Shown: positions 1 through 64,000 of the stretch, piece after piece | How the letters are laid out: each line of letters begins with the position of its first letter | Numbering within the stretch: the first letter of the stretch is position 1 | Assembly (NCBI GenBank): GCA_934119935.1 | Contig: CAKOSX010000001.1 | Span: forward strand, 332,299-396,298 | Source of the DNA: an uncultured Clostridia bacterium | Lineage (GTDB): Bacteria; Bacillota; Clostridia; TANB77; CAG-508 | Length of the DNA: 64,000 bases | Direction of reading: 5' to 3' | Made by a program: the position numbers and the translations under genes | Notes under the pieces: model-generated | Databases searched by the model: none | Seen by the model: the letters and a program-made list of their open reading frames with translations, nothing else | Told to the model about the DNA's origin: nothing

Positions 1-69
1 AAATTTTAACTAGAAAATAAAATCGCTCTAAATAAGAAATCTTATTTGAGCGATTTTTATATCTATATT

Positions 70-522
70 TTAACGAATAAATTTTTTACTTTCGGCAACA
101 GCCATTTCATCACATCTATTGTTGAATTCGTTGTCCGCATGTCCTTTTACTTTATTAAATGTTACATCGTGTGTCTTTGTTAGACCATACAATTCTTGCC
201 ATAATTCTTTGTTTTTTACTGGATCTCCACCAGCGGTTTTCCAGCCTTTTTTCATCCAACCATAAATCCATTTTTGTAAAAAGGCATTTACAACATAGGC
301 ACTATCGCTGTAGATGTTTACTTTGCAAGGTCGTTTTAATATTTTTAAAGCTTCAATAACAGCTGTTAATTCCATAATATTGTTTGTGGTGTCTGCAGAA
401 CCGCCAGATATTTCTTTTCTATTTTCTCCTAACATTAATATGGCACCCCATCCGCCAGGACCAGGATTTCCAGAACATGCACCGTCTGTATATATTGTAA
501 CTTCTTCCATTATATTCACCAT
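70..522 (-). CDS. rnhA: Ribonuclease HI
   Basis: 150 aa; [21 protein letters not shown] and [15 protein letters not shown] motifs typical of RNase H catalytic core. Confidence 0.9.
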
Positions 523-644
523 ATAATTGCTTAAAAAACAATTATAATCCTTTCCTATTTAATTGTAAATATTTATAATTTATGATATTATATCAATAAA
601 TATTTTAAAGTGCAATAAAAACACAAGCAAAAGGAGGAAGTTTT

Positions 645-1880
645 ATGGCTAGAGTTGTTGGCATAATCGCAGAGTATAACCCATTTCATAATGGACATTA
701 CTATCACTTACAAAAAGCAAAGCAAGAAGCTAATGCCGATTATTGCATTGCTGTAATATCTGGTAATTTCACTCAGAGAGGGGATGTGTCGATTGTAAAC
801 AAATGGGCGAAGGCCTATATGGCAATATGTGGTGGAGCAGACTTAGTTATTGAACTTCCAACGATATATAGTGTTTCTAGTGCAGAAAATTTTGCAAATG
901 GAGCCATAAAAATATTAGATAGCCTAAAAATAGTTGATAGCTTTGCTTTTGGTGCAGAAGCAAATGATCTTGCTACATTAAACAACATAGCAAATGTGCT
1001 TAACGAGGAACCTAAGGGATATACCAATATATTAAATCACGAACTAAAAAAAGGAATATCATACCCTGCGGCGAGAGAAAATGCGATAATGATGTATTTA
1101 AATGATATAAAGAGATATGCGAACGTAATGGGAAATCCTAATAATATACTTGCTGTTGAATATTTGAAGGCATTAAAAAATCAAAAAAGCAAGCTAACAC
1201 CGATAATGATAAAAAGACAAAAGGTGTATTATAATGAACATAGAATTGTTGATGGATATGCGAGTGCAACCGGGATACGAGAATTACTAAAAAATAAAGA
1301 ATATTCTGATGTTTCAAAAGTTGTTCCAAGGAGTACGTATCAAATATTGGGGCAACAGGCAAATAATGGGAGAATGATTTTAAGTCTAGAAAAATATCAA
1401 AAAGAGATAATATATGCACTAAGAAAAATGACAGTAGAGGAGATTGCAGAATTACCTGATGTATCTGAAGGATTAGAAAATTCTATAAAAAATGCTGCTA
1501 ACAATTGCAACAATTTAACAGAATTAATAAATGGAATAAAATCTAAAAGATACACGCAAACCAGAATCCAAAGAATATTAATATATGCTCTATTAGGAAT
1601 AAATAAAAGAATGATGGAAAATTCAAAAAAGATAATTCCATATACTAGGATATTGGGATTCAATTCGAAGGGAAAAATGCTTATATCCGAAATTATGAAC
1701 AAAAATCCAAAGATAAACATGATTACGTCGGTAAAAAAATATATGGATCAGAATAAAAATAAACAATTGGCAGAGATGCTCGATGTAGACATATTTGCCA
1801 CAGATGTATACACACTGGGATATGACTATGATTCAAAGGCAAATCTAGATTTTACAAACAATATGATAATTACTAATTAG
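645..1880 (+). CDS. tmcAL: tRNA(Met) cytidine acetate ligase TmcAL (YlbM/UPF0348 nucleotidyltransferase)
   Basis: 411 aa; N-terminal EYNPFHNGHYYHL HxGH nucleotidyltransferase motif; matches YlbM-family architecture. Confidence 0.8.
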   Translation: MARVVGIIAEYNPFHNGHYYHLQKAKQEANADYCIAVISGNFTQRGDVSIVNKWAKAYMAICGGADLVIELPTIYSVSSAENFANGAIKILDSLKIVDSFAFGAEANDLATLNNIANVLNEEPKGYTNILNHELKKGISYPAARENAIMMYLNDIKRYANVMGNPNNILAVEYLKALKNQKSKLTPIMIKRQKVYYNEHRIVDGYASATGIRELLKNKEYSDVSKVVPRSTYQILGQQANNGRMILSLEKYQKEIIYALRKMTVEEIAELPDVSEGLENSIKNAANNCNNLTELINGIKSKRYTQTRIQRILIYALLGINKRMMENSKKIIPYTRILGFNSKGKMLISEIMNKNPKINMITSVKKYMDQNKNKQLAEMLDVDIFATDVYTLGYDYDSKANLDFTNNMIITN

Positions 1881-1955
1881 GGTAAAACATCAGAATTAAA
1901 AGAAAGGAATTAATCATTTAAGTAGACTAGTTTCTTATATGATTAAATAGAAAAA

Positions 1956-2660
1956 ATGAAAGTAATTGGAATAACAGGAAACACTGGAAGTGGAAAATCT
2001 ACTATCTCAAAAATAATAGAGAAAAACTATAATGGAATTATAATAGATGCGGACAGAATTGCAAGAGAGATGTCAGAAAATCAGAGTGAATATCTAAAAG
2101 AAATAGAAAATCAATTTGGAAAAGAGATTATAGAATATAGCAGGCAAGATAAAAAACAAGAAAAAAAGTTAAATAGAAAGAAGTTAGCAGATATTGTATT
2201 TTGTGATAAAACAGCAAAAGCAAGACTAGACAAAATAACATTTAAATATGTGGTAAAAGAAATAGAGAAAAGGCTAGAAGACGCTAAAAATGAAAATAAA
2301 TACTCATATATAGTGCTGGACGTTCCGCTTTTGTTCGAGAGCAAACTAAATGAAGAATGTGATTATACAATAGGCGTTATTGCTAAGAAAGAAGAAAAGA
2401 TAGATAGAATATGCAAAAGAGATAATATAAGTAGGAAAAAAGCATTAGAGAGGCTAAGCAGTCAACCTGAAAACGAATTTTATATAAAAAATTGTAATTT
2501 TATAATAGAAAATCCAGGGAACCAAACAAGTGAACTAACAAGTGAACAGCTAAATGAACAGCCGAGCGACCAAGCAAATGATCAATTAAGTGAGCAAATA
2601 AGTAAACAAGAAGAATCGATTCTAAGAAAAGTGAATGAAATAATGCTAAAATTACAATAA
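1956..2660 (+). CDS. coaE: Dephospho-CoA kinase with Q/S/E-rich C-terminal extension
   Basis: MKVIGITGNTGSGKSTISKII P-loop and DADRIAREM motif; about 40 aa low-complexity tail (ELTSEQLNEQPSDQANDQLSEQ). Confidence 0.85.
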   Translation: MKVIGITGNTGSGKSTISKIIEKNYNGIIIDADRIAREMSENQSEYLKEIENQFGKEIIEYSRQDKKQEKKLNRKKLADIVFCDKTAKARLDKITFKYVVKEIEKRLEDAKNENKYSYIVLDVPLLFESKLNEECDYTIGVIAKKEEKIDRICKRDNISRKKALERLSSQPENEFYIKNCNFIIENPGNQTSELTSEQLNEQPSDQANDQLSEQISKQEESILRKVNEIMLKLQ

Positions 2661-2725
2661 TATTACAATAGAGTTACATTTATGTATCTTTATTGAAAAA
2701 GTGCCTTAGTTATCATATAATCTAG

Positions 2726-3304
2726 GTGAAGATTATAAACCATAGGAGAAAGAATATGGAGAACCAAACTTTTGCAGAATATATATTATCAGAGAAAGAC
2801 TGGATAAAAAAGATGGAGATAATGTATTACTTAAATAAAAGAGGAAACATTTTCTTCGATAATTCTGTTGTGTTTAAAACACAGTTATTAAAGTTGTTTT
2901 TAGACAATACGCCAGAGTTGAACTTTGACAACAACATATTGATAACTGCTTGTTTATTATGCAACTGTAAAAAGGTAGATAATTTTACAGACATGAATAA
3001 AATTAGGGCATATGCAAAAGAAGGAGCCGAATATTTATCAACACTTGGTTTTGACGATAGATTTTGCAGGATATGTGAGCAAATAAATAGATATAGTGGC
3101 TCAGAGCCAAGAGAACCAGAAGCAGACATATTAGAATTAATAGATCAGTTTGGTGGTATGCTTTTAGATAGACCAGAAAGAATAGGATTCAAGGTAGACG
3201 AAGCACTAGTTCTATTAGAGTACAGAAATTTAAAGGGAAAAGACAATAGATATATTGAAGTCTTTAAAAACTTTGTAAATAGAATGGAGGCAATAAAAGT
3301 ATGA
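2726..3304 (+). CDS. Hypothetical protein (Cys-containing, 192 aa)
   Basis: Intact ORF with RBS; stop overlaps next start (ATGA at 3301); no recognisable motif. Confidence 0.5.
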   Translation: MKIINHRRKNMENQTFAEYILSEKDWIKKMEIMYYLNKRGNIFFDNSVVFKTQLLKLFLDNTPELNFDNNILITACLLCNCKKVDNFTDMNKIRAYAKEGAEYLSTLGFDDRFCRICEQINRYSGSEPREPEADILELIDQFGGMLLDRPERIGFKVDEALVLLEYRNLKGKDNRYIEVFKNFVNRMEAIKV

Positions 3305-3639
3305 GTCTAGTAAACGAAAACGATTTGATAATACCTGGAACAGTCGGAATCATATCCGCAGCAGTAAAAGAGGCAAATAGACACTTAGACCAAAGAAGAG
3401 AACATGCAGAATTCGAAGAAAGCAAAAATAAAAACATAGCTGAATATATAAGAGAGACTCCTAAAATACAATTCATATTACAAAACAGAGTAAATGGAAT
3501 CCCTTTAGAACAACTAGTAAACCCTGCAAGAATATCAAACGACAGAACAAGAGTAAGTGTAAGCAAACAAGAAACTATTGAAGAACAATCAGAAAAAAGG
3601 CCAACTCAGAGGGCATATGAGGACTGGTTTAGAGGATAA
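3301..3639 (+). CDS. Hypothetical protein (112 aa), translationally coupled to upstream ORF
   Basis: ATGA overlap with 2726..3304; charged hydrophilic protein. Confidence 0.45.
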   Translation: MSLVNENDLIIPGTVGIISAAVKEANRHLDQRREHAEFEESKNKNIAEYIRETPKIQFILQNRVNGIPLEQLVNPARISNDRTRVSVSKQETIEEQSEKRPTQRAYEDWFRG

Positions 3640-3640
3640 A

Positions 3641-3720
3641 TTGTACAGCTCGTGTACAAACCGGTACAAAACGGGGACGGAGAAAAAAATGTACAGTTTG
3701 GGGACGAATAATGTCCCCTA
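3641..3720. repeat. GGGGACGGAG / TGTACA dispersed repeat unit plus GGGGAC-N7-GTCCCC hairpin
   Basis: gtacaaaccggtacaaaacGGGGACGGAGaaaaaaaTGTACAgtttGGGGACgaataatGTCCCC; same unit recurs at 19.5k, 23.9k, 43.5k, 51.7k, 53.9k. Confidence 0.7.
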
Positions 3721-3767
3721 ATTTTTTTGTAAAAGATCATAGTAAAATTTTAGAAAGAGGAAAAATT

Positions 3768-4961
3768 ATGGAAGAAATATTTGCAGATTTACACGTACAC
3801 ATAGGAAGAAGCGAAAACGGTAAACCAATAAAAATTACAGCCGCAAGAAGCCTTAATTTTGCAAACATTGCAAAAGAATGTGCCGACAGAAAAGGAATAA
3901 ATATAGTAGGAATTATAGACTGTGCATCACCATATGTTATTGAGGATATTGAGAATTTTCTAAAAACGGGAGATGCATATGAAATTGAAGATGGAGGAAT
4001 AATTTATAAAGACAAGGTTTGTATTTTACTAGGTAGCGAAGTAGAAACATCAGAAGTTGGAAGAAACGGAAAGTGTGGAGCAGCACATAATGTATGCTTT
4101 TTCCCTCATCTGGCAGACATAAAGGGGTTCTCACAAGAAATGAGCCATCATATAAAAAATATAACACTAAGCACGCAACGTTCTAATGTTTCAGGTTATG
4201 AGCTAATTGATATAGTCGAAAAATATAATGGAATTTTAATTCCAGCACACTGTTTTACGCCGTTCAAAAGCTATTATGGCAATTGTGTTGATAGAATGAA
4301 AGACATTTTCAAAGAAAAATTCGATAAGATTTTTGCGATTGAGTTAGGTCTAAGTGCAGATACATATCTTGCAGACATGATATCAGAATTAGAAAATAAG
4401 ACATTTGTTACAAATTCTGATGCACATTCACTACCTAAAATTGCGAGAGAATATAATAAAATGTTGGTAAATGATATAAGCTTTAAAGAAGTTGTAAAGG
4501 CACTAAAGGGAGAGGACGGAAGAAAGGTGTTATGCAACTATGGATTAGATCCTAAATTAGGAAAATACCATAGAACATTCTGCGACAATTGTAATCAAGT
4601 AATAGAAACTAAGGAACCAGTTTCAGAGTGCCCATACTGTGGAAGCAATAAAGTTACATTTGGTGTGTTTGACAGAATAGAACTAATAAAGGACAAAAAA
4701 GACAGCAAAAGTCCAGAAAATAGACCACCATACATATATCAAGTCCCACTAACTTTTATACCTGGAATTGGAAGCAAAACGATAGATAAATTACTAGATA
4801 ATTTTGGTACAGAGATGACCATATTACATAAATTATCAAAAGATGATATAGAAGCGGTAGTTGGCGAAAAAGTAGCAAATGAAATAATTGCTTCGAGAGA
4901 AGGAAAAATGAAAATTCATGCTGGTGGTGGCGGAGTTTACGGAAAAGTGACAGCCGAATAA
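3768..4961 (+). CDS. endoQ: Endonuclease Q (PHP-domain deaminated-base endonuclease, TIGR00375 family)
   Basis: DLHVHIGRS PHP motif; GLDPKLGKYHRTFCDNC Zn ribbon; RPPYIYQVPL; C-terminal HAGGGGVYGK. These are the recalled hallmarks of archaeal/Bacillus EndoQ. Start placed at ATG 3768 with RBS agaaagagg. Confidence 0.75.
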   Translation: MEEIFADLHVHIGRSENGKPIKITAARSLNFANIAKECADRKGINIVGIIDCASPYVIEDIENFLKTGDAYEIEDGGIIYKDKVCILLGSEVETSEVGRNGKCGAAHNVCFFPHLADIKGFSQEMSHHIKNITLSTQRSNVSGYELIDIVEKYNGILIPAHCFTPFKSYYGNCVDRMKDIFKEKFDKIFAIELGLSADTYLADMISELENKTFVTNSDAHSLPKIAREYNKMLVNDISFKEVVKALKGEDGRKVLCNYGLDPKLGKYHRTFCDNCNQVIETKEPVSECPYCGSNKVTFGVFDRIELIKDKKDSKSPENRPPYIYQVPLTFIPGIGSKTIDKLLDNFGTEMTILHKLSKDDIEAVVGEKVANEIIASREGKMKIHAGGGGVYGKVTAE

Positions 4962-5028
4962 AAAAATGTTCTAATTTTAAGATTATTGAATAGACATTAT
5001 GTATAAACAATAATCTTAGGAGGAGAGC

Positions 5029-5676
5029 ATGAACAACCACAGAAAAAACCATTCATATAGAATAAAAAACATAATTTTAAATTATATAAAAGAAAATATA
5101 AAAACATATTTAATTCTACTTATAATATTTTTTATAGGGTTAATACTTGGGGTGATATTCGTCGATAATGCGAGTGAACCCCAAGCAAATCAAATAAGCA
5201 GTTACATAAATAACTTTATAAACTCTATAAAAGAAAATTATCAAATTTCAACAAAAGATTTATTAAAAGAAACAGTAATAAACAATGTAAGCATTGCAGT
5301 AATTTTATGGTTTTTAGGTTCTACAGTTATAGGATTTCCACTGATATATGTAGTTATATGTTACAAAGGATATTGCATAGGGTATACGATATCATCGGTA
5401 ATAGCAACAATAGGAACAGCCAAAGGCATAGTCTTTATACTAGCTACAATGCTATTGCAAAACATAATATACATTCCAGTCATACTGACGTTAGGCGTAA
5501 GCGGAGTAAAACTATATAGGCTTATAATGGAAGACAGAAGAAGAGAAAATATAAAAATACAAATTGCAAAACACACTATATTTTCAATCTTAATGTTAAT
5601 TCTGTTAATAATTTCCGCTTTGATAGAAACATATATTTCGGGGAACTTACTAGAAGTGGTGATTAAATACTGCTAA
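5029..5676 (+). CDS. SpoIIM-like polytopic membrane protein
   Basis: 215 aa, about 5 TM segments, size and position immediately upstream of xerD as in many Clostridia. Confidence 0.45.
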   Translation: MNNHRKNHSYRIKNIILNYIKENIKTYLILLIIFFIGLILGVIFVDNASEPQANQISSYINNFINSIKENYQISTKDLLKETVINNVSIAVILWFLGSTVIGFPLIYVVICYKGYCIGYTISSVIATIGTAKGIVFILATMLLQNIIYIPVILTLGVSGVKLYRLIMEDRRRENIKIQIAKHTIFSILMLILLIISALIETYISGNLLEVVIKYC

Positions 5677-5797
5677 TAAAAAATTATTTCACAATTTTGC
5701 TAAAATGTATTTACAATTTGCAAATATTTTGATATAACATGTATAAGTTATGTAAATTAAATTGCACATATAAAATAAATAGAATAGGGGAGCGCAA

Positions 5798-6679
5798 ATG
5801 GAAAAACAAGTTAAACTTTTTTTAGATTTTCTTAAAGATGATAAAAAATTATCAGACAATACACTTCAATCATACAGAAGAGATATAGAGCAATATGAAA
5901 AATACGTTTCAGAAAATAAAATAAATTATCTAAAAGCAACTGAAGAGACAATACTAGAATATATGGAATATTTAAGAGAAGAAAACAAAAAAGAGTCGAC
6001 CATTTCAAGAAGTTTAGCATCAATAAGATCTTTTTATCAATATTTAATTCGTATAAAAAAGATAAAAAAAGATCCAACGATGACAATAGAATCACCAAAA
6101 ATAAATAAAAGAACACCAAACATATTAACATCAAAGGAAGTTGAATTATTATTAGATCAACCTAAGGATGTTGATTTAAAAGGAACAAGAGATAAGGCAA
6201 TGCTTGAATTTGCATATGCAACAGGCATGAGAGTAACAGAAATGATATCGTTAAATATAGATGATGTAAGATTAGATGAAGGATATGTTGTATGCAGAGG
6301 CAGAACAAAATCTAGAAACATTCCTTTAGGTTCAATGTCATTAAAAGCATTAAAAGAATATATTGATGATGCAAGACCATATTTAATAAGAGACGAAGAA
6401 GAAGATGCTTTATTTGTCAATGTTAATGGAACAAGATTAACAAGACAAGGATTCTGGAAAATAGTAAAATACTATAAAGAACAAGCACACATAGAAAAAG
6501 ACATAACACCACACGTATTAAGACACTCTTTTGCAACACATTTATTACAAAATGGTGCTGACTTAAAAGCAATACAAACAATGCTTGGACACTCTGACAT
6601 ATCTTCAACACAAGTATACATGCAATTCCAAGATCCTGGAATAAAAAACGAATATAAAAAAGCTCATCCAAGAGCATAA
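5798..6679 (+). CDS. xerD: Tyrosine site-specific recombinase XerD/XerC family
   Basis: 293 aa; N-terminal SAM-like domain (LSDNTLQSYRRDIEQY); catalytic R..HVLRHSFATHLL..GHSDISSTQVY. Confidence 0.8.
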   Translation: MEKQVKLFLDFLKDDKKLSDNTLQSYRRDIEQYEKYVSENKINYLKATEETILEYMEYLREENKKESTISRSLASIRSFYQYLIRIKKIKKDPTMTIESPKINKRTPNILTSKEVELLLDQPKDVDLKGTRDKAMLEFAYATGMRVTEMISLNIDDVRLDEGYVVCRGRTKSRNIPLGSMSLKALKEYIDDARPYLIRDEEEDALFVNVNGTRLTRQGFWKIVKYYKEQAHIEKDITPHVLRHSFATHLLQNGADLKAIQTMLGHSDISSTQVYMQFQDPGIKNEYKKAHPRA

Positions 6680-6709
6680 CATAAAAAAATGAAGATTTTA
6701 CTCAAGATT

Positions 6710-6738
6710 CCTCGTCCAATAGGGACGGGGGATTTTGG
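6710..6738 (+). terminator. Rho-independent terminator of xerD
   Basis: cctcgtcc-aatag-ggacgggg hairpin followed by gattttggg. Confidence 0.55.
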
Positions 6739-6825
6739 GCGAAAACTAAATATGATTGTAAAATTAGTTACTATACTAACATGTGGCTAAACAAGAAAAA
6801 AATTTAAAAAATTTAAAAATTAGTA

Positions 6826-6854
6826 TTGACAAAAATATTAACCTATGGTATTAT
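6826..6854 (+). promoter_or_regulatory. Sigma-A type promoter for tRNA-Gly
   Basis: TTGACA-17 nt-TATTAT about 30 nt upstream of tRNA. Confidence 0.5.
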
Positions 6855-6883
6855 AATAACTGTCGTTAGGAAATACATAAAAT

Positions 6884-6957
<74 letters not shown>

Positions 6958-6972
6958 TAGCAAAATAAAATA

Positions 6973-6997
6973 GAGTCTCATAAGACTCTGTTTTTTC
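6973..6997 (+). terminator. tRNA terminator
   Basis: gagtctc-ataa-gagactc hairpin plus TGTTTTTT. Confidence 0.7.
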
Positions 6998-7004
6998 GTA
7001 TAAA

Positions 7005-7085
7005 GGGAATCGAAAAGGAGGAATAGAAATTAGTCCAGTGGACTAATTTCCCGACGCGGCTCGGCGATTCCCGCTACCTGCTCCA
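7005..7085 (+). other. tRNA 3'-end mimic element, copy 1 (Gly-UCC type)
   Basis: gggaatcg-aaaaggaggaatagaaattaGTCCagtGGACtaatttcccgacgcggctcgg-CGATTCCCGCTACCTGCTCCA. The last 21 nt are identical to the 3' end of the adjacent tRNA including CCA. The 5' gggaatcg is the reverse complement of cgattccc. Confidence 0.7.
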
Positions 7086-7253
7086 AGATTGCGAACCCAT
7101 ATTGATATAGAGATATTTCAATATGGTGTTCTTTTTTTGTTAAAAGTAATAGTGCTAATAAATGTTTTTATTAGCTTTAGATAATGCATACGTATTAAAG
7201 TTATTCTAAACACAAGGGGGTACCAGGAAATTCCTGATACCTCCATTGTGTTG

Positions 7254-7568
7254 TTAATAACAACGAATATGCTCAGAGCAATTGTTGCACCCTAAAGCGC
7301 AACCAACACTTTCTTTTTGCAAAATTTCCAGACTGCATCTTTCGTTGGAAGCCTTTGATTCCTGACAGCTTCTGCAACGACATTTTTCTTTGCAGTAGCA
7401 CAGTTTACCTTCGGACAGAACCTGTTTTTTACACTGTTCTACAGCGCTTTCGGTATTACATGTGGGAAGAGAATAGTGCTGCTCGGAAATGCTGCTCTTA
7501 GGTGTTTTTTCCGGATTTTTCCGGGTTCCTACCTGTTGAACTTTGTTACGTTTTTTGTGCATAGACAT
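7254..7568 (-). CDS. Cys-rich small protein (104 aa) in GC-rich cassette
   Basis: Good RBS aaggagg; motifs CYCKEKCRCRSC and GCALGCNNC; locally high GC. Confidence 0.5.
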   Translation of the reverse strand: MSMHKKRNKVQQVGTRKNPEKTPKSSISEQHYSLPTCNTESAVEQCKKQVLSEGKLCYCKEKCRCRSCQESKASNERCSLEILQKESVGCALGCNNCSEHIRCY

Positions 7569-7794
7569 TGTTAAGCCTCCTTAAAAATTATTTTTTGGAT
7601 GTCTAGCTAAAAATGCCACATTAAGAGTATTGGCAAAAATTAACGGAATAATTGTATCACAGTTTTATGCCAAAATCAATATGCGAAAGTTATAGCAGGT
7701 AAATAATAAGGAAAATTAGAATAGAATAACAAAAAGCGCAACTGCGTTACACAGTTGCGCTTTTGCTTGTCCAAAGTATTGTTTACTTGGGCAC

Positions 7795-8256
7795 TTACTT
7801 CGCGGCGATATACATCTCCGTGAAGAGAAGGTTGCTCCGCAGCCAGACGACATAATTGTCGTCCTGCAGGAGGTGGATGCCCTTGTCGGCATCCTTTTTC
7901 AGCATATAGCTGTTGTCTGCCGTCACCCCCACATAGGGGATTTCAGAAGGAGCGTTCATATCATGCACCAAAATCACACGACCGGTGTCGTGGATCGGTT
8001 CATTGCTTACCATCTTATTCAGAAGATAGGCAAGCTTCATACCGAGATCCCCGGTGCTTAGCAGAACAGCGCTGATATAGCAACCGCCCTCGTGAACCTC
8101 GTTAGGTGCGTACCGCATATAGCGTGCACGTTTTCCAAACACTTCAAGGACTTCAGCTGCATTGTCTGCGACTTCTTCAGGAAAATTCTGAGTGAAACCC
8201 ATAATTTCCCGTTCGGGGCAAATGTCTGCTTTTGCAGACGTTTTGAATTTTGTCAT
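7795..8256 (-). CDS. Hypothetical protein (153 aa) in GC-rich cassette
   Basis: Intact ORF, GC about 50% versus about 30% background. Confidence 0.5.
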   Translation of the reverse strand: MTKFKTSAKADICPEREIMGFTQNFPEEVADNAAEVLEVFGKRARYMRYAPNEVHEGGCYISAVLLSTGDLGMKLAYLLNKMVSNEPIHDTGRVILVHDMNAPSEIPYVGVTADNSYMLKKDADKGIHLLQDDNYVVWLRSNLLFTEMYIAAK

Positions 8257-8462
8257 TTTTTTTGACCTCCTTGTGGTCTTTTTTGTGTGTTATACGGAGC
8301 AAACTTCTTGAAATAATAATGTTTGCAAATTTTAGTATACCACACTTTACATAAAATGTAAAGCACTGCAAATAAAAACGGTGTATAATGGTAAATTTGT
8401 ATGTTTAAATAAAAAATACTTGCAAAAATTTATTAAAGTGATAAAATATAGACATGAAAAAT

Positions 8463-8536
8463 GCAGATGTAGTTTAGTGGTAGAACTTTGCCTTCCCAAG
8501 GCAATAGTGTGGGTTCGATTCCCATCATCTGCTCCA
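8463..8536 (+). tRNA. tRNA-Gly (anticodon CCC), CCA encoded
   Basis: Acceptor GCAGATG/CATCTGC; anticodon stem TTGCC/GGCAA; loop TTCCCAA. Confidence 0.9.
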
Positions 8537-8590
8537 GAATGAAAAGAGAAATTGGAGTTTTATATAACTTTAATTTTTTTCTTTTTATAA

Positions 8591-8671
8591 GGGAATCGAA
8601 AAGGAGGAGCAGAAATTAGTCCTGAGGACTAATTTCCCGACGCGGCTCGACGATTCCCATCATCTGCTCCA
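8591..8671 (+). other. tRNA 3'-end mimic element, copy 2 (Gly-CCC type)
   Basis: Same core as copy 1, but the 3' part is cgattcccATCATCTGCTCCA, matching the 3' end of tRNA-Gly(CCC) rather than Gly(UCC). Confidence 0.7.
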
Positions 8672-8726
8672 TAAAGTAAAAGAAAAATTAGAGCTTTTTT
8701 AAAACTTTAATTTTTTATTTTTTTGA

Positions 8727-8795
8727 GGCAATCGAAAAGGTGTAATAGAAATTAGTTTGGAAAATTAAATTTTCGATGTGGCTTGGCGATTTTCA
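8727..8795 (+). other. Degenerate third copy of tRNA 3'-end mimic element
   Basis: ggcaatcgaaaaggtgtaatagaaattagtttgg...gatgtggcttggcgattttcat; recognisably the same core but decayed. Confidence 0.5.
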
Positions 8796-8813
8796 TAGCA
8801 TATTCTATAATAT

Positions 8814-8842
8814 TTGACATTTTATGTAAAGCGTAGTATAAT
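8814..8842 (+). promoter_or_regulatory. Consensus sigma-A promoter of GC-rich cassette
   Basis: TTGACA-17 nt-TATAAT exactly. Confidence 0.65.
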
Positions 8843-8919
8843 ATAAATAGTCCGAAAATTTTTTTTGTGAAACTCGGTAAGTCCTCCGAATTGAGAGGCA
8901 CGAGAAAAGGAGAGAGTAT

Positions 8920-9328
8920 TATGGCACACATTCTCGTAAACGCGTTCGCATTATCGATGCTTCCTCTGGAGGCTATGAATTTTGTTCGGGTGAAGAAGAT
9001 CAACCCGAATGAAGTTCCGGCAGACGTTGAATCTGCCATCGGCCATACGGACACTGCGAAAGTGGTGTCTGGCATCTTGGGTTTCGAGGTGAAGCCTAAC
9101 CGGGTTAGCATTAAGCTGACCGAGAGCGACGTCTTGTACGTTGCTCAGTACACTGGGCCGAGGCTGCCGGAGGGTGCAACCACCTTGCCGGAAGGCGCAA
9201 GCCTCGAGTTCTTCGAGGTCACCTTCCACAAGGAAGGATGCCGTGGATGCCATGGCTACGATTCTGGCACTTGCCAGAATTGTATCTTCAGCTTCTGGCT
9301 GAGCGGCGCTCCCATCATGGAGCGATAA
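8920..9328 (+). CDS. Hypothetical protein (136 aa) in high-GC (about 55%) cassette; possibly DUF1874-like
   Basis: ATG at 8920 with RBS aaaaggagagag preferred over the GTG at 8867 used by the ORF track; starts MAHILVNAFALSMLPLE. Confidence 0.55.
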
Positions 9329-9337
9329 TATCTCCTA

Positions 9338-9399
9338 AACACTCTGTCTCTTGTTGCAATGCAACTTGAGGCAGGGTGTTTTTTTATTCTGTAAAGAGT
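9338..9399 (+). terminator. Strong rho-independent terminator of GC-rich cassette
   Basis: 11-bp stem cactctgtctc/gaggcagggtg (G-U wobbles only on + strand RNA) with inner gttgca/tgcaac hairpin, then TTTTTTT. Confidence 0.7.
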
Positions 9400-9467
9400 T
9401 CTTAAAAACTATTGAAAATTTCCCCATATTTTGATATAAATATAAAAAACAAACAGGGGAGAATATC

Positions 9468-10991
9468 GTGAAAAAATTAATTCAAATTTTAGGAATAGTC
9501 GTACTAGCAATAGTAGTAATTTTAAATATAGTTTATACGGCGGACATGAATTCTGGAGAGCAAATCTCAATCAATTTTAACAGCTTTATTTATATAATAG
9601 GACTTATTATAACGGCAATTTTAATTTATTTTATAACTGAAGTAATAAATAAACATTTATATAATGGAATAAATGAAGAGAAAAAACGCAAATTGCGCAA
9701 ATGGATGGTCGCAATTGCTATTGTTTTATATTTGATTTTTAATGTAGTGTGGCTAATTTTCGTAAGACCAGGAATAGTAGCAGATTCTATACATGTTTTA
9801 AATTTGGCACAAACATATTACGAGAACAATCCAGATAGATACTTACCAAATTTGACATATGCAGGAATACCACTAATTCAATATATGCAAGCGTATCCAC
9901 ACCAAATTACGTTGGCATTTGTTTATAACATGTTATTTAGTATATTACATTGTGACCTGATAATTTTACCAAGAATATTTAATGTATTCTTTAATTTGTT
10001 AATTATTTTGGCATTATATAAAATAACAAAACAATTAGCGAAAAATTATAAAACGAATAATACGAGAATGTTTATATTAATTCTAACATTCTTTACAATA
10101 CCAATGCTTGCAACATTTATGTATGGGGATATTCCAGCGCTTTCATTAAGTTTGTTTTCTGTATATTTTATGATGAAATTCACAGATACAAAACAGGTTA
10201 GATATGGAGTTTTTGCTTCAATTCTTACGATGATAGCATATTTGATGAGAATGAATACGCTAATATTCGTAATTGCAACTGTAATTTATTTGGTATTAAA
10301 TATATTCAAAGACTTTAAAGCAAAAGCTGTAAAAGAAAAGTTAATAAATGTTGCTGTAATTGCAATGTTTTTAGTATTAACATTTGTACCATCATCACTT
10401 GTAAAAACATATTATTTTAGTAAATACAACCTAGAAAAAGGCAAAACATATCCAAGTATTAGTTATATTTTAATGGCTATGGAAGAGGGACCTAGAGCAA
10501 ATGGATGGTATAATGAATCGATTGCAGAACCTGCATTAAGAAGCTTGAAAACAGGTGAGAATATTTCTGATGAATACAAAGAAAAAATAAAGGATAGATT
10601 AGAATATTTTGCAAAACACCCTGCTTACACAGTAGATTTTTACAGACAAAAGCTTACGACTACTTGGGCAGAAAGTACATATTCTACAATGTTTAACAAT
10701 GGAATAACAGAAGAGAGTAATCTAAGCTGGATAAAGAGTCCTTTAACATTCTATCAGAAAGCTTGGATAATACTAACTTTCACATTGGTGATAATAGTGC
10801 TAATTCAAAATAGAAAAAATTTAACAATAGAACTAATATTCTTGGTAACAATATTCTTAGGAGGATTTTGTTTCCATATATTATGGGAGGCAAAATCTAG
10901 GTACATAATTCCTTATATAGTAGCATTAATACCGGTCGCAAGCATTATGCTAAACATAAAACCTTTGAAAATAAAGAAGCTGAATCCTTGA
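9468..10991 (+). CDS. Polytopic membrane protein, GT-C fold glycosyltransferase-like (PMT_2/ArnT-like)
   Basis: 507 aa, about 12 TM helices with extracytoplasmic loops; adjacent to flippase gene. Confidence 0.5.
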   Translation: MKKLIQILGIVVLAIVVILNIVYTADMNSGEQISINFNSFIYIIGLIITAILIYFITEVINKHLYNGINEEKKRKLRKWMVAIAIVLYLIFNVVWLIFVRPGIVADSIHVLNLAQTYYENNPDRYLPNLTYAGIPLIQYMQAYPHQITLAFVYNMLFSILHCDLIILPRIFNVFFNLLIILALYKITKQLAKNYKTNNTRMFILILTFFTIPMLATFMYGDIPALSLSLFSVYFMMKFTDTKQVRYGVFASILTMIAYLMRMNTLIFVIATVIYLVLNIFKDFKAKAVKEKLINVAVIAMFLVLTFVPSSLVKTYYFSKYNLEKGKTYPSISYILMAMEEGPRANGWYNESIAEPALRSLKTGENISDEYKEKIKDRLEYFAKHPAYTVDFYRQKLTTTWAESTYSTMFNNGITEESNLSWIKSPLTFYQKAWIILTFTLVIIVLIQNRKNLTIELIFLVTIFLGGFCFHILWEAKSRYIIPYIVALIPVASIMLNIKPLKIKKLNP

Positions 10992-11048
10992 CATACACCG
11001 ATTGTATGATAAAATATTAAAGGAAAATTTATAAATTGGAAGTGCAAA

Positions 11049-12446
11049 ATGAATCAAAAGAAACAATTATTAGTTAACACTATAATAATAGCAATAGGCA
11101 AGCTAAGCACACAAGTTGTGTCTTTCTTGCTTTTGCCTCTATATACATCAAAATTAAGCCCGGCAGAATATGGAACATATGACTTCTTGGTAACTCTATC
11201 AACATTTTTGTTGCCAATAATAACATTGCTTATGGAAGAGTCTATGTTTAGATTTTTGATCGATGCTAATGACTTAAAGAGTAAAAAAAGAGTTATAACG
11301 GCTACAATTGCATACACTTTAGTTGGAACTATTATATTTACTGCCATTGCTGGAATAGTTATGGGAGTAATGCATTACGAATATACATTTGTATTTATAT
11401 TGTTTATAATTTCAAATATCTTATTGGGATTGAGCAATGCCTTGGCTAGAGGAACCGGAAAGATAAAATTATATTCTTTCTCAAACTTTATATTGGGAGC
11501 CTCTACAATCGTATTAAACATAATATTCATAGTAAGCTTAAAACTTGGCGTTAGTGGACTTTTATGGGCAAATACAGTCGCAAACAGTGCAACAGCAATA
11601 ATAATTTTATTAAAATTACATTTACCACAGTTCGTAAGCAGAAAAGACTTTCATAAGTCTACTTTAAGAGAAATGCTTAGATATTCAGTACCACTTGTAC
11701 CAAACAATTTATCTTGGATAATCATAAGCTTATCAGATAGACTTATGCTTACAGCAATGAGTGGTACAGAAGCAAATGGAATTTATTCTATTGCAAATAA
11801 ATTTCCAAATATAATTTATACATGTTATGGATTTTTTTCTACTGCATGGAAAGAATCGGCTGCAAAAATATTAAAAGATGATAACAAAGTAAAATATTAT
11901 AATAGCATTTATAAAGATATAAAATTCTTTTTAAAGGCAATCGTATTAGGACTAATCGCAATAATGCCATTCGTATTTTCGCTATTTGTAGACGAAAGCT
12001 ATAACGATGCATATATGTACATTCCAATCCTTGTAATATCAATTTATTACACAAACATGTCAAACTTCTATGGGGGAATATTTACAGCATATAAAAATAC
12101 TAAAATAATGGGCTCAACAACAGTTGCGGCAGCAATTATCAACATAGTAATAAACATAATATTCATACCAAAATTCGGAATATATGCAGCATCATTTTCA
12201 ACATTAATTTCAAATTTGATTGTATTTTTATACAGAAGATACAAATTAAAAGAATACATAGTTTTAAAAGAAAAATTTAACTATGTGTTTTGGATATTGC
12301 TAGTAGCAACACTAATCACATATTACAAAAACAATCTAATTGCAAACATAATAATGTTTATAATAGTGCTTGCGTACTGTATATTTACAAATATGGGATT
12401 CTTAAAGAAAATAGCAGAACCAGTAATAAATAAATTTAAGAAATAA
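11049..12446 (+). CDS. Oligosaccharide/polysaccharide flippase (Wzx, MOP superfamily)
   Basis: 465 aa, 12-14 TM; N-terminal LLVNTIIIAIGKLSTQVVSFLLLPLYT typical of Wzx family. Confidence 0.7.
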   Translation: MNQKKQLLVNTIIIAIGKLSTQVVSFLLLPLYTSKLSPAEYGTYDFLVTLSTFLLPIITLLMEESMFRFLIDANDLKSKKRVITATIAYTLVGTIIFTAIAGIVMGVMHYEYTFVFILFIISNILLGLSNALARGTGKIKLYSFSNFILGASTIVLNIIFIVSLKLGVSGLLWANTVANSATAIIILLKLHLPQFVSRKDFHKSTLREMLRYSVPLVPNNLSWIIISLSDRLMLTAMSGTEANGIYSIANKFPNIIYTCYGFFSTAWKESAAKILKDDNKVKYYNSIYKDIKFFLKAIVLGLIAIMPFVFSLFVDESYNDAYMYIPILVISIYYTNMSNFYGGIFTAYKNTKIMGSTTVAAAIINIVINIIFIPKFGIYAASFSTLISNLIVFLYRRYKLKEYIVLKEKFNYVFWILLVATLITYYKNNLIANIIMFIIVLAYCIFTNMGFLKKIAEPVINKFKK

Positions 12447-12511
12447 GGAATATATCTATAATAAGTGAACTTCTTTGGAAAAGAAAACACTTAGAAGGAG
12501 GACGCAAAAAT

Positions 12512-13432
12512 ATGGACAATGAAAGAATAATGGAAACATATGATGTACTGAAAATATTTATACCAAAAGAAGATATTTACTTAAATGAACCAATGAGCAA
12601 GCATACTACTTTTAAGATAGGTGGAAATGCAGATATATTCGTTAAGCTAAAGAGTGTGGAACAAATTGAAAAAATAATAGAAACAGCACGAAAAATAGGA
12701 GTGCCATTAAAATTTATAGGAAATGGTAGCAATATTTTAGTAAAAGACGAAGGAATTAGAGGAGTTGTGGCGAAGATATGTACTAGTACATATGATTTTA
12801 TAGACGAAACTACATTAAGACTTGACAGTGGATTGTTAAATGCGAAAGTCGCAAGAATTCTATTAGATCATAGTCTTGCTGGTTTCGAATTTGCATCTGG
12901 AATTCCGGGAACACTTGGGGGAGCTGTGAAGATGAATGCTGGTGCTTATGGTAGTGAGATGAAAAACATAGTTGTAAGTACAAGGTACATAGATTTAGAC
13001 AGTGACGAGATTGAAATAAAGGAAATTAACAATGCAGAGCATGAGTTTAGTTATAGACACAGTATATTTTCAAATAAAAATGCCGTAATAATAGATACAA
13101 CTCTAAAGCTTCAAGCTGGAGATAAGGATGAAATAGAAGAAAAACTATGTCAAAATCTTGATAACAGAAGAGAAAAACAGCCAATAGATAAGCCAAGTGC
13201 AGGAAGTACTTTCAAAAGAGGAGAAGATTTTATAACTGCACAATTAATAGACGAGTGTGGATTAAAAGGCTACACAGTCGGAGGCGCACAGGTGTCGGAA
13301 AAACATGCAGGTTTTGTGGTGAACATCGGAAATGCAACTGCAAAAGACGTTATAGAACTTACAGAGTACGTGAAGAAAAAAGTTTATGATAAATTTAATA
13401 AGGAAATAGAATTAGAAATAGAAGTATTATAG
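12512..13432 (+). CDS. murB: UDP-N-acetylenolpyruvoylglucosamine reductase
   Basis: FAD-binding FKIGGNAD...GNGSNILV; C-terminal MurB domain SAGSTFKRG. Confidence 0.9.
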   Translation: MDNERIMETYDVLKIFIPKEDIYLNEPMSKHTTFKIGGNADIFVKLKSVEQIEKIIETARKIGVPLKFIGNGSNILVKDEGIRGVVAKICTSTYDFIDETTLRLDSGLLNAKVARILLDHSLAGFEFASGIPGTLGGAVKMNAGAYGSEMKNIVVSTRYIDLDSDEIEIKEINNAEHEFSYRHSIFSNKNAVIIDTTLKLQAGDKDEIEEKLCQNLDNRREKQPIDKPSAGSTFKRGEDFITAQLIDECGLKGYTVGGAQVSEKHAGFVVNIGNATAKDVIELTEYVKKKVYDKFNKEIELEIEVL

Positions 13433-13468
13433 TAAAAAGCTATACGAGTAAAAAAAGGAAGGTTAAAA

Positions 13469-15037
13469 ATGAACGGTTTTTTTAAATGGTTTAAATCAGG
13501 AGCCAAAATAAAAAGATGGATTCTTTTAATGTTAATAGGAATGGTTCTTGTATGTTATGGAATTTCAAAAGTACTAGTAACAGATGTGATGGGATTTAGA
13601 GAACTTGCAAAAATAATATTTGTGTTTGTTTTGGGATTTACATTCACAATAGTTAGTATAATATGCATTCAGAAAAGAACATTAGAGATACTGGTAGAAG
13701 AATCTGATACAAGAGATCTAGATGATAAGAGCAAAGTTAAATCTTTAATATTCAACAGAAAAATATATAATCAAGGTCCAAAAGTTGTTGTAATTGGTGG
13801 TGGCTCTGGACTTAACACAGTGCTTAGAGGATTAAAAAACTACACAGACAATATAACAGCAATTGTTACAGTATCAGACTATGGAGAGCAGAGAAGTAAA
13901 TCAAAACAAGATTTAGGAACACTTCCATTAGATGATGTAAAAGATAGTTATATTGCTTTAGCAGCAAATGAAAATGAGATGGGCTGTCTAATGAATTTAA
14001 CATTTAAAAATCCTAAATTAGAAGGATTAAAGTTTGGAGACATATATCTAACAGCAATGAAGGAGGCTGTTGGAGACTTTTCTTCATCAGTAGAAGAAAG
14101 TTCAAAGATACTTAATATGACCGGAAAAGTTCTTCCAGTAACACTTGATCAAATTAAGATATGTGCTGAATTAGAAGATGGAACTGTGGTAGAATGTAAA
14201 GATAAAATTCCAGAAATGGTTAGTCAAAAAATAAGCAAAATCAGTAGAATTTACATATCTCCAACCAATATTAGAGTTGCACCAGGTGTTATAGAGGCAA
14301 TAGAAGAGGCTGATGCAATAGTAATTGGACCTGGAAGCCTATATACAAATGTAATTCCAAATCTATTGGTACCGGGAGTATCGAAGACAATAAGAGAATC
14401 AAGTGCATTTAAGATTTACGTAAGTAATATAATGACAGAATATGGTCAAACTGATAGTTATACCCTATACGACCATATAAAGGCTATAATAGACCATGCT
14501 GGAAAAGGAATAATAGACTATTGTATTTATGATACAGGTGAGATAGTGCCAGAATACATAAGGCAGTATAATAAAGAAGGCTCAGAGCTTGTAGAACAAG
14601 ATGTTTCTAAGGTAAAAGACGCAGGAATCAAGTTGATTCAAAGAAATATGTCCACAATCGAGAATGGAAGAATAAGACATAACTCTGATGCAATAGCAAC
14701 AAGCATTATTCAATTAATTTGTGATGATTTGAAATTTAGAGACATGCAAAATGACACAAGATACATAATGCTGGATTCAAAAATAAAAGATACTAAAAAG
14801 AAGATGAAGAAGAACAAAAAGAAAACAAATAACCAAAAGGCAAATTCAAAACATCCAGAAAGCAAGTTCTTTGAAAAGTATAATGATAGAATACAGTCAA
14901 TACAGGAAAGTTCAAAAAGAAAGGTACCTGCAAATAAAAAGCCTGCAGAGAAAAGAACAATAGAAGACGACAAAGCCTTAAAAAATAAAATGGAAGAGAC
15001 ATTAAAGAAAATGAAGGCATCCAACAAGAAAAAATAA
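13469..15037 (+). CDS. yvcK: YvcK/CofD-like (UPF0052) protein with N-terminal 2-TM segment and Lys-rich C-terminal tail
   Basis: VVVIGGGSGLNTVLRGLK..AIVTVSDYGE core of YvcK family; N-terminal hydrophobic segments; C-terminal KKKMKKNKKKTNNQK. Confidence 0.75.
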   Translation: MNGFFKWFKSGAKIKRWILLMLIGMVLVCYGISKVLVTDVMGFRELAKIIFVFVLGFTFTIVSIICIQKRTLEILVEESDTRDLDDKSKVKSLIFNRKIYNQGPKVVVIGGGSGLNTVLRGLKNYTDNITAIVTVSDYGEQRSKSKQDLGTLPLDDVKDSYIALAANENEMGCLMNLTFKNPKLEGLKFGDIYLTAMKEAVGDFSSSVEESSKILNMTGKVLPVTLDQIKICAELEDGTVVECKDKIPEMVSQKISKISRIYISPTNIRVAPGVIEAIEEADAIVIGPGSLYTNVIPNLLVPGVSKTIRESSAFKIYVSNIMTEYGQTDSYTLYDHIKAIIDHAGKGIIDYCIYDTGEIVPEYIRQYNKEGSELVEQDVSKVKDAGIKLIQRNMSTIENGRIRHNSDAIATSIIQLICDDLKFRDMQNDTRYIMLDSKIKDTKKKMKKNKKKTNNQKANSKHPESKFFEKYNDRIQSIQESSKRKVPANKKPAEKRTIEDDKALKNKMEETLKKMKASNKKK

Positions 15038-15056
15038 AAAAAGAGGTAAACGGTAG

Positions 15057-17081
15057 ATGAAGTATAGTGAAATTGATGAAAATGTAAAGAAAGCTTTAAA
15101 AAGAGATTGGATTATTACCAATGGAATAGGTGGATTTTGTAGTGAGAGTGAATTAGGGTGTAACACTAGAAAATATCATGGCTTACTAGTTGCACCACTT
15201 ACGCCTCCTGCAAGAAGATTTTTAGTATTGTCTAAACTAGACGAAAGTGTAGAAATAGATGGGAATAAATACAACTTATTCACCAACATAGCAAATGAAA
15301 CAATTTCAGAAGGTTATAAATACATTACTGAATTTAAAAAAGAATATATACCAATTTATACATATAAAGTTGAAAATGTAATTATAAAAAAATTTATCTG
15401 CATGGAATATGGCAAAAATACAGTTGTTGTATATTATAAGGTAAAAAATCAAAATTCAGATACAAGGCTGACTCTTGCACCTGTTATGAATTTTAGAGAT
15501 TTTCATTCAATGAATCAAAATCATCAATTTGATGTAAAACAGATGCACAATAATAATAAAGTTAAGGTAGTAATAGATGGTAATTCAGCAACACCAATTT
15601 ATATGAACTGCTCGGAAGGCAGGTATTTTAAACATATTGACGATACTTTTTATAATATGTTTTATCCAAGAGAAGAAGAAAGAGGATTTGAGGCTGAAGA
15701 AAACCATTGCGTTCCAGGAATTTATAATATCAATCTAGAACCTAACGAGGAAAAGGAAATTACCTTTGTCTGCTCTTTAGAAGAAAACATAGAAGAGATT
15801 GATGGATTAAATGCTATCAATAAAGAGCTTTTAAGAATGACAGGACTTATTTATGATACAGGAATTTTGCAGAATAGCAAAATGAATGACAAAAAACTTG
15901 ATGTGCTTAAAACTTTAATACTTGCAACAGATAATTTTGTAGTAAATAGACCATCATTTGGATTACATACTATAATTGCAGGTTATCCATGGTTTCTAGA
16001 TTGGGGAAGGGATTCATTAATATCGTTCGAAGGATTACTGCTACTTACAAAAAGGTATGATATTGCAAAAGAAGTATTATTAACAAATATAAGAGACATG
16101 AAATTTGGATTAGTTCCAAATGGATATTCTGGATATGATAATAGACCACTATATAATAGTGCAGATAGCTCGTTGTTGTTAATCGAGCAAGTATACAAAT
16201 ATTTGAAATATACAAATGATAACGAATTTGTTAGAGAAAAAATGTACCCAAGTCTCATAAAAATAATTGATGCATATTCAGATAGAATAGAAGTAGATGG
16301 AGATAATATATACCTAGATAAAGAAGATAATTTGTTATCTGCCGGAACAGAAAATACACAAATAACCTGGATGGATGTAAAAATAGATAATAAAGCAATC
16401 ACCCCAAGAAATGGTAAAACAGTTGAATTAAATGCTTTATGGTATAATGCGTTAAAAATAATGGCGAGATTAGCCGAAAAGTATGAGGACAAACAATTAT
16501 GCAAAAAATATTTGGAAATGGCAAATGCAACAAAAGAATCATTCGACAAAAAGTTCTATAATAAAGACAAAAAGTGCTTATTTGACGTATTAGGAGACGA
16601 AAAGATTAGACCAAATCAGTTATTTGCTTTGAGTCTATCACATCCTATTGTGGATTCTATAGAGATAGCAGAAAACGTGTTAAATGTTGTAGAGAGTAAG
16701 TTATTAAACGATTATGGATTAAAGACTCTATCATCAGATGACAAAGAGTACGTAGATGTTTATGAAGGAGCTCCTTACAAGAGAGATTCAAGTTATCATC
16801 AAGGAATAACTTGGCCATGGCTTCTAGGTTTATATTATGATGCGATAAAAAATACAATTAAAATTGAAAAAGATAATGGCAAAAGAGAAAAGCTAGAGAA
16901 AAAACTATTAAAATTAGTCGAGAAAACTAAAAATACATTTAAAACAGAAATGTTTGAAAGATCAAGTATTGGTACAATAAGTGAAATATATGATTCTAAA
17001 GAACCATATGAAGAAAGAGGAGCATTTGCACAGGCATGGAGTGTAGCAGAAATCTTCAGAATAGTCTCAAATAGATCATAA
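15057..17081 (+). CDS. Glycogen debranching enzyme (amylo-alpha-1,6-glucosidase, archaeal-type GDE_N + GDE_C)
   Basis: 674 aa; GYPWFLDWGRDSLISFEGLLL, the recalled GDE_C signature. Confidence 0.8.
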   Translation: MKYSEIDENVKKALKRDWIITNGIGGFCSESELGCNTRKYHGLLVAPLTPPARRFLVLSKLDESVEIDGNKYNLFTNIANETISEGYKYITEFKKEYIPIYTYKVENVIIKKFICMEYGKNTVVVYYKVKNQNSDTRLTLAPVMNFRDFHSMNQNHQFDVKQMHNNNKVKVVIDGNSATPIYMNCSEGRYFKHIDDTFYNMFYPREEERGFEAEENHCVPGIYNINLEPNEEKEITFVCSLEENIEEIDGLNAINKELLRMTGLIYDTGILQNSKMNDKKLDVLKTLILATDNFVVNRPSFGLHTIIAGYPWFLDWGRDSLISFEGLLLLTKRYDIAKEVLLTNIRDMKFGLVPNGYSGYDNRPLYNSADSSLLLIEQVYKYLKYTNDNEFVREKMYPSLIKIIDAYSDRIEVDGDNIYLDKEDNLLSAGTENTQITWMDVKIDNKAITPRNGKTVELNALWYNALKIMARLAEKYEDKQLCKKYLEMANATKESFDKKFYNKDKKCLFDVLGDEKIRPNQLFALSLSHPIVDSIEIAENVLNVVESKLLNDYGLKTLSSDDKEYVDVYEGAPYKRDSSYHQGITWPWLLGLYYDAIKNTIKIEKDNGKREKLEKKLLKLVEKTKNTFKTEMFERSSIGTISEIYDSKEPYEERGAFAQAWSVAEIFRIVSNRS

Positions 17082-17168
17082 GAATATACTATGCGAGCAA
17101 TATCAGAAATACATAATATAGAGTAAAATTTAGAAAAATTACTAAAAATATATCATAGGAGGCAAATA

Positions 17169-18218
17169 GTGGATATCACGGTATTAGAAAACAATTTGAA
17201 ATCGGGAAAACTTAATAGTGTGTATTTATTATACGGAGAAGAACGTTTTTTATTGGATAATAGCGTAAAAAAAATAAAAAAACTATTTGGCGAAATGATT
17301 AATGGAATAAACTATATACAAATAGATAGCTCGAATGTATCGGAAATAGTAGCAGATATCGAGACTCCGGCATTCGGATATCCAAAGAAACTTATAATAG
17401 CAAAAGACACTGGGCTATTCCAAAAGGCAAAGAGAGGTAAAAGTACGGCTACTCAAGCCGAGACAAAAAGCAAAAAGGATGAGAACAAGCTAGAAAATAA
17501 ACTTGCTGCTTATTTAGAAGAAAACATAGATCTAATAAACGATTCTGTAATATTGATATTTATAGAGAATGAAGCAGAAAAGAATAATCTATATAAGGAA
17601 ATAGACAAGCTTGGTGGGGTATGCAATTTTGAAAGGCAAAAACCAGCTGAACTTGCAAGAAGAATAAAGCAAATATGTAATGCATATAAAGTAAATATTG
17701 ATTCAGTAACACTAAATTACTTTATTGAAACATGTGGAACTTCATTACAAGATTTGATAAATGAAATAAGAAAGCAAATAGAATATGTTGGAGAGAATGG
17801 CACAATCACAAAGCAAAGTATAGATTTATTAGCAATAAAACAATTCGAAAGCATAATATTTGATTTAACGGATAGTCTTGGCAGAAAAAATATTGCAGAG
17901 GCACTTCAGGTACTAAAAAATTTACTATATGCAAAAGAGCCAATACAGAAAATATTCATAACATTGTATGGTCACTTTAAGAAATTATACATTACAAAAG
18001 TTGCAATTAACGAAAAATTAAATGTAGCAGAAAGCTTAAACTTAAAGCCAAATCAAACATTCTTAGTAAATAAGTACACGATGCAATCAAAATATTTTAA
18101 AGAAGCGGAATTAAGAAAATTATTACAAGAATTTATAGACCTAGATTACAAAGCAAAGAGTGGAGCAATAGACCTAAATGTGGGGCTAGAAGCGGTACTT
18201 TGCAGATATTGCTCATAA
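17169..18218 (+). CDS. holA: DNA polymerase III delta subunit
   Basis: 349 aa; N-terminal LLYGEERFL motif; synteny holA-(rpsT)-gpr as in Bacillus/Clostridium. Confidence 0.75.
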   Translation: MDITVLENNLKSGKLNSVYLLYGEERFLLDNSVKKIKKLFGEMINGINYIQIDSSNVSEIVADIETPAFGYPKKLIIAKDTGLFQKAKRGKSTATQAETKSKKDENKLENKLAAYLEENIDLINDSVILIFIENEAEKNNLYKEIDKLGGVCNFERQKPAELARRIKQICNAYKVNIDSVTLNYFIETCGTSLQDLINEIRKQIEYVGENGTITKQSIDLLAIKQFESIIFDLTDSLGRKNIAEALQVLKNLLYAKEPIQKIFITLYGHFKKLYITKVAINEKLNVAESLNLKPNQTFLVNKYTMQSKYFKEAELRKLLQEFIDLDYKAKSGAIDLNVGLEAVLCRYCS

Positions 18219-18219
18219 A

Positions 18220-18370
18220 TATACAACATAAAGTAAAAAATAAAGAATATAAAATAAAAATAAAGAATATAAAATAAAAATATAAAATATAAAATGTAAA
18301 ATGTAAAATAAAGATATTTAAATAAAAATATTCAAATAAAAACATTCAAATAAAAACATTCAAATGAGAT
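18220..18370. repeat. AT-rich short tandem repeats
   Basis: aaagaatataaaataaaaat x2; gtaaaat x2; (aaaaacattcaaat) x3. Confidence 0.8.
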
Positions 18371-18393
18371 ATAAAAAAGATTAAACAAAAAAC

Positions 18394-18428
18394 AGTTATT
18401 AGAAATAATAGCTGTTTTTTGTGTATAA
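18394..18428 (+). terminator. Rho-independent terminator after holA
   Basis: acagttatt-aga-aataatagctgt hairpin plus TTTTTTGTG. Confidence 0.6.
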
Positions 18429-18555
18429 TTTCAGATTAAAAAGAGAAACTAAGAAAAAATACAATGCAAAAGTTAAGAGCATAAGATAAAATTTAAGAAA
18501 AATAGTAGAATATAGAATTTAAACAATCAAAGATTAAATAAGGGGAGATTTTAAA

Positions 18556-19485
18556 TTGATAAATTTTAGAACCGATTTGGCATTAGAAAGAAATGAAGTA
18601 TATAAAGAAAAAAATAAATTAAACGAAATTGATGGAGTATCTGTAAACAACGAAACAATAAACGAAGTAGAAATTTCGAGGATAAAAATATTAAACGAAG
18701 AAGGTGAAAAGATTCTTCAAAAACCAGCAGGAAATTATATCACGTTAGATGTAAAAAAATTAAAAATTGCAGACGAAGAAAGATTAAGCAAGATAGCAGA
18801 AACAGTAGCAGATGAATTAAGAAAAATAGTTGGAGAACATGTAAATGAAACAGAAGACATACTTGTAGTGGGACTCGGCAATTTATATGTAACGCCAGAT
18901 GCATTAGGCCCAAAAGTAGTTCCAGAGATAGAAGTAACGAGGCACATTTTAGAATATATGCCAAGCATAATGCCAGAAGACACAAGGCCAGTATCAGCAA
19001 TATCACCAGGAGTATTAGGAGTAACAGGAATAGAAACAATGGAAATACTAAAAGGCGTTGTACAAAACGTAAAGCCAAAGTTACTAATAGTAATAGATGC
19101 CCTAGCAACCAAAAGCATAGAAAGAATAAGCAGTAGTATACAAATTGCAGACACAGGAATAGTACCAGGTGCAGGAGTAGAAAATACAAGAAAAGAAATA
19201 AGTAAAAGAACACTAGGAATTCCAGTAATAGCAATAGGAATACCTACAGTAGTAGACTTAGCCACTATAACAAATGAATGCATAGACATATTTATAGAAA
19301 ACTTGCAAGAAAAAGCAATGTCAAACGACTATCTAAACAAACTAAAAGAAAACGACAACTACGAAGAAATAAAAGAAGCACTAGTTCCAAAAGACTACAA
19401 CATGATAGTAACACCGAAAGAAATAGACAAACTAATCGAAAACATGAGCAAAATTGTATCAAGTGCCATAAACATGGCCATGTAA
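18556..19485 (+). CDS. gpr: Germination protease (spore endopeptidase GPR)
   Basis: N-terminal RTDLALE signature; 309 aa; position after holA. Confidence 0.8.
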   Translation: MINFRTDLALERNEVYKEKNKLNEIDGVSVNNETINEVEISRIKILNEEGEKILQKPAGNYITLDVKKLKIADEERLSKIAETVADELRKIVGEHVNETEDILVVGLGNLYVTPDALGPKVVPEIEVTRHILEYMPSIMPEDTRPVSAISPGVLGVTGIETMEILKGVVQNVKPKLLIVIDALATKSIERISSSIQIADTGIVPGAGVENTRKEISKRTLGIPVIAIGIPTVVDLATITNECIDIFIENLQEKAMSNDYLNKLKENDNYEEIKEALVPKDYNMIVTPKEIDKLIENMSKIVSSAINMAM

Positions 19486-19494
19486 TACAATTTT

Positions 19495-19610
19495 GTACAT
19501 TTTGTACATTTTGGGGACGGAGAAAAAAATGTACAAGATTCTTATGCAGCTTGGGAACTGTGCAGTTTGGTGCAGTTTGGGGACGGAGAAAAAATTGTAC
19601 AAAATCTTAT
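19495..19610. repeat. Two GGGGACGGAG-N7-TGTACA units (period 66) in convergent intergenic region
   Basis: ttttGGGGACGGAGaaaaaaaTGTACAa ... gtttGGGGACGGAGaaaaaatTGTACAa. Confidence 0.8.
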
Positions 19611-19667
19611 AACAAAAAATTTCGTCCAGAAAAAAGTATTCTGGACGAAAGTATAGTAAAGCAATAT

Positions 19668-20600
19668 TTAAAATAAAGTTTTTGCCCAAGAAGGGATATC
19701 ATCAATGGGAGAAGAAGCACTTCCAATTGGAAAAATTGAGAATTCCTTGCCGTTAAGGTAATTTAGATGCCCTGCTGGTGTTAAAAATTTAAATTTTATC
19801 TTAAAGCTACAAAGATTTTGTGTTTTGCATTTGAATCTTTTGTTTATCTCATTAGAGCCATATTTTCCGTCTCCTATAATTGGGTATCCAATGTGAGCAA
19901 GATGAGCACGAATTTGGTGGGTTCTTCCTGTATGAAGAATCACTTCTAAAACGCTCGTGTTATTTTGTCTGTCAGACGAGCGAACGAAGTATTCGGTAAT
20001 TATTGTCTGGCATCCTTTTTTACATGAGTCGCTTATATATACTCGTGACTTCTTAGTATCTTTAAACAAAAAAGCATTCAAAGTCTGATGCTTTATTTTG
20101 GGAATGCCGTATACTTGGCAAATATAGTGCTTTTCTATTTCATGATTTTTGAACTTTTCAAAAAGGATGTCTTGAGAAGCCTTATTTTTTGCGAAAATCA
20201 CTAGTCCAGTAGTATTTCTATCTAATCTGTGGCATGGCAATACTGGAAAACCGTATTTATTTGATAGCATAGCAGTAAGCGATTTTTCATCACCTGTTAC
20301 CTCGACCTCTGCAGGTTTATTTACGATAATTATATTTGAGTCTTCGTAAACAGTGGAAATTGCAAGAGGAGCATACGCTTTTGCAACAGAAGAAAACAGT
20401 TCATCATCCTTTATAAATATTTTCACTTCGTCGCCTTCATGCAAGGTGACATTCTGATTCACCTTAACATCATTTACACGAATATCCTTTTTTCGCAAAG
20501 CTTTATAGATAGAATTTATGCTCAAATCAGGAAATTCCTTTAACAAAACAGTATTCAATTTTTTATTATCATTTTTCTTATCAATATTAATCGTTTTCAT
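19668..20600 (-). CDS. RluA/RluD-family pseudouridine synthase with N-terminal S4 domain
   Basis: HRLDRNTTGLVIFAKN catalytic Asp motif; start moved to MKTINIDKK (ATG 20600). Confidence 0.8.
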   Translation of the reverse strand: MKTINIDKKNDNKKLNTVLLKEFPDLSINSIYKALRKKDIRVNDVKVNQNVTLHEGDEVKIFIKDDELFSSVAKAYAPLAISTVYEDSNIIIVNKPAEVEVTGDEKSLTAMLSNKYGFPVLPCHRLDRNTTGLVIFAKNKASQDILFEKFKNHEIEKHYICQVYGIPKIKHQTLNAFLFKDTKKSRVYISDSCKKGCQTIITEYFVRSSDRQNNTSVLEVILHTGRTHQIRAHLAHIGYPIIGDGKYGSNEINKRFKCKTQNLCSFKIKFKFLTPAGHLNYLNGKEFSIFPIGSASSPIDDIPSWAKTLF

Positions 20601-20673
20601 AGATAAAATTATATAGTAAATATCACGAAAAATCAATAGGTAAGAGGATTGGAACAAGACAATCTGCGTTGAT

Positions 20674-21819
20674 TTACTCATTTTGCATCATGTTAAGCTT
20701 TCTTTCGTAGTCTTTCGAATCGGGATACGCCATGTAAACTTGAGAACTATTTTTTCTCAAAAATTCTATAATCTCATAAACATCAATCCAAATTTGATTA
20801 TAGCCATCCTTTTGAACTTCATTAAAAATCAATTGAATACCAAAGTGTAAATGGGGGATGTTGATGTTATTTACATTTTCGTGACTGCTATAGCCAGTCA
20901 TTCCTAAGTACCCAATAACATCACCTGCAGTTACAATTTGCCCTTCGGATAAATCCTTGGCATAAGGATGATCTTTTCTTAAGTGAGCGTAGTAATAGTA
21001 TCTTTTTCCATCAAAACTGCGGATTCCAACTCGCCAACCACCATACTGATTCCAACCAAGTGACTCAACATAGCCAGATTCAACTGCAATAATAGGAGTT
21101 CCAATGCTTCCAAGCAAATCATTACCAAGATGGACTCTGCGGTACCCATAAGATCTAGCAGATCCAAAATCCTTATAATGACTGAAACTATAATTTTTGG
21201 CGATAGGCAAGAATGCTTTCAACCCATATTTTTTTACATATGTTTTATTTCCAAGATCATCCGATGTCTCAATTTCATATTCACCAATGTACTCGTGAAA
21301 AATTGCATCATAACTCTGAAAAAAATAATTGTACAATTTCATGTTCGAAGTTATATCAGCCATTTTTTCGCCAGAACGCAACTTTTCCAATAGTTTGTCG
21401 AGGTCCGATTGCTTAAACATTGCCAAATTTCCGCCATATTTACAGCCTAAATAAGCCATCAACTCGATCCAATTAAATTTGATTGATTCATCTTTTTCGT
21501 GAGAAGAGATGTCTACTTTTGCTAAAATACTCAGAACAGAAGAGGTTCCCTTAAAATCTACCCATTTAATATATGAATCACTCTTTAAGTTTTCTGCAAG
21601 CTCATCTGTTGAAATGTTAGAAATTTCATTTAGAAATTCTTCTCCTTCTAAATTTGAATTAATTATATTGTCTAAAGTATTAGTTTTAGAAATGTTGAGC
21701 ATAAAATCATATCCATTGAAGGCAAAAAAAATTGTAATAGAAATTAATAAAAATACTATAGTCAAAATTAAAATTTTCTTTACTTTTATAGGTTTTATCA
21801 GCATGAAACGAACCTCCAA
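20674..21819 (-). CDS. M23 family metallopeptidase with N-terminal membrane anchor
   Basis: HLGNDLLGSIGTPIIAVESGYV ... HLHFGIQ: LytM/M23 HxxxD and HxH motifs. Confidence 0.8.
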   Translation of the reverse strand: MEVRFMLIKPIKVKKILILTIVFLLISITIFFAFNGYDFMLNISKTNTLDNIINSNLEGEEFLNEISNISTDELAENLKSDSYIKWVDFKGTSSVLSILAKVDISSHEKDESIKFNWIELMAYLGCKYGGNLAMFKQSDLDKLLEKLRSGEKMADITSNMKLYNYFFQSYDAIFHEYIGEYEIETSDDLGNKTYVKKYGLKAFLPIAKNYSFSHYKDFGSARSYGYRRVHLGNDLLGSIGTPIIAVESGYVESLGWNQYGGWRVGIRSFDGKRYYYYAHLRKDHPYAKDLSEGQIVTAGDVIGYLGMTGYSSHENVNNINIPHLHFGIQLIFNEVQKDGYNQIWIDVYEIIEFLRKNSSQVYMAYPDSKDYERKLNMMQNE

Positions 21820-21875
21820 TAATCATAATAATAAATATATTAAGAAAATTTAAGTTTTATTACAATTATTATAAA

Positions 21876-21912
21876 GCAAAAGGGCCCCGCTAAGCAGGGC
21901 CCCAGCTTGAAT
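21876..21912 (-). terminator. GC-rich hairpin terminator of high-GC gene
   Basis: gggccccgct-aagc-agggcccc hairpin immediately 3' of 21921..22622. Confidence 0.5.
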
Positions 21913-21920
21913 GCTGAGCT

Positions 21921-22622
21921 TTAATGAAGGGTTTGCAGAGCGGCATAAACGCCATCGTTAACCACGATGAAATTGCTACCACAGTTAGGGTCGTACTCCG
22001 GCATGTCCGAGGCGTCTCCACTGTACGTAACTAGGTACTTGCCATCAAGGCGATACTGAAACTGGAATGGGTTTAAAAAGTAGTCCCAGTTTCTCCAGAC
22101 ATCCTGAGTAAGTACATTGGTAACAGTTGTGGTGACGCCTGCAGATTCTGCAAGTGCGTGGAACTTGTTGCTGTAGCCAGCAGTGAATCCAAAAACGAAC
22201 TTGTGGATTCCGCTTGGGAAATAGGTTTCCAAAACCTTCAAATTGAATTCGGGGTCGTAGTAGCTTCCATAGATAATGTTCGAAAGCTTGCGATACCGTT
22301 CTTCGAAGATTTCATACCTGTCCTGAGGGTATATACTCATAAGTTTGTTCGTAACGAACTCGTTAACCTGGAATCTAATCCAAAGGTCAAGTTTAATGTC
22401 GTTAAGAGTCTGCTCATGAGCAACGTCCTGGGGAAGAAGGTCAAGGCTTGCCTTGGTCTCTCCTAGCATGTAGCCAATCTGGTAACCAAGAGCATCATTG
22501 TTGTGTTCTGAGATGAACTCAGAAGATTTCAACTTGGTACGTGACAATTCACTGATTGCATCACGAACATTATACGTTGGATGCGTTATCTGTGTCGTGC
22601 CAGACCGTTTGTCCTCTTTCAT
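21921..22622 (-). CDS. Hypothetical protein (233 aa), high-GC foreign-looking gene next to tRNA-Gly
   Basis: Intact ORF, GC about 47%. Confidence 0.5.
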   Translation of the reverse strand: MKEDKRSGTTQITHPTYNVRDAISELSRTKLKSSEFISEHNNDALGYQIGYMLGETKASLDLLPQDVAHEQTLNDIKLDLWIRFQVNEFVTNKLMSIYPQDRYEIFEERYRKLSNIIYGSYYDPEFNLKVLETYFPSGIHKFVFGFTAGYSNKFHALAESAGVTTTVTNVLTQDVWRNWDYFLNPFQFQYRLDGKYLVTYSGDASDMPEYDPNCGSNFIVVNDGVYAALQTLH

Positions 22623-22755
22623 AAAAACTCTCCTTTATAAAAAAATATTTAGAATTAGCATTCAATTCGAACAATCTAAATAAAGACTGCTCAAAGTGCA
22701 CAAATTCTAAATATACTATACCATAAAAAGGTAAAAAATTCAATTAACAAAGACC

Positions 22756-22830
<75 letters not shown>

Positions 22831-22999
22831 AAATATGTTTATATTATAATAAAAATAGACAAGAAATACAATAGAAAAATTAAAATTTTGTAAATGTGTA
22901 ATTACTTATTAAAAGCAAAAAGGCCAACTGAAATAGCTGACCTCCTTGCCCACAAGCTAGGTATTTGCCTGTCCTGTGAATGACAATACTAAGTTGCGA

Positions 23000-23737
23000 T
23001 TACCGCCACTTGCGGATAGATTCCCACTTTTTGCGGTACTCCTCATGCATAATCTTTTCGCCGCTAGAGAGAGGCACACGCATGCATTTCTCGTGGTATC
23101 CAGCGTCACGGAGATACTGGACAACTTTGTAGCCTCTGGTTACGTACGTATGACCATCACGGTATACGAACACTATAACGCCGTTGCTCATGTAATAGGT
23201 ACCAAGGTTTTCCTTGGTAAAGCCATCCATGCGGAAATTAACCAGCACGGGGTATGTGATACTTTCGTAACAAGTATACTTTACCCGAAGCCCTTCCATC
23301 GGAATCATGAGACTTTTTCTCATAACGACGGGACTCAAGGCTCCGATATGGTGTTCGTTGCAGAACTTTTCACATTCTGCCGAGAAGTTTTCTTCAGGAG
23401 TTTTTTTAGCCTTTTCCTGAAGATATTTCCAACGTTTTGCTTCACGCTTCGGACAATCCGAGGCAGAGAAGGGAACATAGAAATTAGCCTCTTTGAACGA
23501 ATTTTCCACGAGAGTAGCAATAGCCCGAGTTGTGTACGGAGCTACATAGTACTTGCTTTGGTGGATAAAACCTATAACCGTTGAGTTACTTACTGCGTAA
23601 CAGCCGTTGAATTTTTGTACAAAGAAATCCACGCTGAGTGTTACCTCATGCTTGGTGTCCTGGAAAACTGCTATCATTCCATGTGTGACACGGAATGAAT
23701 CGTGGATGAGATCGCCCAATGAATAAGTATTTGTCAT
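23000..23737 (-). CDS. Hypothetical protein (245 aa), high-GC
   Basis: Longer and more protein-like than the overlapping + strand ORF 22976..23584. Confidence 0.45.
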   Translation of the reverse strand: MTNTYSLGDLIHDSFRVTHGMIAVFQDTKHEVTLSVDFFVQKFNGCYAVSNSTVIGFIHQSKYYVAPYTTRAIATLVENSFKEANFYVPFSASDCPKREAKRWKYLQEKAKKTPEENFSAECEKFCNEHHIGALSPVVMRKSLMIPMEGLRVKYTCYESITYPVLVNFRMDGFTKENLGTYYMSNGVIVFVYRDGHTYVTRGYKVVQYLRDAGYHEKCMRVPLSSGEKIMHEEYRKKWESIRKWR

Positions 23738-23839
23738 TGTTTGTTACTCCTTTTAACAAAAAGTTTATAGGGTGTATTTAATTATGCACCGAAGCACATA
23801 ATTAATAAACGGACTATGACAATTTTACCATATTTACAT

Positions 23840-24060
23840 AAAATAGTCAAACCAAAGGTGGCGAAAATAGAGTACAATTTTTCTCTTTCCACACAATATA
23901 CTTAAGGTGGCGAAAATAGAGTACGTTTTTTCCTCCGTCCCCAAAATGCAAAAATGCACTGTACATTTTTTCCTCCGTCCCCAAAATGAAGTCCCCAAAA
24001 TGAACGAACGAAATGAACGAGATGAACGAAATGTACGAAATACAAAATGGTACTTGATTT
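23840..24060. repeat. Repeat cluster: aaggtggcgaaaatagagtac x2, inverted GGGGACGGAG units x2, (a)tgaacga x3
   Basis: Direct reading of sequence. Confidence 0.75.
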
Positions 24061-24317
24061 TTAATGATAAAAATGATAAGATATCCGTAAGTTAAAAGGG
24101 AGTAGCTTGAAAACTACTAGTCAACATCACGGCGTTTCGCATGGCTAGTAACCACAAGTGGGTAAGCAAGACTTTTAAAGAAATTTACAATGTTTTAGGG
24201 CAAATTTCTTTTAGAGTCTTGTTTTTTGTACATAATAAGTAAAAAAAAGATTGAATCAGCTAAGTAAAAAAGATTGAATCAACATATGAAATTATTGCCC
24301 TTGGAAAGGATGAGATT

Positions 24318-27050
24318 ATGGAAAAAGAAAATTGGTTTAACAAATCGGTTGAAGAAACTACCAAAAAGCTTAACACGAATAATACGTTAGGCTTGACTGC
24401 AGAAGAGGTGGAAAAGAGAAAACAAAAATATGGATTAAATGAGCTGGAAAAAGGCAAGAAAACGCCATTAATTGTCAAGTTTTTAGAGCAATTTAAAGAT
24501 TTTATGATAATTGTTTTAATTATTGCAGCCGTTGTTTCAGGTATTGTAGGGCACATTAATGGAGAAGGCATAACAGATTCAATAATCATAATGGTTGTTG
24601 TAATTGTTAATGCAATAATCGGTGTGGCTCAAGAAGATAAAGCGGAAAAATCACTCGAGGCACTTAAAAAATTAAGTAGTTATTCTGCCAAAGTAATAAG
24701 AAATGGGAAAATAACAGTTGTGCCATCAAAGGAATTGGTTCCAGGAGATGTAGTTGTACTAGAAACAGGCGATTATGTTCCAGCTGATATGAGAATAACA
24801 GAAGCTGTAAATTTAAGGGCTCAAGAGACATCATTAACTGGAGAATCTGTACCAGTTGATAAATATGTAACTACAATAAGTAGCGAAGATGTTGGAATTG
24901 GAGATAGAACCAACATGGTATTTTCTTCTAGCTTGATTACGTACGGTAGAGGTCAAGGAATTGTTGTTGAAACTGGAATGAATACAGAAGTTGGAAAGAT
25001 TGCTGGAATTTTAAATAATACAGAAAAATCTGACACACCTTTACAACGCAGATTAAACAAGTTAGGAAAGACTCTTGGAATTGCTTCGCTTGCAATTTGT
25101 GTGGTAATTTTTATTATTGGATTGTTACAAGGAAAAGAACCACTAGATATGTTTATGACGGCTGTAAGCTTAGCTGTTGCAGTAATTCCAGAAGGACTTG
25201 CAGCAATTTCTACAATAGTTTTAGCAATTGGTGTTCAAAGAATGGTAAAGAAAAATGCAATAGTAAAGAAATTACCAGCTGTTGAAACGCTTGGAAGTGC
25301 TACTGTTATATGTTCTGATAAAACAGGAACTCTTACACAAAATAAGATGACTGTACAAAAATTATTTTATAATAACAGAATAATAGACATCGATAAAGTA
25401 GATACTAATAAAGAAAATGAAGAGCTTGGAAGACTTGTTTATATTTCGATGCTATGTAATGATACAAAAATAGGAGAAAACAAGCAATTAACAGGAGACC
25501 CAACAGAGACAGCTCTTATTGATATGGGATTTAAATTGGATTTTACTCCAGCTGTGTTTGATCAAATGCCAAGAGTTGAAGAAGTTCCATTTGATTCAGA
25601 CAGAAAATTGATGACAACGGTTCATAAAGTAAATGACAATCAATACATGGTTTACACAAAAGGCGGAGTTGATGAATTACTAGCAAGATGTAGCAAATAT
25701 CAAATTAATAATGAGGTTAAAGAAAATCTTGAAGAATACAAGAAAACAATAGAAGATTTCAACGACCAAATGGCTGAAAATGCTTTAAGAGTTCTTGCAA
25801 TGGCGTATAAACAAATAGACCACATGCCATCAAAAGAAGAAATGGAAACAGTCGAGAAAGACCTAATTTATATAGGTATGGTAGGAATGATTGATCCTCC
25901 AAGAGAAGAAGCAAAGGTCGCTGTTGCAAAGTGTAAATCGGCAGGAATAAAAACAGTAATGATAACAGGAGACCATAAGGTGACTGCTGTTGCAATAGCA
26001 AAAGAACTTGGAATTTTAGAAGACGGCGAAGATGCTATAACAGGAAGCCAACTTGAAGCAATGTCGCAAGAAGAATTAATTCAAAGAGTAGAAAATATAA
26101 GAGTGTATGCGAGAGTTTCTCCAGAACATAAAGTGCGTATAGTAAAGGCATGGCAGGCACATGGAGAAATAGTTGCGATGACTGGGGACGGAGTAAATGA
26201 TGCACCAGCCCTAAAAACAGCAGATATAGGTTGTGCAATGGGAATTGTAGGAACAGATGTTGCTAAAGAAGCAGCAGACGTAATTTTAACAGATGACAAC
26301 TTTGCAACAGTTGTTTCAGCAGTTGAAGAAGGCAGACGTATTTATGACAACATAATAAAGGCAATACAGTTCTTATTATCTAGCAACGTCGGAGAGGTAA
26401 TAGTATTGTTCTTAGCAATCTTACTAACACCATTCTTAGCAACAAAATTTGGAATTCCAATTGGATTAATAGAACCATTACTACCAATACACATATTATG
26501 GATAAACTTAGTAACGGATTCATTACCAGCTTTAGCACTTGCATTTGACCCAGCAAACAAAGATGTAATGAAGAGAAAACCAGTAAAAGCAAATTCTGGA
26601 ATATTCACAAAAGGTATGACATGGCGCATAATCTACCAAGGAATAATGATAGGACTTTTATCACTTGCTGCATTCGTAATTGGAATTTCTACTCCAAATC
26701 CACCAGTAATAGAAGGACTAACACCAGAACAAGTAAGAGTTGAAATTGGTCAGACAATGACATTTATTGTTCTAGCATTTTCTGAATTGATTCATGTATT
26801 TAATATAAGAAACAACAAAGAGTCAATATTCAAAACAGGAATAGGTGGAAACAAGCAATTATTCTGGGCTATTGGAGCATCTGCAATGCTTATGCTAGTA
26901 ATACTTGCAATTCCAGCTTTAAGAACAATATTCAGTATTCCGGTACTTCCAATGGATAGAATAGTTGAAACAATAGCATTAGTAATTGCACCAGTTGTAA
27001 TAGTCGAAATATTCAAATTACTAAAAATAAATACTTCTAAGGATGAATAA
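24318..27050 (+). CDS. Calcium-translocating P-type ATPase (PMCA/SERCA-type, P2A)
   Basis: 910 aa; DKTGTLT phosphorylation site, TGDGVNDAPALK, 10 TM topology. Confidence 0.9.
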   Translation: MEKENWFNKSVEETTKKLNTNNTLGLTAEEVEKRKQKYGLNELEKGKKTPLIVKFLEQFKDFMIIVLIIAAVVSGIVGHINGEGITDSIIIMVVVIVNAIIGVAQEDKAEKSLEALKKLSSYSAKVIRNGKITVVPSKELVPGDVVVLETGDYVPADMRITEAVNLRAQETSLTGESVPVDKYVTTISSEDVGIGDRTNMVFSSSLITYGRGQGIVVETGMNTEVGKIAGILNNTEKSDTPLQRRLNKLGKTLGIASLAICVVIFIIGLLQGKEPLDMFMTAVSLAVAVIPEGLAAISTIVLAIGVQRMVKKNAIVKKLPAVETLGSATVICSDKTGTLTQNKMTVQKLFYNNRIIDIDKVDTNKENEELGRLVYISMLCNDTKIGENKQLTGDPTETALIDMGFKLDFTPAVFDQMPRVEEVPFDSDRKLMTTVHKVNDNQYMVYTKGGVDELLARCSKYQINNEVKENLEEYKKTIEDFNDQMAENALRVLAMAYKQIDHMPSKEEMETVEKDLIYIGMVGMIDPPREEAKVAVAKCKSAGIKTVMITGDHKVTAVAIAKELGILEDGEDAITGSQLEAMSQEELIQRVENIRVYARVSPEHKVRIVKAWQAHGEIVAMTGDGVNDAPALKTADIGCAMGIVGTDVAKEAADVILTDDNFATVVSAVEEGRRIYDNIIKAIQFLLSSNVGEVIVLFLAILLTPFLATKFGIPIGLIEPLLPIHILWINLVTDSLPALALAFDPANKDVMKRKPVKANSGIFTKGMTWRIIYQGIMIGLLSLAAFVIGISTPNPPVIEGLTPEQVRVEIGQTMTFIVLAFSELIHVFNIRNNKESIFKTGIGGNKQLFWAIGASAMLMLVILAIPALRTIFSIPVLPMDRIVETIALVIAPVVIVEIFKLLKINTSKDE

Positions 27051-27077
27051 ATTAATCAATTAATTAAGCAATTAAGC

Positions 27078-27184
27078 AATAATTTATATTTTTTAAAACG
27101 AGACTGGAAGTGCGCCTTTTGAGGGGTCCGTTAGGAGCCCCGACCAAGCACGACATGTTGAGGCTTTATAAAAATATAAATTAT
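27078..27184 (+). repeat. Palindromic element with conserved about 66-nt GC-rich core (copy A, + orientation)
   Basis: aataatttatatttttt-[aaaacgagactggaagtgcgccttttgaggggtccgttaggagccccgaccaagcacgacatgttgaggctttataa]-aaaatataaattatt. Confidence 0.7.
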
Positions 27185-27324
27185 TGCTATTTGGTTTTAA
27201 CCTATTAGAAAAGTATGACGGATTCCTTAGTAAATTATTGCATACAAAATTTATAATAAAAATTGTAGAATATTGTAAATAAAAGTTGCATATGATAGAA
27301 TAAGAAAAAAATAAGAGGTAGAAA

Positions 27325-28239
27325 ATGTACGATTTAATTATTAGAAGAGGATTGAATAAGAAAAAGGTGACAGTTTGCATTATTTTATTAATTCTTCTTG
27401 TTACTTTAGCAACCATTTCTGGAATAAGGCTTGCAGAACATCATGAGGTCAAAAAGCAAGCTAAATTATATGAAGAGCAACAGGCTCAAATAAGAAGAGA
27501 AGAAGAGGAAAAACAGAGACAAGAAGAACTTGCAAAGCAAGCAGAAATTAATAAGAGAATAGAACAAACTAGCAGAGCTTTCACAGACGAAGAAAAAGAT
27601 AGAATAAAGCATATTTATCGTTCTACTGGTGAAAAAAGAGTATTTTTAACATTTGATGATGGTCCATCTGAGACGGTAACACCACTAATCTTAGACTTGC
27701 TAAAAAAGGAAAATGTTAAGGCAACTTTTTTTACGCTAGGAACGAATGTAAACAACTATCCAGATTTAGTGAAAAGAGAATTTGATGAAGGACACTATGT
27801 AGCAAATCACGGATATTCACACAAATATTCCACAGTATATGCATCACCAGAGGCTACATTAAACGAATATAATTATACAGAAGATGCAATAAGAAAAGCA
27901 TTAGGAAATAATTCATATATGTCAAAATTGTTTAGATTCCCAGGTGGTTCGAATGGCGGATATTATGATGAGGCAAAGCAAAATTCCAAAGCATTACTTC
28001 ATGAAAATGGAATTATGCATTTAGACTGGAATAGCTTGAGTTCAGACGCAGCAGGTGCAAAGACTAAAGAAGCCTTATTGCAAAACGTAAAAGATACTAT
28101 GGGAGAAAAAGACAGTGTTGTAATATTGATGCATGATTCAAGTGATAAAATACTGACATATGAAATGCTATCAGATTTGATATCGTATTTAAGAGAAAAA
28201 GGCTACAAATTTGAAAACATATATGATTTATTGGACTAG
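27325..28239 (+). CDS. Polysaccharide deacetylase (NodB homology) with N-terminal TM and coiled-coil
   Basis: VFLTFDDGPSETVTPLILDLLKKENVKATFF NodB motif 1-2; HDS motif later. Confidence 0.8.
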   Translation: MYDLIIRRGLNKKKVTVCIILLILLVTLATISGIRLAEHHEVKKQAKLYEEQQAQIRREEEEKQRQEELAKQAEINKRIEQTSRAFTDEEKDRIKHIYRSTGEKRVFLTFDDGPSETVTPLILDLLKKENVKATFFTLGTNVNNYPDLVKREFDEGHYVANHGYSHKYSTVYASPEATLNEYNYTEDAIRKALGNNSYMSKLFRFPGGSNGGYYDEAKQNSKALLHENGIMHLDWNSLSSDAAGAKTKEALLQNVKDTMGEKDSVVILMHDSSDKILTYEMLSDLISYLREKGYKFENIYDLLD

Positions 28240-28264
28240 ATAATGCGAGGAAGGAATACTTTTT

Positions 28265-29143
28265 ATGTATGATGTTATAATAATAGGAGGAGGTCCTGCT
28301 GGAATTACAGCCGGAATATATATTAAAAGAGCAGGTTTTAAAGTATTAATAATTTCTAAGGGAGAAGGAGCTCTGATTAGAACCGAGAAAATAGAAAATT
28401 ATTATGGATTCGAAACTCCTATTTCAGGAAAAGAATTGATAGAAAAAGGCGAGAAACAAGCTAGAAATCTAGGAATAGAATTAATAAAAAAAGAAGTAAT
28501 TGGTGTAAAATATACTGAAAGTGGATTTTCGGTAACGGTTGCAAATCAAGCTAAAGACGAAAAGTACATTACAAAAACAGTAGTAATCGCAACAGGAGTA
28601 AATAGAAACAAGCCAAACATGAAAGGACTGCAAGAATTTGATGGAAAAGGTGTAAGTTATTGTGCAGTATGTGACGCACCATTTTATAAAAATAAAGATG
28701 TTGCAGTATTGGGAGAAGGAGAATATGCAATTGGAGAAATTGAAGAGTTACAACCTATTGCAAAGTCTGTAACAATGCTTACAAATGGTAAAGAACCAAT
28801 AGAGAATAGAAGTGATGATGTACAGATAAACGAAAAAAAGATACGTGAATTTAGAGGCACAAATAAAATAGAAGAAATAGAATTTGAAGATGACTCATCA
28901 CAGAAAATAGATGGTGTATTTATTGCGCAAGGAACAGCAGGAAGTATAGAATTTGCAAAAAAAATAGGTGCGAAAATTGAAAACAACAATATTGTGGTAA
29001 ATGATGAAATGCAAACAAGCATAGAAAACATATATGCATGTGGAGATTGCACAGGGGGAATACTTCAAATATCAAAAGCTGTGTATGAAGGCACAAAAGC
29101 AGGATTAGCAATAATTAATAAATTGAGAAGAAAGGAAAATTAG
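28265..29143 (+). CDS. Thioredoxin reductase-like flavoprotein, probably NAD(P)H-independent (ferredoxin-dependent FFTR-like)
   Basis: IIIGGGPAG FAD motif and CAVCD redox motif present; second dinucleotide-binding motif degenerate (VAVLGEGEYA); 292 aa. Confidence 0.7.
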   Translation: MYDVIIIGGGPAGITAGIYIKRAGFKVLIISKGEGALIRTEKIENYYGFETPISGKELIEKGEKQARNLGIELIKKEVIGVKYTESGFSVTVANQAKDEKYITKTVVIATGVNRNKPNMKGLQEFDGKGVSYCAVCDAPFYKNKDVAVLGEGEYAIGEIEELQPIAKSVTMLTNGKEPIENRSDDVQINEKKIREFRGTNKIEEIEFEDDSSQKIDGVFIAQGTAGSIEFAKKIGAKIENNNIVVNDEMQTSIENIYACGDCTGGILQISKAVYEGTKAGLAIINKLRRKEN

Positions 29144-29145
29144 AT

Positions 29146-29460
29146 ATGAGTGAAGTAAATTTAACAAGTAAAAACTATAGTGAAGAAGTAGAAAAAACTA
29201 CTATTCCAGTACTTATAGACTTTTGGGCTACTTGGTGCGGACCATGTAGAGCGATGATGCCGGTAGTAGCAAAAATTGCAGACGAAAATGAAGGAAAGAT
29301 AAAAGTATGCAAAGTAAATGTAGATGAAGAGCCAGATTTAGCAGAAAAATTTGGAGTAATGAGCATACCAACATTTGTTGCAATAAAAAATGGTGAAGTA
29401 CTTGGAACAAGCATAGGAGTACAAGACAAAGAAGAAATATTGAAAATGTTTGATAAATAA
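29146..29460 (+). CDS. trxA: Thioredoxin
   Basis: WCGPC active site, 104 aa. Confidence 0.9.
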   Translation: MSEVNLTSKNYSEEVEKTTIPVLIDFWATWCGPCRAMMPVVAKIADENEGKIKVCKVNVDEEPDLAEKFGVMSIPTFVAIKNGEVLGTSIGVQDKEEILKMFDK

Positions 29461-29540
29461 AAATATAAAAATTAGATTTCAATGTGAGATCTAATTGTTT
29501 TTACAAATAAAGTATACATAAAATAAAAGAGCTAAAAACG

Positions 29541-29569
29541 TTGAAATATATGGAAAAATGTAGTATAAT
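29541..29569 (+). promoter_or_regulatory. Consensus sigma-A promoter of GC-rich cassette
   Basis: TTGAAA-17 nt-TATAAT. Confidence 0.6.
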
Positions 29570-29660
29570 TAAATAGATGGTACTTTTTTATGCCGTCCGA
29601 GATTTCGGGAGGCATGAGCCTCCGAAGTTTCGATATATTGAATATTAGGAGGCAATAAGT

Positions 29661-30686
29661 ATGAAAAACATTGAAAGAAGACGGATGAATATGGTGAAAA
29701 CAAGCACCGGAGAAAGGGGAAGCCTGTGGCTTGAAAAACTAGCCATTCCTGAAACGGTAAAAGTTACTGTGAACGGTGAAAAAGTTGTTCCGGCAGGTTT
29801 CGATATTTACGGTCAGCCTTTTTTTACCAAAGAGCAGTGCAAGATGTTCGAGTTTAAGGAAGAAGAACTCAGAAGAGAAAAGAACGATAACAACTTTGAA
29901 TTGAAAGCAGAGGTCACGTACGAAGAAAGAATGTTTGACGTACCGAGAACCAACTTTGATTCGGTTAATGGCATTCAGGAATCTCTCCAGAGTTTGGATA
30001 CCTTAAGTAAGATGATCAAAAACCGGAAGATCTACCACAAAGCATATCCGAAGATTATGCTGAACGAGTTCGTTTTGTTCGGTTATATAAAACTCGAATG
30101 TGCTGGTGGAGTATCTTTTACAACAGACAGGACTCAATTCACTGCGGATATTGAGATATTTCAATATTTCAAGAACCGCAACGAGCAGACCTGTATGTTT
30201 GGTCAGTCTGCTTACACCATTCCGGCACCCCATTCGGTTTGCCCGTGCTGTGGACAAACTATCACAATTCATGATGTGAAAAACAACCCTTGTGTGAAGG
30301 TGCATGGTAAAGTATATCATGAAAGGTGCTGGCAGGAGTTCAGGAAGCTTTCTGAAATCGATTTTTTCACCAGCGTGATAAGTGGTACCTATTCCTTTAC
30401 GGAATATAAGTTTGATTTCAGGGAGAAGGAAGGAAAGGAGCCTTATTATTCCGAGGCGGTGTTCCACACTGTCGACGGAGACATAAAAATCAGTCGGTAT
30501 GGTGAATTCACGGAGGTCGAATGGCTGGACAACTACAAGCCTTTTGACCTGCGTCGAGTCATGAGAGAGCTGAATAAGGGTATTGCCACTGATGGAGAAA
30601 GAAAGGTGTTCTTCATCGAGGATTGCTGGAACAATGCACATGCGTGCATTTATAAAGCAAGAAAGGCGACCACACACACTGCATAA
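29661..30686 (+). CDS. Hypothetical protein (341 aa) with CPCC...H..C zinc-ribbon-like motif, high-GC cassette
   Basis: Strong RBS taggagg; GC about 45%; no recognisable family. Confidence 0.55.
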   Translation: MKNIERRRMNMVKTSTGERGSLWLEKLAIPETVKVTVNGEKVVPAGFDIYGQPFFTKEQCKMFEFKEEELRREKNDNNFELKAEVTYEERMFDVPRTNFDSVNGIQESLQSLDTLSKMIKNRKIYHKAYPKIMLNEFVLFGYIKLECAGGVSFTTDRTQFTADIEIFQYFKNRNEQTCMFGQSAYTIPAPHSVCPCCGQTITIHDVKNNPCVKVHGKVYHERCWQEFRKLSEIDFFTSVISGTYSFTEYKFDFREKEGKEPYYSEAVFHTVDGDIKISRYGEFTEVEWLDNYKPFDLRRVMRELNKGIATDGERKVFFIEDCWNNAHACIYKARKATTHTA

Positions 30687-30710
30687 AATCTGACAACCAA
30701 TTCAATGTTA

Positions 30711-30750
30711 CCCCCGCCCGGGACTCGTTCCTGGGTGGGGGCTTTTTAAT
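30711..30750 (+). terminator. GC-rich rho-independent terminator
   Basis: cccccgcccggga-ctcgt-tcctgggtggggg then CTTTTT. Confidence 0.75.
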
Positions 30751-30814
30751 AAAATATAGAATATATTTATTAAGGACAACAAAAAAAGTACTAATTATAA
30801 TTAGTATCTTACTT

Positions 30815-30896
30815 TGGTGCGGATGAAGGGACTTGACGAGCCACGTCGGGAAAACCGTCCACCGGACGCTTTTCTAATCCTCCTTTTCAAGTCCAC
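30815..30896 (-). other. tRNA 3'-end mimic element, copy 4 (Leu type)
   Basis: Reverse complement: gtggacttga-aaaggaggattagaaaagcGTCCggtGGACggttttcccgacgtggctcg-TCAAGTCCCTTCATCCGCACCA. The 3' 22 nt equal the 3' end of the adjacent tRNA-Leu. The 5' ggacttga is complementary to tcaagtcc. Confidence 0.7.
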
Positions 30897-30951
30897 AAAA
30901 ATTCTCAAAGGTAACAAAAAAAGATACCAATTATAAATTAGTATCTCATTC

Positions 30952-31035
30952 TGGTGCGGATGAAGGGACTTGAACCCCCACGTCGTTGACACTGGTTCCT
31001 AAGACCAGCGCGTCTGCCAATTCCGCCACATCCGC
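30952..31035 (-). tRNA. tRNA-Leu (anticodon UAG), long variable arm, CCA encoded
   Basis: Reverse complement GCGGATGTGGCGGAATTGGCAGACGCGCTGGTCTTAGGAACCAG...CATCCGCACCA; anticodon loop CTTAGGA. Confidence 0.9.
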
Positions 31036-31170
31036 ATATGTTATTTTTAACACTTAATTATAATAGCACAATAATGTTTTGATTGTCAAGTATAAAATTA
31101 AAAAAATATAAAATTTTATAACAAAATTTTAAAAGGCTTTTAAAGAGTAAAGTTTTATGATATACTTTAT

Positions 31171-31374
31171 ATGAAATTTTTTTGTAAAACACGAAAGGGA
31201 TTAATCAGTATGAAAGAGAAAACATTTAAAGACTTAGGTTTGGATGATGGAGATAAATATTTAGAACAAATGGCAGGGGTACTAGATTTAGCAGGATTAG
31301 AAGATATTTTAAACGAAAAAGATGATGAAGAAAAATTAGAAAAGAAAATGAAAGATATAAAGGATAAAATATAA
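31171..31374 (+). CDS. Small acidic hypothetical protein
   Basis: 67 aa ORF; true start may be internal Met (MKEKTFKD). Confidence 0.3.
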   Translation: MKFFCKTRKGLISMKEKTFKDLGLDDGDKYLEQMAGVLDLAGLEDILNEKDDEEKLEKKMKDIKDKI

Positions 31375-31419
31375 GGATATGGGGGTTATAGGTAAAACCG
31401 TAAAAAACCTAAATATATT

Positions 31420-32841
31420 GTGCAAGGTAAAAAGATGAATCAAATTCCAGAAAAAAAGAGTAAAAAGTACATAGTAGATATTCCAGTAAAAAAGAATGAA
31501 AAATATATAGTAGATATAATTGATAATGGTTTTGGAGGAGAAGGGATTGCTAAAGTTGATGGTTTCACAATTTTTGTTCCGAATGCTTTAAAAGGCGAAA
31601 AATGTGAAGTACTAATTGTAAAAGTTTTATCATCACAAGCGTACGGAAAAGTAATCAAGATTCTAGAAACATCAGAAGATAGAGTGGAACCAGATTGTGC
31701 CACTTATCAAAGATGTGGTGGATGTGATTTAAGACACATGACATATGATGCAACTTTAAACTTAAAAAGAAATACAGTGCAAGGCCTAATAAATAAGAGT
31801 TTACAAAATAAAATTGAAGCAGAGAAAACAATGGGAATGGAAAATCCGTATAACTATAGAAATAAAGCACAATTTCCAGTTGGAGTTGATAAAGAAGGAA
31901 ATCCAACAGTTGGTGTATTTGCACAAAGAAGTCATACAATAATACCAATTCAAAACTGTAAAATTCAAACTGAGATATCGCAAGAAATTGCCAGAAGAAT
32001 AATAGAATTTATCAAAGAAAATAAAATATCAATATATGATGAAGAAATGCAAAGCGGAGCAATAAGACATATAGTGATAAAAGTTGGAAAATACACGAAT
32101 CAAATAATGTGTATATTAGTTGTAAACGAAGAAATTGGCAAAGTAAATGAAAACAAGTTAGTAGAAATGTTATGTACTAAATATAAAAATATAAAAACAA
32201 TAGTAAAAAACATAAACAATAAAAATACAAATGTTATACTAGGAAAACAAAATGTAAACCTATATGGTAACGGCTACATAGAGGATAAACTAGGAGAATA
32301 CACTTTCAAAATATCTCCGATGTCATTCTATCAAGTAAATCCTATACAAGCAGAGGTACTTTATAACACTGCGATAGAAGCAGCAAATTTGAGCAAAGAA
32401 GACACATTATTCGACCTATATTGTGGAATTGGAACGATAGGAATATTTGCATCAAAATATGTAAAACAGGTCTATGGTATTGAGATTGTTGAGCAAGCGA
32501 TTGAAGATGCAAAAGAAAATGCAAAAATAAATAAAGTGGAAAATGCAGAATTTATATGTGGAGATGTAGAATTCGCATTTGATGAATTAATAAATAAGAA
32601 AAAAATAATTCCAACGGCAATAATAGTAGATCCACCAAGAAAAGGACTGGACGAAAAAACAATACAAAACATATTAAAAATAAAACCAGAAAAATTAGTG
32701 TACATAAGTTGTAACCCAGCAACTATGGTAAGAGATATTTCAAAAATGGAAGAAGTGTATACTGCAGAAAAAATACAGCCAGTTGATATGTTCCCATATA
32801 CAAGCAGTGTGGAATGCGTAACAGTATTAAAGATTAAATAA
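31420..32841 (+). CDS. rlmD: 23S rRNA (uracil-C5)-methyltransferase RlmD/RumA (TRAM + Fe-S + SAM MTase)
   Basis: TRAM domain; CxxxxxxCxxC..C cluster (CATYQRCGGCDLRHM); C-terminal MTase with DPPRKG. Confidence 0.8.
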   Translation: MQGKKMNQIPEKKSKKYIVDIPVKKNEKYIVDIIDNGFGGEGIAKVDGFTIFVPNALKGEKCEVLIVKVLSSQAYGKVIKILETSEDRVEPDCATYQRCGGCDLRHMTYDATLNLKRNTVQGLINKSLQNKIEAEKTMGMENPYNYRNKAQFPVGVDKEGNPTVGVFAQRSHTIIPIQNCKIQTEISQEIARRIIEFIKENKISIYDEEMQSGAIRHIVIKVGKYTNQIMCILVVNEEIGKVNENKLVEMLCTKYKNIKTIVKNINNKNTNVILGKQNVNLYGNGYIEDKLGEYTFKISPMSFYQVNPIQAEVLYNTAIEAANLSKEDTLFDLYCGIGTIGIFASKYVKQVYGIEIVEQAIEDAKENAKINKVENAEFICGDVEFAFDELINKKKIIPTAIIVDPPRKGLDEKTIQNILKIKPEKLVYISCNPATMVRDISKMEEVYTAEKIQPVDMFPYTSSVECVTVLKIK

Positions 32842-32927
32842 AAGGGGAAAAATAAAAAATGGATATTTACTAGCAAGTGTGCCAAGTTTTTCAGAATTTA
32901 TAATATAAAACATAAGGAGAAAATTAC

Positions 32928-33719
32928 ATGGACATACCATTGTATACAACTAAACAATTGAAGAAAAAGGAGCATGACTTTTGTCTATGTATTCCAATAT
33001 ATAATGAAGGAAGAAAAATAACAAGTGAATTACAGAAGGCTAATAGCTTTGGTGTAACTAATGTAGTAGATATTGTACTGTTAGATGGTGGCTCTACGGA
33101 CGGCACAACAGATATTGAATTTCTACAAACTAACAATGTAAACACATTAATAGAGATGGAAGAAAAAGGATTATATAGACAATCAGAGGCGCTAAAAGCT
33201 GGATTCGATTTTGCAATTAAAAGAAATTATGCAGGCGTAGTAACAATAGATGGAAACAACAAAGATGGAATAAATAAAGTAATAGACTTTGTAGAAAAGC
33301 TAAAAGAAGGCTATGACTATATTCAAGGTTCCAGGTTTATTGAAGGAGGAACAGAAAGAAATACTCCTCCAATAAGATTGTTTGCCATCAAGTGTATTCA
33401 TGCGCCCATAATTTCTTTTATTTGTAAAAAGAAGTACACAGATACAACTAACTTATTTAGAGGATATTCGATGAAATATTTGCAAGATAATAGAGTGCAA
33501 CCGTTTAGAAAAGTATTCAAATCGTACGAGTTATCTACTTATTTGTCGACCAGAGCCGATCAACTTGGAATGAAAACATGCGAAATACCAGTCGATAGGG
33601 AATATCCCTATACTAAAAAGTATCCTACAAAGGTTGGAAAAGTAAAGGGAAATGCACTTATAATAAAATCGCTTATAGAGGATTTGTTTGGAAAATATAA
33701 TATTAATGGGGAAAAATGA
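32928..33719 (+). CDS. Family 2 glycosyltransferase
   Basis: CIPIYNEG...VLLDGGSTDGT GT2 DxD region; 4-nt overlap with downstream fkp-like gene. Confidence 0.75.
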   Translation: MDIPLYTTKQLKKKEHDFCLCIPIYNEGRKITSELQKANSFGVTNVVDIVLLDGGSTDGTTDIEFLQTNNVNTLIEMEEKGLYRQSEALKAGFDFAIKRNYAGVVTIDGNNKDGINKVIDFVEKLKEGYDYIQGSRFIEGGTERNTPPIRLFAIKCIHAPIISFICKKKYTDTTNLFRGYSMKYLQDNRVQPFRKVFKSYELSTYLSTRADQLGMKTCEIPVDREYPYTKKYPTKVGKVKGNALIIKSLIEDLFGKYNINGEK

Positions 33720-36697
33720 TGAAGAATTATAAAGAAACGTTTATGAGAGAAACTTATAAAGATTGCTGGATGTACTATAAGCAAACATTAGAAAAAAATT
33801 ACGAAAATGTGTGGGATTGGGTGGTTGTAACAGCTTCAAACGATGAGCAAGCCGAATTTTATGAGTCTGAAATAAGTAGCAGAAAAAATGCTGGATTACT
33901 GCCACAAAAAACGAAATTTATAGTAGTTGCAGACATCAAAGGGAAGAGAATTGGTTCTGGTGGTGCAACTTTAAATGTTATAAAGAGAATCAAGGAAGAA
34001 CAAGAAAAGATTGATAATCTAAAAATTTTGGTTTTGCATTCTGGAGGGGATAGCAAAAGAATTCCACAGTATTCTGCGTCAGGCAAGCTGTTTGCTCCAA
34101 TCCAGAGAACATTGCCAGATGGAAGAAGTTCCACCATTTTTGATGAGATATTGATATCGTATTCTGCTATTCCTAGTAGAATGCAGGCTGGAATGCTAAT
34201 ATTATCTGGTGATGTCCTGTTTTTGTTTAGTTGTTTTCAGGTGAATTTGCAATATGTTGATAGTGCAGCAATTTCTACGAAAGCAACAATTGCAGAAGGA
34301 ATTTGTCATGGCGTTTTTGTAACAGACAAAGACAATTACGTAAAAAAATTTTTGCATAAACAGCCAGAACAGGTATTAGAGAATCAGAATGCTATAGACA
34401 AAAATGGATTTGTTGATATAGATACAGGAGCTGTATATTTTAATTCTAAGATTGTTGAGGAGTTGTATAATCTAATTTCGGAAAACGGTGAAACGAATAA
34501 TGACAAATTTAATGAATTCGCAAATGAGAATGTTAGAATAAGTTTGTATAATGATTTTGTATATGTATTATCTAAAGAGGCAACCCTCGAATCTTATTTA
34601 AAAGAAAAGCCAGAAGGTAGATTTTCAAAAGAATTAATTGAATGCAGAAAAAAGATATGGGGTAGGTTGGGCAAATATACTATGAAAGTTATAAAAACAT
34701 ATCCATCAAAATTTATTCATCTTGGAACAAATGCTGAACTTCTTAAATTTTTAAATTCAGAAAAAGAGATATTTAATGACTGGAATTTAGAAAGAAATGT
34801 GTTGTGTAACATAAAAGGCAAAAGCTTCACAACAAATACTTCATACATAGATGAGAACACAATTGTTGGAGATGGATGTTATATAGAACATAGTAGAATA
34901 ATGAACTGCAAAATAGGTAAGAACTCCATAATTTCAAATACCGAGCTGGAAAATGTGGTTGTGCCAAGCAATGTATGCATCAACACATTAAAGCAGAAAG
35001 ATGGTAAGTATGTTACAAGAATATGGGGAATAGAAGATAATGCCAAGAAGAACATTAAAGAATCAACACTGTTTGGTAATTCTATTAAAGAGAAATTCCT
35101 TAATATTGACAACAATCAAAATATGGAACTATGGAATGCAAAACTCTATGTTCCATGTGATACTCGTAAGGATAGTGTATTTTATGCACTGCTATTGTAC
35201 AATATTTGTAATGGAAAAACGTCAAAAACAGATGAAGAAAAATATCTTTGCAGACCAAGAGTAAGTCTAAGTGAAAGCTTTGAAAACTGTGATATAAATT
35301 ACTTAGTTCAACAACATAAATTATTAGAAGTAGAAATAAGAAGCCTGCAGTTTATAAAAAAGATAATGGATAAACAACCACTAAAAAAGAATATAGATAT
35401 ATTGCTAAATAGTCCTGATGTAAATTTGCAAATAGAAAATTTGCAAACAAAGGCCATTGAAGAAGAACCGTATGTTAGGCTAAGAATATATATGGGACTG
35501 GAATTAATTAATAAAACAATAAAGAAGTATCAGTGTGGATATTTTGAAAATATGTGTTATGACGAAATCGAAAACATGATAAGTCAACATGATAGTGCAT
35601 GGATTAGCAACAAGCACCGAAAAGAAAGCACGGTAGAAATGCCAATAAGAGTCAACTTTGGAGGAGGATGGTCAGACACACCCCCATATTGTAACGAAAA
35701 TGGAGGAAGTGTGTTAAATGCCGCATTTTTGCTAAACGGTAAATTTCCTATAAGATGCAGTGTAAAAGAAATAAAAGATAGTAAAATAATACTAAGAAGT
35801 ATAGACTTAAATATCGAAAAAGAATTTACAAAGATAGAGCAGCTAAAAGATTGCGGCAACATAAACGATGAATTTATATTGCTAAAATCGGCACTTGTAA
35901 TTAGCGGAGTAATTCGAGAGAGTGACAAAAATATAGAAGACGTCATACAAAGAATCGGTTGTGGAATATGTTTAGAGACAGATGTGACACAGGTACCTAA
36001 GGGCTCTGGATTAGGAACGAGCAGTATACTTGCCGGTGCATGCATTAAAGCAATATATCAATTCTTTAATGTTGAAATATCGGATGAAGAAATATGTTAC
36101 AAAGTGCTAGAACAAGAACAGCTGATGGAAACTTGCGGTGGATGGCAGGATCAAATTGGCGGAATATTGCCGGGGGTAAAATATACTTGCACAGAAGCGG
36201 GAAATAAACAAAAATTTAACATAGAAAGCCTACAATTATCAGAAAAAATAATTAAACAAATTAATGAAAGAATGGTGCTAATTTATACTGGACAACAGAG
36301 AATAGCAAAAAATCTACTGCGAGAAATTATGAACGACTACATAATAAACAATGAAAACACTTGCAAAACAATAAGCAAAATAAAAATGATGGCAGGCAAA
36401 ATGAAGAAAAGCTTAGAAGAAAACAACTTACAAGAATTTTGCAAATTACTTAATGAACATTGGAAACTATCAAAAAAATTAGATGCAGGATGCACGAACA
36501 CATGCATAGACCAAATTTTAAATGCATGTGATGACTTAATAGATGGCAGGATGATTTGTGGAGCCGGTGGCGGAGGCTTTCTTCAAGTAGTGACGAAGCA
36601 AAATGTAAAGAAGGAAGAAATAGCAAATAGAATTAGCCAAGTATTTCAAGAGAGTGGAGTACAAGTTTACAATGTAGAAATATGGAAAAATAGATAA
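33716..36697 (+). CDS. fkp: Bifunctional L-fucokinase / fucose-1-phosphate guanylyltransferase (Fkp-like)
   Basis: 993 aa; N-terminal GDP-fucose pyrophosphorylase-like domain; C-terminal GHMP kinase ATP motif PKGSGLGTSSILAGA. Confidence 0.7.
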   Translation: MMKNYKETFMRETYKDCWMYYKQTLEKNYENVWDWVVVTASNDEQAEFYESEISSRKNAGLLPQKTKFIVVADIKGKRIGSGGATLNVIKRIKEEQEKIDNLKILVLHSGGDSKRIPQYSASGKLFAPIQRTLPDGRSSTIFDEILISYSAIPSRMQAGMLILSGDVLFLFSCFQVNLQYVDSAAISTKATIAEGICHGVFVTDKDNYVKKFLHKQPEQVLENQNAIDKNGFVDIDTGAVYFNSKIVEELYNLISENGETNNDKFNEFANENVRISLYNDFVYVLSKEATLESYLKEKPEGRFSKELIECRKKIWGRLGKYTMKVIKTYPSKFIHLGTNAELLKFLNSEKEIFNDWNLERNVLCNIKGKSFTTNTSYIDENTIVGDGCYIEHSRIMNCKIGKNSIISNTELENVVVPSNVCINTLKQKDGKYVTRIWGIEDNAKKNIKESTLFGNSIKEKFLNIDNNQNMELWNAKLYVPCDTRKDSVFYALLLYNICNGKTSKTDEEKYLCRPRVSLSESFENCDINYLVQQHKLLEVEIRSLQFIKKIMDKQPLKKNIDILLNSPDVNLQIENLQTKAIEEEPYVRLRIYMGLELINKTIKKYQCGYFENMCYDEIENMISQHDSAWISNKHRKESTVEMPIRVNFGGGWSDTPPYCNENGGSVLNAAFLLNGKFPIRCSVKEIKDSKIILRSIDLNIEKEFTKIEQLKDCGNINDEFILLKSALVISGVIRESDKNIEDVIQRIGCGICLETDVTQVPKGSGLGTSSILAGACIKAIYQFFNVEISDEEICYKVLEQEQLMETCGGWQDQIGGILPGVKYTCTEAGNKQKFNIESLQLSEKIIKQINERMVLIYTGQQRIAKNLLREIMNDYIINNENTCKTISKIKMMAGKMKKSLEENNLQEFCKLLNEHWKLSKKLDAGCTNTCIDQILNACDDLIDGRMICGAGGGGFLQVVTKQNVKKEEIANRISQVFQESGVQVYNVEIWKNR

Positions 36698-36778
36698 AAC
36701 ATTAGAACATTATGTTAGAAAAATAACAAAATGGTTGGTAAAAAATATGTTGAAAAAAGCTAAAAAATTGACAACTTT

Positions 36779-36810
36779 GTTGCATGGAAAATTTATTAAT
36801 GGTATACTTT
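36779..36810 (+). promoter_or_regulatory. Promoter of phase-variable surface protein gene
   Basis: TTGCAT-17 nt (ends TGg)-TATACT, extended -10. Confidence 0.5.
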
Positions 36811-36841
36811 AGGCAAAGTAAAAACTTAGGAGGAAAGAGGA

Positions 36842-38825
36842 ATGAATAAGAAAATAAAAGAGGCTGAAAACCTTATGGCTGTACACACACACACACACAC
36901 ACGGACATTTTAAAGAAAAGGGAATAACATTAATTGCATTAGTAATCACAATTGTTGTTCTACTAATTCTAGCAGGAATAAGTTTGAACTTAGTACTTGG
37001 TGAGAACGGCATTGTTACGAAGGCGAAAGATGCAAGAGAACAAACAATAATAGGGCATGAAAAAGAGCAAATAAACTTAGCATATTCAGCATGTAAAACA
37101 AGAGAAAACTTTGATGATTTAGTTACAGCAAGTGAACTCGAAACAGAAATGAAAAAGTCAAATGAAAATGTATCTGTAGCAGCAGACGGAGACAATCTTG
37201 TTATTACGTTTGAAGAGACGAAGCACCAATACAACATTGGACAAGATGGAAGTTTTAAAGAAAATACTAATCAAAATATTGATTGGAGCACATTAGAGCC
37301 AGGGTTATACAAGACGGGAACATCAGAGATGATAAAATCTTGGCAAGAATTGATTGATGATGGAGACATAACAGTAGAAGGAACAAAGCTTAATGAAATT
37401 AAGACGATTTTTAGTTATGGCCAAGATGTAACTATGCCTCTGGCAGGAGATTTGATTATATCAAATGATATGACAGAAATTGGTAGCCTTACAGGAGGAA
37501 AAGCAGCTTGCTATGTTGGAAAATCAGGCATTACAGGCGTATATGTTCCATCAAGTGTAAAAAAGTTGACAAGTAGTAGTCAGTATGGCTATGGTGGCTT
37601 TTTTGCTATGTTTGATATGAAGAAAATTGTTATTGAAGAAGGGCTGGAAGAAATAGGAGATTATTCGTTTGCTAGTTGTTACAATCTTATAGAGGTAGAA
37701 TTACCAGATAGTGTTACAACAGTTGGTGACTATGCTTTCGCATGGAGCAGTAATATAGTGAATGTAAAAATACCGGATAATGTTATACTTGGCAAAGCAT
37801 GCTTTATAAGTAATAGATTAACCCAAATTCCTCAAAACATAACATCGATTGGTGAAACTATGTTTGCTAACTGTGAAGAATTGAAGGTGGTCAATATTCC
37901 AAATGGTATTACATCAATTGGAGCTAGAGCTTTTTCCGGTTGTGGTAATATAACGAGTATTAATATTCCAAGTAGTGTAAAAGTAATAGGAGAAGGAGCC
38001 TTTTTATACTGTGGTAATATAACGAACATTAATATTCCAGCTAGTGTAAAAGTAATAGGAAGAGAAGCTTTTTCCCGTTGTGGTAATATAACGAGTATTA
38101 ATATCCCAAATAGTGTAAAGAAAATAGGAGCTGAGGCTTTCAAGGATTGTGTGAACCTATCTGACATAAATGGATTTGACAATGCAATTTCAGTTGGTCT
38201 AAGGTCTCTAGATGGAACAAAGTGGTATAATAGTCAACCAGATGGAGAGGTATATATAGGAAAGACATTGTATAATTATAAAGGAACAATGTCAGCCGAT
38301 ACTAGATTAAAAATAAAAGATGGGACAGAAAATATTGCTGATAGAGCTTTTGAAGACTGTACAGGGCTAATTGAAGTGACACTACCATCTAGTGTAAAGA
38401 ATGTAGGAGAATATTGTTTTTATAATTGCAAAAATTTATCTGATGTAAATGTAAATGAAAGCATTGAGAGAATTGGATGGTGTGCTTTCAGCGGAACAAA
38501 ATGGCAAGATAGTCAAAATGATGGGTATATATACATAGGAAATGTACTTTATTATTATAAAGGTAGTGAAAGACCAAAAGAAGTACAGGTCAAGGATGGG
38601 ACAATCAGTATTACGGAAAGTGCTATTTATCCAGATACTATAATCATACCTAAAAGCGTGAAATATATAGGAGAAGGAATATTAGGAAGTAGGTGGAGTT
38701 GGAGTACATCACATAATTGTGTTGTAAATTATATGGGAACAGAAGAGGAATGGAATTCAATTGAAATTGAAGAATCAAATTTTTCTGGCAATCTTACCAT
38801 AAACTACAATTATACTGGAGAATAA
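36842..38825 (+). CDS. Prepilin-like-leader BspA-type leucine-rich repeat surface protein, phase-variable, currently frameshifted OFF
   Basis: ATG 36842 with RBS aggagg reads MNKKIKEAENLMAVHTHTHTRTF-stop. The -1 frame continues GHFKEKGITLIALVITIVVLLILAGISLNLVLGENG and LRR_5 repeats (IP.SV.SIG..AF..C). No start codon in the long frame. Confidence 0.7.
36883..36902 (+). repeat. (AC)10 dinucleotide tract inside 5' coding region
   Basis: gtACACACACACACACACACACgg at codons 15-21 of the ORF starting at ATG 36842. Confidence 0.95.
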
Positions 38826-38831
38826 TTTAAA

Positions 38832-40532
38832 GTGAACAAACTAAAAAAATATCTAACTAAAGAAAATATTATAATAACTATAGTCCTACTAGTTGGAGCT
38901 ATTATATCTTCCGTTTTTATGTTCAAGCAGGTATACAACGGAATAGATACCGCATATCACATGTCAAGAATAATCGGCATAACAAACAGCTGGAAAGCTG
39001 GAGATTTACTAGCATACATACATTTGAACACTAGTGGATATGGCTATGCAATGGGTTTCTTTTATAGCAATTTATTTATTATTCTACCTAGCATTTTATA
39101 TATGCTAGGTATGAACATAATTTTAGTATATAAAATATTTATACTAATGTGCAGCATTGCAACTGCAATAACCATGTACATATGCACAAAACAAATAAGC
39201 AAAAGCAAGTATGCAGCAACTATATCAGCATTTTTATACACAACTTGTAGCTATAGAATAATTACTCTTGTTGTGAAGGCTTTTGTTGGCGAGATTCTAA
39301 GCTTCATTTTTATCCCACTAATAATTTTAGGATTGTACCAATTAATTTTTGGAGATTCAAAAAAGTGGTGGATTTTTACTATTGGATTTGTTGGAATTTT
39401 GAATTCTAATCTGGTAATGACGGAAATTATGATTTATATTTCTGCTGTTTTTGTATTGTGTAATATTAAAAAGATTATAAAGGATAAGGGCAGACTCAAG
39501 GGTTTCATAAAAGCGACTGTTTTAGCATTGTTAGTAAGTGCAATGTTTTGGATGCCTATGATTGAACAGCTTATAAAATCAACATTTCACATGAAAGATG
39601 GAATGAACATGTATAGGCCTACATGGTGGCTGTTAAGTTTTGGGGACTTATTTAACGGGCTGATGAAGCTCGGAACCCAAATTACGCCTGCTTATGGACT
39701 TGGTTTTATATTTATTGTGATAGCAATATTACGTTTAGCAATAAGAAATGTAGATGCACAAAAGCTAAAATTTTGCGATATATCAATTTTAGCAGGATTG
39801 GTGTTATTGCTATGCATGACAAAATTTTTTCCATGGAAATACTTAAAAACTTTAGGAGGAATGATTCAATTTCCAAGTAGACTAGAAGTGCCAGCGGCAG
39901 CATTTTTCTCAATTGCATCTGGAATGATCTGCCACTACTTAACGGAGAAAAAAACAATATTAAGAAGAATTATTTTTGGAATAATCATAATATATCAGAT
40001 TGGATTTGTGTTTATGTGCATAAAATCTTGTGAAGATGCTCTGATTGAAGTTGAGCTATACAGAGGACTTGATAGTGTATATATTGATGAGAATTTTGAG
40101 TACGATATTTGCGATGGCATGTATTTGCCGGAAGGCGCAAACGTACAAAGTAAACTGATAAGCCACGGAAGGCATGAAGAAAAAGAAGATAAATATAAGA
40201 CTAATAATAGCGAGTGTAATTTCAAATATGCAAAGAATGGACTTAAAGTAAACATATCATTTGAAAACAATAAAGAAGTCAATACTTATATAGAAGTTCC
40301 AATTTATTACTATTATGGTTATGTAGCAGAAAATCCAGAAAATAACACAAAATATAAAATCGAAAAAGGAGACGAAGGCGTAATTCGAGTATATTTGGAA
40401 AATTCGGAATCTGGAACAATACAAATATATTATAAAACTACAATAGTTCAGAAATTATCAATTATTATTACAATTGTAACATTATTGGGAATAATAATTT
40501 GCAAAAAAAATCAGCATAATGGGCATTTGTAA
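38832..40532 (+). CDS. Polytopic membrane protein, putative GT-C type glycosyltransferase (YfhO/O-antigen-ligase-like)
   Basis: 566 aa, 10+ TM with C-terminal extracytoplasmic domain; GTG start 6 nt after LRR gene stop. Confidence 0.5.
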   Translation: MNKLKKYLTKENIIITIVLLVGAIISSVFMFKQVYNGIDTAYHMSRIIGITNSWKAGDLLAYIHLNTSGYGYAMGFFYSNLFIILPSILYMLGMNIILVYKIFILMCSIATAITMYICTKQISKSKYAATISAFLYTTCSYRIITLVVKAFVGEILSFIFIPLIILGLYQLIFGDSKKWWIFTIGFVGILNSNLVMTEIMIYISAVFVLCNIKKIIKDKGRLKGFIKATVLALLVSAMFWMPMIEQLIKSTFHMKDGMNMYRPTWWLLSFGDLFNGLMKLGTQITPAYGLGFIFIVIAILRLAIRNVDAQKLKFCDISILAGLVLLLCMTKFFPWKYLKTLGGMIQFPSRLEVPAAAFFSIASGMICHYLTEKKTILRRIIFGIIIIYQIGFVFMCIKSCEDALIEVELYRGLDSVYIDENFEYDICDGMYLPEGANVQSKLISHGRHEEKEDKYKTNNSECNFKYAKNGLKVNISFENNKEVNTYIEVPIYYYYGYVAENPENNTKYKIEKGDEGVIRVYLENSESGTIQIYYKTTIVQKLSIIITIVTLLGIIICKKNQHNGHL

Positions 40533-40657
40533 GCCAGTACCTTGTATAGCCTATAAAATTGACATATTATGTTTAGTATAGTATAATAAAAAAAGGTCAT
40601 TTCAATTGTTGTGCACGGATGTAATTACATTTTATCACAAAGAAAGGAAGGGTTTTT

Positions 40658-42031
40658 ATGAAGCAACGGAGGCAAAGAAGGAGGGCCCACACAGATTTTT
40701 ATGTAGTGGGAATACTATTTTTGCTTGTAATTGTTGGAGTGTGGGTGTTTAGCAACACACACTTCCTAAGAGGTACGTTCATTGGAGGAGTTGACTGCTC
40801 GTATTTAACAGTCGACGATGCCTTGAACAAAGTTCAACAGGAGGCAGGAGAATACACAAATAAGCTGTACTTTATCGATGAAACGACATATGATGTGAAA
40901 AACTGCGAGATTGGAGTTGTTTTTGAACGGGATAAGTTCGAGAGCGTTTTCAAGAGACAGCATGATGACAAAAATGTTAACAGAGTTTATGGAGTTAGCG
41001 ATGTAACGTCGATTAACGAAGGACAAGTCGCAATGTATCTGACAACGATTCCGGAATTGCAGCAGGCGAATATGGTGGAGCCGAAAGATGCTCACATAAC
41101 TTGGGATGGTGCAAGTTTTGGAACCGAAAAAGAAACCATTGGCAACATGATTGATTTTAACGAAGCACTGGAATTCACGCTTCAAGAGCTTAGAGCCGAT
41201 GAAAACGAAATCTATCTTTCTGATATAACTCGGTCAGTACCTAGTGTGACTGAGGGAGATCTTGAAGGAAGAGTGGCGTATCTGAATAGACTTTTGAAGA
41301 GCTGTATTAACATTACTTTAAGCGATGGATCTGTTGTGACGCTTGACTATAACACGATAAAGTCGTGGATCGGGCAAGATGAGAATGGAGACTTCTCTAT
41401 TAATGTTAATGCTGGCGTTCCGAGTTTTGTTGAAGAATTGGCTACAAAGGTCGATAAGGCAAATGCAACAATGCGTTTTAAGGCTACCAACCGGAGCAAT
41501 CTTGTTAGCGTAAAGGTTCCCAAGAGCCGTAGAGCTAAGTTAAACAAGGAAGCCGAAGCAAATCAGCTGGAAGCATTGCTGGGGTCTACCGAACCTGTGG
41601 ATTGTACTCCAATCTATGAAGGAAATTTAATTTCCGAAGCCGATTTGTCAAATCGTGTCGAAATCGATATTACAAATCAGCATGTCTGGATGTATAAAGA
41701 CAATACGCTCATTGCAGACACAGACTGCGTCACTGGCAACGAAAGTGCTGGACACAGTACGCCTACGGGAGTGTACAAGTTGATATACAAAGAAAGGGAC
41801 AGATATCTCAGAGGCAAAAACGATGACGGAACTGACTATTGTTCGTTTGTGAAATACTGGATGCCGTTCAACGGAGGAGTCGGATTGCACGACGCATCGT
41901 GGCGCAGTAAATTTGGCGGAGACATTTACAAAAACGGTGGTTCACACGGTTGCGTAAATCTTCCCAGAAGCGTTGCGGAAACGATATATAACAACATCGA
42001 CAGTTCCTATTTCATAATCGTGTACAAGTAA
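40658..42031 (+). CDS. L,D-transpeptidase (YkuD domain) with N-terminal anchor and VanW-like region
   Basis: C-terminal HDASWRS...GGSHGCVNL catalytic His/Cys motif; locally elevated GC. Confidence 0.75.
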   Translation: MKQRRQRRRAHTDFYVVGILFLLVIVGVWVFSNTHFLRGTFIGGVDCSYLTVDDALNKVQQEAGEYTNKLYFIDETTYDVKNCEIGVVFERDKFESVFKRQHDDKNVNRVYGVSDVTSINEGQVAMYLTTIPELQQANMVEPKDAHITWDGASFGTEKETIGNMIDFNEALEFTLQELRADENEIYLSDITRSVPSVTEGDLEGRVAYLNRLLKSCINITLSDGSVVTLDYNTIKSWIGQDENGDFSINVNAGVPSFVEELATKVDKANATMRFKATNRSNLVSVKVPKSRRAKLNKEAEANQLEALLGSTEPVDCTPIYEGNLISEADLSNRVEIDITNQHVWMYKDNTLIADTDCVTGNESAGHSTPTGVYKLIYKERDRYLRGKNDDGTDYCSFVKYWMPFNGGVGLHDASWRSKFGGDIYKNGGSHGCVNLPRSVAETIYNNIDSSYFIIVYK

Positions 42032-42094
42032 TTGAAAAGTTAGGTGCAGTGAAAATTGCAAATAATTTAGAAATTACAAGTGCAACAGAGAACC

Positions 42095-42135
42095 CTATGC
42101 AGAGGCGAGCTCAATGAGCTCGTCTTTGCGTTTTG
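42095..42135 (+). terminator. Rho-independent terminator
   Basis: gcgagctc-aat-gagctcgtc hairpin then TTTGCGTTTTGTG. Confidence 0.5.
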
Positions 42136-42255
42136 TGTTAATTATTTCAGCTATATTTCAATTAGATTTTAGTTACATTACAATTTGGCTAAAATATTGA
42201 AACAACCCGTATCATGTGCTACAATATACTTTATAAACTGTATGTAGGGGGAAAA

Positions 42256-43392
42256 ATGATGATAAATTTAAACCAAGGAAGAAAATATAAACAACTAAAC
42301 AAAGGAATAACTCTGGTGGCTCTTGTTGTAACGATTGTAGTTTTGCTTATATTAGCAGGAATAAGCATTAATCTTTTATTGGGTGAGAATGGCATAATAA
42401 AAAAAGCGAAAGAAGCGAGAGAAAAAACAGCAGAGGGCAAAACAAATGATATGCTTGGAATGAACCAGCTTATACAAGATATGTATGACTTAGAAAATTC
42501 CGAGAACAAAAAAGAGAATGATAAGGGTGATGACAAATCTGACGAAGTAAAAAAGTATAAAGTTACTATTCAATTTATTAATAGAGAAAATCAAAGCATA
42601 GTAAATTTTGGTAGTATCGAAATCTATGAAGGAGAATCAATTGGTCAAGATGCGAAGCAAATTGCAACCATTAGTGGAAAAAATGAAACAGAAAATGTTA
42701 TTTCTTTAGCTAAAGGCACATATACTGTAAGATGTTTGAAAGCACCTGATGGATACAAAAAAACAGCAGAAGATATTACTTTTAATGTGGATGAAAATGA
42801 TGAAAATAAATGGAAGATTGAAGTTACAAACGGTTCTTCAATATTACCTTCGACTGGTTCTTCTAGTATATACAGTATAACAGTTGAAGACGGAAGTAGT
42901 AACATTTCTACAAAAGGTGTTCAGTCTTTAACAGTACAATATGAGGGGCGTGAAGGAGTTAGATTAGAAATTATACCAATTGGAGAATATGATGAAAATA
43001 CGAAAAAAATTGTTGTAGATGATGAAATCGCCTCAATACTCGGAATAGAAAAAGAATTTGATAATAGAATAGTTGACTCGTCAAAAGCTGAAGATGTATA
43101 TCAGTATGTTAAGAAAAAACAGTTAATTGGAATTTCTAGTATAACCGACAGTGATGGGCGTTCTACGTTTTCGGAACTTGTGCCAAATATATATTTTGTA
43201 AAAACATCGTTGAGTAGCAAGTGTGATTTTATAATTAGTATGCCACTTTATGTGAAGGTGCCCGATGAAGAAGTATGTTATTATAATAGTGTTACTTTAA
43301 CACACGAAAAAAGAGGTACAGATAAGGAAGATGATTACTTTCTTGGAATTACAGACAATATAGATCAACCAATACCACCAATAAAAAAATAA
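42256..43392 (+). CDS. Prepilin-like-leader protein with two CnaB/SpaA-type pilin-like domains
   Basis: Leader KGITLVALVVTIVVLLILAGISINLLLGENGII; CnaB signature GTYTVRCLKAPDGYKK...ITFNV; second domain DGRSTFSELVPNIYFVKT; internal LPSTG. Confidence 0.6.
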   Translation: MMINLNQGRKYKQLNKGITLVALVVTIVVLLILAGISINLLLGENGIIKKAKEAREKTAEGKTNDMLGMNQLIQDMYDLENSENKKENDKGDDKSDEVKKYKVTIQFINRENQSIVNFGSIEIYEGESIGQDAKQIATISGKNETENVISLAKGTYTVRCLKAPDGYKKTAEDITFNVDENDENKWKIEVTNGSSILPSTGSSSIYSITVEDGSSNISTKGVQSLTVQYEGREGVRLEIIPIGEYDENTKKIVVDDEIASILGIEKEFDNRIVDSSKAEDVYQYVKKKQLIGISSITDSDGRSTFSELVPNIYFVKTSLSSKCDFIISMPLYVKVPDEEVCYYNSVTLTHEKRGTDKEDDYFLGITDNIDQPIPPIKK

Positions 43393-43401
43393 AGTGAAAA
43401 A

Positions 43402-43432
43402 CAGACAGCATTTTATTACTGTCTGTTTTTCA
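43402..43432 (+). terminator. Rho-independent terminator
   Basis: acagacag-cattttattact-ctgtctgt hairpin plus TTTTT. Confidence 0.65.
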
Positions 43433-43482
43433 TTTTCAAATGAATAATTGCAATATGCCTTCGTGCCTATTATTTGGCAATT

Positions 43483-43530
43483 TGTACATTTTTTGCTCCG
43501 TCCCCGAAATGCTTTCCCGAAATGCTCTTT
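43483..43530. repeat. Inverted GGGGACGGAG/TGTACA unit
   Basis: TGTACAttttttgCTCCGTCCCCgaaatgctttcccgaaatgc. Confidence 0.7.
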
Positions 43531-43595
43531 TAAAATCTGGTTTTATGTGTTAGAATATATAGGAAAAATAATGTTTTAGAGAGGATTTTGCAATA

Positions 43596-44549
43596 ATGGC
43601 AGGGATAGTTGGAATTACAGAAATTAAGAACAGATTGCCACAAGATTTTGTAGATAATTTGTATGAATTGTTTACGCCTGGCGTGGTAGATAATATTTTT
43701 AGAGGAATAGCCGAAAAAAGGCTTACTACTCTAAGGGTAAATACACTGAAATATGATATTCAAAGTTTGATGAAGTATTTTAAAGAGATAAATATAAAGT
43801 TTGAGAGAGTGTTATGGTATAATGATGCTCTTATTATAAAGAATGCAAATGAGAAGGATATTCAAAAACTTGATATATACCAGAAAGGGTATATTTATTT
43901 GCAAAGTTTGTCGAGTATGGTTCCACCACTTGTTTTGAATCCGAAAGATGGCGAAAATGTACTTGATTTGACGGCAGCACCGGGAAGTAAAACTACTCAA
44001 ATTGCAGCTTTAATGAATGGAAAAGGCTATGTTTTAGCAAACGAATTGGATAAGCTAAGATGTGAAAGGCTAAAATACAATGTTCAAAGCCAAGGGGCAG
44101 ATATTGTTGAGGTTGTTAATGGTAGAGGAGAAAAAATTGGTGAGCAGTATCCAGAAAAATTTGACAAAGTTTTGCTAGATACGCCATGTAGTGGAGAAGG
44201 AAGATTTACAATATACAATGTACAAAGCTACAAAACATGGTCAACCAAAACAGTTAACGATTTAACAAAGATGCAAAGAAAATTATTCAAGAGTGCATTT
44301 AATAGCTTAAAGCCGAATGGAACTCTAGTTTATTCTACGTGTACACTAAACAAGCAGGAAAACGAAGAGATTTTGCAATGGGCACTAGATAATTTTAATG
44401 TAAAGTTGGCACCAATCAACATTGATATAAGAGAAGGTCTCCCAGCATTTAATGCAGGAATGAATAAAGACATAAAAAAAGCGATAAGAATACTACCATC
44501 TAAAAATATGGAAGGATTCTTCGTATCTAAATTTATAAAGGGAGAATGA
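43596..44549 (+). CDS. rRNA cytosine-C5 methyltransferase (NOL1/NOP2/Sun, RsmB/RsmF-like)
   Basis: LDLTAAPGSKT SAM motif; DTPCSGEG and TLVYSTCT catalytic Cys motifs. Confidence 0.75.
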   Translation: MAGIVGITEIKNRLPQDFVDNLYELFTPGVVDNIFRGIAEKRLTTLRVNTLKYDIQSLMKYFKEINIKFERVLWYNDALIIKNANEKDIQKLDIYQKGYIYLQSLSSMVPPLVLNPKDGENVLDLTAAPGSKTTQIAALMNGKGYVLANELDKLRCERLKYNVQSQGADIVEVVNGRGEKIGEQYPEKFDKVLLDTPCSGEGRFTIYNVQSYKTWSTKTVNDLTKMQRKLFKSAFNSLKPNGTLVYSTCTLNKQENEEILQWALDNFNVKLAPINIDIREGLPAFNAGMNKDIKKAIRILPSKNMEGFFVSKFIKGE

Positions 44550-44654
44550 AAAAACATAGAAATAAAAATCTAAAATAAAAGATAAAACTATAAGAGATGA
44601 AAAACTCGAAGCAACAAAGTAATGTAAAATAAAAAGAAAGGAATGAATTTTATA

Positions 44655-45533
44655 ATGAAAGACGAATTAATAGACTGCCTAGCCTACGACGGAAAGGTAA
44701 GCATAAAATGTATATCATCGAAAGAAATAGTAGAAACAGCAAGAAAGCTACACGACCTAAGCCCAACAGCATCAGCTGCATTGGGAAGATTACTTACAAT
44801 AACAAGCATAATGGGGTATGAGTTAAAGACAGATGAGGCTTCTGTAACAAACCAAATAAAAGGCGATGGCCCAATTGGAATTTTAACAGCAGTTGGTGCA
44901 TGCAATGGAAATGTAAAAGGATATGTTGGCAACAGCAAGATTGATCTACCAATAAGAGAATCAGATGGAAAAATTGATGTTGGTGAAGCCGTTGGAAAAC
45001 AAGGAATGTTATATATAATAAAAGACCTTGGAATAGGCAAGCCATATGTTGGAATGACTCAAATTGTGAGTGGTGAGATTACAGAAGATTTTACAAACTA
45101 TTTTGCAACATCTGAACAAACCCCAACAGTAATTGCACTTGGAGTATTAGTAGACAAAAACGGAATAAAATCTGCCGGAGGCTACAAACTTTCTTTAATG
45201 CCAGATGCTGGAGAAGACGAAATTTCAAAAATAGAAGAGCAAATAAAAAACATCGAACCTGTAAGCAAAATGTTAGACGAAAATAAAACATTAGAAGAAA
45301 TTGCAAGAGCTGTAACAGGAGACGAAAATTTACAGATCCTTGATAGAATAACACCAAAATTTGAATGCAATTGTTCAAGAGAAAAATGCGAAAAAGGATT
45401 AATCGCAATAGGAAAAAAAGAACTAGAAGACATCATAAAGGAAGAAGAAAAAATACAAATAGAATGCAACTTCTGTGATACAAAATATGAATTCACAAGA
45501 GAAGAATTACAAGAAATTGCAAATAAAATGTAA
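44655..45533 (+). CDS. hslO: Redox-regulated chaperone Hsp33
   Basis: C-terminal zinc centre CNCSREKC ... CNFCD; N-terminal YDGKVSIKCISS; start placed at MKDEL. Confidence 0.85.
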   Translation: MKDELIDCLAYDGKVSIKCISSKEIVETARKLHDLSPTASAALGRLLTITSIMGYELKTDEASVTNQIKGDGPIGILTAVGACNGNVKGYVGNSKIDLPIRESDGKIDVGEAVGKQGMLYIIKDLGIGKPYVGMTQIVSGEITEDFTNYFATSEQTPTVIALGVLVDKNGIKSAGGYKLSLMPDAGEDEISKIEEQIKNIEPVSKMLDENKTLEEIARAVTGDENLQILDRITPKFECNCSREKCEKGLIAIGKKELEDIIKEEEKIQIECNFCDTKYEFTREELQEIANKM

Positions 45534-45550
45534 AAAGTATAGAAGGTAAA

Positions 45551-46213
45551 ATGAAAAATTTATTAATAGATTCTAGAATTAGAAAAGAAGAAAATGAATA
45601 TTTGAGCCAATATTTCACTGTTATAAAAATCCCATTATCAAAAGATGTATACGAAGAAATCTCAGGGCATAGCGACATATTCTATTGCAAGCTACAAGAC
45701 AAAATAATATGTGCTCCTAATGCACCAATAAAAGAAAAAAACTTCATAATTGGAGATAGCAAAGTAGAAAAAACATATCCCAAAGACATTCCATATAACG
45801 CTTGTGAAATAGGCAGTTTAATTATTGGCAGTAAATACACAGACAAAAAAATAAATACAAACATAATTGTAAAACAAGGGTACACCAAATGTTCAATCTG
45901 CGTAACAAGTCCAAATTCATGCATTACAAGCGACTTTTCAATTGCAAAAAAACTTAAAGAAAATGGAATAGATTCAACTTATATAGAAGAAAATAATATA
46001 AGATTATTAAAAAAAGATGCAACATATTCAAAAATGAAAGGTTTTATTGGAGGCGCAAGCTTTGTGTTTGACAATAAATTCGTTCTATTTGGTGACATAG
46101 AAAAACTCGAAAGCAAAGAAAAAATTAAAGAACACATAAAAAAATACAATTTGCAACTAATAGATTTTAAAGGGCTTGAAGTACACGATTACGGAGGAGC
46201 AATTGAATATTAA
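45551..46213 (+). CDS. Hypothetical protein (220 aa)
   Basis: Intact ORF, no recognisable motif. Confidence 0.45.
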   Translation: MKNLLIDSRIRKEENEYLSQYFTVIKIPLSKDVYEEISGHSDIFYCKLQDKIICAPNAPIKEKNFIIGDSKVEKTYPKDIPYNACEIGSLIIGSKYTDKKINTNIIVKQGYTKCSICVTSPNSCITSDFSIAKKLKENGIDSTYIEENNIRLLKKDATYSKMKGFIGGASFVFDNKFVLFGDIEKLESKEKIKEHIKKYNLQLIDFKGLEVHDYGGAIEY

Positions 46214-46402
46214 GAATGAGCCAAAGTTGAAAGAATTAATATCAAAAAACGTAGAAATCAATAATAAGGTACATATCAAAAATCTGCAATAATCAACAGG
46301 GAAAGCAAGACTTATGCAAGTTTAAGAAAACACATAAAAAATATTGCAGTAAAAGGCCATTAATGATATACTATATCCGAAAAAAACTTAGGAGGAAGAG
46401 TG

Positions 46403-48016
46403 ATGAAAGAAAAAAATATGCAAAACAAAAGCATTGAGATTGGAAAATCACAAGAAAAGAAAACAAGAGCAAAAGGAATAACGCTAATTGCCTTAGTAAT
46501 AACAATAGTTATACTACTAATATTAGCAGGAATAAGCATAAACCTGGTATTAGGCGAAAACGGAATAATATCAAAAGCTCAAGAATCAAGGCTAAAGTCA
46601 GACAATGCAACAGTTTCAGACTCATTAAAAATGATGATAGCAAGATACTCAATAGACGACATGGGCGAAGGCAAAACAGACGTACTTGCAAGACTGAATT
46701 CTGATGGAATAACAGACGCAAACGATGTAATAAATGTACCAGTTTTAGTCGGGGAAAAACTTGGAACAGGAAATGGTAGTGGAACAAAAGATGTGTATGT
46801 TATAAAAGATAACAAATTATACTACTATGACAAAAAAGGCGAAAAAACAGACCTTGGAGATATAGCCAACTTGCAATTTAGCGGAGACAAACAAGAATCT
46901 GGAATATTTGTAATTACATCAGATGGAACAGTATACATGAAAGATAGGCAGTCTGGAGTTTATAGCGATGAATATGAGCGTTCTACAAAAGAGGTTATAA
47001 TTCCGAGTGAAATAAATGGAATTAAAGTAAAAAAACTTGGAAATTATATGTTCTGTAACTACATTGCTTTAGAAACTGTTGGAATTCCGGATGGAGTAAC
47101 TGAAATTGGAAATTATGCTTTTTATGGTTGTAGCAAAATTGACAATATTGTTATGCCAAACAGTGTTGAATGGATTGGAAAAGGTGCTTTTTGTGAATGT
47201 AGTGAAATTGCTAATATTATAATACCAGATGGTGTTACTAGCATAGGAGATCTTGCTTTCGCAGGGTGTTCTGGCTTGGAAAATATAAAAATGTCGGAAA
47301 ATATACAATATGTTGGAGATTTAGCTTTTGCAGGAACCAAATGGCTAAAAACACTTCCAGAAGGACTACTTTATTTTGGGAATATTCTTTATGCTTATAA
47401 TGGAGAAATACCACAAGGTACAACTATAGAAATTAAAGATGGAGTTACAAGAATTAATGGAGAGGCTTTTTCAAATCAAAAGGGGCTAATAGCCATAAAA
47501 ATACCAGATAGCGTTAAAAAAATTGGAGGAAGTGCTTTTAGTGGATGCAGTGAACTGACAAGCATAATAATACCTGATAGCGTAACAAGTATAGGAGAAG
47601 ATGCTTTTGAAGATTGTACTAAATTATCAAGTATAGATATTTCTGATAGTATAGAATATGTAGGATATGATGCTTTTCAAAGGACAGCATGGCTTAACAA
47701 TCAAAACGATGGAGTGGTTTATATTGGAAAAATATTATACTGCTATAAAGGAGAAATGCCAAGCAATACAACTATAACGGTAAAAGAGGGAACTACAAGT
47801 ATTGCTGGAATCTGTTTTGCAGAATGTACAAACCTTATAAGTATTACAATCCCAAAGAGCGTAACATATATAGGAATGGGAGCATTTTATATGTGTGATA
47901 ATTTAAAAACAATAAATTATAAAGGTTCAAAGGAAGATTGGAATAATATAACAATTGAAATACAGGCACCTGATGGATCTGGAATAACTGCAACTATCAA
48001 TTATAATTATAAATAA
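46403..48016 (+). CDS. Prepilin-like-leader BspA-type leucine-rich repeat surface protein
   Basis: RAKGITLIALVITIVILLILAGISINLVLGENGII leader; multiple IPDSVTSIGD.AF..C LRR_5 repeats; RBS ttaggagg. Confidence 0.65.
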   Translation: MKEKNMQNKSIEIGKSQEKKTRAKGITLIALVITIVILLILAGISINLVLGENGIISKAQESRLKSDNATVSDSLKMMIARYSIDDMGEGKTDVLARLNSDGITDANDVINVPVLVGEKLGTGNGSGTKDVYVIKDNKLYYYDKKGEKTDLGDIANLQFSGDKQESGIFVITSDGTVYMKDRQSGVYSDEYERSTKEVIIPSEINGIKVKKLGNYMFCNYIALETVGIPDGVTEIGNYAFYGCSKIDNIVMPNSVEWIGKGAFCECSEIANIIIPDGVTSIGDLAFAGCSGLENIKMSENIQYVGDLAFAGTKWLKTLPEGLLYFGNILYAYNGEIPQGTTIEIKDGVTRINGEAFSNQKGLIAIKIPDSVKKIGGSAFSGCSELTSIIIPDSVTSIGEDAFEDCTKLSSIDISDSIEYVGYDAFQRTAWLNNQNDGVVYIGKILYCYKGEMPSNTTITVKEGTTSIAGICFAECTNLISITIPKSVTYIGMGAFYMCDNLKTINYKGSKEDWNNITIEIQAPDGSGITATINYNYK

Positions 48017-48035
48017 ATTTTATAGGAGGTAAAAA

Positions 48036-49487
48036 ATGAACAAAAAGATTTGTTTATCAACCATTTTAATGACATTAATCATGCTAATTACAATGGTAAC
48101 AAGTGTATATGCTGCAAATGAAGATGTAACGCTTGTTAAAGTAAAGGACAACGTATGTACGATTAAGTTAGGAGATGACGGAGAAGTTATTAAACAACTT
48201 ATTTCTGTGGATAACGAGAAAAAAGAAGTTACTTTGCAAATTGATGTAAAGAATTTAAAGAGTAAGGAAGAAGAAATTCAACCAACAGAAATGTTTCTAG
48301 TTATCGATGATTCTAAGAGTATGTCTGATAATACTTTGTCAAGTGGAAAGACTAGAAAAGAGGCTGTGTTTACAGCTGCAAAGACTTTAGCAAAGCAAAT
48401 TTTAGAAGAACAACCAAGTACAAAGATTGGTGTTGTAAGTTTCTCATCAAACTCTGAAATTTCTAAAGAAGGAACACTAGAGGATGCAAAGCTTGTAATA
48501 GAGCCAAGTAGTAAAATCAGCGATATTACAACCGCAATAGATAATATCGAAACAACTGGTGGAAGAACTAATATTGATGCAGGTTTGCAAACTGCAAAAG
48601 CACATTTTTCAACAGATACAACACTTAATAAGTATTTAATATTGTTGACTGATGGAGTTCCAAATAACTCAGTTGGAACATCTTCAACATATTCTGGAGA
48701 CACTGCAAAAAATACAAAAGCTACTTTACAATCAATTAAAAATAGCGGAATAAATATTGTAACTGTTATGACAGGTGTTAACTCAACATATCAACCAGAC
48801 CCAACCGGAGCTGTATCTGCAGATGCCGCTGGAAAAACATATAAAGACCTAGCAGAAGAAATTTTCGGAACACAAGAAGCTCCAAGTTACGGAAAATTCT
48901 ATTATGTTTCAGATGATTCTGTTGAGGATACGATTACGAAAGTGGTTTATCAAGATGTAAGAACTGTAATAGAAAATGAAATTAAGGATATTACTGTTGT
49001 TGACTATTTCCCATTAGATATTGTTGAAAATTATGATTTTGAAATTTTTGAAGAAGCCAATATTGGAACTGTAACTCCAACAGTAGATACAGCCAATAAT
49101 ACCATCACATGGAAAATTACAACTTTAAAAGCTGGAGAGACAGCTTCGTTTAAATATAAATTAAAATTAAAAGAAAAATTTAATGAAAAAATTATAAATG
49201 TGGAGACTCCAACAAATCAAAAGCTTGATGTTAACTACACTGGAACAGATGGGAAAACTAAAAATGTATCATCTGATGTTTCTCCTTCGATAATGTTAAA
49301 GAAGGACGAAGTGCCAGAACCAACTCCAGAACCAACGCCGGAGCCAACACCAGAACCTAAGCCAGACAATACAATCGCACCAGATCCAATTCCACAAACA
49401 GGAGATAACACAGCATTTGTTGTATTCGGAATCGCTGTGGCAGGAATTGCGTTAGCAGTATGTATAAAGAATAGAAATAACAAATAA
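48036..49487 (+). CDS. Secreted von Willebrand factor A domain protein with Pro-rich linker and PQTG sortase cell-wall sorting signal
   Basis: Sec signal MNKKICLSTILMTLIMLITMVTSVYA; vWA LVIDDSKSMS..GGRTNIDAGL..LLTDGVPN; (EPTP)4; IPQTGDNT + hydrophobic + KNRNNK. Confidence 0.75.
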   Translation: MNKKICLSTILMTLIMLITMVTSVYAANEDVTLVKVKDNVCTIKLGDDGEVIKQLISVDNEKKEVTLQIDVKNLKSKEEEIQPTEMFLVIDDSKSMSDNTLSSGKTRKEAVFTAAKTLAKQILEEQPSTKIGVVSFSSNSEISKEGTLEDAKLVIEPSSKISDITTAIDNIETTGGRTNIDAGLQTAKAHFSTDTTLNKYLILLTDGVPNNSVGTSSTYSGDTAKNTKATLQSIKNSGINIVTVMTGVNSTYQPDPTGAVSADAAGKTYKDLAEEIFGTQEAPSYGKFYYVSDDSVEDTITKVVYQDVRTVIENEIKDITVVDYFPLDIVENYDFEIFEEANIGTVTPTVDTANNTITWKITTLKAGETASFKYKLKLKEKFNEKIINVETPTNQKLDVNYTGTDGKTKNVSSDVSPSIMLKKDEVPEPTPEPTPEPTPEPKPDNTIAPDPIPQTGDNTAFVVFGIAVAGIALAVCIKNRNNK

Positions 49488-49781
49488 TAAACAATAAATA
49501 AGAAATTTTATGTAATAAAATTCTTGAAAACGAGGGATGCTCTTAGTGAATAAGAGTGTCCTTTTTTTGTGGAAAAAAAGAATAAAAACAGTAACTTATA
49601 TTAAAACATAACTATTCGAAAAACTTTGATATTTTAATATATACAGGGCATGAAAAATATTGCATATTAAAGAAGTTTGTGATAATATATACACTAATTA
49701 TAGCAATAGAAATATTATATAATAACATATAAATAAAACAAGGAAAGGAGAGCATTGCCTTTTAGTGATGCACGAAAATAG

Positions 49782-51713
49782 ATGTACGATGAAAAGAAAT
49801 TAGCGAAGGCTAAAGATATATTAAAGAAAAACAATCAAGAGAAAATTTTGATGTTTTTGAATAAGCTGGACGACGATAAGAAGGAAAGCTTGGCAGAACA
49901 GATTCTGAATTTGGATTTTGAACAGTTGAATAGATTGTATGCAGAAACAAAGACAGAGCCAGAAATATTGGAAAAGAAAATTGAACATACGAAATATGTC
50001 GATGAATATAAAATATCAGAAGAGATAAGAGAAAAGTATACAAAATTAGGTGAAAATGTAATAAAAAATAATCAGTATGCTGTTGTTACAATGGCAGGAG
50101 GTCAGGGCACAAGACTTGGACACAAAGGTCCAAAGGGAACATTTTTGCTAGATGTAATTCCAGAGCCTAAATATTTGTTCCAAATATTGGCCGAAAATTT
50201 GGAGAAAGCAAACAGAAAATATGGTGTTACATTACCTTGGTTTGTAATGACAAGCACAGAGAACAATGAAGAAACAGTAAAATTCTTTAAAGAGCACAAT
50301 TACTTTGGATATCCAGAGGAAAGCATTGAATTTTTTGAACAGGGAAATTTACCATTGTTATCTTTCGATGGAAGTTTAATATTGGATAAAGATTGTTCTA
50401 TTAAAGAAGCTGCAGATGGCAATGGTTGCATATATGCTGCCATGGCAAAGGCTGGAGTAATTGAAAAAATGAAGAAAATGGGCATAAAGTGGATCTTTAT
50501 AGGCTCAGTTGATAATGCTTTGTTAAATATGGTAGATCCAATTTTAGTTGGATTAACAATAGATCAGAAACACGAAATCGCATCAAAATCAGTTGCTAAG
50601 GCAAATCCACATGAAAGAGTTGGAGTATTTTGCAAAATTAATTCTGTTCCATCAGTTATAGAGTACAGCGAGTTGCCAGAAAAAATGGCAGAGGAGACCG
50701 ATAAGGATGGAGAGCTATTGTATGGAGAAGCACACATCATGTGCAACTTATTTAGCATAGATGCACTAGAAAAAGTATCAAAAGTAAAATTGCCATACCA
50801 TGTTGCAGTAAAAAAATCTGGATATATGGACGAAAATCTTGAATTTGTTGAGGCGGGAGAACCAAATGCATATAAATTTGAAGCTTTTATATTCGATGCT
50901 TTCAACTTTTTCGACGACATATCAATATTGAGAGGAAAAAGAGAATTCGATTTTGCACCAGTAAAAAATAAGGCTGGAAACGACAGTCCAGACACTGCAA
51001 GGGCATTGTACAATAATCTGGCAAGATGCAAGATAGAAAACCTATACAATTTGGATGAAACAATAGCAAAAGAATTGTTGGCAAAATATACATATCCATG
51101 GGAAGTGCTACCACACATAAGTGACTTTATCTTAGAGCTTGGAGAAAAACTTCCAAAAGACGAATACAAAAAAATTGGCGACGATGTATGGATTCATAAA
51201 TCAGCTACAGTATTTGAAACAGCATATATCCATGGACCAGCAATAATTTGCAAAGATGCTGAAATAAGACATTGCGCATTCATACGTGGAAAAGCGATAG
51301 TAGGAGAAGGCGCCGTTGTTGGAAACTCAACAGAGCTAAAAAATGTAATATTATTCAACAAAGTACAAGTGCCACATTACAACTACGTTGGAGACTCAAT
51401 ACTTGGATACAAAGCACACATGGGAGCAGGTTCAATCACGTCAAACGTAAAATCAGACAAAAAACTCGTAAAAATAAAATGTGGGATAAAACAAGAAGCT
51501 GAACAAGAGACAGAGCAAATAGAAACAGGATTAAAGAAAATTGGAGCAATGCTTGGCGACAACGTAGAAGTAGGATGCGGAAGCGTACTAAATCCTGGCA
51601 CAATAATAGGAAAAAACACAAACATATATCCTTTGTCATCAGTAAGAGGAGTAGTTCCTGCAAACAGCATATACAAAAGCAAAACAGGAACAGAAATAGT
51701 AGAAAAGAAATAA
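49782..51713 (+). CDS. Fusion of eukaryotic-type UDP-sugar pyrophosphorylase (UDPGP/UAP1-like) with C-terminal left-handed beta-helix (hexapeptide) domain
   Basis: VVTMAGGQGTRLGHKGPKGTF UDPGP signature; C-terminal 200 aa of imperfect hexapeptide repeats (IHGPAIICKDAEIRHCAFIRGKAIVGEGAVVGNST). Confidence 0.7.
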   Translation: MYDEKKLAKAKDILKKNNQEKILMFLNKLDDDKKESLAEQILNLDFEQLNRLYAETKTEPEILEKKIEHTKYVDEYKISEEIREKYTKLGENVIKNNQYAVVTMAGGQGTRLGHKGPKGTFLLDVIPEPKYLFQILAENLEKANRKYGVTLPWFVMTSTENNEETVKFFKEHNYFGYPEESIEFFEQGNLPLLSFDGSLILDKDCSIKEAADGNGCIYAAMAKAGVIEKMKKMGIKWIFIGSVDNALLNMVDPILVGLTIDQKHEIASKSVAKANPHERVGVFCKINSVPSVIEYSELPEKMAEETDKDGELLYGEAHIMCNLFSIDALEKVSKVKLPYHVAVKKSGYMDENLEFVEAGEPNAYKFEAFIFDAFNFFDDISILRGKREFDFAPVKNKAGNDSPDTARALYNNLARCKIENLYNLDETIAKELLAKYTYPWEVLPHISDFILELGEKLPKDEYKKIGDDVWIHKSATVFETAYIHGPAIICKDAEIRHCAFIRGKAIVGEGAVVGNSTELKNVILFNKVQVPHYNYVGDSILGYKAHMGAGSITSNVKSDKKLVKIKCGIKQEAEQETEQIETGLKKIGAMLGDNVEVGCGSVLNPGTIIGKNTNIYPLSSVRGVVPANSIYKSKTGTEIVEKK

Positions 51714-52003
51714 GTACAAACCTGTACAAACCGGGGACGGAGCAGAAAATGTACACTCGGAAAATGTTAAATGTACAAACCGGGGACGGAGAAAAAATTG
51801 TACACATAGAATTTATTAAATAAAAAGTACTAATTCATATTTTTAAAGCAAAAACGGAAGCTCGCCTTTTGAGGAGTCCAAAGGAGCTCTGACCAAGAGC
51901 AACGTGTTGTGGCTTTATAAAATATGAATTAGTACTTAAATTTTAAGCAAAATGTACATTTTTTTCTCCGTCCCCGGTTTGTACCGGTTTGTACAGATTT
52001 GTA
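51714..52003. repeat. Composite about 290-bp repeat: 2 direct GGGGACGGAG/TGTACA units, 111-bp palindromic core element (+ orientation), 1 inverted unit
   Basis: Core 51826..51936 flanked by perfect 24-bp arms aagtactaattcatatttt; outer arms ccGGGGACGGAG x2 left, CTCCGTCCCC right. Confidence 0.8.
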
Positions 52004-52015
52004 TTAGCTTGTTGT

Positions 52016-52387
52016 TTAGTTTTGTTCTGGAATGAAGTAGTCTACGACTCCGTAGATTAATGCACCTATTATTGCTGCAATCCAAGATATTGAGTATCCT
52101 GCTACGAAGTATTGGGTTACATATAAAACAACAGCTGCTAATATAAAACCAACAAATCCTTTACCAAATGCACTTGCATGAAGTCCTGTGAATTTTACAA
52201 GTAAAAAATCTATAACAGTTAAAACGACTGCTGCTAATGCTAGTGTCCAGATGCTGCTTATTGTAAATCCAGGAGTAAAGAATGCTGTTATAGCAAGTAT
52301 TACTGCTGATGTTACAAATCTTAAAATTACCTGAACAAAGGCGTTAGGACGTGAAGAACTTCTAGACTCGATGTTATTGTTATCCAT
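52016..52387 (-). CDS. DUF360 / phage-holin-4-like small membrane protein
   Basis: 123 aa, 4 TM, G-rich helices typical of YvlD/DUF360. Confidence 0.55.
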   Translation of the reverse strand: MDNNNIESRSSSRPNAFVQVILRFVTSAVILAITAFFTPGFTISSIWTLALAAVVLTVIDFLLVKFTGLHASAFGKGFVGFILAAVVLYVTQYFVAGYSISWIAAIIGALIYGVVDYFIPEQN

Positions 52388-52695
52388 AAAAACCTCCCAT
52401 GATTAATTTTTTTGATTTTTAATCTTTAATTTTTGAAACTTGATCTAATTGTACTAAATATTATTTGATTTAATTTGAATTGTTCTAAAATTAATTTGCT
52501 TTATTTACTCATAGTATTTACAGAAAAATATATAATATTCAAAAAATGAATAAATCATGAAAAAATAGCAAAAATAAAACTGAAAAAGATTTTTTATATT
52601 GAATTATACAGTTTTAGCTAATTCTATATGAATTTTATAATTTTATATAGACTTAGCATTTTATATAGAGTTTATGAGATACAATAAGGTTCTAT

Positions 52696-53424
52696 ATGAA
52701 ATTTACAGCATGGAGAAAGGAAGAAGAGGTTATGCTAGCAACTTTTTTCAGATCAATTATTATTTATATAATCGTTCTAATTGTTATGAGACTAATGGGA
52801 AAACGAGAGATAGGTCAAATGCAACCGTTCGAACTTGCTATTTCGATAATGATTGCAGATTTAGCGTCAATTCCGATGACTGACATAGGAATACCGATTT
52901 CAAATGGAATAATTCCAATATTAGGGTTGCTAGTAATGCACCTAGTTATATCAATTTTAAATATAAAAAGCAGTATGATAAGAGAATTTATATGTGGAAA
53001 GCCAACTGTGTTAATTAATAAGGGAAAGATAGACGAAGTTCAAATGAGAAAAGAACGTTTTACACTCAATGAGCTAGAAGAAAAACTAAGAAGCAATAAT
53101 GTTATGAATATTGGAGATGTGGAGTTTGCTATATTAGAAACGAGCGGTGACATATCTGTAATACAAAAACCGAACAAGAGAACGACAACTCCGGAGGATT
53201 TCAACATAATGCCAGACTATGAGGGTATGACGTATAACCTAGTAATTGATGGAAAAGTGATGAATGAGAATCTAAAACTTATAGAAAAAAACTATGATTG
53301 GTTAAAAAAACAAACTCAAAAATTTCAGATGATGCCAGAAGAGGCACTGATTGTAACAATAAATGAAAAAGGCAATATATTTTGTCAAAGGAAAGAAAGA
53401 AAAGAAAATGAAGAAAGGAAATAA
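52696..53424 (+). CDS. DUF421 (YetF-like) membrane protein
   Basis: N-terminal 3 TM plus YetF C-terminal domain; true start may be MLATFF (52732). Confidence 0.65.
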   Translation: MKFTAWRKEEEVMLATFFRSIIIYIIVLIVMRLMGKREIGQMQPFELAISIMIADLASIPMTDIGIPISNGIIPILGLLVMHLVISILNIKSSMIREFICGKPTVLINKGKIDEVQMRKERFTLNELEEKLRSNNVMNIGDVEFAILETSGDISVIQKPNKRTTTPEDFNIMPDYEGMTYNLVIDGKVMNENLKLIEKNYDWLKKQTQKFQMMPEEALIVTINEKGNIFCQRKERKENEERK

Positions 53425-53432
53425 TCCTGAAT

Positions 53433-53834
53433 ATGAAAAAAGAACTTATTATAGTAATTATAATAGTGATAGCAATAATTATAATAGATACTGTAACCCA
53501 TAATTATACCACGTATAGCTTTGAAAAAATAAACAATGAATTAGAACAAATAAAAGAAATAAGCAAGAAAATCGATGATCAAGAAAAAAACTCACAACAA
53601 GAACTTCAAGAAAAAATAAAAACAATGGAAGAAGATTGGAAAATAATAAATAGAAAAACAGCATTTTACATTGAGCATGAAGAGCTAGAAAAAGTAAATG
53701 CGTCAATGATAAAATTCAAAAGCTATATACAGTTAGAAGAATACACAGAAGCAATACCCGAACTAGAAAATTGCAAGTACATTTTAGACCATATACGAGA
53801 AAAAGAAAAAATGCAAATAATAAATCTATTCTAG
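53433..53834 (+). CDS. DUF4363-like protein (usual partner of DUF421)
   Basis: 133 aa, N-terminal TM, coiled-coil; gene pair architecture. Confidence 0.5.
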   Translation: MKKELIIVIIIVIAIIIIDTVTHNYTTYSFEKINNELEQIKEISKKIDDQEKNSQQELQEKIKTMEEDWKIINRKTAFYIEHEELEKVNASMIKFKSYIQLEEYTEAIPELENCKYILDHIREKEKMQIINLF

Positions 53835-54130
53835 TACAAACCGGTACAATTCGGTACAATTTGGGGACGGAGCTAAAAATGTACAATTGGAAAATATTAA
53901 ATGTACAAACTGGGGACGGAGCTAAAAATGTACATTAAAAAACTGTAAATACAAAAGTACTAAGTCATTTCTTATAAAGCTACGACACGTCGTTCTTGGT
54001 CGGAGCTCTTTCGGGCTCATCAAGAAGCGAACTTCCGTTCTTACTTTATAAGAAATGACTTAGTACTTAAATTTTTGAAAAAATGTACAATTTTTTCTCC
54101 GTCCCCGAATTGTACGCCGAATTGTACAAA
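53835..54130. repeat. Composite about 295-bp repeat, second copy, core element inverted relative to copy at 51.7k
   Basis: Core 53956..54066 with perfect 24-bp arms agtactaagtcatttcttataaag; inner 66 nt is reverse complement of the 51.8k core; outer arms same polarity as first copy. Confidence 0.8.
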
Positions 54131-54138
54131 TTATATCA

Positions 54139-54795
54139 TTATGTGCATATTTTGAATATGAAGCTTGTTAAAAATATGTATGCGTATTTGTAGAATTTTG
54201 TGTTTGATAGTTGGGCTTTATTATATTCGAAAAATGATTTTAAAGCACTACGTTTATCCATAATTGTTATTAGAAAGCTTTCTTTATATTTAGGAAGGCT
54301 TAATAATGTTACTGGCCACATGTGCTTTATGATTATGTCTTTTTCTTTATCATTTAAATTAAATAATTTTTCTGCGTTATATAAGGCAATTTGTGGATGT
54401 ATAAAAGCATGAAAATGTTTTAAATGAAGTTTTTTCTTAGAACCTCTCCAATCATATAAAAATAAATCGTGTAGCATTGCGCCCCTCGCAGCAGAAACAT
54501 AATCCCAGCCGTATTTTTTGCAAAATAAATATGACCAATAGGCAACTTCTAAGCAATGATCATAGCAAGAACAATCGTAGTGTTGCCTGAAATTTTTCAT
54601 CTGCTTTACTGTAGGATTTTCTAAAATATCTTTTGTTATATCTAAAAATTCGATTATATTATCATAGTTATATGTATGGGTACGTAACGGCATATCGCCA
54701 TGTATGCGCACTGGCACGCTGTCACGTGTGCTCTCGGAAAAATTGCTATGTGATTGTACATTAATCTTTTTCTCTCTAACCTTTAAAGTTTGCAT
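54139..54795 (-). CDS. HD-domain phosphohydrolase
   Basis: H...HD (AMLHDLFLYDW) motif; 218 aa. Confidence 0.6.
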   Translation of the reverse strand: MQTLKVREKKINVQSHSNFSESTRDSVPVRIHGDMPLRTHTYNYDNIIEFLDITKDILENPTVKQMKNFRQHYDCSCYDHCLEVAYWSYLFCKKYGWDYVSAARGAMLHDLFLYDWRGSKKKLHLKHFHAFIHPQIALYNAEKLFNLNDKEKDIIIKHMWPVTLLSLPKYKESFLITIMDKRSALKSFFEYNKAQLSNTKFYKYAYIFLTSFIFKICT

Positions 54796-54973
54796 CTTAT
54801 GTTATTACCTCTATATTAATTTCTTAAATTTATTATAAGCACATTAAAAGACTATGTCAATAATAAAATTTGATGCTGAAATGGTATTTAAGATGAAAAA
54901 ATTACGAATATTTCTTGAAAATTGTACTATTTTATAGTATTCTATAGATGAAAAAAAGAAAGGGGGATTTTAT

Positions 54974-55384
54974 ATGTACGCATCATCATATGCAAGAAGT
55001 TCAGCAATTAATTCGCTTGCAGCTAGTGGAATATGGGTAATTGTATCTATTGTACTAGCTATTGTAGGAGGCATTGCCTTATATTTCACTTTTTTAAAAA
55101 AGGAGAACGAAGGCAAGTATACTGGATTTTTGGGATGGATGTATGACTTTTTAACATTTAAAAAGTTAACAATTGAGAGTGTATTAAAAATACTATACTT
55201 AATATGTGCTTTATTTGTTACATTATCTTCATTCTCAATAATTTCTACAAGTTTTATAGCATTCTTACTATACTTAGTTGTTGGAAATTTGGCTATAAGA
55301 ATAGCATACGAATTGATTTTGGTTAGACTTATTATTTGTAGAAACACAACAGAAATAAACAAAAAGTTAGATAAAAAAGACTAA
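54974..55384 (+). CDS. Small membrane protein (DUF4282-like)
   Basis: 136 aa, 3 TM, RBS agggggat. Confidence 0.4.
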   Translation: MYASSYARSSAINSLAASGIWVIVSIVLAIVGGIALYFTFLKKENEGKYTGFLGWMYDFLTFKKLTIESVLKILYLICALFVTLSSFSIISTSFIAFLLYLVVGNLAIRIAYELILVRLIICRNTTEINKKLDKKD

Positions 55385-55553
55385 TCTATATTCAAAAACT
55401 GAAAATCAATTAAAAGAAATTCCTTACTTATTAGAAAATATGTTTAATAAGTAAGGAATTTTCTATGTTTAACCATATTTTTATAATAATAGCTAGACAA
55501 AAACACCTGTTTGTGATATCATTATGCCAATGAAGTTTTCAGCACTATAGATT

Positions 55554-57659
55554 TTGGTAAAAATGTATACTATAAATAAATTTGAAAAGCAAGAAATGGA
55601 AGTACTTATGATAGATTTAAAACAGAGTGTTCAATATATTAAAGGTGTTGGACCAAGCAGAGCTAAGTTGTTAAGTCTGCTTGGTGTAAATACTGTTGAA
55701 GATTTGATTAACTATTATCCGAGAACATATGAGGATAGAACAAAAATAAAAAAAATAGAGGAGCTTCAAGATGGAGAAGAGGCTCTTATTGAGGCTGTGA
55801 CGGTAACTGCTGCAACGACTTTTAAACTAAGGAGAAATATGTCTGTTTCAAAGGTTATGGTGCAGGATGATACTGGAAGATGTTTAATAACCTGGTTCAA
55901 TCAAGATTATATAAGAAATGTAATTCATGCACACGAGAAATATAGATTTTTCGGAAAGGTTACTAAGAAACCAGGGCAGATAGAAATGGCGTCACCTGTT
56001 TTTGATGAGGAAGGAAAAAGCAAGAATACAGGTAAAATTGTGCCAGTTTATTCTACAACAAAAGGATTACCAGACTCAGCAATAAGACAAGCTGTTGACA
56101 ATGCACTTTCAATGGTAAATGAGAAATTGCAAGAAACCTTGCCAGAATATATAACTAAAGATTACCATCTAATGGAGCTGGATCAAGCGGTAAGAGAGAT
56201 TCACTTCCCAAGTAAAATGGAGAATTTAACGAGAGCAAGAAATAGGTTAGTATTCGAAGAATTGCTAACATTTCAACTTGCTTTATTAAGCTTGAAAGAA
56301 CAATATGACAATGAAATAAGAGGCATAAAATACAGTAAAGATGTACATATGTCAGATGTAATAAACACATTACCATTCAAGCTAACAAAAGCTCAACTAA
56401 GAGTCCTAGAAGAAATAGATAATGACATGGAATCGGAAAAGCCAATGAACAGACTTTTGCAAGGAGACGTTGGTTCTGGTAAGACAGTAGTTGCTATGAT
56501 TGCAGCATATAAGGCTGTAAAGAGTGGATATCAGGTTGCAGTAATGGCACCAACAACAATACTTGCAACACAGCACATAAATAACTTTAATAAAATATTA
56601 GAACCATTTGGAATACGCTGCGGTTTGCTAGTAAGCAGTCTAACCAAAAAACAAAAGGGCATACTCCTAGACAAATTAAAAAATGGTGAAATAGACATAT
56701 TAATTGGAACTCATGCTCTTTTACAAGAAAACGTAGAGTTTAAAAACTTAGGCTTAGTTGTAACTGATGAGCAACACAGATTCGGTGTAAAGCAAAGAAG
56801 TGTAATTGCAGGTAAAGGAAAAAATCCAGATGTACTGGTAATGACTGCAACGCCTATCCCAAGAACACTAGCAATAATAGTATATGGAGATTTGGATATT
56901 TCCATAATAGATGAACTGCCACCAAACAGGAAGAAAATAGACACATTAGCAGTAAAAGAAAACATGACAGATAGAATAATTCAATTTATAAAGAAAAATG
57001 TAGACGAAGGCAGGCAAGCATACATAGTATGTCCATTCGTAGATGAAAACGAAGAAATGATGGATGTAAAATCTGTAGAAAAACTGGCAGAAAGCTACAA
57101 GAACGAAGTGTTTAAAGATTACAAGGTAGAGATACTGCATGGAAAAATGAAACCAAAAGACAAAGAGCAAGTAATGCAAGATTTCAAAGAAAATAAAATA
57201 AGCATACTAATTTCTACAACTGTAATTGAAGTTGGCGTGGACGTGCCAAACGCAAACATAATGGTAATAGAAAATGCTGAAAGATTTGGTTTAGCGCAGT
57301 TACATCAATTAAGAGGAAGAGTTGGTAGAGGAGAATTTAAGTCATATTGTATACTAAAATATAACAGTAATTCTGCAATAGTAAGAGAAAGAATGAAAAC
57401 AATGACAACAACAGAAGATGGCTTTAAAATAGCAGAAAAAGACCTAGAATTAAGAGGTTCTGGTGAATTCTTCGGAACAAAACAACATGGACTACCAGAA
57501 TTCAGAATAGCAAACATATTTGAAGATGTTAAAATACTAAAACTGGTACAAGAACTTGCACTAAAAATAGAAATGAATGATCCGAAACTAGAAAAAGAAG
57601 AAAACAAAAAATTAAAGGCATTAGTAAATAGAGTGAGAGAAGAAAGAATAGAATTATAA
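55554..57659 (+). CDS. recG: ATP-dependent DNA helicase RecG
   Basis: Wedge domain plus GDVGSGKTVVA Walker A, DEQHRFG, helicase C motifs; true start possibly Met 55608. Confidence 0.85.
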   Translation: MVKMYTINKFEKQEMEVLMIDLKQSVQYIKGVGPSRAKLLSLLGVNTVEDLINYYPRTYEDRTKIKKIEELQDGEEALIEAVTVTAATTFKLRRNMSVSKVMVQDDTGRCLITWFNQDYIRNVIHAHEKYRFFGKVTKKPGQIEMASPVFDEEGKSKNTGKIVPVYSTTKGLPDSAIRQAVDNALSMVNEKLQETLPEYITKDYHLMELDQAVREIHFPSKMENLTRARNRLVFEELLTFQLALLSLKEQYDNEIRGIKYSKDVHMSDVINTLPFKLTKAQLRVLEEIDNDMESEKPMNRLLQGDVGSGKTVVAMIAAYKAVKSGYQVAVMAPTTILATQHINNFNKILEPFGIRCGLLVSSLTKKQKGILLDKLKNGEIDILIGTHALLQENVEFKNLGLVVTDEQHRFGVKQRSVIAGKGKNPDVLVMTATPIPRTLAIIVYGDLDISIIDELPPNRKKIDTLAVKENMTDRIIQFIKKNVDEGRQAYIVCPFVDENEEMMDVKSVEKLAESYKNEVFKDYKVEILHGKMKPKDKEQVMQDFKENKISILISTTVIEVGVDVPNANIMVIENAERFGLAQLHQLRGRVGRGEFKSYCILKYNSNSAIVRERMKTMTTTEDGFKIAEKDLELRGSGEFFGTKQHGLPEFRIANIFEDVKILKLVQELALKIEMNDPKLEKEENKKLKALVNRVREERIEL

Positions 57660-57683
57660 CATAGCTAAAGAAAAAACAATAAA

Positions 57684-57730
57684 AAGAAGATAAAGCCATA
57701 ATATTGAATTTAACTTTATCTTCTTTTTGC
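57684..57730. terminator. Bidirectional terminator between recG and convergent gene
   Basis: aagaagataaag-ccataatattgaatttaa-ctttatcttctt plus TTTT. Confidence 0.6.
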
Positions 57731-57775
57731 AAATTTCATTAATCTAAGTATTAGAAAGTTACCAGATTTTTATAT

Positions 57776-59386
57776 TTATTTTCCAGTATTTATGTTAAAC
57801 ACTAAATGCTTATTGAAGTCTGTATTTAATACAGGATATATTCTTACATTTTTCAATTTGCTTGTTCCATTTGACAATCTTAAATATTTAAATGCAGGAG
57901 TAACTTTAATGTATGATATTTCTGCTCCAATTTTTCCGATTTTGGGATTATACAAAATACCACCAGAGAAATTCAGCGTTCTTAAAAATTTTTTATTTTC
58001 ATCGTAAATTGCATTATACATACTATCATTATCAATTACAATAACACTATTGTAATTTGATAAATCTAAATAATCTGTTTCGGCCCAGCCCGAATAACTT
58101 ACTTCTTCGCCATTTGTCTCAATATAATGGTCTAGAGTTAATTGTTCACTATCAAGAATAGAATCTTCTATTTTTATATTTTGATATGTATAATTATTTG
58201 AAAGATTATTTTCTTGTATTGGAAAAACTTTGATAGTATTTAGTATTCCAGTAATTTGAGATAACCTTATATATTTTACGTTTTTAGGGATACTCAATAT
58301 AACAATTTTTCCTTTTTTCAAATCTAATGTATCCACATCAACAGACAAACCTGAAACATAATTTTTTTCGGCATCATACATTGCACTATATGAAGTTATT
58401 GGACTGGTTTTTTCATATGAAATAGCCACTCTTGTATAATTTTCTACATCTATAAAATCTGTGGAGTTCCATGTCGAATTATATTTTATTTCAGCTCCAT
58501 CTGTTGAAGAAATATATGTATTATCTATTATTTTTCCATTTTCAAATATGTTATCACCGAAAGGATATTCTTCAACAAGACTTTTATATAGGTCAAGTCC
58601 TATTACATCGTTATAATCTTCATTTAGTATAGGAAATATTTTTATATGATTTAATAATGAGCTTTTTTGTGAGATTCTTAAGTATCTTTCATTTTCTTGC
58701 AATTTTAATATGGTAAGAGAAACATTAACTTTTCCTAACACATCATTAGTTATTGTAGCTTTATTAATTCGTAATATTCTTTGCGTTTCCTTATTTTCAT
58801 TATATAGAGCATTATAGCTATCTAAGAATGAACTAGAATCGCTCACAATCAAAATATTTTTGCATGTTCCTAAATCTATATAATCAGATGCGCTCCAACC
58901 GTTATATGAAATTTCTGACCCATCACTATTAGAGATATAGGTGTTATTCTTTATGTCTGCTAAGTTAAATAAGTTATCTCCAAGTAAAATATTCTCTAAA
59001 TCTTTTTCAACATCAGAAGCATATCCTAAAAAAGTTACCTCTCCATTGCCCTTTACACTATAATACCTTTGACTTTTTACTATCTTGACTAAATAATCTG
59101 TTCCATCTTCTCTTAACTCAGTTTCGTCTTTGCCGATATTAGTTATTAAGTTTTGCTCTAGCTCGTTTTTCTTTATTTGTAATGTTTTATTATTTTGTAT
59201 CGTTTGAAGTACTGTTAACTGAATTTTTTCTTTTTCAGAGCCTATGTCCATAGCAGTTTTTGCTTCTTCAATTTTCTCCAATATTCCATTATCACCAATT
59301 AGAACCTGAGTAGATACTCCTGCAATAATTAAGATTACAATAATTGTAATTACAAGAGCTACAACTGTAATTCCCTTATTTTTCAT
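57776..59386 (-). CDS. Prepilin-like-leader surface protein with three about 130-aa internal repeats
   Basis: MKNKGITVVALVITIIVILIIAGVSTQVLIGDNGILEK leader; repeats containing NNTYIS.SDG.EI.YN..W...D(Y/F)ID. Confidence 0.6.
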   Translation of the reverse strand: MKNKGITVVALVITIIVILIIAGVSTQVLIGDNGILEKIEEAKTAMDIGSEKEKIQLTVLQTIQNNKTLQIKKNELEQNLITNIGKDETELREDGTDYLVKIVKSQRYYSVKGNGEVTFLGYASDVEKDLENILLGDNLFNLADIKNNTYISNSDGSEISYNGWSASDYIDLGTCKNILIVSDSSSFLDSYNALYNENKETQRILRINKATITNDVLGKVNVSLTILKLQENERYLRISQKSSLLNHIKIFPILNEDYNDVIGLDLYKSLVEEYPFGDNIFENGKIIDNTYISSTDGAEIKYNSTWNSTDFIDVENYTRVAISYEKTSPITSYSAMYDAEKNYVSGLSVDVDTLDLKKGKIVILSIPKNVKYIRLSQITGILNTIKVFPIQENNLSNNYTYQNIKIEDSILDSEQLTLDHYIETNGEEVSYSGWAETDYLDLSNYNSVIVIDNDSMYNAIYDENKKFLRTLNFSGGILYNPKIGKIGAEISYIKVTPAFKYLRLSNGTSKLKNVRIYPVLNTDFNKHLVFNINTGK

Positions 59387-59540
59387 TTGTTTCCTCCTTA
59401 GTGGTTGTCAAAATCAATTTTTATTAATTATTTATATATTATTATTAATATAATCTTTTGTCAATTTAAATTTGTATAAAATTATATGAAAAATTAGAAT
59501 TGTAATAATAGAGGTTAAATGGCATTTTAACCTTTATTTT

Positions 59541-60248
59541 TTGCCAAAAGTATGTTATCATGTTTTTGAAGTAAAGAAAGAGGTTAATTTTATGGAAAAT
59601 AAATATAATATGACGTTAGAACAAAATATATTTCTTGCAAAAAGAAATTTGGTTGATAACATATATGCAAATGCAAGAATGGAGGGAATAAATATAACTT
59701 TTCCTCAGACTAAAACAATTCTTGATGGCGTAAATGTTCCAAATTTAAAGATTGATGAAATTCAATGTGTTCTTAACTTAAGAGATGCATGGAAATTTGT
59801 AATTGCTAACATTGATGAAGAATTTAATACGGAATTTATATGCAAAATAAATGAATATGTTGCAAGGAATGAGAGTCTTGAATGGGGAAAATTAAGAACT
59901 GGAAGAGTAGAAATAACAGGGACAGAATATATTCCAGAAGTTCCAGATAAAAATAAAGTGGAGAAAGAAATTAATGATATTTTAAAAATAGAAAATGCAA
60001 CCGAGCGTGCAATTACATATATGTTATATGGAATGAGAAGCCAGTTGTTTTGGGACGGAAACAAAAGAACCAGTACTATTGCTGCTAATAAAATAATGAT
60101 AGAAAATGGAGCAGGAATTATTAAGGTACCAGATAATAAATTAGAAGAGTTTAATAAACTGCTAACAGAATTTTATAATACAAATGATATGAAGAAAATA
60201 AGAAAATTTATATACGAAAATTGTATAGATGGTATAAGAATGCAATAG
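59541..60248 (+). CDS. Fic/Doc (Fido) family protein with Doc-like motif variant
   Basis: QLFWDGNKRTS aligns with Doc HxFxDxNKRT motif but Gln replaces catalytic His; start may be MENKYNM (59592). Confidence 0.55.
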   Translation: MPKVCYHVFEVKKEVNFMENKYNMTLEQNIFLAKRNLVDNIYANARMEGINITFPQTKTILDGVNVPNLKIDEIQCVLNLRDAWKFVIANIDEEFNTEFICKINEYVARNESLEWGKLRTGRVEITGTEYIPEVPDKNKVEKEINDILKIENATERAITYMLYGMRSQLFWDGNKRTSTIAANKIMIENGAGIIKVPDNKLEEFNKLLTEFYNTNDMKKIRKFIYENCIDGIRMQ

Positions 60249-60454
60249 TGAAAAATGCAAGCTACAAACAAGTAATAAATTAAAAATGAAAAAAACTATG
60301 AATTTCTAAGAAAATTTCCGAAAACCCTTGCATTTTTTCCATAAAAAGGGTATAATAATATTGACATAAGAAGTACGGCAGAAGAGTGGAAGCAAGTTCC
60401 ACTCTTCTACAATGTTATAAGAGATTTTTAATATAAAATATTAGGAGGTATATC

Positions 60455-60913
60455 TTGTCTAAAATAGAGGAAAAGGTAGAAGAACTCGTTACAAAGCCAA
60501 TAAATGAACTTGGTTACAGAGTATACGATGTTATGTATGTAAAAGAGGGCAAAGACAATTATTTAAGAATATTCATAGATAATGATACAGGAATTAGCTT
60601 AGATGATTGTGAAAGGGTAAATAATGCAATTACAGATATGCTAGATGAAGCGGATTATATAAAAGATCAATATTTTCTTGAAATTTCGTCTTCTGGAGTA
60701 GAAAGACATATCAGAAAAGATTCGCAATTGCAAGAACATATTGGGAAAGATATAGATGTGAAATTGTTTAAACCATTGAACAAGCAAAAAGAGCTTGAAG
60801 GCAATCTTAAACAGTTTGACGAAACGACCATTACATTAATCATAGATGAAGAAGAAATCACAATAGAAAGAAGCAACATAAGCTCAATGAAAAGAGCTTT
60901 CAAATGGGAATAA
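60455..60913 (+). CDS. rimP: Ribosome maturation factor RimP
   Basis: 152 aa, TTG start with RBS taggaggt; position upstream of nusA. Confidence 0.8.
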   Translation: MSKIEEKVEELVTKPINELGYRVYDVMYVKEGKDNYLRIFIDNDTGISLDDCERVNNAITDMLDEADYIKDQYFLEISSSGVERHIRKDSQLQEHIGKDIDVKLFKPLNKQKELEGNLKQFDETTITLIIDEEEITIERSNISSMKRAFKWE

Positions 60914-60938
60914 TATAATTGAAAGGAATGATTGGAAA

Positions 60939-62174
60939 ATGAAGAAGAATGTAAAAAAAGTAGAAAACAAAGGAATTGATAGCACAGAATTAATAATAGC
61001 ACTAGATGAACTAGAAAAAGAAAGAGGAATAAAGAAAGAGTACGTTATAGAATCTATAGAAACAGCTTTGGTTACAGCATACAAGAGAAACTTTGATGTT
61101 ACATCTGACAACGTGAAGATTACTCTAAACCGTGAAACAGGTGAGACACACGTTTATGAAGAACTTAGCGTAGTAAATGAAGTTGAAGATGATAAGACAC
61201 AAATTTCGGTAGAAGCTGCAAGAAAAATTGACGCAAGATATAATGAGGGAGATGTTGTTGAGAAGGAATTAATGCCAAAGAACTTTGGTAGAATTGCAGC
61301 TCAAACAGCAAAACAAGTTATAGTTCAAAGAATAAGAGAAGCTTCAAGAGAAGTAATATTTAGCGAATTTAATGAGAAAAAAGGCGAAATAGTTTCTGGT
61401 ATAGTACAAAAGGTTGATAAGAACATAGTTGTATTAGACTTAGGAAAAATTGAAGGTATAATGCCAATTAAAGAGCAAATACCAACAGAACATTACTATG
61501 TAAATCAAAAACTAAGAGCCTGTGTTGCAAATGTTGAAAAAGGTGCCAAGGGATCAACACAAATAATAGTTTCAAGAGCAAATAACGATTTCTTAAGAAA
61601 ATTATTCGAGCTTGAAATTCCAGAAATTTATGAAGGATTAATCGAAATTAAGAGCATTTCAAGAGACCCAGGAAAGAGATGTAAAGTTGCAGTATATTCT
61701 CCAAATGAAAACATAGATCCAGTTGGTTCTTGTGTTGGACAAAAAGGAATTCGTATTCAAAATATAATAAACGAATTAAGCGGAGAAAAAATAGATGTAA
61801 TAGAATGGAACGAAGATCCATCTACATACATTGCAGAAGCTTTACTTCCAGCAAAAGTTATGGCTGTTGATATTAAAGATGAAGAAAGATTTGCCCAAGT
61901 AATAGTTCCAGATGATCAATTATCATTAGCTATTGGTAAAGCAGGACAAAATGCAAGACTTGCAGCTAAATTAACAAACTGGAAAATAGATATAAAGAGT
62001 GAATCTCAATTTAGAGAAATGATACAAGAGCTACAAGCAAATGGTGAAGAAAAAGAAGAAGCTGATAGCGAAGAAGTTACAGATGATGCAGAAAACGTTG
62101 ATGAAGCAAATGTAGAAGAGGCAAATGAAGTAGAAAATGTTGAAACATCAGAAGAAAATAAAGACGAAGAATAA
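60939..62174 (+). CDS. nusA: Transcription termination/antitermination factor NusA with acidic C-terminal tail
   Basis: S1 plus KH domains (GIVQKVDKNIVVLDLG; GQKGIRIQNI; AIGKAGQNARLAAKLT). Confidence 0.9.
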   Translation: MKKNVKKVENKGIDSTELIIALDELEKERGIKKEYVIESIETALVTAYKRNFDVTSDNVKITLNRETGETHVYEELSVVNEVEDDKTQISVEAARKIDARYNEGDVVEKELMPKNFGRIAAQTAKQVIVQRIREASREVIFSEFNEKKGEIVSGIVQKVDKNIVVLDLGKIEGIMPIKEQIPTEHYYVNQKLRACVANVEKGAKGSTQIIVSRANNDFLRKLFELEIPEIYEGLIEIKSISRDPGKRCKVAVYSPNENIDPVGSCVGQKGIRIQNIINELSGEKIDVIEWNEDPSTYIAEALLPAKVMAVDIKDEERFAQVIVPDDQLSLAIGKAGQNARLAAKLTNWKIDIKSESQFREMIQELQANGEEKEEADSEEVTDDAENVDEANVEEANEVENVETSEENKDEE

Positions 62175-62189
62175 AAGGAAGTGTGATAC

Positions 62190-62450
62190 TTGAAGAAAAT
62201 ACCACAAAGAACTTGTTTAGGTTGCAATGAAGCAAAACCTAAGAATGAATTGATAAGAATTGTAAAACAGAGTGATGGCAAAATATTCGTAGACAAAACA
62301 GGAAAGGCTGAAGGACGAGGTGCATATATATGTAATAATGTAGAATGCTTGGAAAAGGCCATAAAGTCAAAGAGATTGAGCAGAAGCTTTGAAACAGAAA
62401 TAAACAACGAAATTTATGAAAGCTTAAGAGGTGTAATTATTGATAAGTAG
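62190..62450 (+). CDS. ylxR: YlxR/RnpM (DUF448) RNA-binding protein
   Basis: RTCLGCNEAKPKNELIRIV motif; nusA-ylxR-infB synteny. Confidence 0.75.
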   Translation: MKKIPQRTCLGCNEAKPKNELIRIVKQSDGKIFVDKTGKAEGRGAYICNNVECLEKAIKSKRLSRSFETEINNEIYESLRGVIIDK

Positions 62451-62501
62451 AGAAAATAAAAAGGAATTAAGCACAAGAATAAATATAGGGGGGTGGAATT
62501 A

Positions 62502-64000
62502 TTGGGTAAAATAAAAATTCACGAACTAGCAAAAGAAATAGGAATGGCAAGCAAAGATGTACTTGAAAAAGCAAAGTCGCTAGGCATAGATGTGGCAAGC
62601 CATTTAAGCAATGTGACTGACGAACAAGCAACAGAAATTAGAAATGCATATTCAAAAAATAATAAAAATAATGTGAAAAAGGAAAATAAAGTGGAAAGTA
62701 AGAAAGAAGCAAAAAAAGAAACAAAGAAAGATAACAAAAAAGATACTCCAGTAATTATTAGAAGAGAAGTTATATTGAATGACGAAGAGGATCCTAAAAA
62801 GGAAACCAAAAAGTCAGAGGAAAGAAAAGATGTAGGTTTTGTAAAAAGAAGAAATAATAACGATTACAATATCGTTTACAGAAACAAGCCTAATAAGCCT
62901 CTTACAGTAAATGAATTATTTGGACTTGGCAAGAAGGAAGAAAAGCCAAAGGCAGATGTAAAAGTCGAAAGTGTAAAGAAAGAAGAAGTTAAAAAAGAAG
63001 AGAATACTGCAAAAACTACTGCAACTGCAAGCAAAGTAGAAACTGCTAAAACAGAAAAAGCTGAAACTCCAAAGTCAGAAGCAGTAAAGACTGAATCTGC
63101 TAAAGCTGAAAGTGTAAAAACAGAAACTGCAAAGCCAGAAGTTAAAGTAGAAGAAAAACAAGTAGCTGTAAAAGTTGAAAGTTCTAAACAAGAATTTGCT
63201 AAAAGCGATAGAACTGAAGCTCGTGATAGAAATGATAATTATAGAGGAGAAAATTCTAGAAACGATTCTTTCCAACGTAGAAACCAAAACAGCAACTTCA
63301 ACAATAACGGAAATAAAGACTTTAGCAATAACAGAAGTCAGTTCCAAAGAAATAATAACTTCAATAGAAATGATAGATTCCAAAACAACAATCAATCAAG
63401 AGACGGTTTCAAAAATAACCAAAATGGTCAAAATAATAGATTTAATAATGGCAATAATGGTTATAATAGAAATAACCGTGACAATAACGGATTTAACAGA
63501 AACAATCGTGATAACAACGGATTTAATAGAAATGGTAACCGTGATAACAATGGCTTTAATAGAAATAACAATGGTGGATTCAACAGAAAACCTTTAGATG
63601 ACAGAAAAATCGACAAGAAAATAAACGATATACTAGAAACAGAGATTGTTGAGAAAGAAAATCAAAGAGATTATTCTACAAGAGCAAGTTTCAAAGCAAA
63701 AAATAATAAATATGATGAGACAAAGCAAAACAAGAATAAGTCTAGAAGGTTCAATGAGGAAGAAGAATATGATGAGGGCAAATTAAAGAACTTAAAGCAA
63801 GTAGATAAGCTTTCTAACATGTTCGGAGACCAAGAAGGTGGAATGCTTGATTACTACGATTTATCAACAGAACGTGGTAAGAAGGGTAAACGTAAAAACC
63901 AAAAGAATACTGAGGAAAGAAATAAGCAAAAAATATTTAAGTTAACAGAAATAACAATTCCAGAGAACATAAGTGTTAAAGACCTAGCAACAGAGTTAAA
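62502..64000 (+). CDS. infB: Translation initiation factor IF-2, N-terminal part (continues beyond window)
   Basis: TTG start after RBS aggggggtgg; LGKIKIHELAKEIGMASKDVLEKAKSLGIDV IF-2 N-domain; long low-complexity K/E and N/R/G-rich linker; open to window end. Confidence 0.85.
   Translation, partial: MGKIKIHELAKEIGMASKDVLEKAKSLGIDVASHLSNVTDEQATEIRNAYSKNNKNNVKKENKVESKKEAKKETKKDNKKDTPVIIRREVILNDEEDPKKETKKSEERKDVGFVKRRNNNDYNIVYRNKPNKPLTVNELFGLGKKEEKPKADVKVESVKKEEVKKEENTAKTTATASKVETAKTEKAETPKSEAVKTESAKAESVKTETAKPEVKVEEKQVAVKVESSKQEFAKSDRTEARDRNDNYRGENSRNDSFQRRNQNSNFNNNGNKDFSNNRSQFQRNNNFNRNDRFQNNNQSRDGFKNNQNGQNNRFNNGNNGYNRNNRDNNGFNRNNRDNNGFNRNGNRDNNGFNRNNNGGFNRKPLDDRKIDKKINDILETEIVEKENQRDYSTRASFKAKNNKYDETKQNKNKSRRFNEEEEYDEGKLKNLKQVDKLSNMFGDQEGGMLDYYDLSTERGKKGKRKNQKNTEERNKQKIFKLTEITIPENISVKDLATEL

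Follow-up and report, generated by a model that had tools for sequence, protein, structure and literature searches.

An apparently horizontally acquired single-gene cassette beside tRNA-Leu in an uncultured gut Clostridia bacterium, with an mRNA predicted to mask its own translation start

Leaders that sequester the Shine-Dalgarno (SD) sequence are found in translational attenuators of the ermC and cat type and in RNA thermometers, and in hok/sok-type control the 3' fbi element of a type I toxin mRNA pairs with the 5' tac element. Prophages carry morons, 'more DNA' units that are transcribed independently (PMC3594210), and tycheposons are tRNA-flank genomic islands built by integrative elements (bioRxiv 10.1101/2020.12.28.424599). 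Here we describe a gene for a 341-aa protein, set in a 64,000-nucleotide stretch of an uncultured Clostridia genome (the window), that shares features with each of these systems; for its leader and the adjoining tRNA mimic, the only relevant papers that a search of the literature returned were those on morons and tycheposons. Like a phage moron, it is a single gene with its own predicted promoter and terminator, differs in GC content from its neighbours and lies between genes that are adjacent in relatives. Unlike a moron, it sits among chromosomal housekeeping genes rather than in a prophage, has no PHROG match, and is fixed and vertically inherited in the species; tblastn of 50,697 phage records and a scan of IMG/VR returned no relative, so a phage origin is unsupported. 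On balance, the cassette is probably an old, fixed, horizontally acquired unit with its own promoter and terminator, whose mRNA would be off by default through three predicted pairings, the mimic being a separate element. Since it is a self-contained unit in whose mRNA the ribosome-binding site and the start region are predicted to be concealed by the transcript itself, we take the gene to be real and, on this prediction, tightly controlled, and not tied to the neighbouring mimic.

The transcription unit is complete in the window at 29541-30747 and consists of promoter, 84-nt leader, 341-aa ORF and 13-bp terminator. To its left, the intrinsic host terminator of trx (29470-29502, + strand), read as the hairpin AATTAGAT...ATCTAATT followed by GTTTTT, marks the border of the inserted DNA. 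A promoter scan placed a sigma-A type promoter at 29541-29569 (+), with TTGAAA (29541-29546), a 17-nt spacer and TATAAT (29564-29569) giving 11/12 matches, and the predicted mRNA 5' end, AUGGUAC (29577-29583, +), lies 7 nt past the -10 box. The leader contains the hairpin P1 (AUGCCGUCCGA-GAUU-UCGGGAGGCAU; 29590-29615, +), taken from the RNAalifold consensus, and an anti-SD segment, GCCUCCGA (29618-29625, +), with two possible partners, the SD (P3) and the 3' strand of P1 (P2). The SD itself, AGGAGGC (29647-29653, +), stands 7 nt upstream of the ATG and pairs with 29618-29623 in minimum free energy (MFE) folds. The ORF list gives the gene as 29661-30686 (+), with a 5' clamp box, AACAUUGAA (29667-29675, +; codons 3-5 in the window), that is the exact complement of the 3'UTR clamp box UUCAAUGUU (30701-30709, +); the latter is conserved in the 3'UTR of most homologues and abuts the 5' side of the intrinsic terminator. 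This terminator, found by terminator scan at 30711-30747 (+; hairpin 30711-30741), has a 13-bp stem with 10 G-C pairs, a 5-nt loop and a T run. Outside the cassette, and all on the minus strand, lie a hairpin resembling a terminator, placed after the mimic in the direction of the tRNA (30781-30808, read in sequence), the tRNA-Leu 'mimic' (30815-30894, read and supported by structure counts) and the tRNA-Leu(tag) gene (30952-31035; ARAGORN and Rfam), on whose 3' flank the cassette stands, 265 nt from the tRNA 3' end. A preliminary description of this DNA had reported the promoter, the GC-rich 13-bp terminator and the adjacency to tRNA-Leu and the mimic, all of which hold; its 341-aa gene also stands, at a measured GC content of 42.5% rather than about 45%.

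The protein carries the motif SVCPCCGQT...YHERCW, part of which had been noted previously as resembling a zinc ribbon, and in 42 homologues its residues C194, C196, C197, H220 and C223 never vary. Besides this invariant CxCC...H..C cluster, the family has a C-terminal domain reading HTxDGD...EWxxNYKPF. We found 67 homologous clusters, and a profile search (E<=1e-3) extended these to 1391 clusters at 50% identity. Neither the protein nor its remote relatives gave a significant match in Pfam, PHROGs, PADLOC or NCBIfam, and the PDB sequence profile search gave no match; the best profile scores, E 0.007 (PADLOC REase_II) and 0.31 (PDB), are noise. An AlphaFold2 model (pLDDT 84, pTM 0.76) predicts a soluble multi-domain fold, for which Foldseek returned no hit at E<=0.001 in PDB or BFVD. 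Judged from these alignments, the 341-aa product belongs to a large uncharacterised family with a conserved Cys3-His-Cys cluster. A family of this size, carried without annotation, is thereby defined, and it appears to travel as a unit reaching from promoter to terminator among uncultured gut Clostridia.

The leader folds with z = -5.95, and none of 200 shuffles folds as well. Its most conserved element, P1, is present in 15/15 aligned leaders with 98.8% of cells paired, the changes being mostly G-U wobble. Across the same 15 leaders the anti-SD GCCUCC is paired with the SD (P3) in 90% of cells and with the P1 3' strand (P2, the alternative) in 92.5%, while P0, in which the 5' AUGGUAC pairs with the start-codon region, reaches 85% with 2 compensatory pairs; controls in which the partners were slid gave 31-58%, against 85-98.8% for the four pairings. 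P0 is also found in the MFE fold of the window leader. The preliminary description had proposed three consecutive hairpins, which is partly right. In the first, ccga/tcgg is the inner part of the longer conserved P1. The second, ggaggc-atga-gcctcc, would form only as an alternative, in competition with P1 and with the GCCUCC-SD pairing, and the third, cgaa-g-ttcg, would have a 1-nt loop and is neither conserved nor sterically credible. That description had also named conservation in homologous cassettes as a test of the leader and comparison with Rfam as a check. The leader is conserved in those cassettes, so the first objection that it raised against itself fails; the comparison with Rfam matched no family. 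At the gathering threshold Rfam returned only tRNAs in the window, and at E<=10 over 29450-31100 only tRNA and noise, with no family for the leader, the 3' box or the mimic.

A covariance model of the leader has a single match in the window, at this site (69.6 bits), and the leader is exclusive to this gene family. We had considered that the leader might be common to the other GC-rich cassettes of the window; the covariance model search rejected this, the only shared feature being a motif in the promoter spacer.

The arrangement resembles an ermC attenuator in having four segments, predicted to pair either as 1:2 and 3:4 (SD masked) or as 2:3 (SD free), and there may be a short ORF before segment 1. 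As in an attenuator, both sets of predicted pairings are kept, in 90-99% of cells, and P1 with P3 is the MFE structure in 7 of 10 leaders folded independently. The ermC attenuator differs in several respects. Here the putative mini-ORF lacks an SD, so that it could only be leaderless, and its frame is not conserved; nothing points to a role of the gene in antibiotic resistance; and two further predicted pairings mask the start codon and the first codons. In about 13 of 16 distinct leaders an ATG or GTG stands 7-8 nt past the -10 box, and 2-3 leaders lack the mini-ORF; the reading frame that it opens commonly begins MV.F, ranges from 4 to about 29 codons and has no conserved frame beyond codon 4. 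The 5' end AUGGUAC, which can form one strand of P0, may also be the start of a leaderless mini-ORF.

In the mechanism we propose, a single-gene unit, moron-like but chromosomal, would have entered the 30 nt that separate trx from the 3' end of tRNA-Leu(tag), where its near-consensus sigma-A promoter and strong terminator would give it autonomous expression. Its transcript would be held silent by three pairings: that of the anti-SD GCCUCC with the SD, which would mask the latter; that of the mRNA 5' end with the start codon; and that of the 3'UTR box before the terminator with the codons just after the start codon. P1 would compete for the alternative partner of the anti-SD, so that if P1 were melted, segment 2 would capture the anti-SD and free the SD. 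Melting might be the work of a ribosome on the putative leaderless mini-ORF, of processing or of a trans-acting factor. Of this scheme, the parts, their conservation from one context to another, the insertion and its vertical inheritance are shown, and the two ends of the transcript, its pairings, its default silence and what would release it are inferred. The full lock is not universal, since one subfamily (L002, L032 and L034) keeps P1 and has neither the anti-SD nor the 3' box. The combination of SD masking, start-codon masking and a 5'-3' clamp gives a candidate new cis-regulatory mRNA design that is not in Rfam.

Covariation in the leader is weak, with two-sided change at 3 pairs and most positions invariant or wobble, and the sequence might be conserved as a binding site for a protein or the ribosome. 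The leader might be a ligand- or protein-binding element, either a small riboswitch or an autoregulatory site bound by the encoded zinc-cluster protein. Its stem sequences are conserved far beyond the needs of pairing, with 23 invariant columns though the proteins are only ~40% identical, P1 persists in the subfamily that lost the anti-SD, and its restriction to one gene family would also fit such a role. The loop of P1, however, is variable (GAUU, UACU, AACU, GAAU and others) and offers no conserved unpaired nucleotides for a pocket, Rfam gives no match, and the chain of SD, anti-SD, anti-anti-SD and partner would by itself explain the frozen sequence. We therefore consider a binding element unlikely, if the least unlikely of the alternatives, and retain the masked-start reading of the leader.

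The origin of the cassette can be approached by comparison with a sister species (L199-L201; Trx 81% identical), which has an empty site with neither cassette nor mimic. There the gene order is ATPase-pda-trxB-trx, a 30-nt terminator, tRNA-Leu(tag), a 54-aa ORF and rumA, with the tRNA gene 30 nt from the trx stop codon; in the window the cassette has trxB, trx, tRNA-Leu and rumA as neighbours. The third-position GC content of the ORF (GC3) is 0.49 as against 0.15-0.30 in host genes, and a GC peak of ~1 kb coincides with the homologue in nearly every other host locus examined, L010 being a weak case. The empty sister site and the GC excess at third codon positions together argue that the cassette is foreign and self-contained, as the preliminary description had supposed. 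The gene is present on 22/22 contigs read that encode identical Trx, and its dS of 0.22 falls within the 0.14-0.29 of the flanking genes. With dS equal to that of the flanks and dN/dS of 0.20, the insertion is old and fixed, and the comparisons indicate that it is inherited vertically within the species, the gene being, on these substitution rates, under purifying selection. A protein identity of only 89-91% beside near-identical flanks had prompted the idea of fast or diversifying evolution, which the same dS and dN/dS values reject.

Homology among the cassettes runs from the -35 box to the terminator, in unrelated chromosomal contexts and with proteins ~40% identical, and upstream of the -35 box no sequence is common to homologues from other contexts. 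The promoter is found at the matching place in homologues from unrelated contexts, most of which read TTGnnTTTATGTAAAnnTGnTATAAT, and a GC-rich terminator follows the clamp box; the homologues of L010 and L011 are without promoter and leader altogether. We found no donor or vehicle, the neighbours including none of phage, IMG/VR or plasmid type.

It could be argued that the gene is native, its high GC3 arising from selection, for example for a stable, structured mRNA, and that the sister species lost it. The flank-like dS and the fixation of the gene in the species speak for this, and GC3 stays high in every host, as expected of selection. Homologues nevertheless occupy different loci in every lineage and their similarity ends exactly at promoter and terminator, the sister site is a clean 30-nt shared terminator, and six other unrelated genes in the window show a matching GC3 shift and single-gene layout. 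A native origin is accordingly quite improbable, rather more so than a binding role for the leader, and horizontal acquisition remains our reading of the locus.

The position of the cassette beside a tRNA gene invites comparison with tRNA-flank islands. As in these, the 3' flank of a tRNA gene is occupied and partial tRNA copies are nearby, and later insertions push older material away from the tRNA (L050; L019 compared with L022). Unlike them, the cassette is not bounded by tRNA-end repeats and has no integrase, and the island is a single gene. As in integron cassettes, a compact single-gene unit lies at a hotspot next to a folded, covarying imperfect palindrome, the mimic; unlike them, it has its own promoter and terminator, no attC-like 3' site and no integron integrase or attI, and the mimic is part of the tRNA repeat unit and is absent from homologous cassettes. 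The mimic is made up of a 7-nt 5' segment that complements a T-loop copy (AAAAGGAGG), of a hairpin that covaries (CCGACGTGGCTCG) and of the 22 nt with which tRNA-Leu ends, CCA included. Over 30 copies 98.1% of positions in its stems are paired and 11 of 19 pairs show compensatory change, a result matched by none of 500 shuffles; its taxonomic range, drawn from a loose genome-wide pattern, is a lower bound. Under an accretion reading, the hairpin at 30781-30808 would be the original terminator of the tRNA. An IMG/VR contig (L191) was considered as a full-length 'parent' of the mimic and rejected, its prophage using only the last 12 nt of tRNA-Gly(ccc), with the mimic beyond.

The preliminary description had seen in this region an architecture of tRNA, terminator, mimic and foreign cassette, and had called for a genome-wide survey of whether mimics and GC-rich cassettes co-occur. 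On one reading the cassette is the cargo of the mimic, or of a tRNA-targeting recombination system, possibly integron-like with the mimic as attachment site, and the four parts form a single mobile architecture. The architecture holds for the 3/3 intact-mimic loci in the window, all of which abut GC-rich cassettes, and recurs at L184; the mimic is folded and covarying, as are integron attC sites; and cassettes lie 3' of a tRNA gene, within 3.6 kb, in 10 of 20 family contexts compared with 4 of 78 background loci. It does not hold as a rule, and the survey rejects co-occurrence, there being homologues without mimics and most mimics being without cassettes. By motif search, with two tRNA-cassette spacers read, homologous cassettes stand in about 13 other contexts without a mimic. 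The GC-rich window cassettes at 21860-24050 and 40559-42130 have no mimic either, and among the mimic loci listed in other genomes that had enough downstream DNA to be scored, only L184 is followed by clearly GC-rich DNA. Of two strains of the same species, one (L022) has the cassette without the mimic and the other (L019) a 1-kb insert between them. The direct repeats of the tRNA end enclose only the terminator and mimic arm, about 135 bp, with the cassette outside. The mimic, between tRNA and cassette, is the only repeat of the tRNA-Leu 3' end; on the far side of the cassettes neither such a repeat nor a mimic is present, and none stands between cassette and trx, and the picture is the same in L005, L031 and L037. 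No integrase gene was found beside any cassette, the 341-aa ORF being the only one between trx and tRNA-Leu. The cargo reading is thus largely refuted and in our view very unlikely; on sequence grounds, the mimic appears to be a small element in its own right, brought together with the cassette only by a common hotspot at the tRNA flank and present independently of it. The idea of mimic and GC-rich cassettes as one system is thereby corrected, and a looser, measurable link takes its place: family cassettes favour the tRNA 3' flank far beyond chance, all 10 tRNA-near contexts being on that side.

Returning to the third of the proposed pairings, 12 of 17 distinct loci allow 8 or more Watson-Crick pairs between the clamp box in the 3'UTR and the start region, directed at codons 2-4 in most homologues. 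In the window, 1 of 2000 shuffles is as complementary, and the clamp is predicted to be paired in both the MFE and the centroid fold of the full-length 1172-nt transcript. The 9-nt complementarity could as well be an inverted repeat in the DNA. That the perfect 9-11-bp inverted repeats AACATTGAA...TTCAATGTT, which bracket the ORF in 11-12 of 17 loci, serve as sites at which the gene body is inverted site-specifically, making it a phase-variable 'inverton' of the sort gut bacteria are rich in, is barely credible, the ORF having a uniform orientation to promoter and terminator in all of about 45 assembled loci, the left repeat lying inside conserved codons, the repeats being short and no recombinase gene being linked, and the RNA reading being consistent with two other start-region pairings.

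As an RNA clamp, the arrangement resembles hok/sok in that the translation start region is predicted to be paired with a stretch immediately ahead of the 3' terminator, in a transcript with a strong promoter and predicted translational silence. Unlike hok/sok, the product is a 341-aa protein with a soluble multi-domain model rather than a small (<60 aa) hydrophobic peptide. At this locus neither an overlapping reading frame nor an antisense RNA was found, and on the minus strand the promoter scan of the unit returned a single promoter-like site, at 30298-30271 (9/12). If the lock works as predicted, the control logic of tiny type I toxins would be extended to a 341-aa protein. More speculatively, the module might belong to a wider set of 'locked-mRNA' genes that spread horizontally among gut Clostridia, in which a strong constitutive promoter feeds a stable, GC-rich, clamped and silent transcript to be released by a trigger (a ribosome on the leaderless 5' AUG, 3' trimming or infection stress), a hok-like fold-back thus serving a large effector such as a toxin or abortive-infection protein; we consider so broad a class unlikely. 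A second window cassette (23000-23737, -) shows a similar arrangement, its 5' end and its 3'UTR each having a copy of a sequence that complements the start codon of that cassette.

Between window positions 29541 and 30747, where the DNA is 41–43% GC compared with ~32% for host DNA, a 341-aa ORF (29661–30686, +) is the sole ORF between a TTGAAA-17-TATAAT promoter (29541–29569, +; 11/12 matches in a promoter scan) and a terminator with a 13-bp stem (10 G-C pairs), a 5-nt loop and a T run (30711–30741, +; terminator scan). The scans, the ORF list and the fold of the leader (z = −5.95 vs shuffled sequence) bear out the promoter, terminator, 341-aa ORF and structured leader of the preliminary description, and the CPCCGQT...YHERCW motif noticed there is found in the ORF. 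Its estimate of about 45% GC for the gene becomes 42.5% on measurement, and its picture of three consecutive hairpins in the leader is at odds with the conserved fold. The leader is kept in homologous cassettes, so the possibility that its structure is a peculiarity of this locus falls away; the comparison with Rfam proposed at the same time, run with the window and the leader region, gave no leader match.

The neighbourhoods of homologues differ (beside pheST, alr/femAB, lexA or a flavoprotein gene, among others), and the gene forms a ~1-kb GC peak in nearly every locus examined. Similarity between contexts is confined to the stretch from the −35 box to the terminator; judged by this extent, the conserved entity is the entire transcription unit. 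Its shared parts are the promoter (TTGnnTTTATGTAAAnnTGnTATAAT in most homologues), AGATGGTAA 7–8 nt past the −10 box, the leader part TTTTAATGCCGTCCGAnnnnTCGGAGGCATTAGCCTCCGA, the Shine-Dalgarno (SD) region, and a 3′UTR box, (A)TTCAATGTTA, directly 5′ of the GC-rich terminator. Over the 64-kb window a leader covariance model picks out this site only (69.6 bits, with the runner-up at 17 bits).

These conserved parts are predicted to form an mRNA lock. Leader segment 1 (GCCGUCCGA) would pair with segment 2 (UCGGAGGC) as hairpin P1, and segment 3 (GCCUCCGA) would then pair with the SD as helix P3; alternatively, segments 2 and 3 would form helix P2 and leave the SD free. Across 15 distinct leaders 98.8% of cells are paired in P1, 90% in P3 and 92.5% in P2, compared with 31–58% for slid partners as the control, and the MFE structure is P1 with P3 in 7 of 10 leaders, each folded independently. 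A further helix, P0, would join AUGGUAA of the mRNA 5′ end to UUAUCAU at the start codon (85% paired, with two compensatory pairs), and the 3′UTR box UUCAAUGUU is perfectly complementary to AACAUUGAA in codons 2–4 (codons 3–5 in the window). This clamp has at least 8 Watson-Crick pairs in 12 of the 17 distinct loci, including L010, where both partners differ in sequence, and in the full 1172-nt transcript the clamp, P0, P1 and P3 are present in both the MFE and the centroid structure. We read this as a transcript from a strong promoter whose translation would be closed by default, all statements about the RNA being predictions. The reading is weakened by the scarcity of true covariation in the leader and by a subfamily (L002, L032 and L034) which retains P1 alone. 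Either a chain of constraint (SD, anti-SD, anti-anti-SD and partner) or a binding protein would account for the frozen leader sequence. The lock may be opened by a leaderless mini-ORF at the predicted +1, where ATG or GTG stands in ~13 of 16 leaders, often coding MV.F; some versions of this putative mini-ORF terminate at the base of P1 and others extend as far as the SD or start codon, and its frame is not conserved.

The leader is predicted to work like ermC-type attenuators or other SD-masking leaders, and the 3′ box like the fold-back element of hok mRNA, although hok, unlike this unit, encodes a small toxin, and no antisense RNA for the unit was found in the window sequence. A second cassette (245 aa; 23000–23850, −) is also predicted to mask its own start codon: AUUGUCAU, just past the −10 box, is repeated as UUGUCAUU in the 3′UTR, each copy being complementary over 8 bp to AAUGACAA at the start codon (equalled in 30 of 1000 shuffles), a pairing which parallels P0 and the 3′ clamp of the 341-aa unit. 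Such start-masking pairing was absent from the other four cassettes examined.

What is new here is a predicted, conserved and hitherto undescribed mRNA control architecture, together with an unannotated protein family. The 341-aa protein had no significant match in Pfam, PHROGs, PADLOC, NCBIfam or a PDB sequence profile. Its homologues (67 clusters of ~350 aa at ~40% identity, from gut metagenomes and Clostridia MAGs) are all unnamed, and none was found in phage records or IMG/VR. Searching 1.84 billion representatives with a profile returned 1391 proteins at E≤1e-3, many of which match the C-terminal half alone, comprising the Cys cluster and an HTxDGD/EWxxNYKPF domain; ten remote relatives sampled had no Pfam domain and no significant PHROG domain. 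Searched with Foldseek at E≤0.001, the confident AlphaFold2 model (42 sequences; pLDDT 84, pTM 0.76), in which the final 37 residues are disordered, matched nothing in PDB or BFVD. Residues C194, C196, C197, H220 and C223 are invariant in 42 homologues, a pattern which suggests a metal site.

The cassette is an insertion, old and fixed. In a sister species (L199–L201, Trx 81% identical) the order ATPase, pda, trxB, trx, tRNA-Leu(tag), 54-aa ORF, rumA is the same, while a single 30-nt bidirectional terminator spans trx to the tRNA 3′ end and both cassette and mimic (a partial tRNA 3′-end copy with a folded arm) are absent; the window species has 1.49 kb in this interval. The unusual composition resides in synonymous positions, with a GC3 of 0.49 for the gene and 0.39–0.66 for six other GC-rich window genes, compared with 0.15–0.30 for ten host genes. 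All 22 contigs read that encode an identical Trx carry the gene, and over five compared genes the window matches L055 and L057 exactly, the organism being known from metagenomes alone (uncultured gut Clostridia). Against diverged strains the gene has a dS of 0.22 (0.14–0.29 for flanking genes) and a dN/dS of 0.20, indicating vertical inheritance under purifying selection since arrival. These values exclude rapid evolution of the gene, and the ~90% protein identity between strains is ordinary divergence.

The preliminary description had also proposed a recurrent order of tRNA, terminator, mimic and foreign cassette. As a general rule this is not supported: homologues occur without a mimic, mimics mostly lack adjoining GC-rich DNA, and within the species the cassette is present whether or not a mimic is; the mimic is an element separate from the cassette. 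Three arrangements occur among strains. The window and L012 have cassette, mimic and tRNA-Leu(tag) (30952–31035, −) in that order; in L022 a 1-kb AT-rich insert separates the cassette from the tRNA and there is no mimic; L019 has this insert too, followed by a mimic and the tRNA. The insert (L022 4090–5110, L019 4070–5120) carries three small ORFs and is situated between the terminators of the cassette and of tRNA-Leu, where the window has its mimic. Sequence past the mimic CCA in L019 equals that past the tRNA CCA in L022, which delimits a mimic unit of ~135 bp (new terminator, spacer and arm) flanked by 22-bp tRNA-end repeats, and the cassette lies outside it. No mimic was found beside distant homologues of the cassette, and among scorable mimic loci in other genomes (those with enough downstream DNA) clearly GC-rich DNA follows in L184 only.

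The cassette behaves like old cargo stranded in a tRNA-flank hotspot, and its family shows a preference for the 3′ side of tRNAs. A tRNA lies within 3.6 kb in 10 of 20 family contexts, compared with 4 of 78 background loci, which come from unrelated taxa; in the ten the cassette is always on the tRNA's 3′ side, and in four of them the distance is within ~300 nt (Leu-tag, Leu-caa, Leu-taa, Gly-tcc). In L050 (941–2714) a later 1.67-kb insertion bounded by exact 20-nt tRNA 3′-end repeats is wedged between tRNA-Leu(taa) and the cassette; in L031 the same two are merely 290 nt apart. The cassette has neither a surviving repeat nor an integrase, and while its position resembles that of tycheposon-built tRNA-flank islands (bioRxiv 10.1101/2020.12.28.424599), tycheposon hallmarks are missing. 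[quoted passage not shown] As an acquired gene islet we consider it to be of an ordinary type.

The mimic is itself a widespread folded element of ~80 nt, present in the window at 7004–7086, 8590–8672 and 8728–8800 (decayed) on the + strand and, as a partial tRNA-Leu 3′-end copy, at 30815–30894 (−); our observations also cover loci L065–L191. It consists of a 5′ segment of 7–8 nt that complements the T-loop/T-stem copy, an invariant AAAAGGAGGA followed by an 11-bp covarying hairpin, and an invariant CCGACGCGGCTYG followed by the final ~22 nt of the upstream tRNA, copied exactly through CCA. Among 30 distinct mimics 98.1% of cells are paired, with compensatory change in 11 of 19 pairs, and none of 500 shuffles was as good; Rfam gave no match. 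At every locus that includes the upstream DNA, the mimic follows its cognate tRNA on that tRNA's own strand, at a core-to-core distance of ~135 nt (~99 nt for Arg-cct). Among the matches listed, which come from MAGs of uncultured gut Clostridia, at least 12 different tRNAs (Glu, Lys, Arg, Phe, Met, Asn, Gly, Leu and others) have such a companion. The terminator after the mimic is often near-identical to that after the tRNA (L111, L119, L129, L141, L153 and window 8537–8800), and where a mimic and a decayed mimic stand in an array behind a tRNA the most decayed copy is farthest from the tRNA, which fits repeated accretion at the tRNA of units of ~135 bp, each with a tRNA-end core, a terminator, a spacer and an arm. 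Neither a recombinase nor an autonomous parent element was found. In the IMG/VR contig L191 (1–6510) a prophage end (baseplate Gp10_C, tail fibre chaperone, Amidase_2 endolysin) adjoins a 12-nt tRNA-Gly(ccc) 3′-end copy, then a mimic and the rumA upstream region; this junction places the phage attachment site at the extreme tRNA 3′ end, unrelated to the mimic arm.

Unrelated GC-rich cassettes share the promoter form TTGACAttttATGTAAAg...TATAAT (8814–8842 and 40559–40587, +; 8362–8334 and ~23843–23815, −; L009 3826, −). Most homologues of the 341-aa gene carry this spacer motif as well, whereas in the 341-aa gene's own promoter the spacer has diverged; the motif's TTTA-TG-TAAA inverted repeat could be a shared operator or reflect common promoter ancestry. 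A GC-rich island at 21860–24050 holds two ORFan genes (21921–22622 and 23000–23737, both −) flanking a second tRNA-Gly(tcc), very unlike the first in sequence (22756–22830, −), with iteron-like direct repeats at ~23840–24030 (AAGGTGGCGAAAATAGAGTAC twice, TTTTTTCCTCCGTCCCCAAAATG twice and GAACGAAATGAACGA-type runs) and no mimic. Beside the tRNA-Gly(ccc) mimics, the cassette at 8921–9328 (+) encodes an STIV B116-like (DUF1874-like) protein (Pfam PF08960, E = 4e-8; PHROG 5063, E = 1e-16; PADLOC Csx16-like, E = 9e-8) and is the window's only GC-rich cassette with a phage-linked family.

Follow-up and report, generated by a model that had tools for sequence, protein, structure and literature searches.

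What is the short element that lies just behind the tRNA-Leu(UAG) gene, ends in a copy of the 3' end of that tRNA and begins with a segment complementary to the copy, and is it an organised entity or a chance duplication? The question arises in a 64-kb stretch of DNA from an uncultured Clostridia bacterium, all of which was analysed and which we call the window. The gene itself (30952-31035, minus strand; called by ARAGORN, Rfam tRNA 56.8 bits) has its own strong promoter, TTGACA-18-TATTAT with TG upstream, which a promoter scan placed at 31060-31089. It is followed on the minus strand by a first terminator-like hairpin and T-run at about 30914-30947, which is AT-rich and the tRNA's own, and then by an AT-rich 19-nt spacer (30895-30913). 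The region of this terminator and spacer is conserved with the orthologous locus L054, and the promoter scan gave no promoter-like site between the tRNA and the element.

The element starts 57 nt past the gene and occupies 30815-30894 on the minus strand, where the family covariance model scores 95.5 bits (match 30813-30897). A preliminary description of this DNA had its presence, its strand and its position after the terminator right, and gave its length as 82 nt, where we count 80 nt. The layout is GGACTTG A-AAAGGAGGATTA GAAAAGCGTCC-GGT-GGACGGTTTTC CCGACGTGGCTCG-T CAAGTCCCTTCATCCGCACCA, and all of its parts are given here on the minus strand. The 5' arm GGACTTG (30888-30894) is the 5' strand of a helix, P1, and pairs with 30829-30835, as supported by P1 covariation over 66 distinct copies; the Leu copy has an extra eighth pair, A30887 with T30836. 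The alignment places the 5' junction AAAAGGAGGATTA, with the family-invariant form GAAAAGGAGGAnnA, at 30875-30887. Next comes a hairpin, P2, GAAAAGCGTCC / GGT / GGACGGTTTTC, with 11 pairs at 30850-30874, seen in the fold and by covariation, and the G.G mismatch in this copy's P2 is typical for its sub-lineage. The 3' junction CCGACGTGGCTCG, which is invariant in the alignment except for a Y position, and a variable N take up 30836-30849, with the N in the slot of tRNA position 55. The tail CAAGTCCCTTCATCCGCACCA at 30815-30835 is an exact copy of nucleotides 56-76 of the tRNA (30952-30972). Its first 7 nt form the 3' strand of P1, and its last 13-14 nt, which comprise the acceptor 3' strand, the discriminator and CCA, are predicted to be unpaired.

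Past the tail is a second terminator-like hairpin and T-run (about 30781-30810, minus strand). With 34/40 identity to the first, it is a diverged copy of that terminator, and the block that is repeated therefore consists of tail and terminator. The identity that had been claimed between the 3' 22 nt and the 3' end of the tRNA is exact: the 22-mer TCAAGTCCCTTCATCCGCACCA occurs twice in the window, in tRNA-Leu and in the element, and 0 of 100 shuffles gave a match. The claimed complementarity of the 5' end to the start of the tail holds as well, since GGACTTGA at 30887-30894 complements TCAAGTCC exactly. The Leu core itself, with up to 3 mismatches allowed, has a single occurrence in the window.

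Four copies had been proposed for the window, and the covariance model finds exactly four, three intact (95-99 bits) and one decayed (46 bits). The Gly(UCC)-type copy at 7005-7085 on the plus strand (model match 7003-7087, 99 bits) begins 47 nt past tRNA-Gly(UCC) (6884-6957), and its downstream terminator is unrelated to that of its tRNA. The Gly(CCC)-type copy at 8591-8671, also on the plus strand (model match 8589-8673, 97 bits), begins 54 nt past tRNA-Gly(CCC) (8463-8536). The decayed copy is the tandem third unit of this Gly(CCC) array (8727-8807, plus strand; model match 8725-8809); it has a GC content of 0.32 versus about 0.50 in the intact copies, carries many C>T/G>A changes and has lost its CCA, and the same decayed copy was found in locus L029. 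No element lies behind the third tRNA-Gly of the window (22756-22830). The Gly and Leu copies had been said to have the same core; the alignment makes their homology clear, and they are not identical, differing at variable hairpin positions.

Further copies near tRNA 3' ends, which the preliminary description had anticipated, were sought with a 20-base core pattern in one genome per species and afterwards with a relaxed pattern on metagenome contigs. The 20-base pattern gave 61 real loci, all from uncultured low-GC gut Clostridia, and eight further matches in high-GC taxa were rejected as chance. The relaxed pattern gave about 80 more loci, for the most part from human gut. The hosts include Clostridium sp. 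CAG:245, UMGS1476, Ca. Scatovivens and MAGs from human, rabbit, mouse and deer. Each of the 159 copies in 143 loci (107 of the copies are unique) has a tRNA or tmRNA gene, or a 3' piece of such a gene, 11-58 nt upstream in the same orientation, and in operons (Val-Asp-Phe, Met-Tyr, Gly-Cys) the copy stands behind the last gene only. There are 98 distinct gene-element pairs, with 17 gene identities (Phe, Met, Tyr, Asn, Lys, Glu, Cys, Thr, two Gly, three Leu, three Arg and tmRNA) and 38 different 21-nt tails, and a divergent copy behind a Trp gene is also present. Together with the covariation in P1, these pairs bear out the suggestion that the family re-tailors its 5' strand and its 3' tail to the identity of the gene. 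We conclude with high confidence that the Leu element is a copy of a composite repeat, about 80 nt long and restricted to one lineage, that stands behind whichever tRNA or tmRNA gene comes last in a transcription unit.

The copies share one order of parts: a 5' arm of 7-9 nt, GAAAAGGAGGAnnA, the 11-bp hairpin P2, CCCGACGYGGCTCG-N, and a copy of gene nucleotides 56-76, the slot of position 55 being variable. P1 is the arm paired with the first 7-9 nt of the tail, the other 13 nt or so of the tail are unpaired, and a terminator usually comes next. Covariation was computed on a 69-copy alignment, and the figures for P1 come from 66 distinct copies. Both helices are supported, with 94.9% of cells paired versus 31-60% in slid controls, and 0 of 500 shuffles reached as high a value. 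One P1 pair is found in all four Watson-Crick types (AU 24, UA 16, GC 13, CG 12) and one P2 pair is AU in 25 copies, UA in 23, CG in 12 and GC in 6. Compensatory changes occur in otherwise invariant parts of P2, where GTCC/GGAC becomes GTCT/AGAC or GTTC/GAAC, and in the lower stem too. The junctions GAAAAGGAGGAnnA and CCCGACGYGGCTCG are invariant across the alignment. Two variants have an additional perfect hairpin, both at the same point of the 5' junction, and in one variant the junctions differ while the arm, P2 and the tail are retained. There are also genome-wide signatures, such as a GGGT loop that is common to all copies in some genomes, whatever the tRNA. The helices are nearly all Watson-Crick and G.U is not above A.C (P1 724/10/6; P2 1103/0/2), so whether the pairing strand is RNA, ssDNA or both cannot be read from the sequence. 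Helices of this kind fit complementarity at the DNA level, or templated complementarity, at least as well as selection on an RNA. Single-sequence folding energies were not significant.

The element is also more conserved than its surroundings. Across 16 orthologous ssrA loci the element core has a mean pairwise identity of 93%, the tmRNA one of 83% and the flanks one of 62-64%. As judged by this comparison of orthologs, the core is shown to be under strong constraint, and the decayed copy in the window shows the fate of a copy once constraint is absent. At ssrA loci with G57 instead of A57 in the tmRNA T-loop, the tail and the arm change along, a three-way covariation. In about half of the pairs the identity between gene and element does not stop at CCA and takes in the terminator and spacer as well, reaching 45/45, which gives a repeating unit of about 135 nt, tail-terminator-spacer-arm-core. 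Some arrays have two or three such units; the last unit of an array is 5'-partial or decayed, and no 3'-only remnants of split elements were found at the far ends of arrays or islands. In the 48 pairs with unrelated terminators the tail is still 19.8/21 identical on average, which means that tail matching is more than a by-product of recent duplication. One locus pair shows a filled and an empty state: the Gly(UCC) locus is filled in the window and empty in the orthologous locus L069. L069 retains the proximal terminator, the indel being the element and the distal terminator, so the proximal terminator is native to the tRNA. Neither a target-site duplication nor a clean boundary of insertion was seen for the element, including in this filled/empty pair.

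These results answer the second half of the opening question. Tandem duplication of the tRNA end followed by decay, with no conservation of the core, was the case that would have spoken against an organised entity; tandem duplication is seen, yet the core is strongly constrained. Chance similarity, or a local duplication of the tRNA 3' end that then decayed neutrally, agrees with the local duplication of tail and terminator at about half of the loci, and we give it practically no credence, since the 22-mer repeat is absent from the shuffles and the same 50-nt core stands between arm and tail in about 160 copies behind 17 genes, with covariation and strong constraint. The element was rightly called an organised entity and not a chance duplication, given a core conserved above the tmRNA and a level of pairing that no shuffle attained. 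A chance origin is excluded.

To find out what kind of entity it is, we compared the element with known families. ARAGORN and Rfam called only the four true tRNAs in the window, and the element is not recognised by tRNA models (RF00005). A permissive scan of 30700-31100 against Rfam 15 gave no family at E<=10 that meaningfully overlaps the element. A tRNA-like fold, a tRNA pseudogene and a known RNA family are thereby ruled out. Nothing relevant was found in the literature by text or sequence search, and the element was not found in the first 200 of the 408 supplement files of a survey of structured RNAs in the human microbiome. We take the likeness of the element to K-turns, to inverted repeats of the Tn3 family and to the CR-I motif of RNase P (GGAGGAAAGUCCGG) to be too weak. 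To our knowledge, no conserved nucleic-acid element dedicated to tRNA or tmRNA 3' ends, on the host or the parasite side, has been described before. We take the element to be new in kind: neither an Rfam family nor a phage record or publication was found for it, and it does not share the defining features of any known kind that was tested.

The surroundings of the copies were then searched for a partner. The window is ordinary chromosome (tmcAL-like, coaE, murB, holA, gpr, rsmF, hsp33, recG, an XerD-type recombinase), and its 64 kb hold no transposase, reverse transcriptase, Cas/TnpB, HUH gene or other mobile-element enzyme. The recombinase upstream of tRNA-Gly was considered as a partner and rejected as a housekeeping XerD-type enzyme beside spoIIM. 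When the ORFs downstream of all of the roughly 160 copies were clustered, no recurrent protein family or conserved neighbour emerged, and no transposase, HUH enzyme or recombinase is linked to the element in the window or beside the copies, so any enzyme would act in trans. A coding role was also rejected: GAAAAGGAGGAnnA resembles a Shine-Dalgarno sequence (GGAGG), no start codon follows it at a usable distance in the ORF reading, and the reading frames are not conserved.

The core also occurs outside the Clostridia. BLAST against plasmids found the AGGAGGA-P2-CCCGACG stretch (about 41 nt) at 85-100% identity in 28 places on 22 alphaproteobacterial plasmids, from genera that include Paracoccus, Phaeobacter, Tritonibacter, Rhodovulum, Neorhizobium, Allorhizobium and Brucella. 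These copies are the core alone, without arm, tail or tRNA, and are mostly 41-48-nt insertions in IS transposase genes. In Paracoccus aminovorans, alignment with two uninterrupted relatives shows an exact 45-nt in-frame module in an IS110-family transposase gene. According to translations of the flanks, other bare copies interrupt IS3/IS407-, IS481-, IS5- and IS427-type transposase genes or adjoin an IS end, and one is intergenic, within a GTA/phage-tail-like cluster. All five intragenic copies that are co-oriented with the host ORF are entered by that ORF in one common frame. No consistent inverted repeats or target duplications were seen by eye in the flanks of the bare modules. The core had no match in E. 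coli complete genomes, and none in phage and viral collections (50,697 phage records) apart from host flank on prophage contigs. The bare module resembles the Rickettsia palindromic elements, which are short palindromes inside ORFs and often preserve the frame, and differs from them in being 41-48 nt long, in lying mostly in transposase genes, in being shared with Firmicutes and in being read in one frame whenever it is co-oriented. The bare core acts like an insertion in another phylum, and we infer that the core itself is a horizontally mobile module. A near-identical core in the transposase genes of a second phylum is an unexplained cross-phylum link. Because the core is found there without a tRNA tail, the emphasis moves toward a mobile module; the word mimic, which the preliminary description used, implies an RNA-level function that is putative here.

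We rank a non-autonomous, structure-dependent repeat first, because the core is inserted in a second phylum, the stems are Watson-Crick only, arrays decay at their distal end, presence/absence polymorphism is seen and some signatures are genome-wide. A structured trailer RNA is ranked second. Our leading but tentative reading, to which we give somewhat less than an even chance, is that the element is non-autonomous and works as a folded single strand whose invariant junctions are read by a protein encoded in trans. The strand could be ssDNA or a read-through RNA, and the protein would be encoded elsewhere. The core would be mobile now, or would have been formerly, and in Clostridia would be tied to tRNA and tmRNA genes by base pairing. 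The pairing of arm and tail across the hairpin would be the specificity determinant, as the pairing of guide and cleavage site is in substrates of the IS200/IS605 (HUH) type. Units of about 135 nt (tail-terminator-spacer-arm-core) would accumulate beside the gene, the gene-proximal unit staying intact and gene-matched while the distal units decay.

The closest likeness for this non-autonomous element is with IS200/IS605 ends and REP/REPIN sequences. Like these, it is a short, multi-copy, extragenic hairpin with strictly Watson-Crick stems, near terminators, with no adjacent transposase and with genome-specific 'master' variants. At IS608-type ends a short guide 5' of a hairpin pairs with the cleavage or target site across the hairpin, and this topology of guide, hairpin and cleavage site is that of arm, P2 and tail in the element. 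P1, as defined by covariation, thus matches the IS200/IS605 guide-site topology across P2, though the pairing is longer, 7-9 bp and not 3-4, and its partner is a copy of the 3' end of the neighbouring gene. Unlike IS200/IS605 and REP sequences, the element has no GTAG motif, no inverted doublet, no known cleavage site and no nearby tnpA or RAYT gene; no RAYT (IS200-like tnpA) gene flanked by repeats was found in the window or beside any copy. REP/RAYT-type repeats are normally species-specific and diverge between species, whereas the core of the element is conserved across phyla, and this near-identity counts against a repeat of the REP/RAYT type. Conservation of the core above the tmRNA, together with tails that track the gene beside unrelated terminators, is easier to reconcile with a function selected in the host than with a purely selfish repeat. 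The mobile reading and that of a trailer RNA are compatible, because a mobile hairpin could have been domesticated.

The latter, a structured 3'-trailer RNA of about 80 nt with a host function, made by read-through or co-transcription from the tRNA or tmRNA promoter, is possible, though we think it rather unlikely. P1, P2 and the junctions would form a protein-binding scaffold that displays the single-stranded acceptor 3' strand and NCCA, and the RNA could be a decoy for enzymes of tRNA and tmRNA 3' ends or an RNase P-type external guide that pairs with the cognate 5' strand. With RNase P external guide sequences and minihelix mimics the element shares a single-stranded acceptor 3' strand ending in NCCA on a T-stem-like helix; unlike them, its sole natural complement is the 5' strand of the cognate tRNA, and it has no T-loop, D-arm or anticodon arm. 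The tRNA genes with elements have strong promoters, and at several loci the element follows its gene after just 11-22 nt, with no terminator in between, and is necessarily co-transcribed there. Sense-strand terminators follow the tail in 99 of 123 copies (80%) versus 52 of 123 on the opposite strand. An RNA product is indicated by these terminators, by the loci without an intervening one and by the constant co-orientation behind the final gene of each unit, and the core conserved beyond the tmRNA, a tail preserved at about 20/21 despite unrelated flanks, optional extra hairpins at one junction position, as in many RNA families, and the fast decay of an unconstrained copy all favour a trailer RNA. 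Against it, most loci have a terminator between the tRNA and the element, the AT-rich spacer between them holds no positionally conserved -10/-35 or own sigma-70 promoter, G.U pairs are almost missing and the folding energies are not significant. An unprotected 13-nt 3' tail would, moreover, be trimmed by 3' exonucleases, and the same core lies within alphaproteobacterial protein-coding genes with no tRNA context. We consider it improbable that the element is instead a guide RNA, with a scaffold and a 21-nt 3' guide that send a trans-encoded DNA-binding or DNA-cutting effector to tRNA and tmRNA gene ends or attP sites, for homing or for defence against integration, P1 masking the seed until the target is engaged. 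Here too a scaffold precedes a variable 3' segment of about 20 nt, the tRNA 3' end, and the element is encoded right beside its matching sequence, as in homing crRNAs of CRISPR-associated transposons (CAST) and in TnpB omega-RNAs, which take their guide from the DNA beside the end of their element. This order of parts and a length of 21 nt agree with guides of the Cas12/TnpB type, CRISPR-associated transposons are known to home to the 3' ends of tRNAs, there is one guide per integration-prone gene, tmRNA included, and an accessory-gene hot spot lies just past the elements. Yet no cas12k, tnpB or tns effector gene, CRISPR repeat or transposon end was found in cis, neither beside the roughly 160 copies nor in the 64-kb window is there an effector gene, the scaffold is just 58 nt, the first 7-9 nucleotides of the guide are sequestered by the arm, and essential genes of the host itself would be matched by the guide. 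Prophages sit in element-bearing tRNAs (L056, L024, L203-205), so no block on integration is visible. A broader version, that the element is the nucleic-acid part of a base-pairing-programmed system on tRNA and tmRNA gene 3' ends, seems unlikely to us, if less so than the guide RNA just described. It would be either a self-retargeting insertion module, whose arm and tail would be templated from whichever gene the module lands behind, or a set of gene-specific guide RNAs, one per integration-prone gene, that would direct a trans effector to gene ends or matching attP sites.

The neighbourhood of tRNA genes raises one more alternative, since the 3' ends of tRNA and tmRNA genes are classic landing sites of prophages and genomic islands, and direct repeats of these ends are a hallmark of integrase-mediated insertion. 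The element could then be a scar or miniature derivative of tRNA-integrating islands, CIME-like, with the tail as an attR copy and the core as an integrase-borne element end; we judge this to be very improbable. As with integrase attL/attR, there is a second copy of the tRNA or tmRNA 3' end, from T-loop to CCA, as an exact repeat of 21-22 nt, and as with att repeats and CIMEs the same set of genes is used, ssrA included, with tandem accretion and adjoining islands. Integrase genes or remnants touch the tail in four loci only, including L018/L042 and L032, and the islands in L018 and L134 are bracketed by a tRNA piece, spacer and element. An integrase ORF that overlaps the L018 element was set aside as an artefact of internal deletion, because the intact L042 gene ends 65 nt ahead of the tail. 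Unlike att repeats and CIMEs, the element has a structured core and an inverted arm, which a scar leaves unexplained, and no island between its repeats: more than 90% of loci have merely a terminator, a spacer and the 58-nt core there. Prophages and islands insert in the tRNA itself, including element-bearing ones (L018 and the loci named above), and simply displace the element, leaving a classical partial-tRNA attR upstream of the displaced terminator and element; the true prophage attR fragments are thus separate from the element. The core is missing from the phage and viral collections except as host flank, and the empty site, in the one locus pair available, keeps the proximal and not the distal terminator. 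The same empty site L069 contradicts a miniature integrative element inserted as a unit into the T-loop. DNA right past the elements is variable accessory sequence and a hot spot for accessory genes. Integron-like cassettes were considered for it and rejected, the inserts being a toxin-antitoxin pair of an ordinary kind and an orphan gene, neither with repeats at its boundaries; unlike integron attC sites, moreover, the element has a tRNA-derived P1 (GGNNTYG/CRANNCC), and adjacent indels lack cassette boundary repeats.

Whichever of these is true, the element joins a conserved scaffold to two programmable segments that always match the gene, the same logic on which guide RNAs and guide-dependent transposon ends are built, and does so in a minimal 80 nt. 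If the element is mobile, as in the non-autonomous reading that we rank first, it would be among the smallest site-specific elements known, with target choice by base pairing. As an RNA that serves the host, it would be a new class of tRNA-linked regulator in abundant uncultured gut bacteria. If the base-pairing-programmed reading is true, the bare alphaproteobacterial core would be the same machinery on another class of mobile DNA.

A few copies join the arm of one gene to the acceptor part of another, after shared T-loop sequence. These are either products of ectopic recombination through the core or assembly chimeras. The repeats yield chimeric joins and displaced att sites that can mislead analyses of prophage boundaries and of MAGs.

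The element behind tRNA-Leu(UAG) is convergent with a 341-aa orphan gene (window 29661-30686, plus strand; GC 0.42 versus 0.31 for the genome) that has no Pfam match, and with that gene's very GC-rich terminator (30711-30741). A related genome (locus L054) has retained only a 3' stub of the orphan gene, and there a ParE/RelE-like toxin-antitoxin pair is inserted directly after the terminator of the element. Small genes of higher GC also lie between and after both tRNA-Gly/element loci, at 7254-7568 and 7795-8256 on the minus strand and at 8867-9328 on the plus strand, the last with a weak match to a viral, STIV B116-like domain. Another tRNA-Gly(UCC), at 22756-22830, carries no element and is flanked by two orphan genes on the minus strand (21921-22622 and 23000-23737; GC about 0.41), both without a Pfam match. 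tRNA genes here thus collect accessory DNA whether or not they carry the element.

The sole recombinase gene close to any element within the window is of the XerD type (5798-6679, plus strand), directly upstream of tRNA-Gly(UCC) and adjoining spoIIM. It is probably a housekeeping gene, and its synteny with spoIIM and tRNA-Gly(UCC) recurs in two of the collected loci, L134 and L069.

Islands and prophages were found at other element loci. L018 (also L042, L169 and L180) holds an island of about 3.3 kb with a pseudogenised tyrosine integrase, bounded by one element and a 46-nt tRNA-Arg attR fragment, after which two further elements follow. The integrase ORF of L018 seems to run through the element and the tRNA because the integrase carries an internal deletion. 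The prophage boundaries of three IMG/VR contigs (L203, L204 and L205) are over-called; these predicted viral contigs do not stop at the attR, a fragment of tRNA-Thr or tRNA-Gly, but also take in host DNA with the terminator and the element.

Some copies are chimeric (L072, L080, L149, the distal copy of L169 and the second copy of L086): the arm fits the local tRNA, while the acceptor part of the tail comes from a different tRNA, with the junction after the shared T-loop heptamer. These are either products of real ectopic recombination via the 50-nt core or metagenome mis-assemblies across the repeat. In L168/L060, a terminator-like hairpin, GGAACTTA…TAAGTCCC, with a T-run lies directly past the second spacer copy and looks like an arm/tail pair minus the core. 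This could be what is left of an old unit that collapsed, or else the type of hairpin that gives rise to units.

One assembly with at least five elements, the MAG CAVFFR (L031, L032, L034, L040 and L068), is labelled Bacteroidaceae. The label looks wrong; the MAG has about 30% GC, and its tmRNA and tRNA loci are of the Clostridia type.

In Alphaproteobacteria, a bare element core of about 41 nt is present as insertions of 41-48 nt (plasmid loci L192-L196 and L199-L202, and viral contig L206), most of them within genes for transposases from five or more IS families. An IS110 transposase gene holds one that is an exact, in-frame insertion of 45 nt, and all five co-oriented cases share a single reading frame (…EDQKTVxxTVFPT…).

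What the first reader, a model, noticed from the sequence alone, without database searches (positions are those of the whole stretch)
36842..36913. (AC)10 tract places a surface LRR protein gene out of frame: a candidate slipped-strand phase-variation switch
**OFF state as sequenced.** ATG 36842 (RBS aggagg) reads MNKKIKEAENLMAV-HTHTHT-RTF-stop through an (AC)10 tract at 36883..36902. The 1.9 kb ORF encoding the prepilin-like leader and LRR domain is in the -1 frame and has no ATG/GTG/TTG of its own upstream of the leader.

**ON states.** Gain of one AC unit (AC11) or loss of two (AC8) fuses the start to ...VHTHTHTH-GHFKEKGITLIALV..., giving a leader architecture like the paralog at 46403. AC9 and AC10 are OFF.

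Dinucleotide tracts of this length are classic contingency loci.
Basis: seen in the sequence. Interest (0 to 1): 0.7.

Follow-up and report, generated by a model that had tools for sequence, protein, structure and literature searches.

The report
AC-repeat on/off switch, surface protein
A run of ten AC pairs just after the start codon of a cell-surface protein gene in an uncultured human-gut Clostridia bacterium acts as a slippage-prone on/off switch: near-identical strains in other gut samples carry 9, 10 or 11 units, and only 11 gives the full protein.

Summary
(AC)10 lies at 36883..36902. ATG 36842 reads a 23-residue peptide to TAA 36911. The 640-codon BspA-type LRR frame behind it has no ATG/GTG/TTG before TTG 36984.

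The phase-variation reading is strongly supported by public assemblies.
- One contig is identical to the window over 8,982 bp except that it has AC9.
- Three contigs carry AC10.
- One contig differs by 1 mismatch in 11,986 bp, has AC11, and encodes exactly the 661-aa fusion I predicted.
- Diverged OFF alleles all keep an intact ORF, with dN/dS 0.22-0.37.

Caveats: about 51 contigs carry OFF-type calls against 6 ON, some OFF tracts are short or interrupted, and variation within a single sample was not seen.

The kind of switch is already known. The closest cases are CA(10) repeats in BspA-like genes of Ca. Mycoplasma girerdii and the CT repeats of H. pylori oipA. I rate it a new member of a known kind.

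The extra finding is that the same leader-plus-dinucleotide-tract module, with (AG)8-18, (AC)10-11 or (TA)16, recurs in about 25 loci of related gut Clostridia. There it usually sits in a short upstream ORF ahead of an intrinsic terminator, with exactly one frame reading into the hairpin. That matches the attenuation switch of S. gallolyticus pil1.

The parts
36780..36808 (+). Putative promoter: TTGCAT (36780-85), 17-nt spacer, TATACT (36803-08)
   Evidence: Read from the sequence. The same TTGCA-N17/18-TATACT arrangement precedes the paralog at 46403 and every allele of this locus in other contigs. The consensus scanner did not list it because its -35 hexamer matches only 3 of 6. This is an inference.
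36828..36833 (+). Ribosome-binding site AGGAGG, 8 nt before the start codon
   Evidence: It is conserved in all alleles and in the paralog.
36842..36882 (+). Start codon and leader codons MNKKIKEAENLMAV, the conserved 'switch leader' whose 3' part is gctgaaaaccttatggctgt
   Evidence: It is homologous to the leaders M..K..A(E/K)(S/N/T)L..V that precede dinucleotide tracts in related species.
36883..36902 (+). (AC)10 tract, the hypermutable element. Lengths with n mod 3 = 2 (8, 11, 14) are ON; 9 and 10 are OFF
   Evidence: Natural variants AC9 (L006), AC10 (L007, L008, L092) and AC11 (L119) occur on otherwise near-identical DNA.
36903..36913 (+). Post-tract motif GGACATTTTAA. It carries the OFF-frame stop TAA 36911-13 (AC10 frame) and reads GHF in the ON frame
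   Evidence: It is homologous to the conserved CTACACTTTAG that follows the tract in related loci and gives an immediate stop in one frame there.
36903..38825 (+). Body of the surface protein gene: 640 codons plus the stop at 38823-25, currently unreachable from the start codon
   Evidence: Open frame. Pfam LRR_5 (BspA type) E = 2.6e-70, best stretch residues 297-419. NCBIfam gives only partial matches to LRR adhesin HupY/LrrG, below its cut-off. The AC11 allele is called as a 661-aa protein.
36921..36986 (+). Pilin-like hydrophobic N-terminal segment GITLIALVITIVVLLILAGISL, a membrane anchor or class III-like signal
   Evidence: Pfam N_methyl scores 16.8 bits against a cut-off of 21.2. The same segment heads 94 genes in related loci.
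36984..36986 (+). TTG, the first canonical start in the LRR frame. Gene callers use it for the 613-aa truncated product, which lacks most of the anchor (it begins at NLVLGENG)
   Evidence: P0122, 613 aa, is called on 22 contigs.
38832..40532 (+). YfhO-family membrane protein gene, 7 nt after the LRR stop and probably co-transcribed
   Evidence: Pfam YfhO. No terminator was predicted on the + strand between 36600 and 39000. The same neighbour is present in all related contigs.
46403..48016 (+). Paralogous LRR_5 gene with the same 5' UTR and anchor but no repeat tract, so constitutively in frame

Best explanation
This is a simple-sequence-repeat (slipped-strand) translational phase-variation switch on a surface protein gene of an uncultured human-gut Clostridia bacterium.

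**How it works**
1. A conserved promoter and strong ribosome-binding site drive translation from ATG 36842.
2. After 14 leader codons the ribosome enters the (AC)n tract.
3. With 10 units, as sequenced, it stops at TAA 36911 after 23 residues. With 9 units it stops after 27 residues.
4. With 11 or 8 units the leader is joined in frame to GHFKEK-GITLIALV. The result is a 661-aa (AC11) protein with a hydrophobic pilin-like anchor, a conserved stalk of about 170 residues and a BspA-type leucine-rich-repeat domain.
5. Gain or loss of one AC unit by strand slippage during replication moves the gene among the three frames.

The (His-Thr)n stretch encoded by the tract lies N-terminal to the anchor, so its length should not affect the mature protein.

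**Shown**
- The tract, the frames and the stops.
- Natural AC9, AC10 and AC11 variants in one lineage, with AC11 giving the predicted full-length product.
- An intact ORF under purifying selection in all OFF alleles.

**Inferred**
- Slippage as the mutational mechanism.
- The switching rate and its reversibility within a clone.
- Surface exposure and adhesin-like function.
- The selective agent, which could be host immunity, phage or niche.
- Possible polarity of the OFF state on the downstream yfhO-family gene.
For: 1. **Anatomy.**
2. **Hypermutability on a fixed background.**
   - L006 against the window: 8,982 bp, 0 mismatches, one 2-nt gap, AC9.
   - L008 (6,998 bp) and L092 (4,842 bp): 100% identical, AC10.
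   - L007: 5 mismatches in 7,084 bp, AC10.
   - L119: 1 mismatch in 11,986 bp plus the 2-nt gap, AC11.
   - Together that is 2 tract-length changes against 6 substitutions in about 39.9 kb of aligned flanks.
3. **A prediction that held.** The exact 661-aa AC11 protein built from the window is present in the public protein collection as P0166.
4. **A second lineage.** (AC)3AT(AC)6 is OFF in L004 and (AC)3AT(AC)7 is ON in L099. AC11 is ON in L005.
5. **OFF alleles are maintained.** Those checked at DNA level, diverged by dS 0.1-0.6, all keep an open frame to the shared C-terminus. Nei-Gojobori dN/dS is 0.22-0.37.
6. **The module recurs.** The same leader-plus-tract module, with AG, AC or TA units of 8-18 copies, occurs in about 25 loci of related species. 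Every dinucleotide tract of 8 or more units in the related loci (about 0.6 Mb for L011-L090 alone) lies in such a module. This argues for selection on the tract itself.
7. **Precedents.** Dinucleotide repeats including CA(10) in BspA-like genes of Ca. Mycoplasma girerdii, with the consensus OFF and +1 unit ON (PMC5476646). CT repeats in H. pylori oipA (PMC10564699).
Against: - **OFF predominates.** Truncated (OFF) calls of tract-type alleles sit on about 51 contigs against 6 for in-frame calls. Unbiased three-state slippage would give about two thirds OFF.
- **Some OFF alleles would revert slowly.** These are AC4 (L093), (AC)3GC (L094-96, L100-102), (AC)3AT(AC)6 and (AC)3GG(AC)6. They look like stabilised loss of function.
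- **Recombination could mimic selection.** The divergence between OFF alleles may have been imported from expressed paralogs, which would lower dN/dS without selection on the OFF lineages.
- **No read-level data.** Each assembly is one consensus per sample.
- **No expression data.** There are no protein or RNA measurements.
Confidence: 0.85

Rival explanations
1. The gene is a decaying pseudogene. The AC tract is only the mutational hot spot at which the gene was lost, OFF is effectively permanent, and the occasional in-frame alleles are older intact versions.
For: - About 51 OFF against 6 ON contigs.
- OFF alleles with short or interrupted tracts: AC4, (AC)3GC, (AC)3AT(AC)6 and (AC)3GG(AC)6.
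- Strains with tract-free in-frame leaders (types B, C and D) are common, so the species does not need a switch at this locus.
Against: - No OFF allele has any second lesion in 1.9 kb, despite dS up to 0.6 between them, and dN/dS is 0.22-0.37.
- AC9, AC10 and AC11 occur on essentially identical 9-12 kb backgrounds. The changes are therefore recent and run in both directions from the modal length.
- Long perfect tracts are conserved at the same leader position in many species with different repeat units. Decay does not produce that pattern.
Confidence: 0.1
2. The frameshift or the length differences are sequencing or assembly artefacts at a dinucleotide repeat.
For: Library PCR can produce +/-1-unit stutter at dinucleotide repeats (my own knowledge). 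The contigs come from several different assemblers.
Against: - AC10 is recovered identically in at least 7 independent assemblies from different studies: L001-3, L007, L008, L092 and the window.
- The 20-nt tract is far shorter than the reads and than the k = 119-141 shown in the contig names.
- Consensus calling reflects the majority of reads.
- All differences are whole AC units.
Confidence: 0.02
3. The protein is made from the AC10 sequence anyway, through a non-canonical start in the LRR frame, ribosomal frameshifting, or RNA polymerase slippage on the tract.
For: The LRR frame contains CTG (36864, 36879) and ATA/ATT/ATC codons upstream of the anchor. Heterogeneous transcripts cannot be excluded by sequence alone.
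Against: - No ATG/GTG/TTG occurs before 36984.
- The only strong RBS is positioned for ATG 36842.
- There is no slippery heptamer or stimulatory structure, and Rfam finds nothing at the locus.
- Transcriptional slippage is known for long homopolymers, not for AC repeats (my own knowledge).
- Tract-free alleles all place the leader in frame with the body, so the ATG 36842 frame is the functional one.
Confidence: 0.03

Closest known systems
Dinucleotide-repeat phase variation of BspA-like surface protein genes in Candidatus Mycoplasma girerdii (Costello et al. 2017, Sci Rep 7:3764; PMC5476646)
   Same: - A dinucleotide repeat, including CA(10), in a BspA-type LRR surface protein gene.
- The consensus state is OFF through a frameshift and premature stop, and the +1-unit variant gives the intact protein.
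- The evidence comes from metagenomic population data.
   Different: - The host is a Mollicute with about 28 BspA-like genes and 20 dinucleotide repeats. Here it is an uncultured gut Clostridia bacterium with one tract in 64 kb.
- Here the tract sits in a conserved, portable leader module 14 codons after the start.
- Here the evidence is between samples (consensus contigs), not read-level within one sample.
CT-repeat switch in the 5' (signal-peptide) region of Helicobacter pylori oipA and related outer-membrane protein genes (abstract of PMC10564699)
   Same: - A dinucleotide repeat in the 5' coding region.
- The number of units sets the reading frame, giving ON/OFF states of a surface adhesin-like protein.
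   Different: - The host is a Gram-negative pathogen and the protein family is unrelated (Hop outer-membrane proteins).
- No shared leader module is reported.
- Switch status there has been validated experimentally.
Leader-peptide SSR plus terminator attenuation switch of Streptococcus gallolyticus pil1/pil3 (Danne et al. 2014, PLoS Pathog 10:e1003860; PMC3894217)
   Same: In related species the homologous leader-plus-tract module is a short upstream ORF followed by an intrinsic terminator and then the surface protein gene. Only one frame carries the ribosome into the hairpin. This matches the published model.
   Different: - In the window the tract is fused directly to the structural ORF and no terminator is present, so the window locus does not work this way.
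- The repeat unit is a dinucleotide (AG, AC or TA), not GCAGA.
- The target genes are pilin-like-anchored proteins, not sortase pili.
- Nothing here has been tested experimentally.
(AG)12 tract in the Mycoplasma mycoides subsp. capri type III methyltransferase gene (PMC3498834)
   Same: A dinucleotide repeat inside a coding region that leads to premature termination in one length state (abstract).
   Different: The target is a methyltransferase (phasevarion-type), not a surface protein, and the tract is not in a start-proximal leader module.

Membership tests
SSR-driven translational phase-variable gene (contingency locus) | A perfect simple-sequence repeat, long enough to be unstable, inside the 5' coding region | tested here: met
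   (AC)10 at 36883..36902, 14 codons after ATG 36842. No shuffle came within 2 mismatches of it.
SSR-driven translational phase-variable gene (contingency locus) | A change of repeat number moves the gene between an in-frame state and truncated states | tested here: met
   AC10 gives a 23-aa peptide, AC9 a 27-aa peptide, and AC11 a 661-aa protein.
SSR-driven translational phase-variable gene (contingency locus) | Repeat number varies among very close relatives far more often than flanking sequence changes | tested here: met
   AC9, AC10 and AC11 occur on backgrounds with 0-5 substitutions per 5-12 kb. (AC)3AT(AC)6 against (AC)3AT(AC)7 occurs in a second lineage.
SSR-driven translational phase-variable gene (contingency locus) | The ORF is kept functional despite frequent OFF states | tested here: met
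   All OFF alleles are intact over 1.9 kb, with dN/dS 0.22-0.37 at dS 0.1-0.6. Caveat: recombination with expressed paralogs could contribute.
SSR-driven translational phase-variable gene (contingency locus) | High-frequency, reversible switching within a clonal population, with a matching change in protein expression | not testable with these tools
   Only consensus assemblies are available. There are no reads, isolates or expression data.
Leader-peptide SSR / terminator attenuation switch (S. gallolyticus pil1 type) | The repeat lies in a short upstream ORF separate from the structural gene | tested here: not met
   In the window the tract is joined, in the ON frame, directly to the structural ORF. 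The feature is met in related loci L033, L035, L044, L045, L059, L063, L066, L069, L083, L107-109, L111, L112, L114, L116 and L118.
Leader-peptide SSR / terminator attenuation switch (S. gallolyticus pil1 type) | An intrinsic terminator lies between the leader ORF and the structural gene, and is entered by the ribosome in only some frames | tested here: not met
   No + strand terminator is found at 36600-39000. In every related locus where the hairpin could be mapped it has dG of -13 to -27 kcal/mol plus a T-run, and exactly one of three frames stops inside it.
BspA-type leucine-rich-repeat surface protein (Pfam PF13306 LRR_5) | A match to the LRR_5 profile above the gathering score | tested here: met
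   234.7 bits against a cut-off of 27.7, E = 2.6e-70, in three stretches.
Type IV prepilin / pseudopilin N-terminus (Pfam PF07963 N_methyl; G-[FILM]-T-L-x-E) | A profile match above the cut-off and the conserved Glu at +5 after the cleavage-site Gly | tested here: not met
   16.8 bits against a cut-off of 21.2. The sequence is G-ITLIA-LV, with Ala where Glu is expected. It is a resemblance only, and cleavage by a prepilin peptidase is untested.

The most novel reading that the evidence does not exclude
The window's tract may be one instance of a portable, clade-wide switch cassette in uncultured gut Clostridia.

The cassette has four parts:
- a ribosome-binding site;
- a leader of about 12 codons, M..K..A(E/K)(S/N/T)L..V;
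- a dinucleotide tract, in which AG, AC and TA are interchangeable;
- the motif ACAYTTTAR, which carries an immediate stop in one frame.

The cassette appears wired in two ways to phase-vary a large repertoire of pilin-like-anchored surface proteins:
- fused in frame to the gene, as a translational switch (the window, L005, L043, L110, L115);
- as an upstream ORF whose single long frame drives ribosomes into an intrinsic terminator, as an attenuation switch.

If so, the pil1-type attenuation mechanism, so far described in S. gallolyticus in the papers I found, would be a common regulatory device of human gut commensals. The two wirings would also be shown to interconvert in evolution.
Probability: 0.6. 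Interest if true: 0.7.

Novelty: new member of a known kind. Interest (0 to 1): 0.55.

Why it matters
In the papers I found, phase variation in gut commensals is studied mainly through DNA inversions (invertons), and slipped-strand switches mostly in pathogens and mycoplasmas.

- **A repeat-driven switch in an uncultured gut Clostridia bacterium.** The three length states were recovered from independent human gut metagenomes, some of them from Hadza samples. It gives a concrete marker, the AC count at one locus, for following surface-antigen switching in metagenomic time series.
- **A systematic annotation error.** The 613-aa product called from TTG 36984 on more than 20 contigs is a caller artefact of the OFF state.
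- **A wider pattern.** The recurrence of the same leader-plus-dinucleotide module across related species, often coupled to a terminator, suggests that repeat-controlled attenuation is far more widespread than the single streptococcal example. It could be mined genome-wide with a simple pattern.

Tried and rejected
- **JGI metagenome scan for the window's flanks** (TTATGGCTGTAC..ACGGACATTTTAAAGA) gave 0 hits. The species is seen only in the ENA, Logan and NCBI collections.
- **Genome-contig scan with the N-terminal 164 aa** was saturated by the common word IALVITIV. It returned other species only, at 35-78% identity, so the window's own species representative and its name were not recovered. 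The taxon is inferred from relatives ('uncultured Clostridia bacterium', Clostridium sp. CAG:245, Clostridium sp. 26_22) and from sample names (human gut, Hadza).
- **Exact look-ups of other predicted ON proteins.** The AC5, AC8 and AC14 versions of the window allele, and ON versions of the L001, L004 and L103 alleles, are not in the collection.
- **The de-duplication in the look-up of encoding contigs** hid about 19 further contigs carrying the 613-aa call. Their tract lengths are unknown.
- **The promoter scanner** did not list the conserved TTGCAT-17-TATACT, and no terminator was found near the gene.
- **Rfam** found only four tRNAs in the window and nothing at the locus.
- **Considered and rejected:**
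  - an attenuation mechanism for the window itself, because there is no terminator and the ORF is fused;
  - a real gene on the opposite strand (the ATG ORF at 36809..37237, 142 aa), because it merely overlaps the conserved N-terminus;
  - an alternative genetic code, because long ORFs are normal under table 11.
Full report
**1. The observation**

The sequence is as described.
- (AC)10 occupies 36883..36902.
- AGGAGG at 36828..36833 lies 8 nt before ATG 36842. That start reads MNKKIKEAENLMAVHTHTHTRTF and stops at TAA 36911..36913.
- The neighbouring frame is open from 36858 to the stop at 38823..38825 and reads ...YTHTHTHGHFKEKGITLIALVITIVVLLILAGISLNLVLGENG....
- The first ATG/GTG/TTG in that frame is TTG 36984, inside the hydrophobic segment.
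- The tract is the only simple repeat in the window at the usual thresholds. No dinucleotide-preserving shuffle gave anything within two mismatches of it.
- The body is a BspA-type LRR protein: Pfam LRR_5, E = 2.6e-70. NCBIfam gives only partial matches to the LRR adhesin HupY/LrrG, below its cut-off.
Only the frame label is off, since the LRR frame is +1 rather than -1 relative to the ATG frame.

**2. Context**

The window is chromosomal DNA of a low-GC Firmicute. It carries RecG, Hsp33, RsmB/F, a P-type ATPase and tRNAs.

The gene lies between a fucose-pyrophosphorylase/GHMP-kinase gene (33716..36697) and a YfhO-family gene (38832..40532). The YfhO gene starts 7 nt after the LRR stop, with no predicted terminator between them.

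A paralog at 46403..48016 has the same 5' UTR and anchor but no tract. A third gene with the GITLIALV-type N-terminus starts at 42214.

Contig names place the organism in human gut metagenomes, including Hadza samples. The nearest named relatives are uncultured Clostridia MAGs, Clostridium sp. CAG:245 and Clostridium sp. 26_22.

**3. The decisive test: tract length in other assemblies**

A homolog search with the reconstructed ON protein found close relatives. I then fetched contigs through neighbouring or identical proteins.

Contigs of the window's own lineage:

| Contig | Aligned length and differences from the window | Tract | State |
|---|---|---|---|
| L006 (= L091) | 8,982 bp, 0 mismatches, one 2-nt gap | AC9 | OFF |
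| L008 | 6,998 bp, identical | AC10 | OFF |
| L092 | 4,842 bp, identical | AC10 | OFF |
| L007 | 7,084 bp, 5 mismatches | AC10 | OFF |
| L119 | 11,986 bp, 1 mismatch plus the 2-nt AC gap | AC11 | ON |

I built the proteins expected from AC5, AC8, AC11 and AC14 and looked them up by exact sequence. The AC11 protein (661 aa) exists in the public collection as P0166, and L119 is its contig.

Three lengths therefore occur on one background. In about 39.9 kb of aligned flanks there are 6 substitutions, against 2 length changes in a 20-nt tract.

Other lineages:
- AC10 in L001-3, whose protein is 86% identical.
- (AC)3AT(AC)6, OFF, in L004, against (AC)3AT(AC)7, ON, in L099.
- (AC)3GG(AC)6, OFF, in L103-106.
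- AC11, ON, in L005, which has a different C-terminal domain.
- AC4, OFF, in L093.
- In a sister leader (MKNKIKKAENLMAV), (AC)4GC is ON in L009/L010 and (AC)3GC is OFF in L094-96 and L100-102.

**4. Is it a pseudogene?**

Every OFF allele checked at DNA level keeps an open frame to its normal C-terminus (...NYNYTGE, or ...FEFEK in L094). This holds despite synonymous divergence of 0.1-0.6 between them. Nei-Gojobori dN/dS is 0.22-0.37. That fits a gene that is expressed often enough to stay under purifying selection.

Three points argue the other way.
- OFF-type calls of tract-bearing alleles lie on about 51 contigs against 6 ON.
- Several OFF alleles have short or interrupted tracts that would revert slowly.
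- Part of the divergence may be imported by recombination. The locus is clearly mosaic: the population carries leader types A to D and different LRR cassettes, and some strains have two LRR genes in tandem.

I read this as a working switch that is usually OFF in the gut, with some lineages drifting toward locked OFF and others carrying tract-free, locked-ON leaders.

**5. Mechanism**

- Shown: the start, the tract, the stops in two frames, the in-frame fusion at n = 11, and the natural variants.
- Inferred: replication slippage by whole AC units, reversibility within clones, and membrane anchoring and surface display.
- The (His-Thr)n stretch lies before the hydrophobic segment. Its length should therefore be neutral for the exposed part of the protein.
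- The 'prepilin' label is only a resemblance. N_methyl scores 16.8 bits against a cut-off of 21.2, and the Glu at +5 is Ala.
- Untranslated mRNA in the OFF state might lower expression of the yfhO-family gene through polarity. This is speculation.

**6. What turned up beyond the finding**

The genome scan returned 80 loci from other species with the same N-terminal anchor. An SSR scan showed long dinucleotide tracts directly after a homologous short leader (M..K..A(E/K)(S/N/T)L..V, DNA ...GCTRAAARCCTTNNGNNTGT) in many of them. The tracts are (AG)10-14, (AC)10-11 and (TA)16.

A second metagenome scan added 12 contigs, with (AG)8-18 in the 11 that could be parsed.

Every dinucleotide tract of 8 or more units in these related loci lies in such a module.

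In most of these loci the tract is not fused to the big gene. The layout runs in this order:
1. RBS, ATG and the leader.
2. The tract.
3. The motif CTACACTTTAG, which stops two frames at once.
4. A spacer of 30-130 nt.
5. A strong hairpin with a T-run (dG -13 to -27 kcal/mol).
6. The surface protein gene, with its own RBS and ATG.

Exactly one frame carries the leader ORF into the hairpin in every locus where the hairpin could be mapped.
- L107 (AG18) stops 69 nt before the hairpin. Its near-twin L111 (AG16) stops inside it.
- Seven such loci are predicted ON and ten OFF.

This is the architecture shown experimentally for S. gallolyticus pil1/pil3, where GCAGA repeats in a leader peptide decide whether ribosomes disrupt a premature terminator (PMC3894217).

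Fused versions like the window's also exist elsewhere:
- L043, with a compound (TA)4(CA)5 tract;
- L110 and L115, with AG10 and AG11.

The window's post-tract GGACATTTTAAAG is homologous to CTACACTTTAGTAAA. The window locus therefore looks like a cassette that has been joined directly to its gene.

**7. Comparison with what is known**

- The window's switch works like the CT-repeat switch of H. pylori oipA.
- It matches even more closely the dinucleotide repeats, including CA(10), in BspA-like genes of Ca. Mycoplasma girerdii. There the consensus is OFF and +1 unit restores the protein (PMC5476646).
- It meets the sequence-level criteria of an SSR contingency locus. Within-clone switching and expression could not be tested.
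- It does not meet the criteria of the attenuation type, because it has no separate upstream ORF and no terminator.

**8. Verdict**

The finding is real and its interpretation is supported. As a mechanism it is a new member of a known kind, in a group of organisms (uncultured gut Clostridia) for which I found no report of repeat-driven phase variation in the literature searches made.

The clade-wide cassette with two wirings is the more interesting lead, and would be a new variant of a known kind.

Noticed in passing
Related loci L033, L035, L044, L045, L059, L063, L066, L069, L083, L107-L109, L111, L112, L114, L116, L118: A short upstream ORF carrying (AG)10-18, (AC)10 or (TA)16 is followed by an intrinsic terminator and then a pilin-like-anchored surface protein gene. 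Exactly one of three frames ends inside the hairpin. This is the S. gallolyticus pil1-type attenuation switch, here with dinucleotide repeats, in many uncultured gut Clostridia.
   Followed up: partly
L043 about 3860-4000; L110 (- strand, tract at 7820); L115 (- strand, tract at 461): These are fused versions of the same cassette in other species. L043 has a compound (TA)4(CA)5 tract in frame with the gene. L110 (AG10) and L115 (AG11) are both out of frame, with a linker of roughly 95 (L110) to 130 (L115) residues before the anchor.
   Followed up: partly
window 36842..38825, compared with L005, L009, L094-L098 and proteins P0001-P0165: The locus is a mosaic hot spot. At least five leader types occur in the population:
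- tract-bearing A;
- A' (AVHTRGHF);
- B (AVHTDNF);
- C (MMEKKMQEAESFKAV...);
- D (MKKKRNLGITL).

There are also different C-terminal LRR cassettes behind an almost invariant stalk of about 170 residues, and one to three tandem genes per strain.
   Followed up: partly
window 36984..38825: Gene callers annotate the OFF state as a 613-aa protein starting at TTG 36984 (P0122, on 22 or more contigs, including an NCBI record). This product lacks most of the anchor and is probably an annotation artefact.
   Followed up: yes
window 42214..43392 and 48036..49487: A third gene with the GITLIALV-type N-terminus carries a SpaA/prealbumin-like domain. A VWA protein with a GBS104-like tip-pilin Ig domain follows the paralogous LRR gene. 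Together these suggest a larger set of pilin-like-anchored adhesins.
   Followed up: no
window 51703..52007 and 53831..54115: Two copies (78-84% identical, 2.13 kb apart) of an intergenic element of about 300 bp. It is built from internally inverted GTACAAACCGGGGACGGAG...TGTACA units and flanks the DUF421 (YetF) gene and two small ORFs. It may be a MITE-like or large-hairpin repeat.
   Followed up: no
window 8516..8771 and 18217..18372: A 136-bp tandem duplication (1.9 copies, 80% identical) begins within the last bases of the tRNA at 8463..8533. An A-rich array of 7/14/27-nt periods lies after the ORF that ends at 18218.
   Followed up: no
L029 (4781-4804), L057 (2283-2304), L059 (6568-6599): Three contigs of related MAGs end within 1-30 nt of a dinucleotide tract of the cassette. 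Assemblies may break there, possibly because the read population is heterogeneous in tract length.
   Followed up: no

Follow-up and report, generated by a model that had tools for sequence, protein, structure and literature searches.

Four genes of an uncultured Clostridia bacterium probably encode modular type IV pilins with a non-canonical leader

Four genes in the window, by which we mean the whole stretch of 64,000 nucleotides that was analyzed, probably encode modular type IV pilins, in which a stalk is combined with a binding module for display by a lineage-specific pilus. The stalk of these genes, here called g1 to g4, is, as judged from sequence, of the same type as the small pilins that are encoded upstream of a prepilin-peptidase homologue in the pilus operons of related uncultured gut Clostridia. 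Modular pilins as such are an already known architecture, and the leader with Ile+1 and Ala+5 and the peptidase without a GxGD motif are a variant of it. The genes and their elements lie as follows (window coordinates):

36780..36841, plus strand: g1 5' region with a promoter-like element (TTGCAT, 17 nt, TG-n-TATACT) and an AGGAGG ribosome-binding site
36842..36913, plus strand: start codon of g1 and the codons of its leader peptide, which the window has out of frame (OFF state)
36883..36902, plus strand: (AC)10 tract within the leader-peptide codons, the putative phase-variation switch of g1
36903..38825, plus strand: g1 body, with Gly-1 at 36921-36923, the pilin-like module to ~37259 and then a BspA-type LRR_5 passenger
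42256..43392, plus strand: g2, with Gly-1 at 42304-42306 and a SpaA/CnaB-type Ig-like passenger
46344..46402, plus strand: g3 5' region, a paralogue of that of g1, with TTGCAG, 17 nt, TG-n-TATACT, and AGGAGG
46403..48016, plus strand: g3, with Gly-1 at 46475-46477 and an LRR_5 passenger
57776..59386, minus strand: g4, with the Gly-1 codon at 59374-59372 and the 4-residue leader peptide MKNK
58978-58601, 58555-58187 and 58150-57779, minus strand: three beta-sandwich repeats of g4

An earlier note on this DNA had described a common N-terminal module in four genes, with Ile+1 instead of Phe+1 and Ala+5 instead of Glu+5. Both points were confirmed, as a six-frame motif scan of the window gave exactly four true copies (Gly-1 codons at 36921, 42304, and 46475 on the plus strand and at 59374 on the minus strand), all of which have Ile+1 and Ala+5. 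The module consists of a variable basic peptide, an invariant Gly, and the sequence ITL(I/V)ALV(I/V)TI...LILAG...G(E/D)NGI, and K-G precedes the putative cleavage site in all four genes. An identity of more than 85% had been given for the module, which holds for g1, g2, and g3 but not for g4: the 31-residue core of the former three is 87-94% identical at the protein level and only 69-78% at the DNA level, whereas the identity of g4 to the other copies is 58-65% for the core and 46-52% when 46 residues are compared. The core codons of g1, g2, and g3 differ by 14-18 synonymous-only exchanges versus 2-4 amino-acid changes, and this excess points to purifying selection. Such a pattern argues that the shared module is neither a chance similarity nor a recent copy.

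An AF2 model predicts a helix (7-32), a kink, and a second helix (37-67). About 20 hydrophobic residues directly follow Gly-1 and form the first half of the long alpha-1 helix, as is characteristic of class III signals. In g1, the predicted order of elements is helix, GENG kink, helix, short helix, and 3-4 strands. The part shared by g1 and g4 extends past the helix into a small domain of ~80 aa, and g4 begins with a pilin-like module of the g1 type (34% identity between g1 and g4 over residues 1-115). The stalk of g2 comprises only the leader helix and a short amphipathic helix, followed by an acidic/lysine-rich linker before the passenger, and g3 has a basic leader peptide of 24 residues and a pilin-like stalk.

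A profile search of the PDB aligned the leader in register with the N-termini of MshA and geopilin, and a Foldseek search against the PDB gave nothing significant. The Pfam model N_methyl recognized g1, g2, and g3 with 15.9-16.9 bits (g2, 15.9; g3, 16.9), which is under the curated threshold of 21.2, and did not match g4. No match to TIGR02532 was reported at E<=1 for the window genes, NCBIfam contained no family for the leader, and the phage collection contained no match to it. A literature search with the leader motif string returned no matching paper, and searches on Firmicute pilins lacking Glu5 and on peptidases lacking GxGD returned nothing specific.

In all four genes, the N-terminal pilin module is joined to a domain without specific ties to pilus biology, as in modular pilins. 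The passengers had been regarded as unrelated. This view stands for the SpaA-type passenger of g2 (Pfam SpaA, 4.8e-08) and for the g4 passenger, whose three repeats of ~125 aa are 29-36% identical to each other and have no Pfam match, but not for g1 and g3, as both carry LRR_5 passengers that are 30-37% identical (LRR_5 in g3, 3.7e-69). On reading the translations of g1 to g4, we found neither a C-terminal LPXTG-type motif with hydrophobic segment and basic tail nor any other evident C-terminal anchor signal, and NCBIfam assigned no LPXTG-anchor family to them. An internal LPSTG of g2 was considered as a sortase motif and rejected, as no membrane segment follows it and it is not conserved in the related strain L002. 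The neighboring vWA protein (48036-49487), whose gene starts 20 nt 3' of g3, has IPQTGD, a hydrophobic segment, and a basic tail, with a weak NCBIfam LPXTG-anchor match, and lacks a pilin leader. This sortase-type protein and the GT-C proteins had been noted as further members of the cluster, and we see no link between them and the module beyond adjacency.

The idea of one functional cluster likewise had to be abandoned: g1 to g4 lie scattered among housekeeping genes, including rsmF-like, hslO, and recG, and g4 is missing between recG and rimP in strain L002. No pilus machinery or peptidase was found within the 64-kb window. g2 is apparently monocistronic, with terminator-like hairpins on both sides, and g1 is flanked by GT2, Fkp, and YfhO genes. 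The upstream regions of g1 and g3 align and have the same arrangement of promoter-like element and AGGAGG. As this arrangement is conserved between two paralogues, the element probably acts as a promoter; a consensus promoter scan, whose yield was not above that of shuffles, did not list the g1 element. An exact match to the g3 protein was present on 22 contigs that were read out of 33 index blocks covering public gut-type assemblies.

The earlier note had named a leader without conservation outside recent paralogous duplication as an outcome that would speak against its reading. A leader profile search gave the opposite result, with 22,816 cluster representatives at E<=1e-10. All 142 top matches that were checked have Gly-1, Ile/Val+1, and Ala+5, and sampled members have Gly-1 in 119/120, Lys/Arg-2 in 97/120, and Ala+5 in 118/120 cases. 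The genome matches are uncultured gut Clostridia. Across thousands of proteins, the helix is near-invariant at ~20 positions, and the peptide before Gly-1 varies from 4 to 40 residues without conservation. Within one species, an identical mature part is preceded by at least four unrelated alleles of this peptide, as expected if the peptide is removed or functionless. The passengers across the family include LRR_5, SpaA, GLUG, Big_13, fn3, RCC1, and FGE-sulfatase-like domains. Most members were found without a source name or Pfam domain, and the few named ones are annotated as 'type II secretion system protein' or 'hypothetical protein'.

The family members are dispersed. Clustering of 1,097 neighboring ORFs around 79 GTDB loci revealed no conserved partner (the best non-leader family occurred at 7/79 loci), indicating that the dispersed genes carry no local machinery. 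A pilus operon context was found at only 3 of these 79 loci, and given this low number and the absence of a conserved neighbor, any link to the machinery is in trans and is inferred.

The operons were found via the context of short stand-alone leader members and then confirmed by tblastn. A Walker-A regular expression used to screen for machinery had picked up an ABC transporter alone and none of these operons, and one stand-alone pilin (P0158) was rejected as an operon pilin because it sits after a ribosomal protein operon on a 1.59-Mb contig. The order of genes in relatives is pilM/N/O-like, pilin, pilD, minor pilins, pilB, pilT, and pilC (L057, L073, and L037 from GTDB genomes, as well as L085/86 and L087). 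In a metagenome scan by peptidase profile, 60 loci had enough upstream DNA to be testable, and in 59 of them a small pilin with the same leader was encoded directly upstream of the prepilin-peptidase homologue, as it was at the three GTDB loci. In L057, L073, L037, L085/86, and L087, the operon pilin has 70-143 aa and the leader KGITL(I/V)ALV(I/V)TI(I/V)VLLILAG, and in the metagenome scan 62/63 operon pilins have Ala+5; it is the minor pilin encoded after pilD that has an acidic +5 residue. Operon pilins comprise helix-only forms as well as forms of 130-200 aa. The gene after the pilin matches Pfam A24_N_bact (6.4e-30) and is followed by two minor-pilin-like genes, PilB (T2SSE 4.9e-103 and MshEN), a PilT-like ATPase, and PilC (T2SSF). 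The g2 core shares 25 of 31 residues with the L037 operon pilin, and the L057 operon pilin exceeds the Pfam N_methyl threshold (22.4 versus 21.2). On three contigs (L089, L093, and L095), a leader-bearing protein of 304-475 aa is encoded ~8.5 kb downstream of the operon pilD.

The peptidase homologue of these operons has 270-282 aa and a four-Cys N-terminal domain of the A24_N_bact type (1e-29 to 1e-30). Canonical PilD/TcpJ enzymes are GxGD aspartyl proteases (PMC3584216). The operon homologue resembles them in its four-Cys domain, its comparable size, an Asp in a GID motif, and its position beside a pilin gene, but differs in that it has neither GxGD nor a match to Peptidase_A24. GxGD occurred in 0 of 120 peptidase homologues, and Pfam Peptidase_A24 (PF01478) did not match them even at E<=10. 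Invariant residues are D126 and E205 (E205 in 63/63), with D176 in 62/63, and the Asp of the GID motif is invariant. Asp176 and Glu205 are candidates for the second catalytic residue. A sequence search of the PDB with the peptidase profile gave zinc-finger noise only. As the associated homologues lack both GxGD and PF01478, cleavage of the leader cannot be assumed.

This peptidase is also an argument for the reading that the leader is an uncleaved signal-anchor, in which the helix tethers type II membrane proteins that have no pilus role and resemble pilins only by descent from a pilin gene. The absence of Glu+5 from the leader family, the absence of adjoining machinery from most members, and the scores of the window leaders under the N_methyl threshold fit with this reading, which we nevertheless consider unlikely. 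The conservation of the helix, with ~20 near-invariant positions under purifying selection, far exceeds what membrane insertion needs, and an invariant Gly-1 lies precisely at the cytoplasmic face, whereas the peptide before it is hypervariable and tolerates (TH)n insertions as well as allele replacement. Furthermore, the same sequence forms the N-terminus of the pilin beside pilD in 59/60 operons, and a membrane-tethered adhesin would lie beneath the Gram-positive wall. The earlier proposal of a prepilin-like leader that serves a dedicated pathway for interchangeable adhesins is supported by the same-leader pilins in the operons of relatives, and its alternative of a novel signal-anchor is now weaker.

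For the preferred reading as modular pilins, the closest known system is that of Streptococcus sanguinis, in which PilB (vWA) and PilC (lectin) are modular type IV pilins that were proposed to display their modules at the tip for adhesion (PMC8179133, PMC9934059). Modular pilin architectures are widespread and undercounted (PMC8179133). As in the S. sanguinis proteins (PMC8179133), a class III pilin module of a monoderm is linked to a binding domain that is not pilus-specific. PilB and PilC, however, have the IPR012902 (N_methyl) motif and are subunits of the organism's own pilus, whereas the window leaders have Ile+1 and Ala+5 and remain below the N_methyl threshold. Also unlike in S. sanguinis, the family genes are dispersed, with several per genome and away from the machinery, the modules are of the LRR_5, SpaA, and FGE-like types, and at least one gene is phase-variable.

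Several findings speak against modular pilins: the absence of machinery from the window, the lack of a conserved neighbor at the dispersed loci, the absence of Glu+5 from the whole leader family, operon pilins included, the peptidase homologues without GxGD or a Peptidase_A24 match, the lack of a beta-sheet head in g2, and the window leader scores under the N_methyl threshold. Pilin assembly normally requires Glu+5, with the tip cap as the known exception (PMC10191384). In systems with GspK, XcpX, or the corresponding cap subunit of the priming complex, only the cap lacks Glu5 (PMC10191384), whereas here the small operon pilins also have Ala+5. GspK has no sequence similarity to the leader family beyond the helix.

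The absence of Glu+5 and the headless g2 fit with a machinery-dependent display or secretion without polymerization, by a bindosome-like assembly or a piston like that of type II secretion in a Gram-positive setting. The class III leader would direct the proteins to the type IV machinery, which would extract them or push them through the wall, and they would not be fiber subunits. Without Glu+5, canonical docking of subunits is less to be expected, and g2 has a helix only. There are precedents in archaea, where sugar-binding proteins bear class III signal peptides and have an assembly system of their own (PMC3047682), and in Clostridium perfringens, with secretion that depends on type IV pilus genes (PMC11580942). 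The Sulfolobus bindosome is similar in that functional non-pilin passengers have a pilin-type leader and a dedicated type IV-like assembly. The bindosome differs in being archaeal, in using another peptidase (PibD), and in having solute-binding passengers, and there is no sign of a bindosome-like layer for the window genes. We regard such display without a fiber as quite unlikely, since the operon encodes a PilT-like retraction ATPase together with small pilins, which is typical of true pili, g1 and g4 seem to retain a pilin-like head, and polymerization is known for modular pilins that possess the full pilin module (PMC8179133).

The gene at 36842 had been read as an LRR gene with the leader. 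In the window, this gene is not intact: with (AC)10, the reading frame from the ATG at 36842 encodes MNKKIKEAENLMAVHTHTHTRTF and ends at a stop after 23 codons. The frameshift by the (AC)n tract had been missed in that description. The module and the LRR body of g1 sit in another frame, in which the first listed start is a TTG at 36984, and g1 is out of frame because of the (AC)10 tract in the leader-peptide codons, which is the sole period-2 array in the window. Repeat numbers of 8, 11, or 14 place g1 in frame and 9, 10, or 12 out of frame. The related assemblies L001, with (AC)9, and L088, with (AC)11, are in the OFF and ON state, respectively, and show zero mismatches to the window in flanks of 21.6 kb and 8 kb, with an intact 661-aa gene in L088. 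Three independent assemblies step by exactly one AC unit each, with no other mismatches. In the ENA assembly ERZ28615761, scaffold_2 (349,890 bp) is collinear with the window over the 21.6 kb that were compared. An exact look-up in a public collection found the predicted 661-aa ON protein. Among public g1 copies, the OFF-type 613-aa form was on 22 contigs versus one for the exact (AC)11 ON form, and four further members of the family have in-frame (TH)n tracts at this position of the leader.

A perfect repeat within the reading frame and a polymorphism in repeat number with ON and OFF states are the features of a simple-sequence-repeat switch, and by these features g1 expression is predicted to be toggled by slipped-strand phase variation of the (AC)n tract. 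A short tandem repeat within the leader codons of a surface adhesin is likewise known from the CTCTT repeats of Neisseria opa (PMC3745409, PMC3960869) and from Gardnerella nanH3 (10.1101/2020.09.16.300947). In these genes and in g1, the repeat is located in a cleavable or dispensable leader, and the frame determines ON or OFF without changing the mature protein. In contrast to opa and nanH3, g1 has a dinucleotide AC unit that is read as (Thr-His)n, its leader is of class III and belongs to a Gram-positive anaerobe, and its switching is deduced from differences between assemblies. The idea that the module is a remnant of recent duplication among decaying paralogues, with the frameshifted g1 as a pseudogene or assembly error, could draw on the out-of-frame g1 in the window and in L001 and on the prevalence of OFF-type gene calls (22 contigs versus 1), but is highly improbable, as repeat number alone breaks the g1 frame and the (AC)11 version is intact with 661 aa, four other members have in-frame (TH)n tracts, the synonymous/non-synonymous pattern shows selection, and the leader family is very large.

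If the four genes encode modular pilins, each product would begin with a class III signal made up of a variable basic cytoplasmic peptide, Gly-1, and a hydrophobic helix of ~25 residues. Next would come the GENG kink, an amphipathic helix, and, for g1 and g4 (for g3 by sequence reading only), a small beta-sheet head. To this stalk, the putative binding module would be fused: g1 and g3 have LRR_5, g2 a SpaA-type Ig fold, and g4 the three beta-sandwich repeats. The proteins would be inserted with the N-terminus inside and the C-terminus outside, recognized by a pilus machinery encoded elsewhere in the genome, and probably cleaved after Gly-1. The pilus would then carry them through the wall, most likely at its tip, and the cell could swap the adhesin that it presents or switch it off.

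A more far-reaching interpretation, which we put forward tentatively as a possibility, is that a large clade of uncultured gut Clostridia has a non-canonical type IV pilus that serves as a universal carrier for a very large, phase-variable repertoire of adhesin-tipped pilins. In this pilus, all pilins would have Ile/Val+1 together with Ala+5, some of the main pilins would consist of a helix alone (~63 mature residues), and the peptidase would have lost GxGD. With Ala+5 in every pilin, such a pilus would have no salt bridge between Glu5 and the N-terminus. If this is true, the pilus would be a combinatorial surface-display system that current pilin signatures have largely missed.

Bacterial type IV filaments are generally taken to need Glu5 and a GxGD peptidase for their assembly, almost without exception, and a family that departs from both rules and has tens of thousands of representatives would be a natural test of the purpose of these features. 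A dedicated leader profile would re-label thousands of proteins. Our findings suggest that many uncultured low-GC spore-forming Clostridia show LRR/BspA-type, Ig-like, and lectin-like modules on pili, and stochastic switching of at least some of these genes would bear on colonization, host or mucus binding, and immune evasion.

A six-frame motif scan of the window found four true copies of the prepilin-like N-terminal module:
g1, body 36903-38825, plus strand, leader motif
g2, 42256-43392, plus strand, leader motif
g3, 46403-48016, plus strand, leader motif
g4, 59386-57776, minus strand, leader motif

Each copy consists of a basic peptide, K-G, ITL(I/V)ALV(I/V)TI(V/I)(V/I)L(L/I)I(L/I)AG(I/V)S and then (L/I)G(E/D)NGI. 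The identity above 85% that the earlier note gave for the module holds for g1-g3, whose 31-residue cores are 87-94% identical in protein and 69-78% in DNA, but not for g4, which is 58-65% identical to the other copies over the same core. The core codons of g1-g3 differ by 14-18 synonymous-only changes versus 2-4 replacements. Selection has thus conserved the core, and recent copying does not account for it. The g1-g3 leaders score 15.9-16.9 bits with Pfam N_methyl, under its cut-off of 21.2, and no NCBIfam family covers the leader.

Pfam detected LRR_5 in g1 and g3 and SpaA in g2, and had no match in g4. The earlier view that the passengers are unrelated does not hold throughout: g1 and g3 are related along their whole length (30-37% identity). 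About 115 N-terminal residues are common to g1 and g4, and the C-terminal part of g4 comprises three repeats (29-36% identical), one of which was modeled by AF2 as a generic beta-sandwich (pLDDT 68.6). The conserved 5' regions of g1 and g3 (36780-36841; 46344-46402) carry TTGCA(T/G), 17 nt, TG-n-TATACT and then AACTTAGGAGGAA, a sequence pattern pointing to a promoter and ribosome-binding site shared by these two LRR pilins.

Leader-bearing proteins form a large family. An 86-residue query gave 2,042 matches in a word-indexed search, and the motif was present in all of the best 120, which were read. With a leader profile, which the earlier note had suggested building, 33,647 of 1.84 billion cluster representatives matched at E<=1e-3 and 22,816 at E<=1e-10; Gly-1, Ile/Val+1, and Ala+5 were present in 142/142 new top matches. 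A search of GTDB species genomes for the peptide pattern ITL[IV]ALV[IV]TI matched at least 598 stretches. Of these, the top 80 came almost exclusively from uncultured Clostridia or Clostridium living in the gut of humans, rabbits, and chickens; a genome had several such loci, and tandem arrays occurred. Three or four leader genes in a row were seen at L048 (8982-11638) and L072 (6912-17200), and the 706-aa ORF P0240 has two complete leader modules in series. Family passengers include LRR_5, GLUG, Big_13, fn3, and RCC1. The commonest, in 42/79 loci (L005-L083) and absent from the window genes, is FGE-sulfatase-like, about 300 aa long, ending ...RGG...FR..L, with a sub-threshold match to Pfam FGE-sulfatase (SUMF1-like). 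Many members have, after the helix, an additional domain of about 80 residues that is common to g1 and g4. A neighbor survey of the GTDB loci found no conserved neighbor of the dispersed leader loci. The earlier treatment of the window genes as one cluster was wrong.

Three GTDB loci (L057, L073, and L037) differ from the dispersed ones in having a stand-alone protein of 70-143 aa with the same leader within a pilus operon. The operon encodes, in order, a 540-566-aa protein, two small membrane proteins, the pilin, an A24_N_bact protein (6.4e-30), two minor-pilin-like proteins, PilB (T2SSE, 4.9e-103, and MshEN), a 367-aa PilT-like T2SSE ATPase, and PilC (T2SSF). The same operon was reached via peptidase-gene homologues in L085/86 and L087. 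Among 60 metagenome loci that were found with a peptidase profile and had at least 700 nt upstream, 59 have a leader-bearing pilin directly upstream of the peptidase gene, which bears out the central reading of the earlier note, a prepilin-like leader on modular surface proteins. The L057 operon pilin exceeds the N_methyl threshold, and that of L037 is identical to the g2 core at 25/31 positions. On three operon contigs, a 304-475-aa leader-bearing protein is encoded about 8.5 kb downstream of the peptidase gene (pilD), so that a single genome has both the operon and larger proteins with the leader.

By length, the operon pilins form two groups, one of 68-78 aa (helix only) and one of 128-199 aa. 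The short form occurs in one sub-lineage (L037 9916-10128; L116, L120, L122, L125, L127, L151-L164); its predicted mature part of about 63 residues is an alpha-helix that lacks a globular head and recalls the truncated pilins of the Geobacter type. Ala+5 is present in 62/63 pilins upstream of the peptidase gene, whereas an acidic residue stands at +5 in the product of the first minor-pilin-like gene downstream of pilD (G|FTGIE, G|YTGVD, G|ITGID), which inverts the usual pattern:
L057 11354-11779, first minor-pilin-like gene after pilD
L085 8849-9277, the same
L087 10880-11305, the same
L037 11046-11543, the same

The prepilin-peptidase homologues beside the Ala+5 pilins are the following:
L057 10506-11324, peptidase homologue
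L037 10237-11049, peptidase homologue
L073 10519-11343, peptidase homologue
P0382-P0501, peptidase homologues

They retain the four-Cys A24_N_bact domain, but had no Pfam Peptidase_A24 match at E<=10, and GxGD was found in 0/120. Their invariant acidic residues are D126 and E205, with D176 in 62/63.

An AF2 model of the g1 N-terminus (120-sequence alignment, pLDDT 74.8) comprises helix 7-32, a break at GENG, helices 37-67 and 76-84, and three strands. The top 60 of a fold comparison include Thermus PilA5 and PilA4, MshA, PpdD, XcpX, C. difficile PilA1, Francisella PilE, P1 pilin, ComP, and PilV, intermixed with unrelated folds. Foldseek gave no significant match. The modeled fold is compatible with a pilin, but not decisive.

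The gene at 36842 had been taken as intact. However, its ATG is followed by (AC)10 at 36883-36902, the window's only period-2 array, and by a stop after 23 codons; one more AC would put the ATG in frame with the module and the LRR body. We predicted the g1 proteins for 5, 8, 11, and 14 AC units and looked up the exact sequences; the 661-aa (AC)11 form was present in the collection, and its source contig L088 has (AC)11 at 3042-3063. L001, with (AC)9 at 483-500, is also out of frame, so that among the (AC)9, (AC)10, and (AC)11 assemblies only (AC)11 yields the full protein. In both comparisons with the window, L088 over 7,985 bp and L001 over 21,616 bp, there were 0 mismatches and the single gap was the AC repeat. 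Across these assemblies, the (AC)n tract in the leader-peptide codons behaves as an ON/OFF switch set by strand slippage, a form of translational phase variation known from Neisseria opa (PMC3745409).

Four other family members have an in-frame (TH)n at the same pre-Gly position, and, within the species, the g1-orthologue 90% cluster (P0502-P0531) contains at least four unrelated pre-Gly alleles of 7, 22, 23, and 28 residues, with proteins identical from Gly-1 on whichever allele is present. The divergent strain L002 lacks g4 between recG and rimP, and its g1, which has another leader peptide and no AC tract, is in frame; the pilin repertoire is therefore strain-variable.

The DNA of the window is chromosomal and comes from a spore-forming Firmicute of low GC (about 31-32%); it carries SpoIIM, germination protease, holA, murB, recG, hslO, rimP-nusA-infB, and four tRNAs. 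Many public metagenome assemblies contain the same species; the exact g3 protein was found on 22 contigs read (33 index blocks), one of them the 349,890-bp scaffold L001, collinear with the window across the 21.6 kb fetched. Upstream of g1 are a GT2 glycosyltransferase and a fucokinase/GDP-fucose pyrophosphorylase, and 7 nt downstream is a YfhO-type GT-C membrane protein (32928-40532); together, these genes resemble an extracytoplasmic glycosylation set of the CsbB/YfhO type, with the pilin or a wall polymer as candidate target. The gene 20 nt 3' of g3 (48036-49487) encodes a Sec-signal vWA protein with a GBS104-like Ig domain, PEPT repeats, IPQTGD, a hydrophobic segment, and a basic tail, by these sequence features a substrate of the sortase type, similar to the tip adhesin of a sortase pilus; a terminator-like hairpin follows (49532-49564). 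A 136-bp direct repeat (1.9 copies) at 8463-8771, which begins inside tRNA-Gly(ccc) at its 3' end, has a tyrosine-recombinase gene and a STIV B116-like ORF close by (5798-6679, 8867-9328). The stretch has a higher GC content and is possibly a scar left behind by an integrated element.

Our literature search found no paper on this leader, Ala5 main pilins, or GxGD-less peptidases. The modular pilin of S. sanguinis is the closest described concept; Glu5-less cap pilins, the Sulfolobus bindosome, and opa-type variation each have one aspect in common with the leader family.

Taken together, the stalk is homologous to the pilins of a specific pilus operon, the architecture is modular, and the g1 ON/OFF states are repeat-controlled. 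The whole family lacks Glu5, a residue whose usual partner is the N-terminus of the following subunit and which is otherwise absent from the tip cap alone (PMC10191384). We propose that the leader proteins would be inserted N-in/C-out, recognized in trans by the pilus machinery, probably cleaved between Gly and Ile, and lifted by the pilus through the wall, most likely at its tip, as proposed for modular pilins (PMC8179133). By such display, the cell could vary the binding module that it shows.
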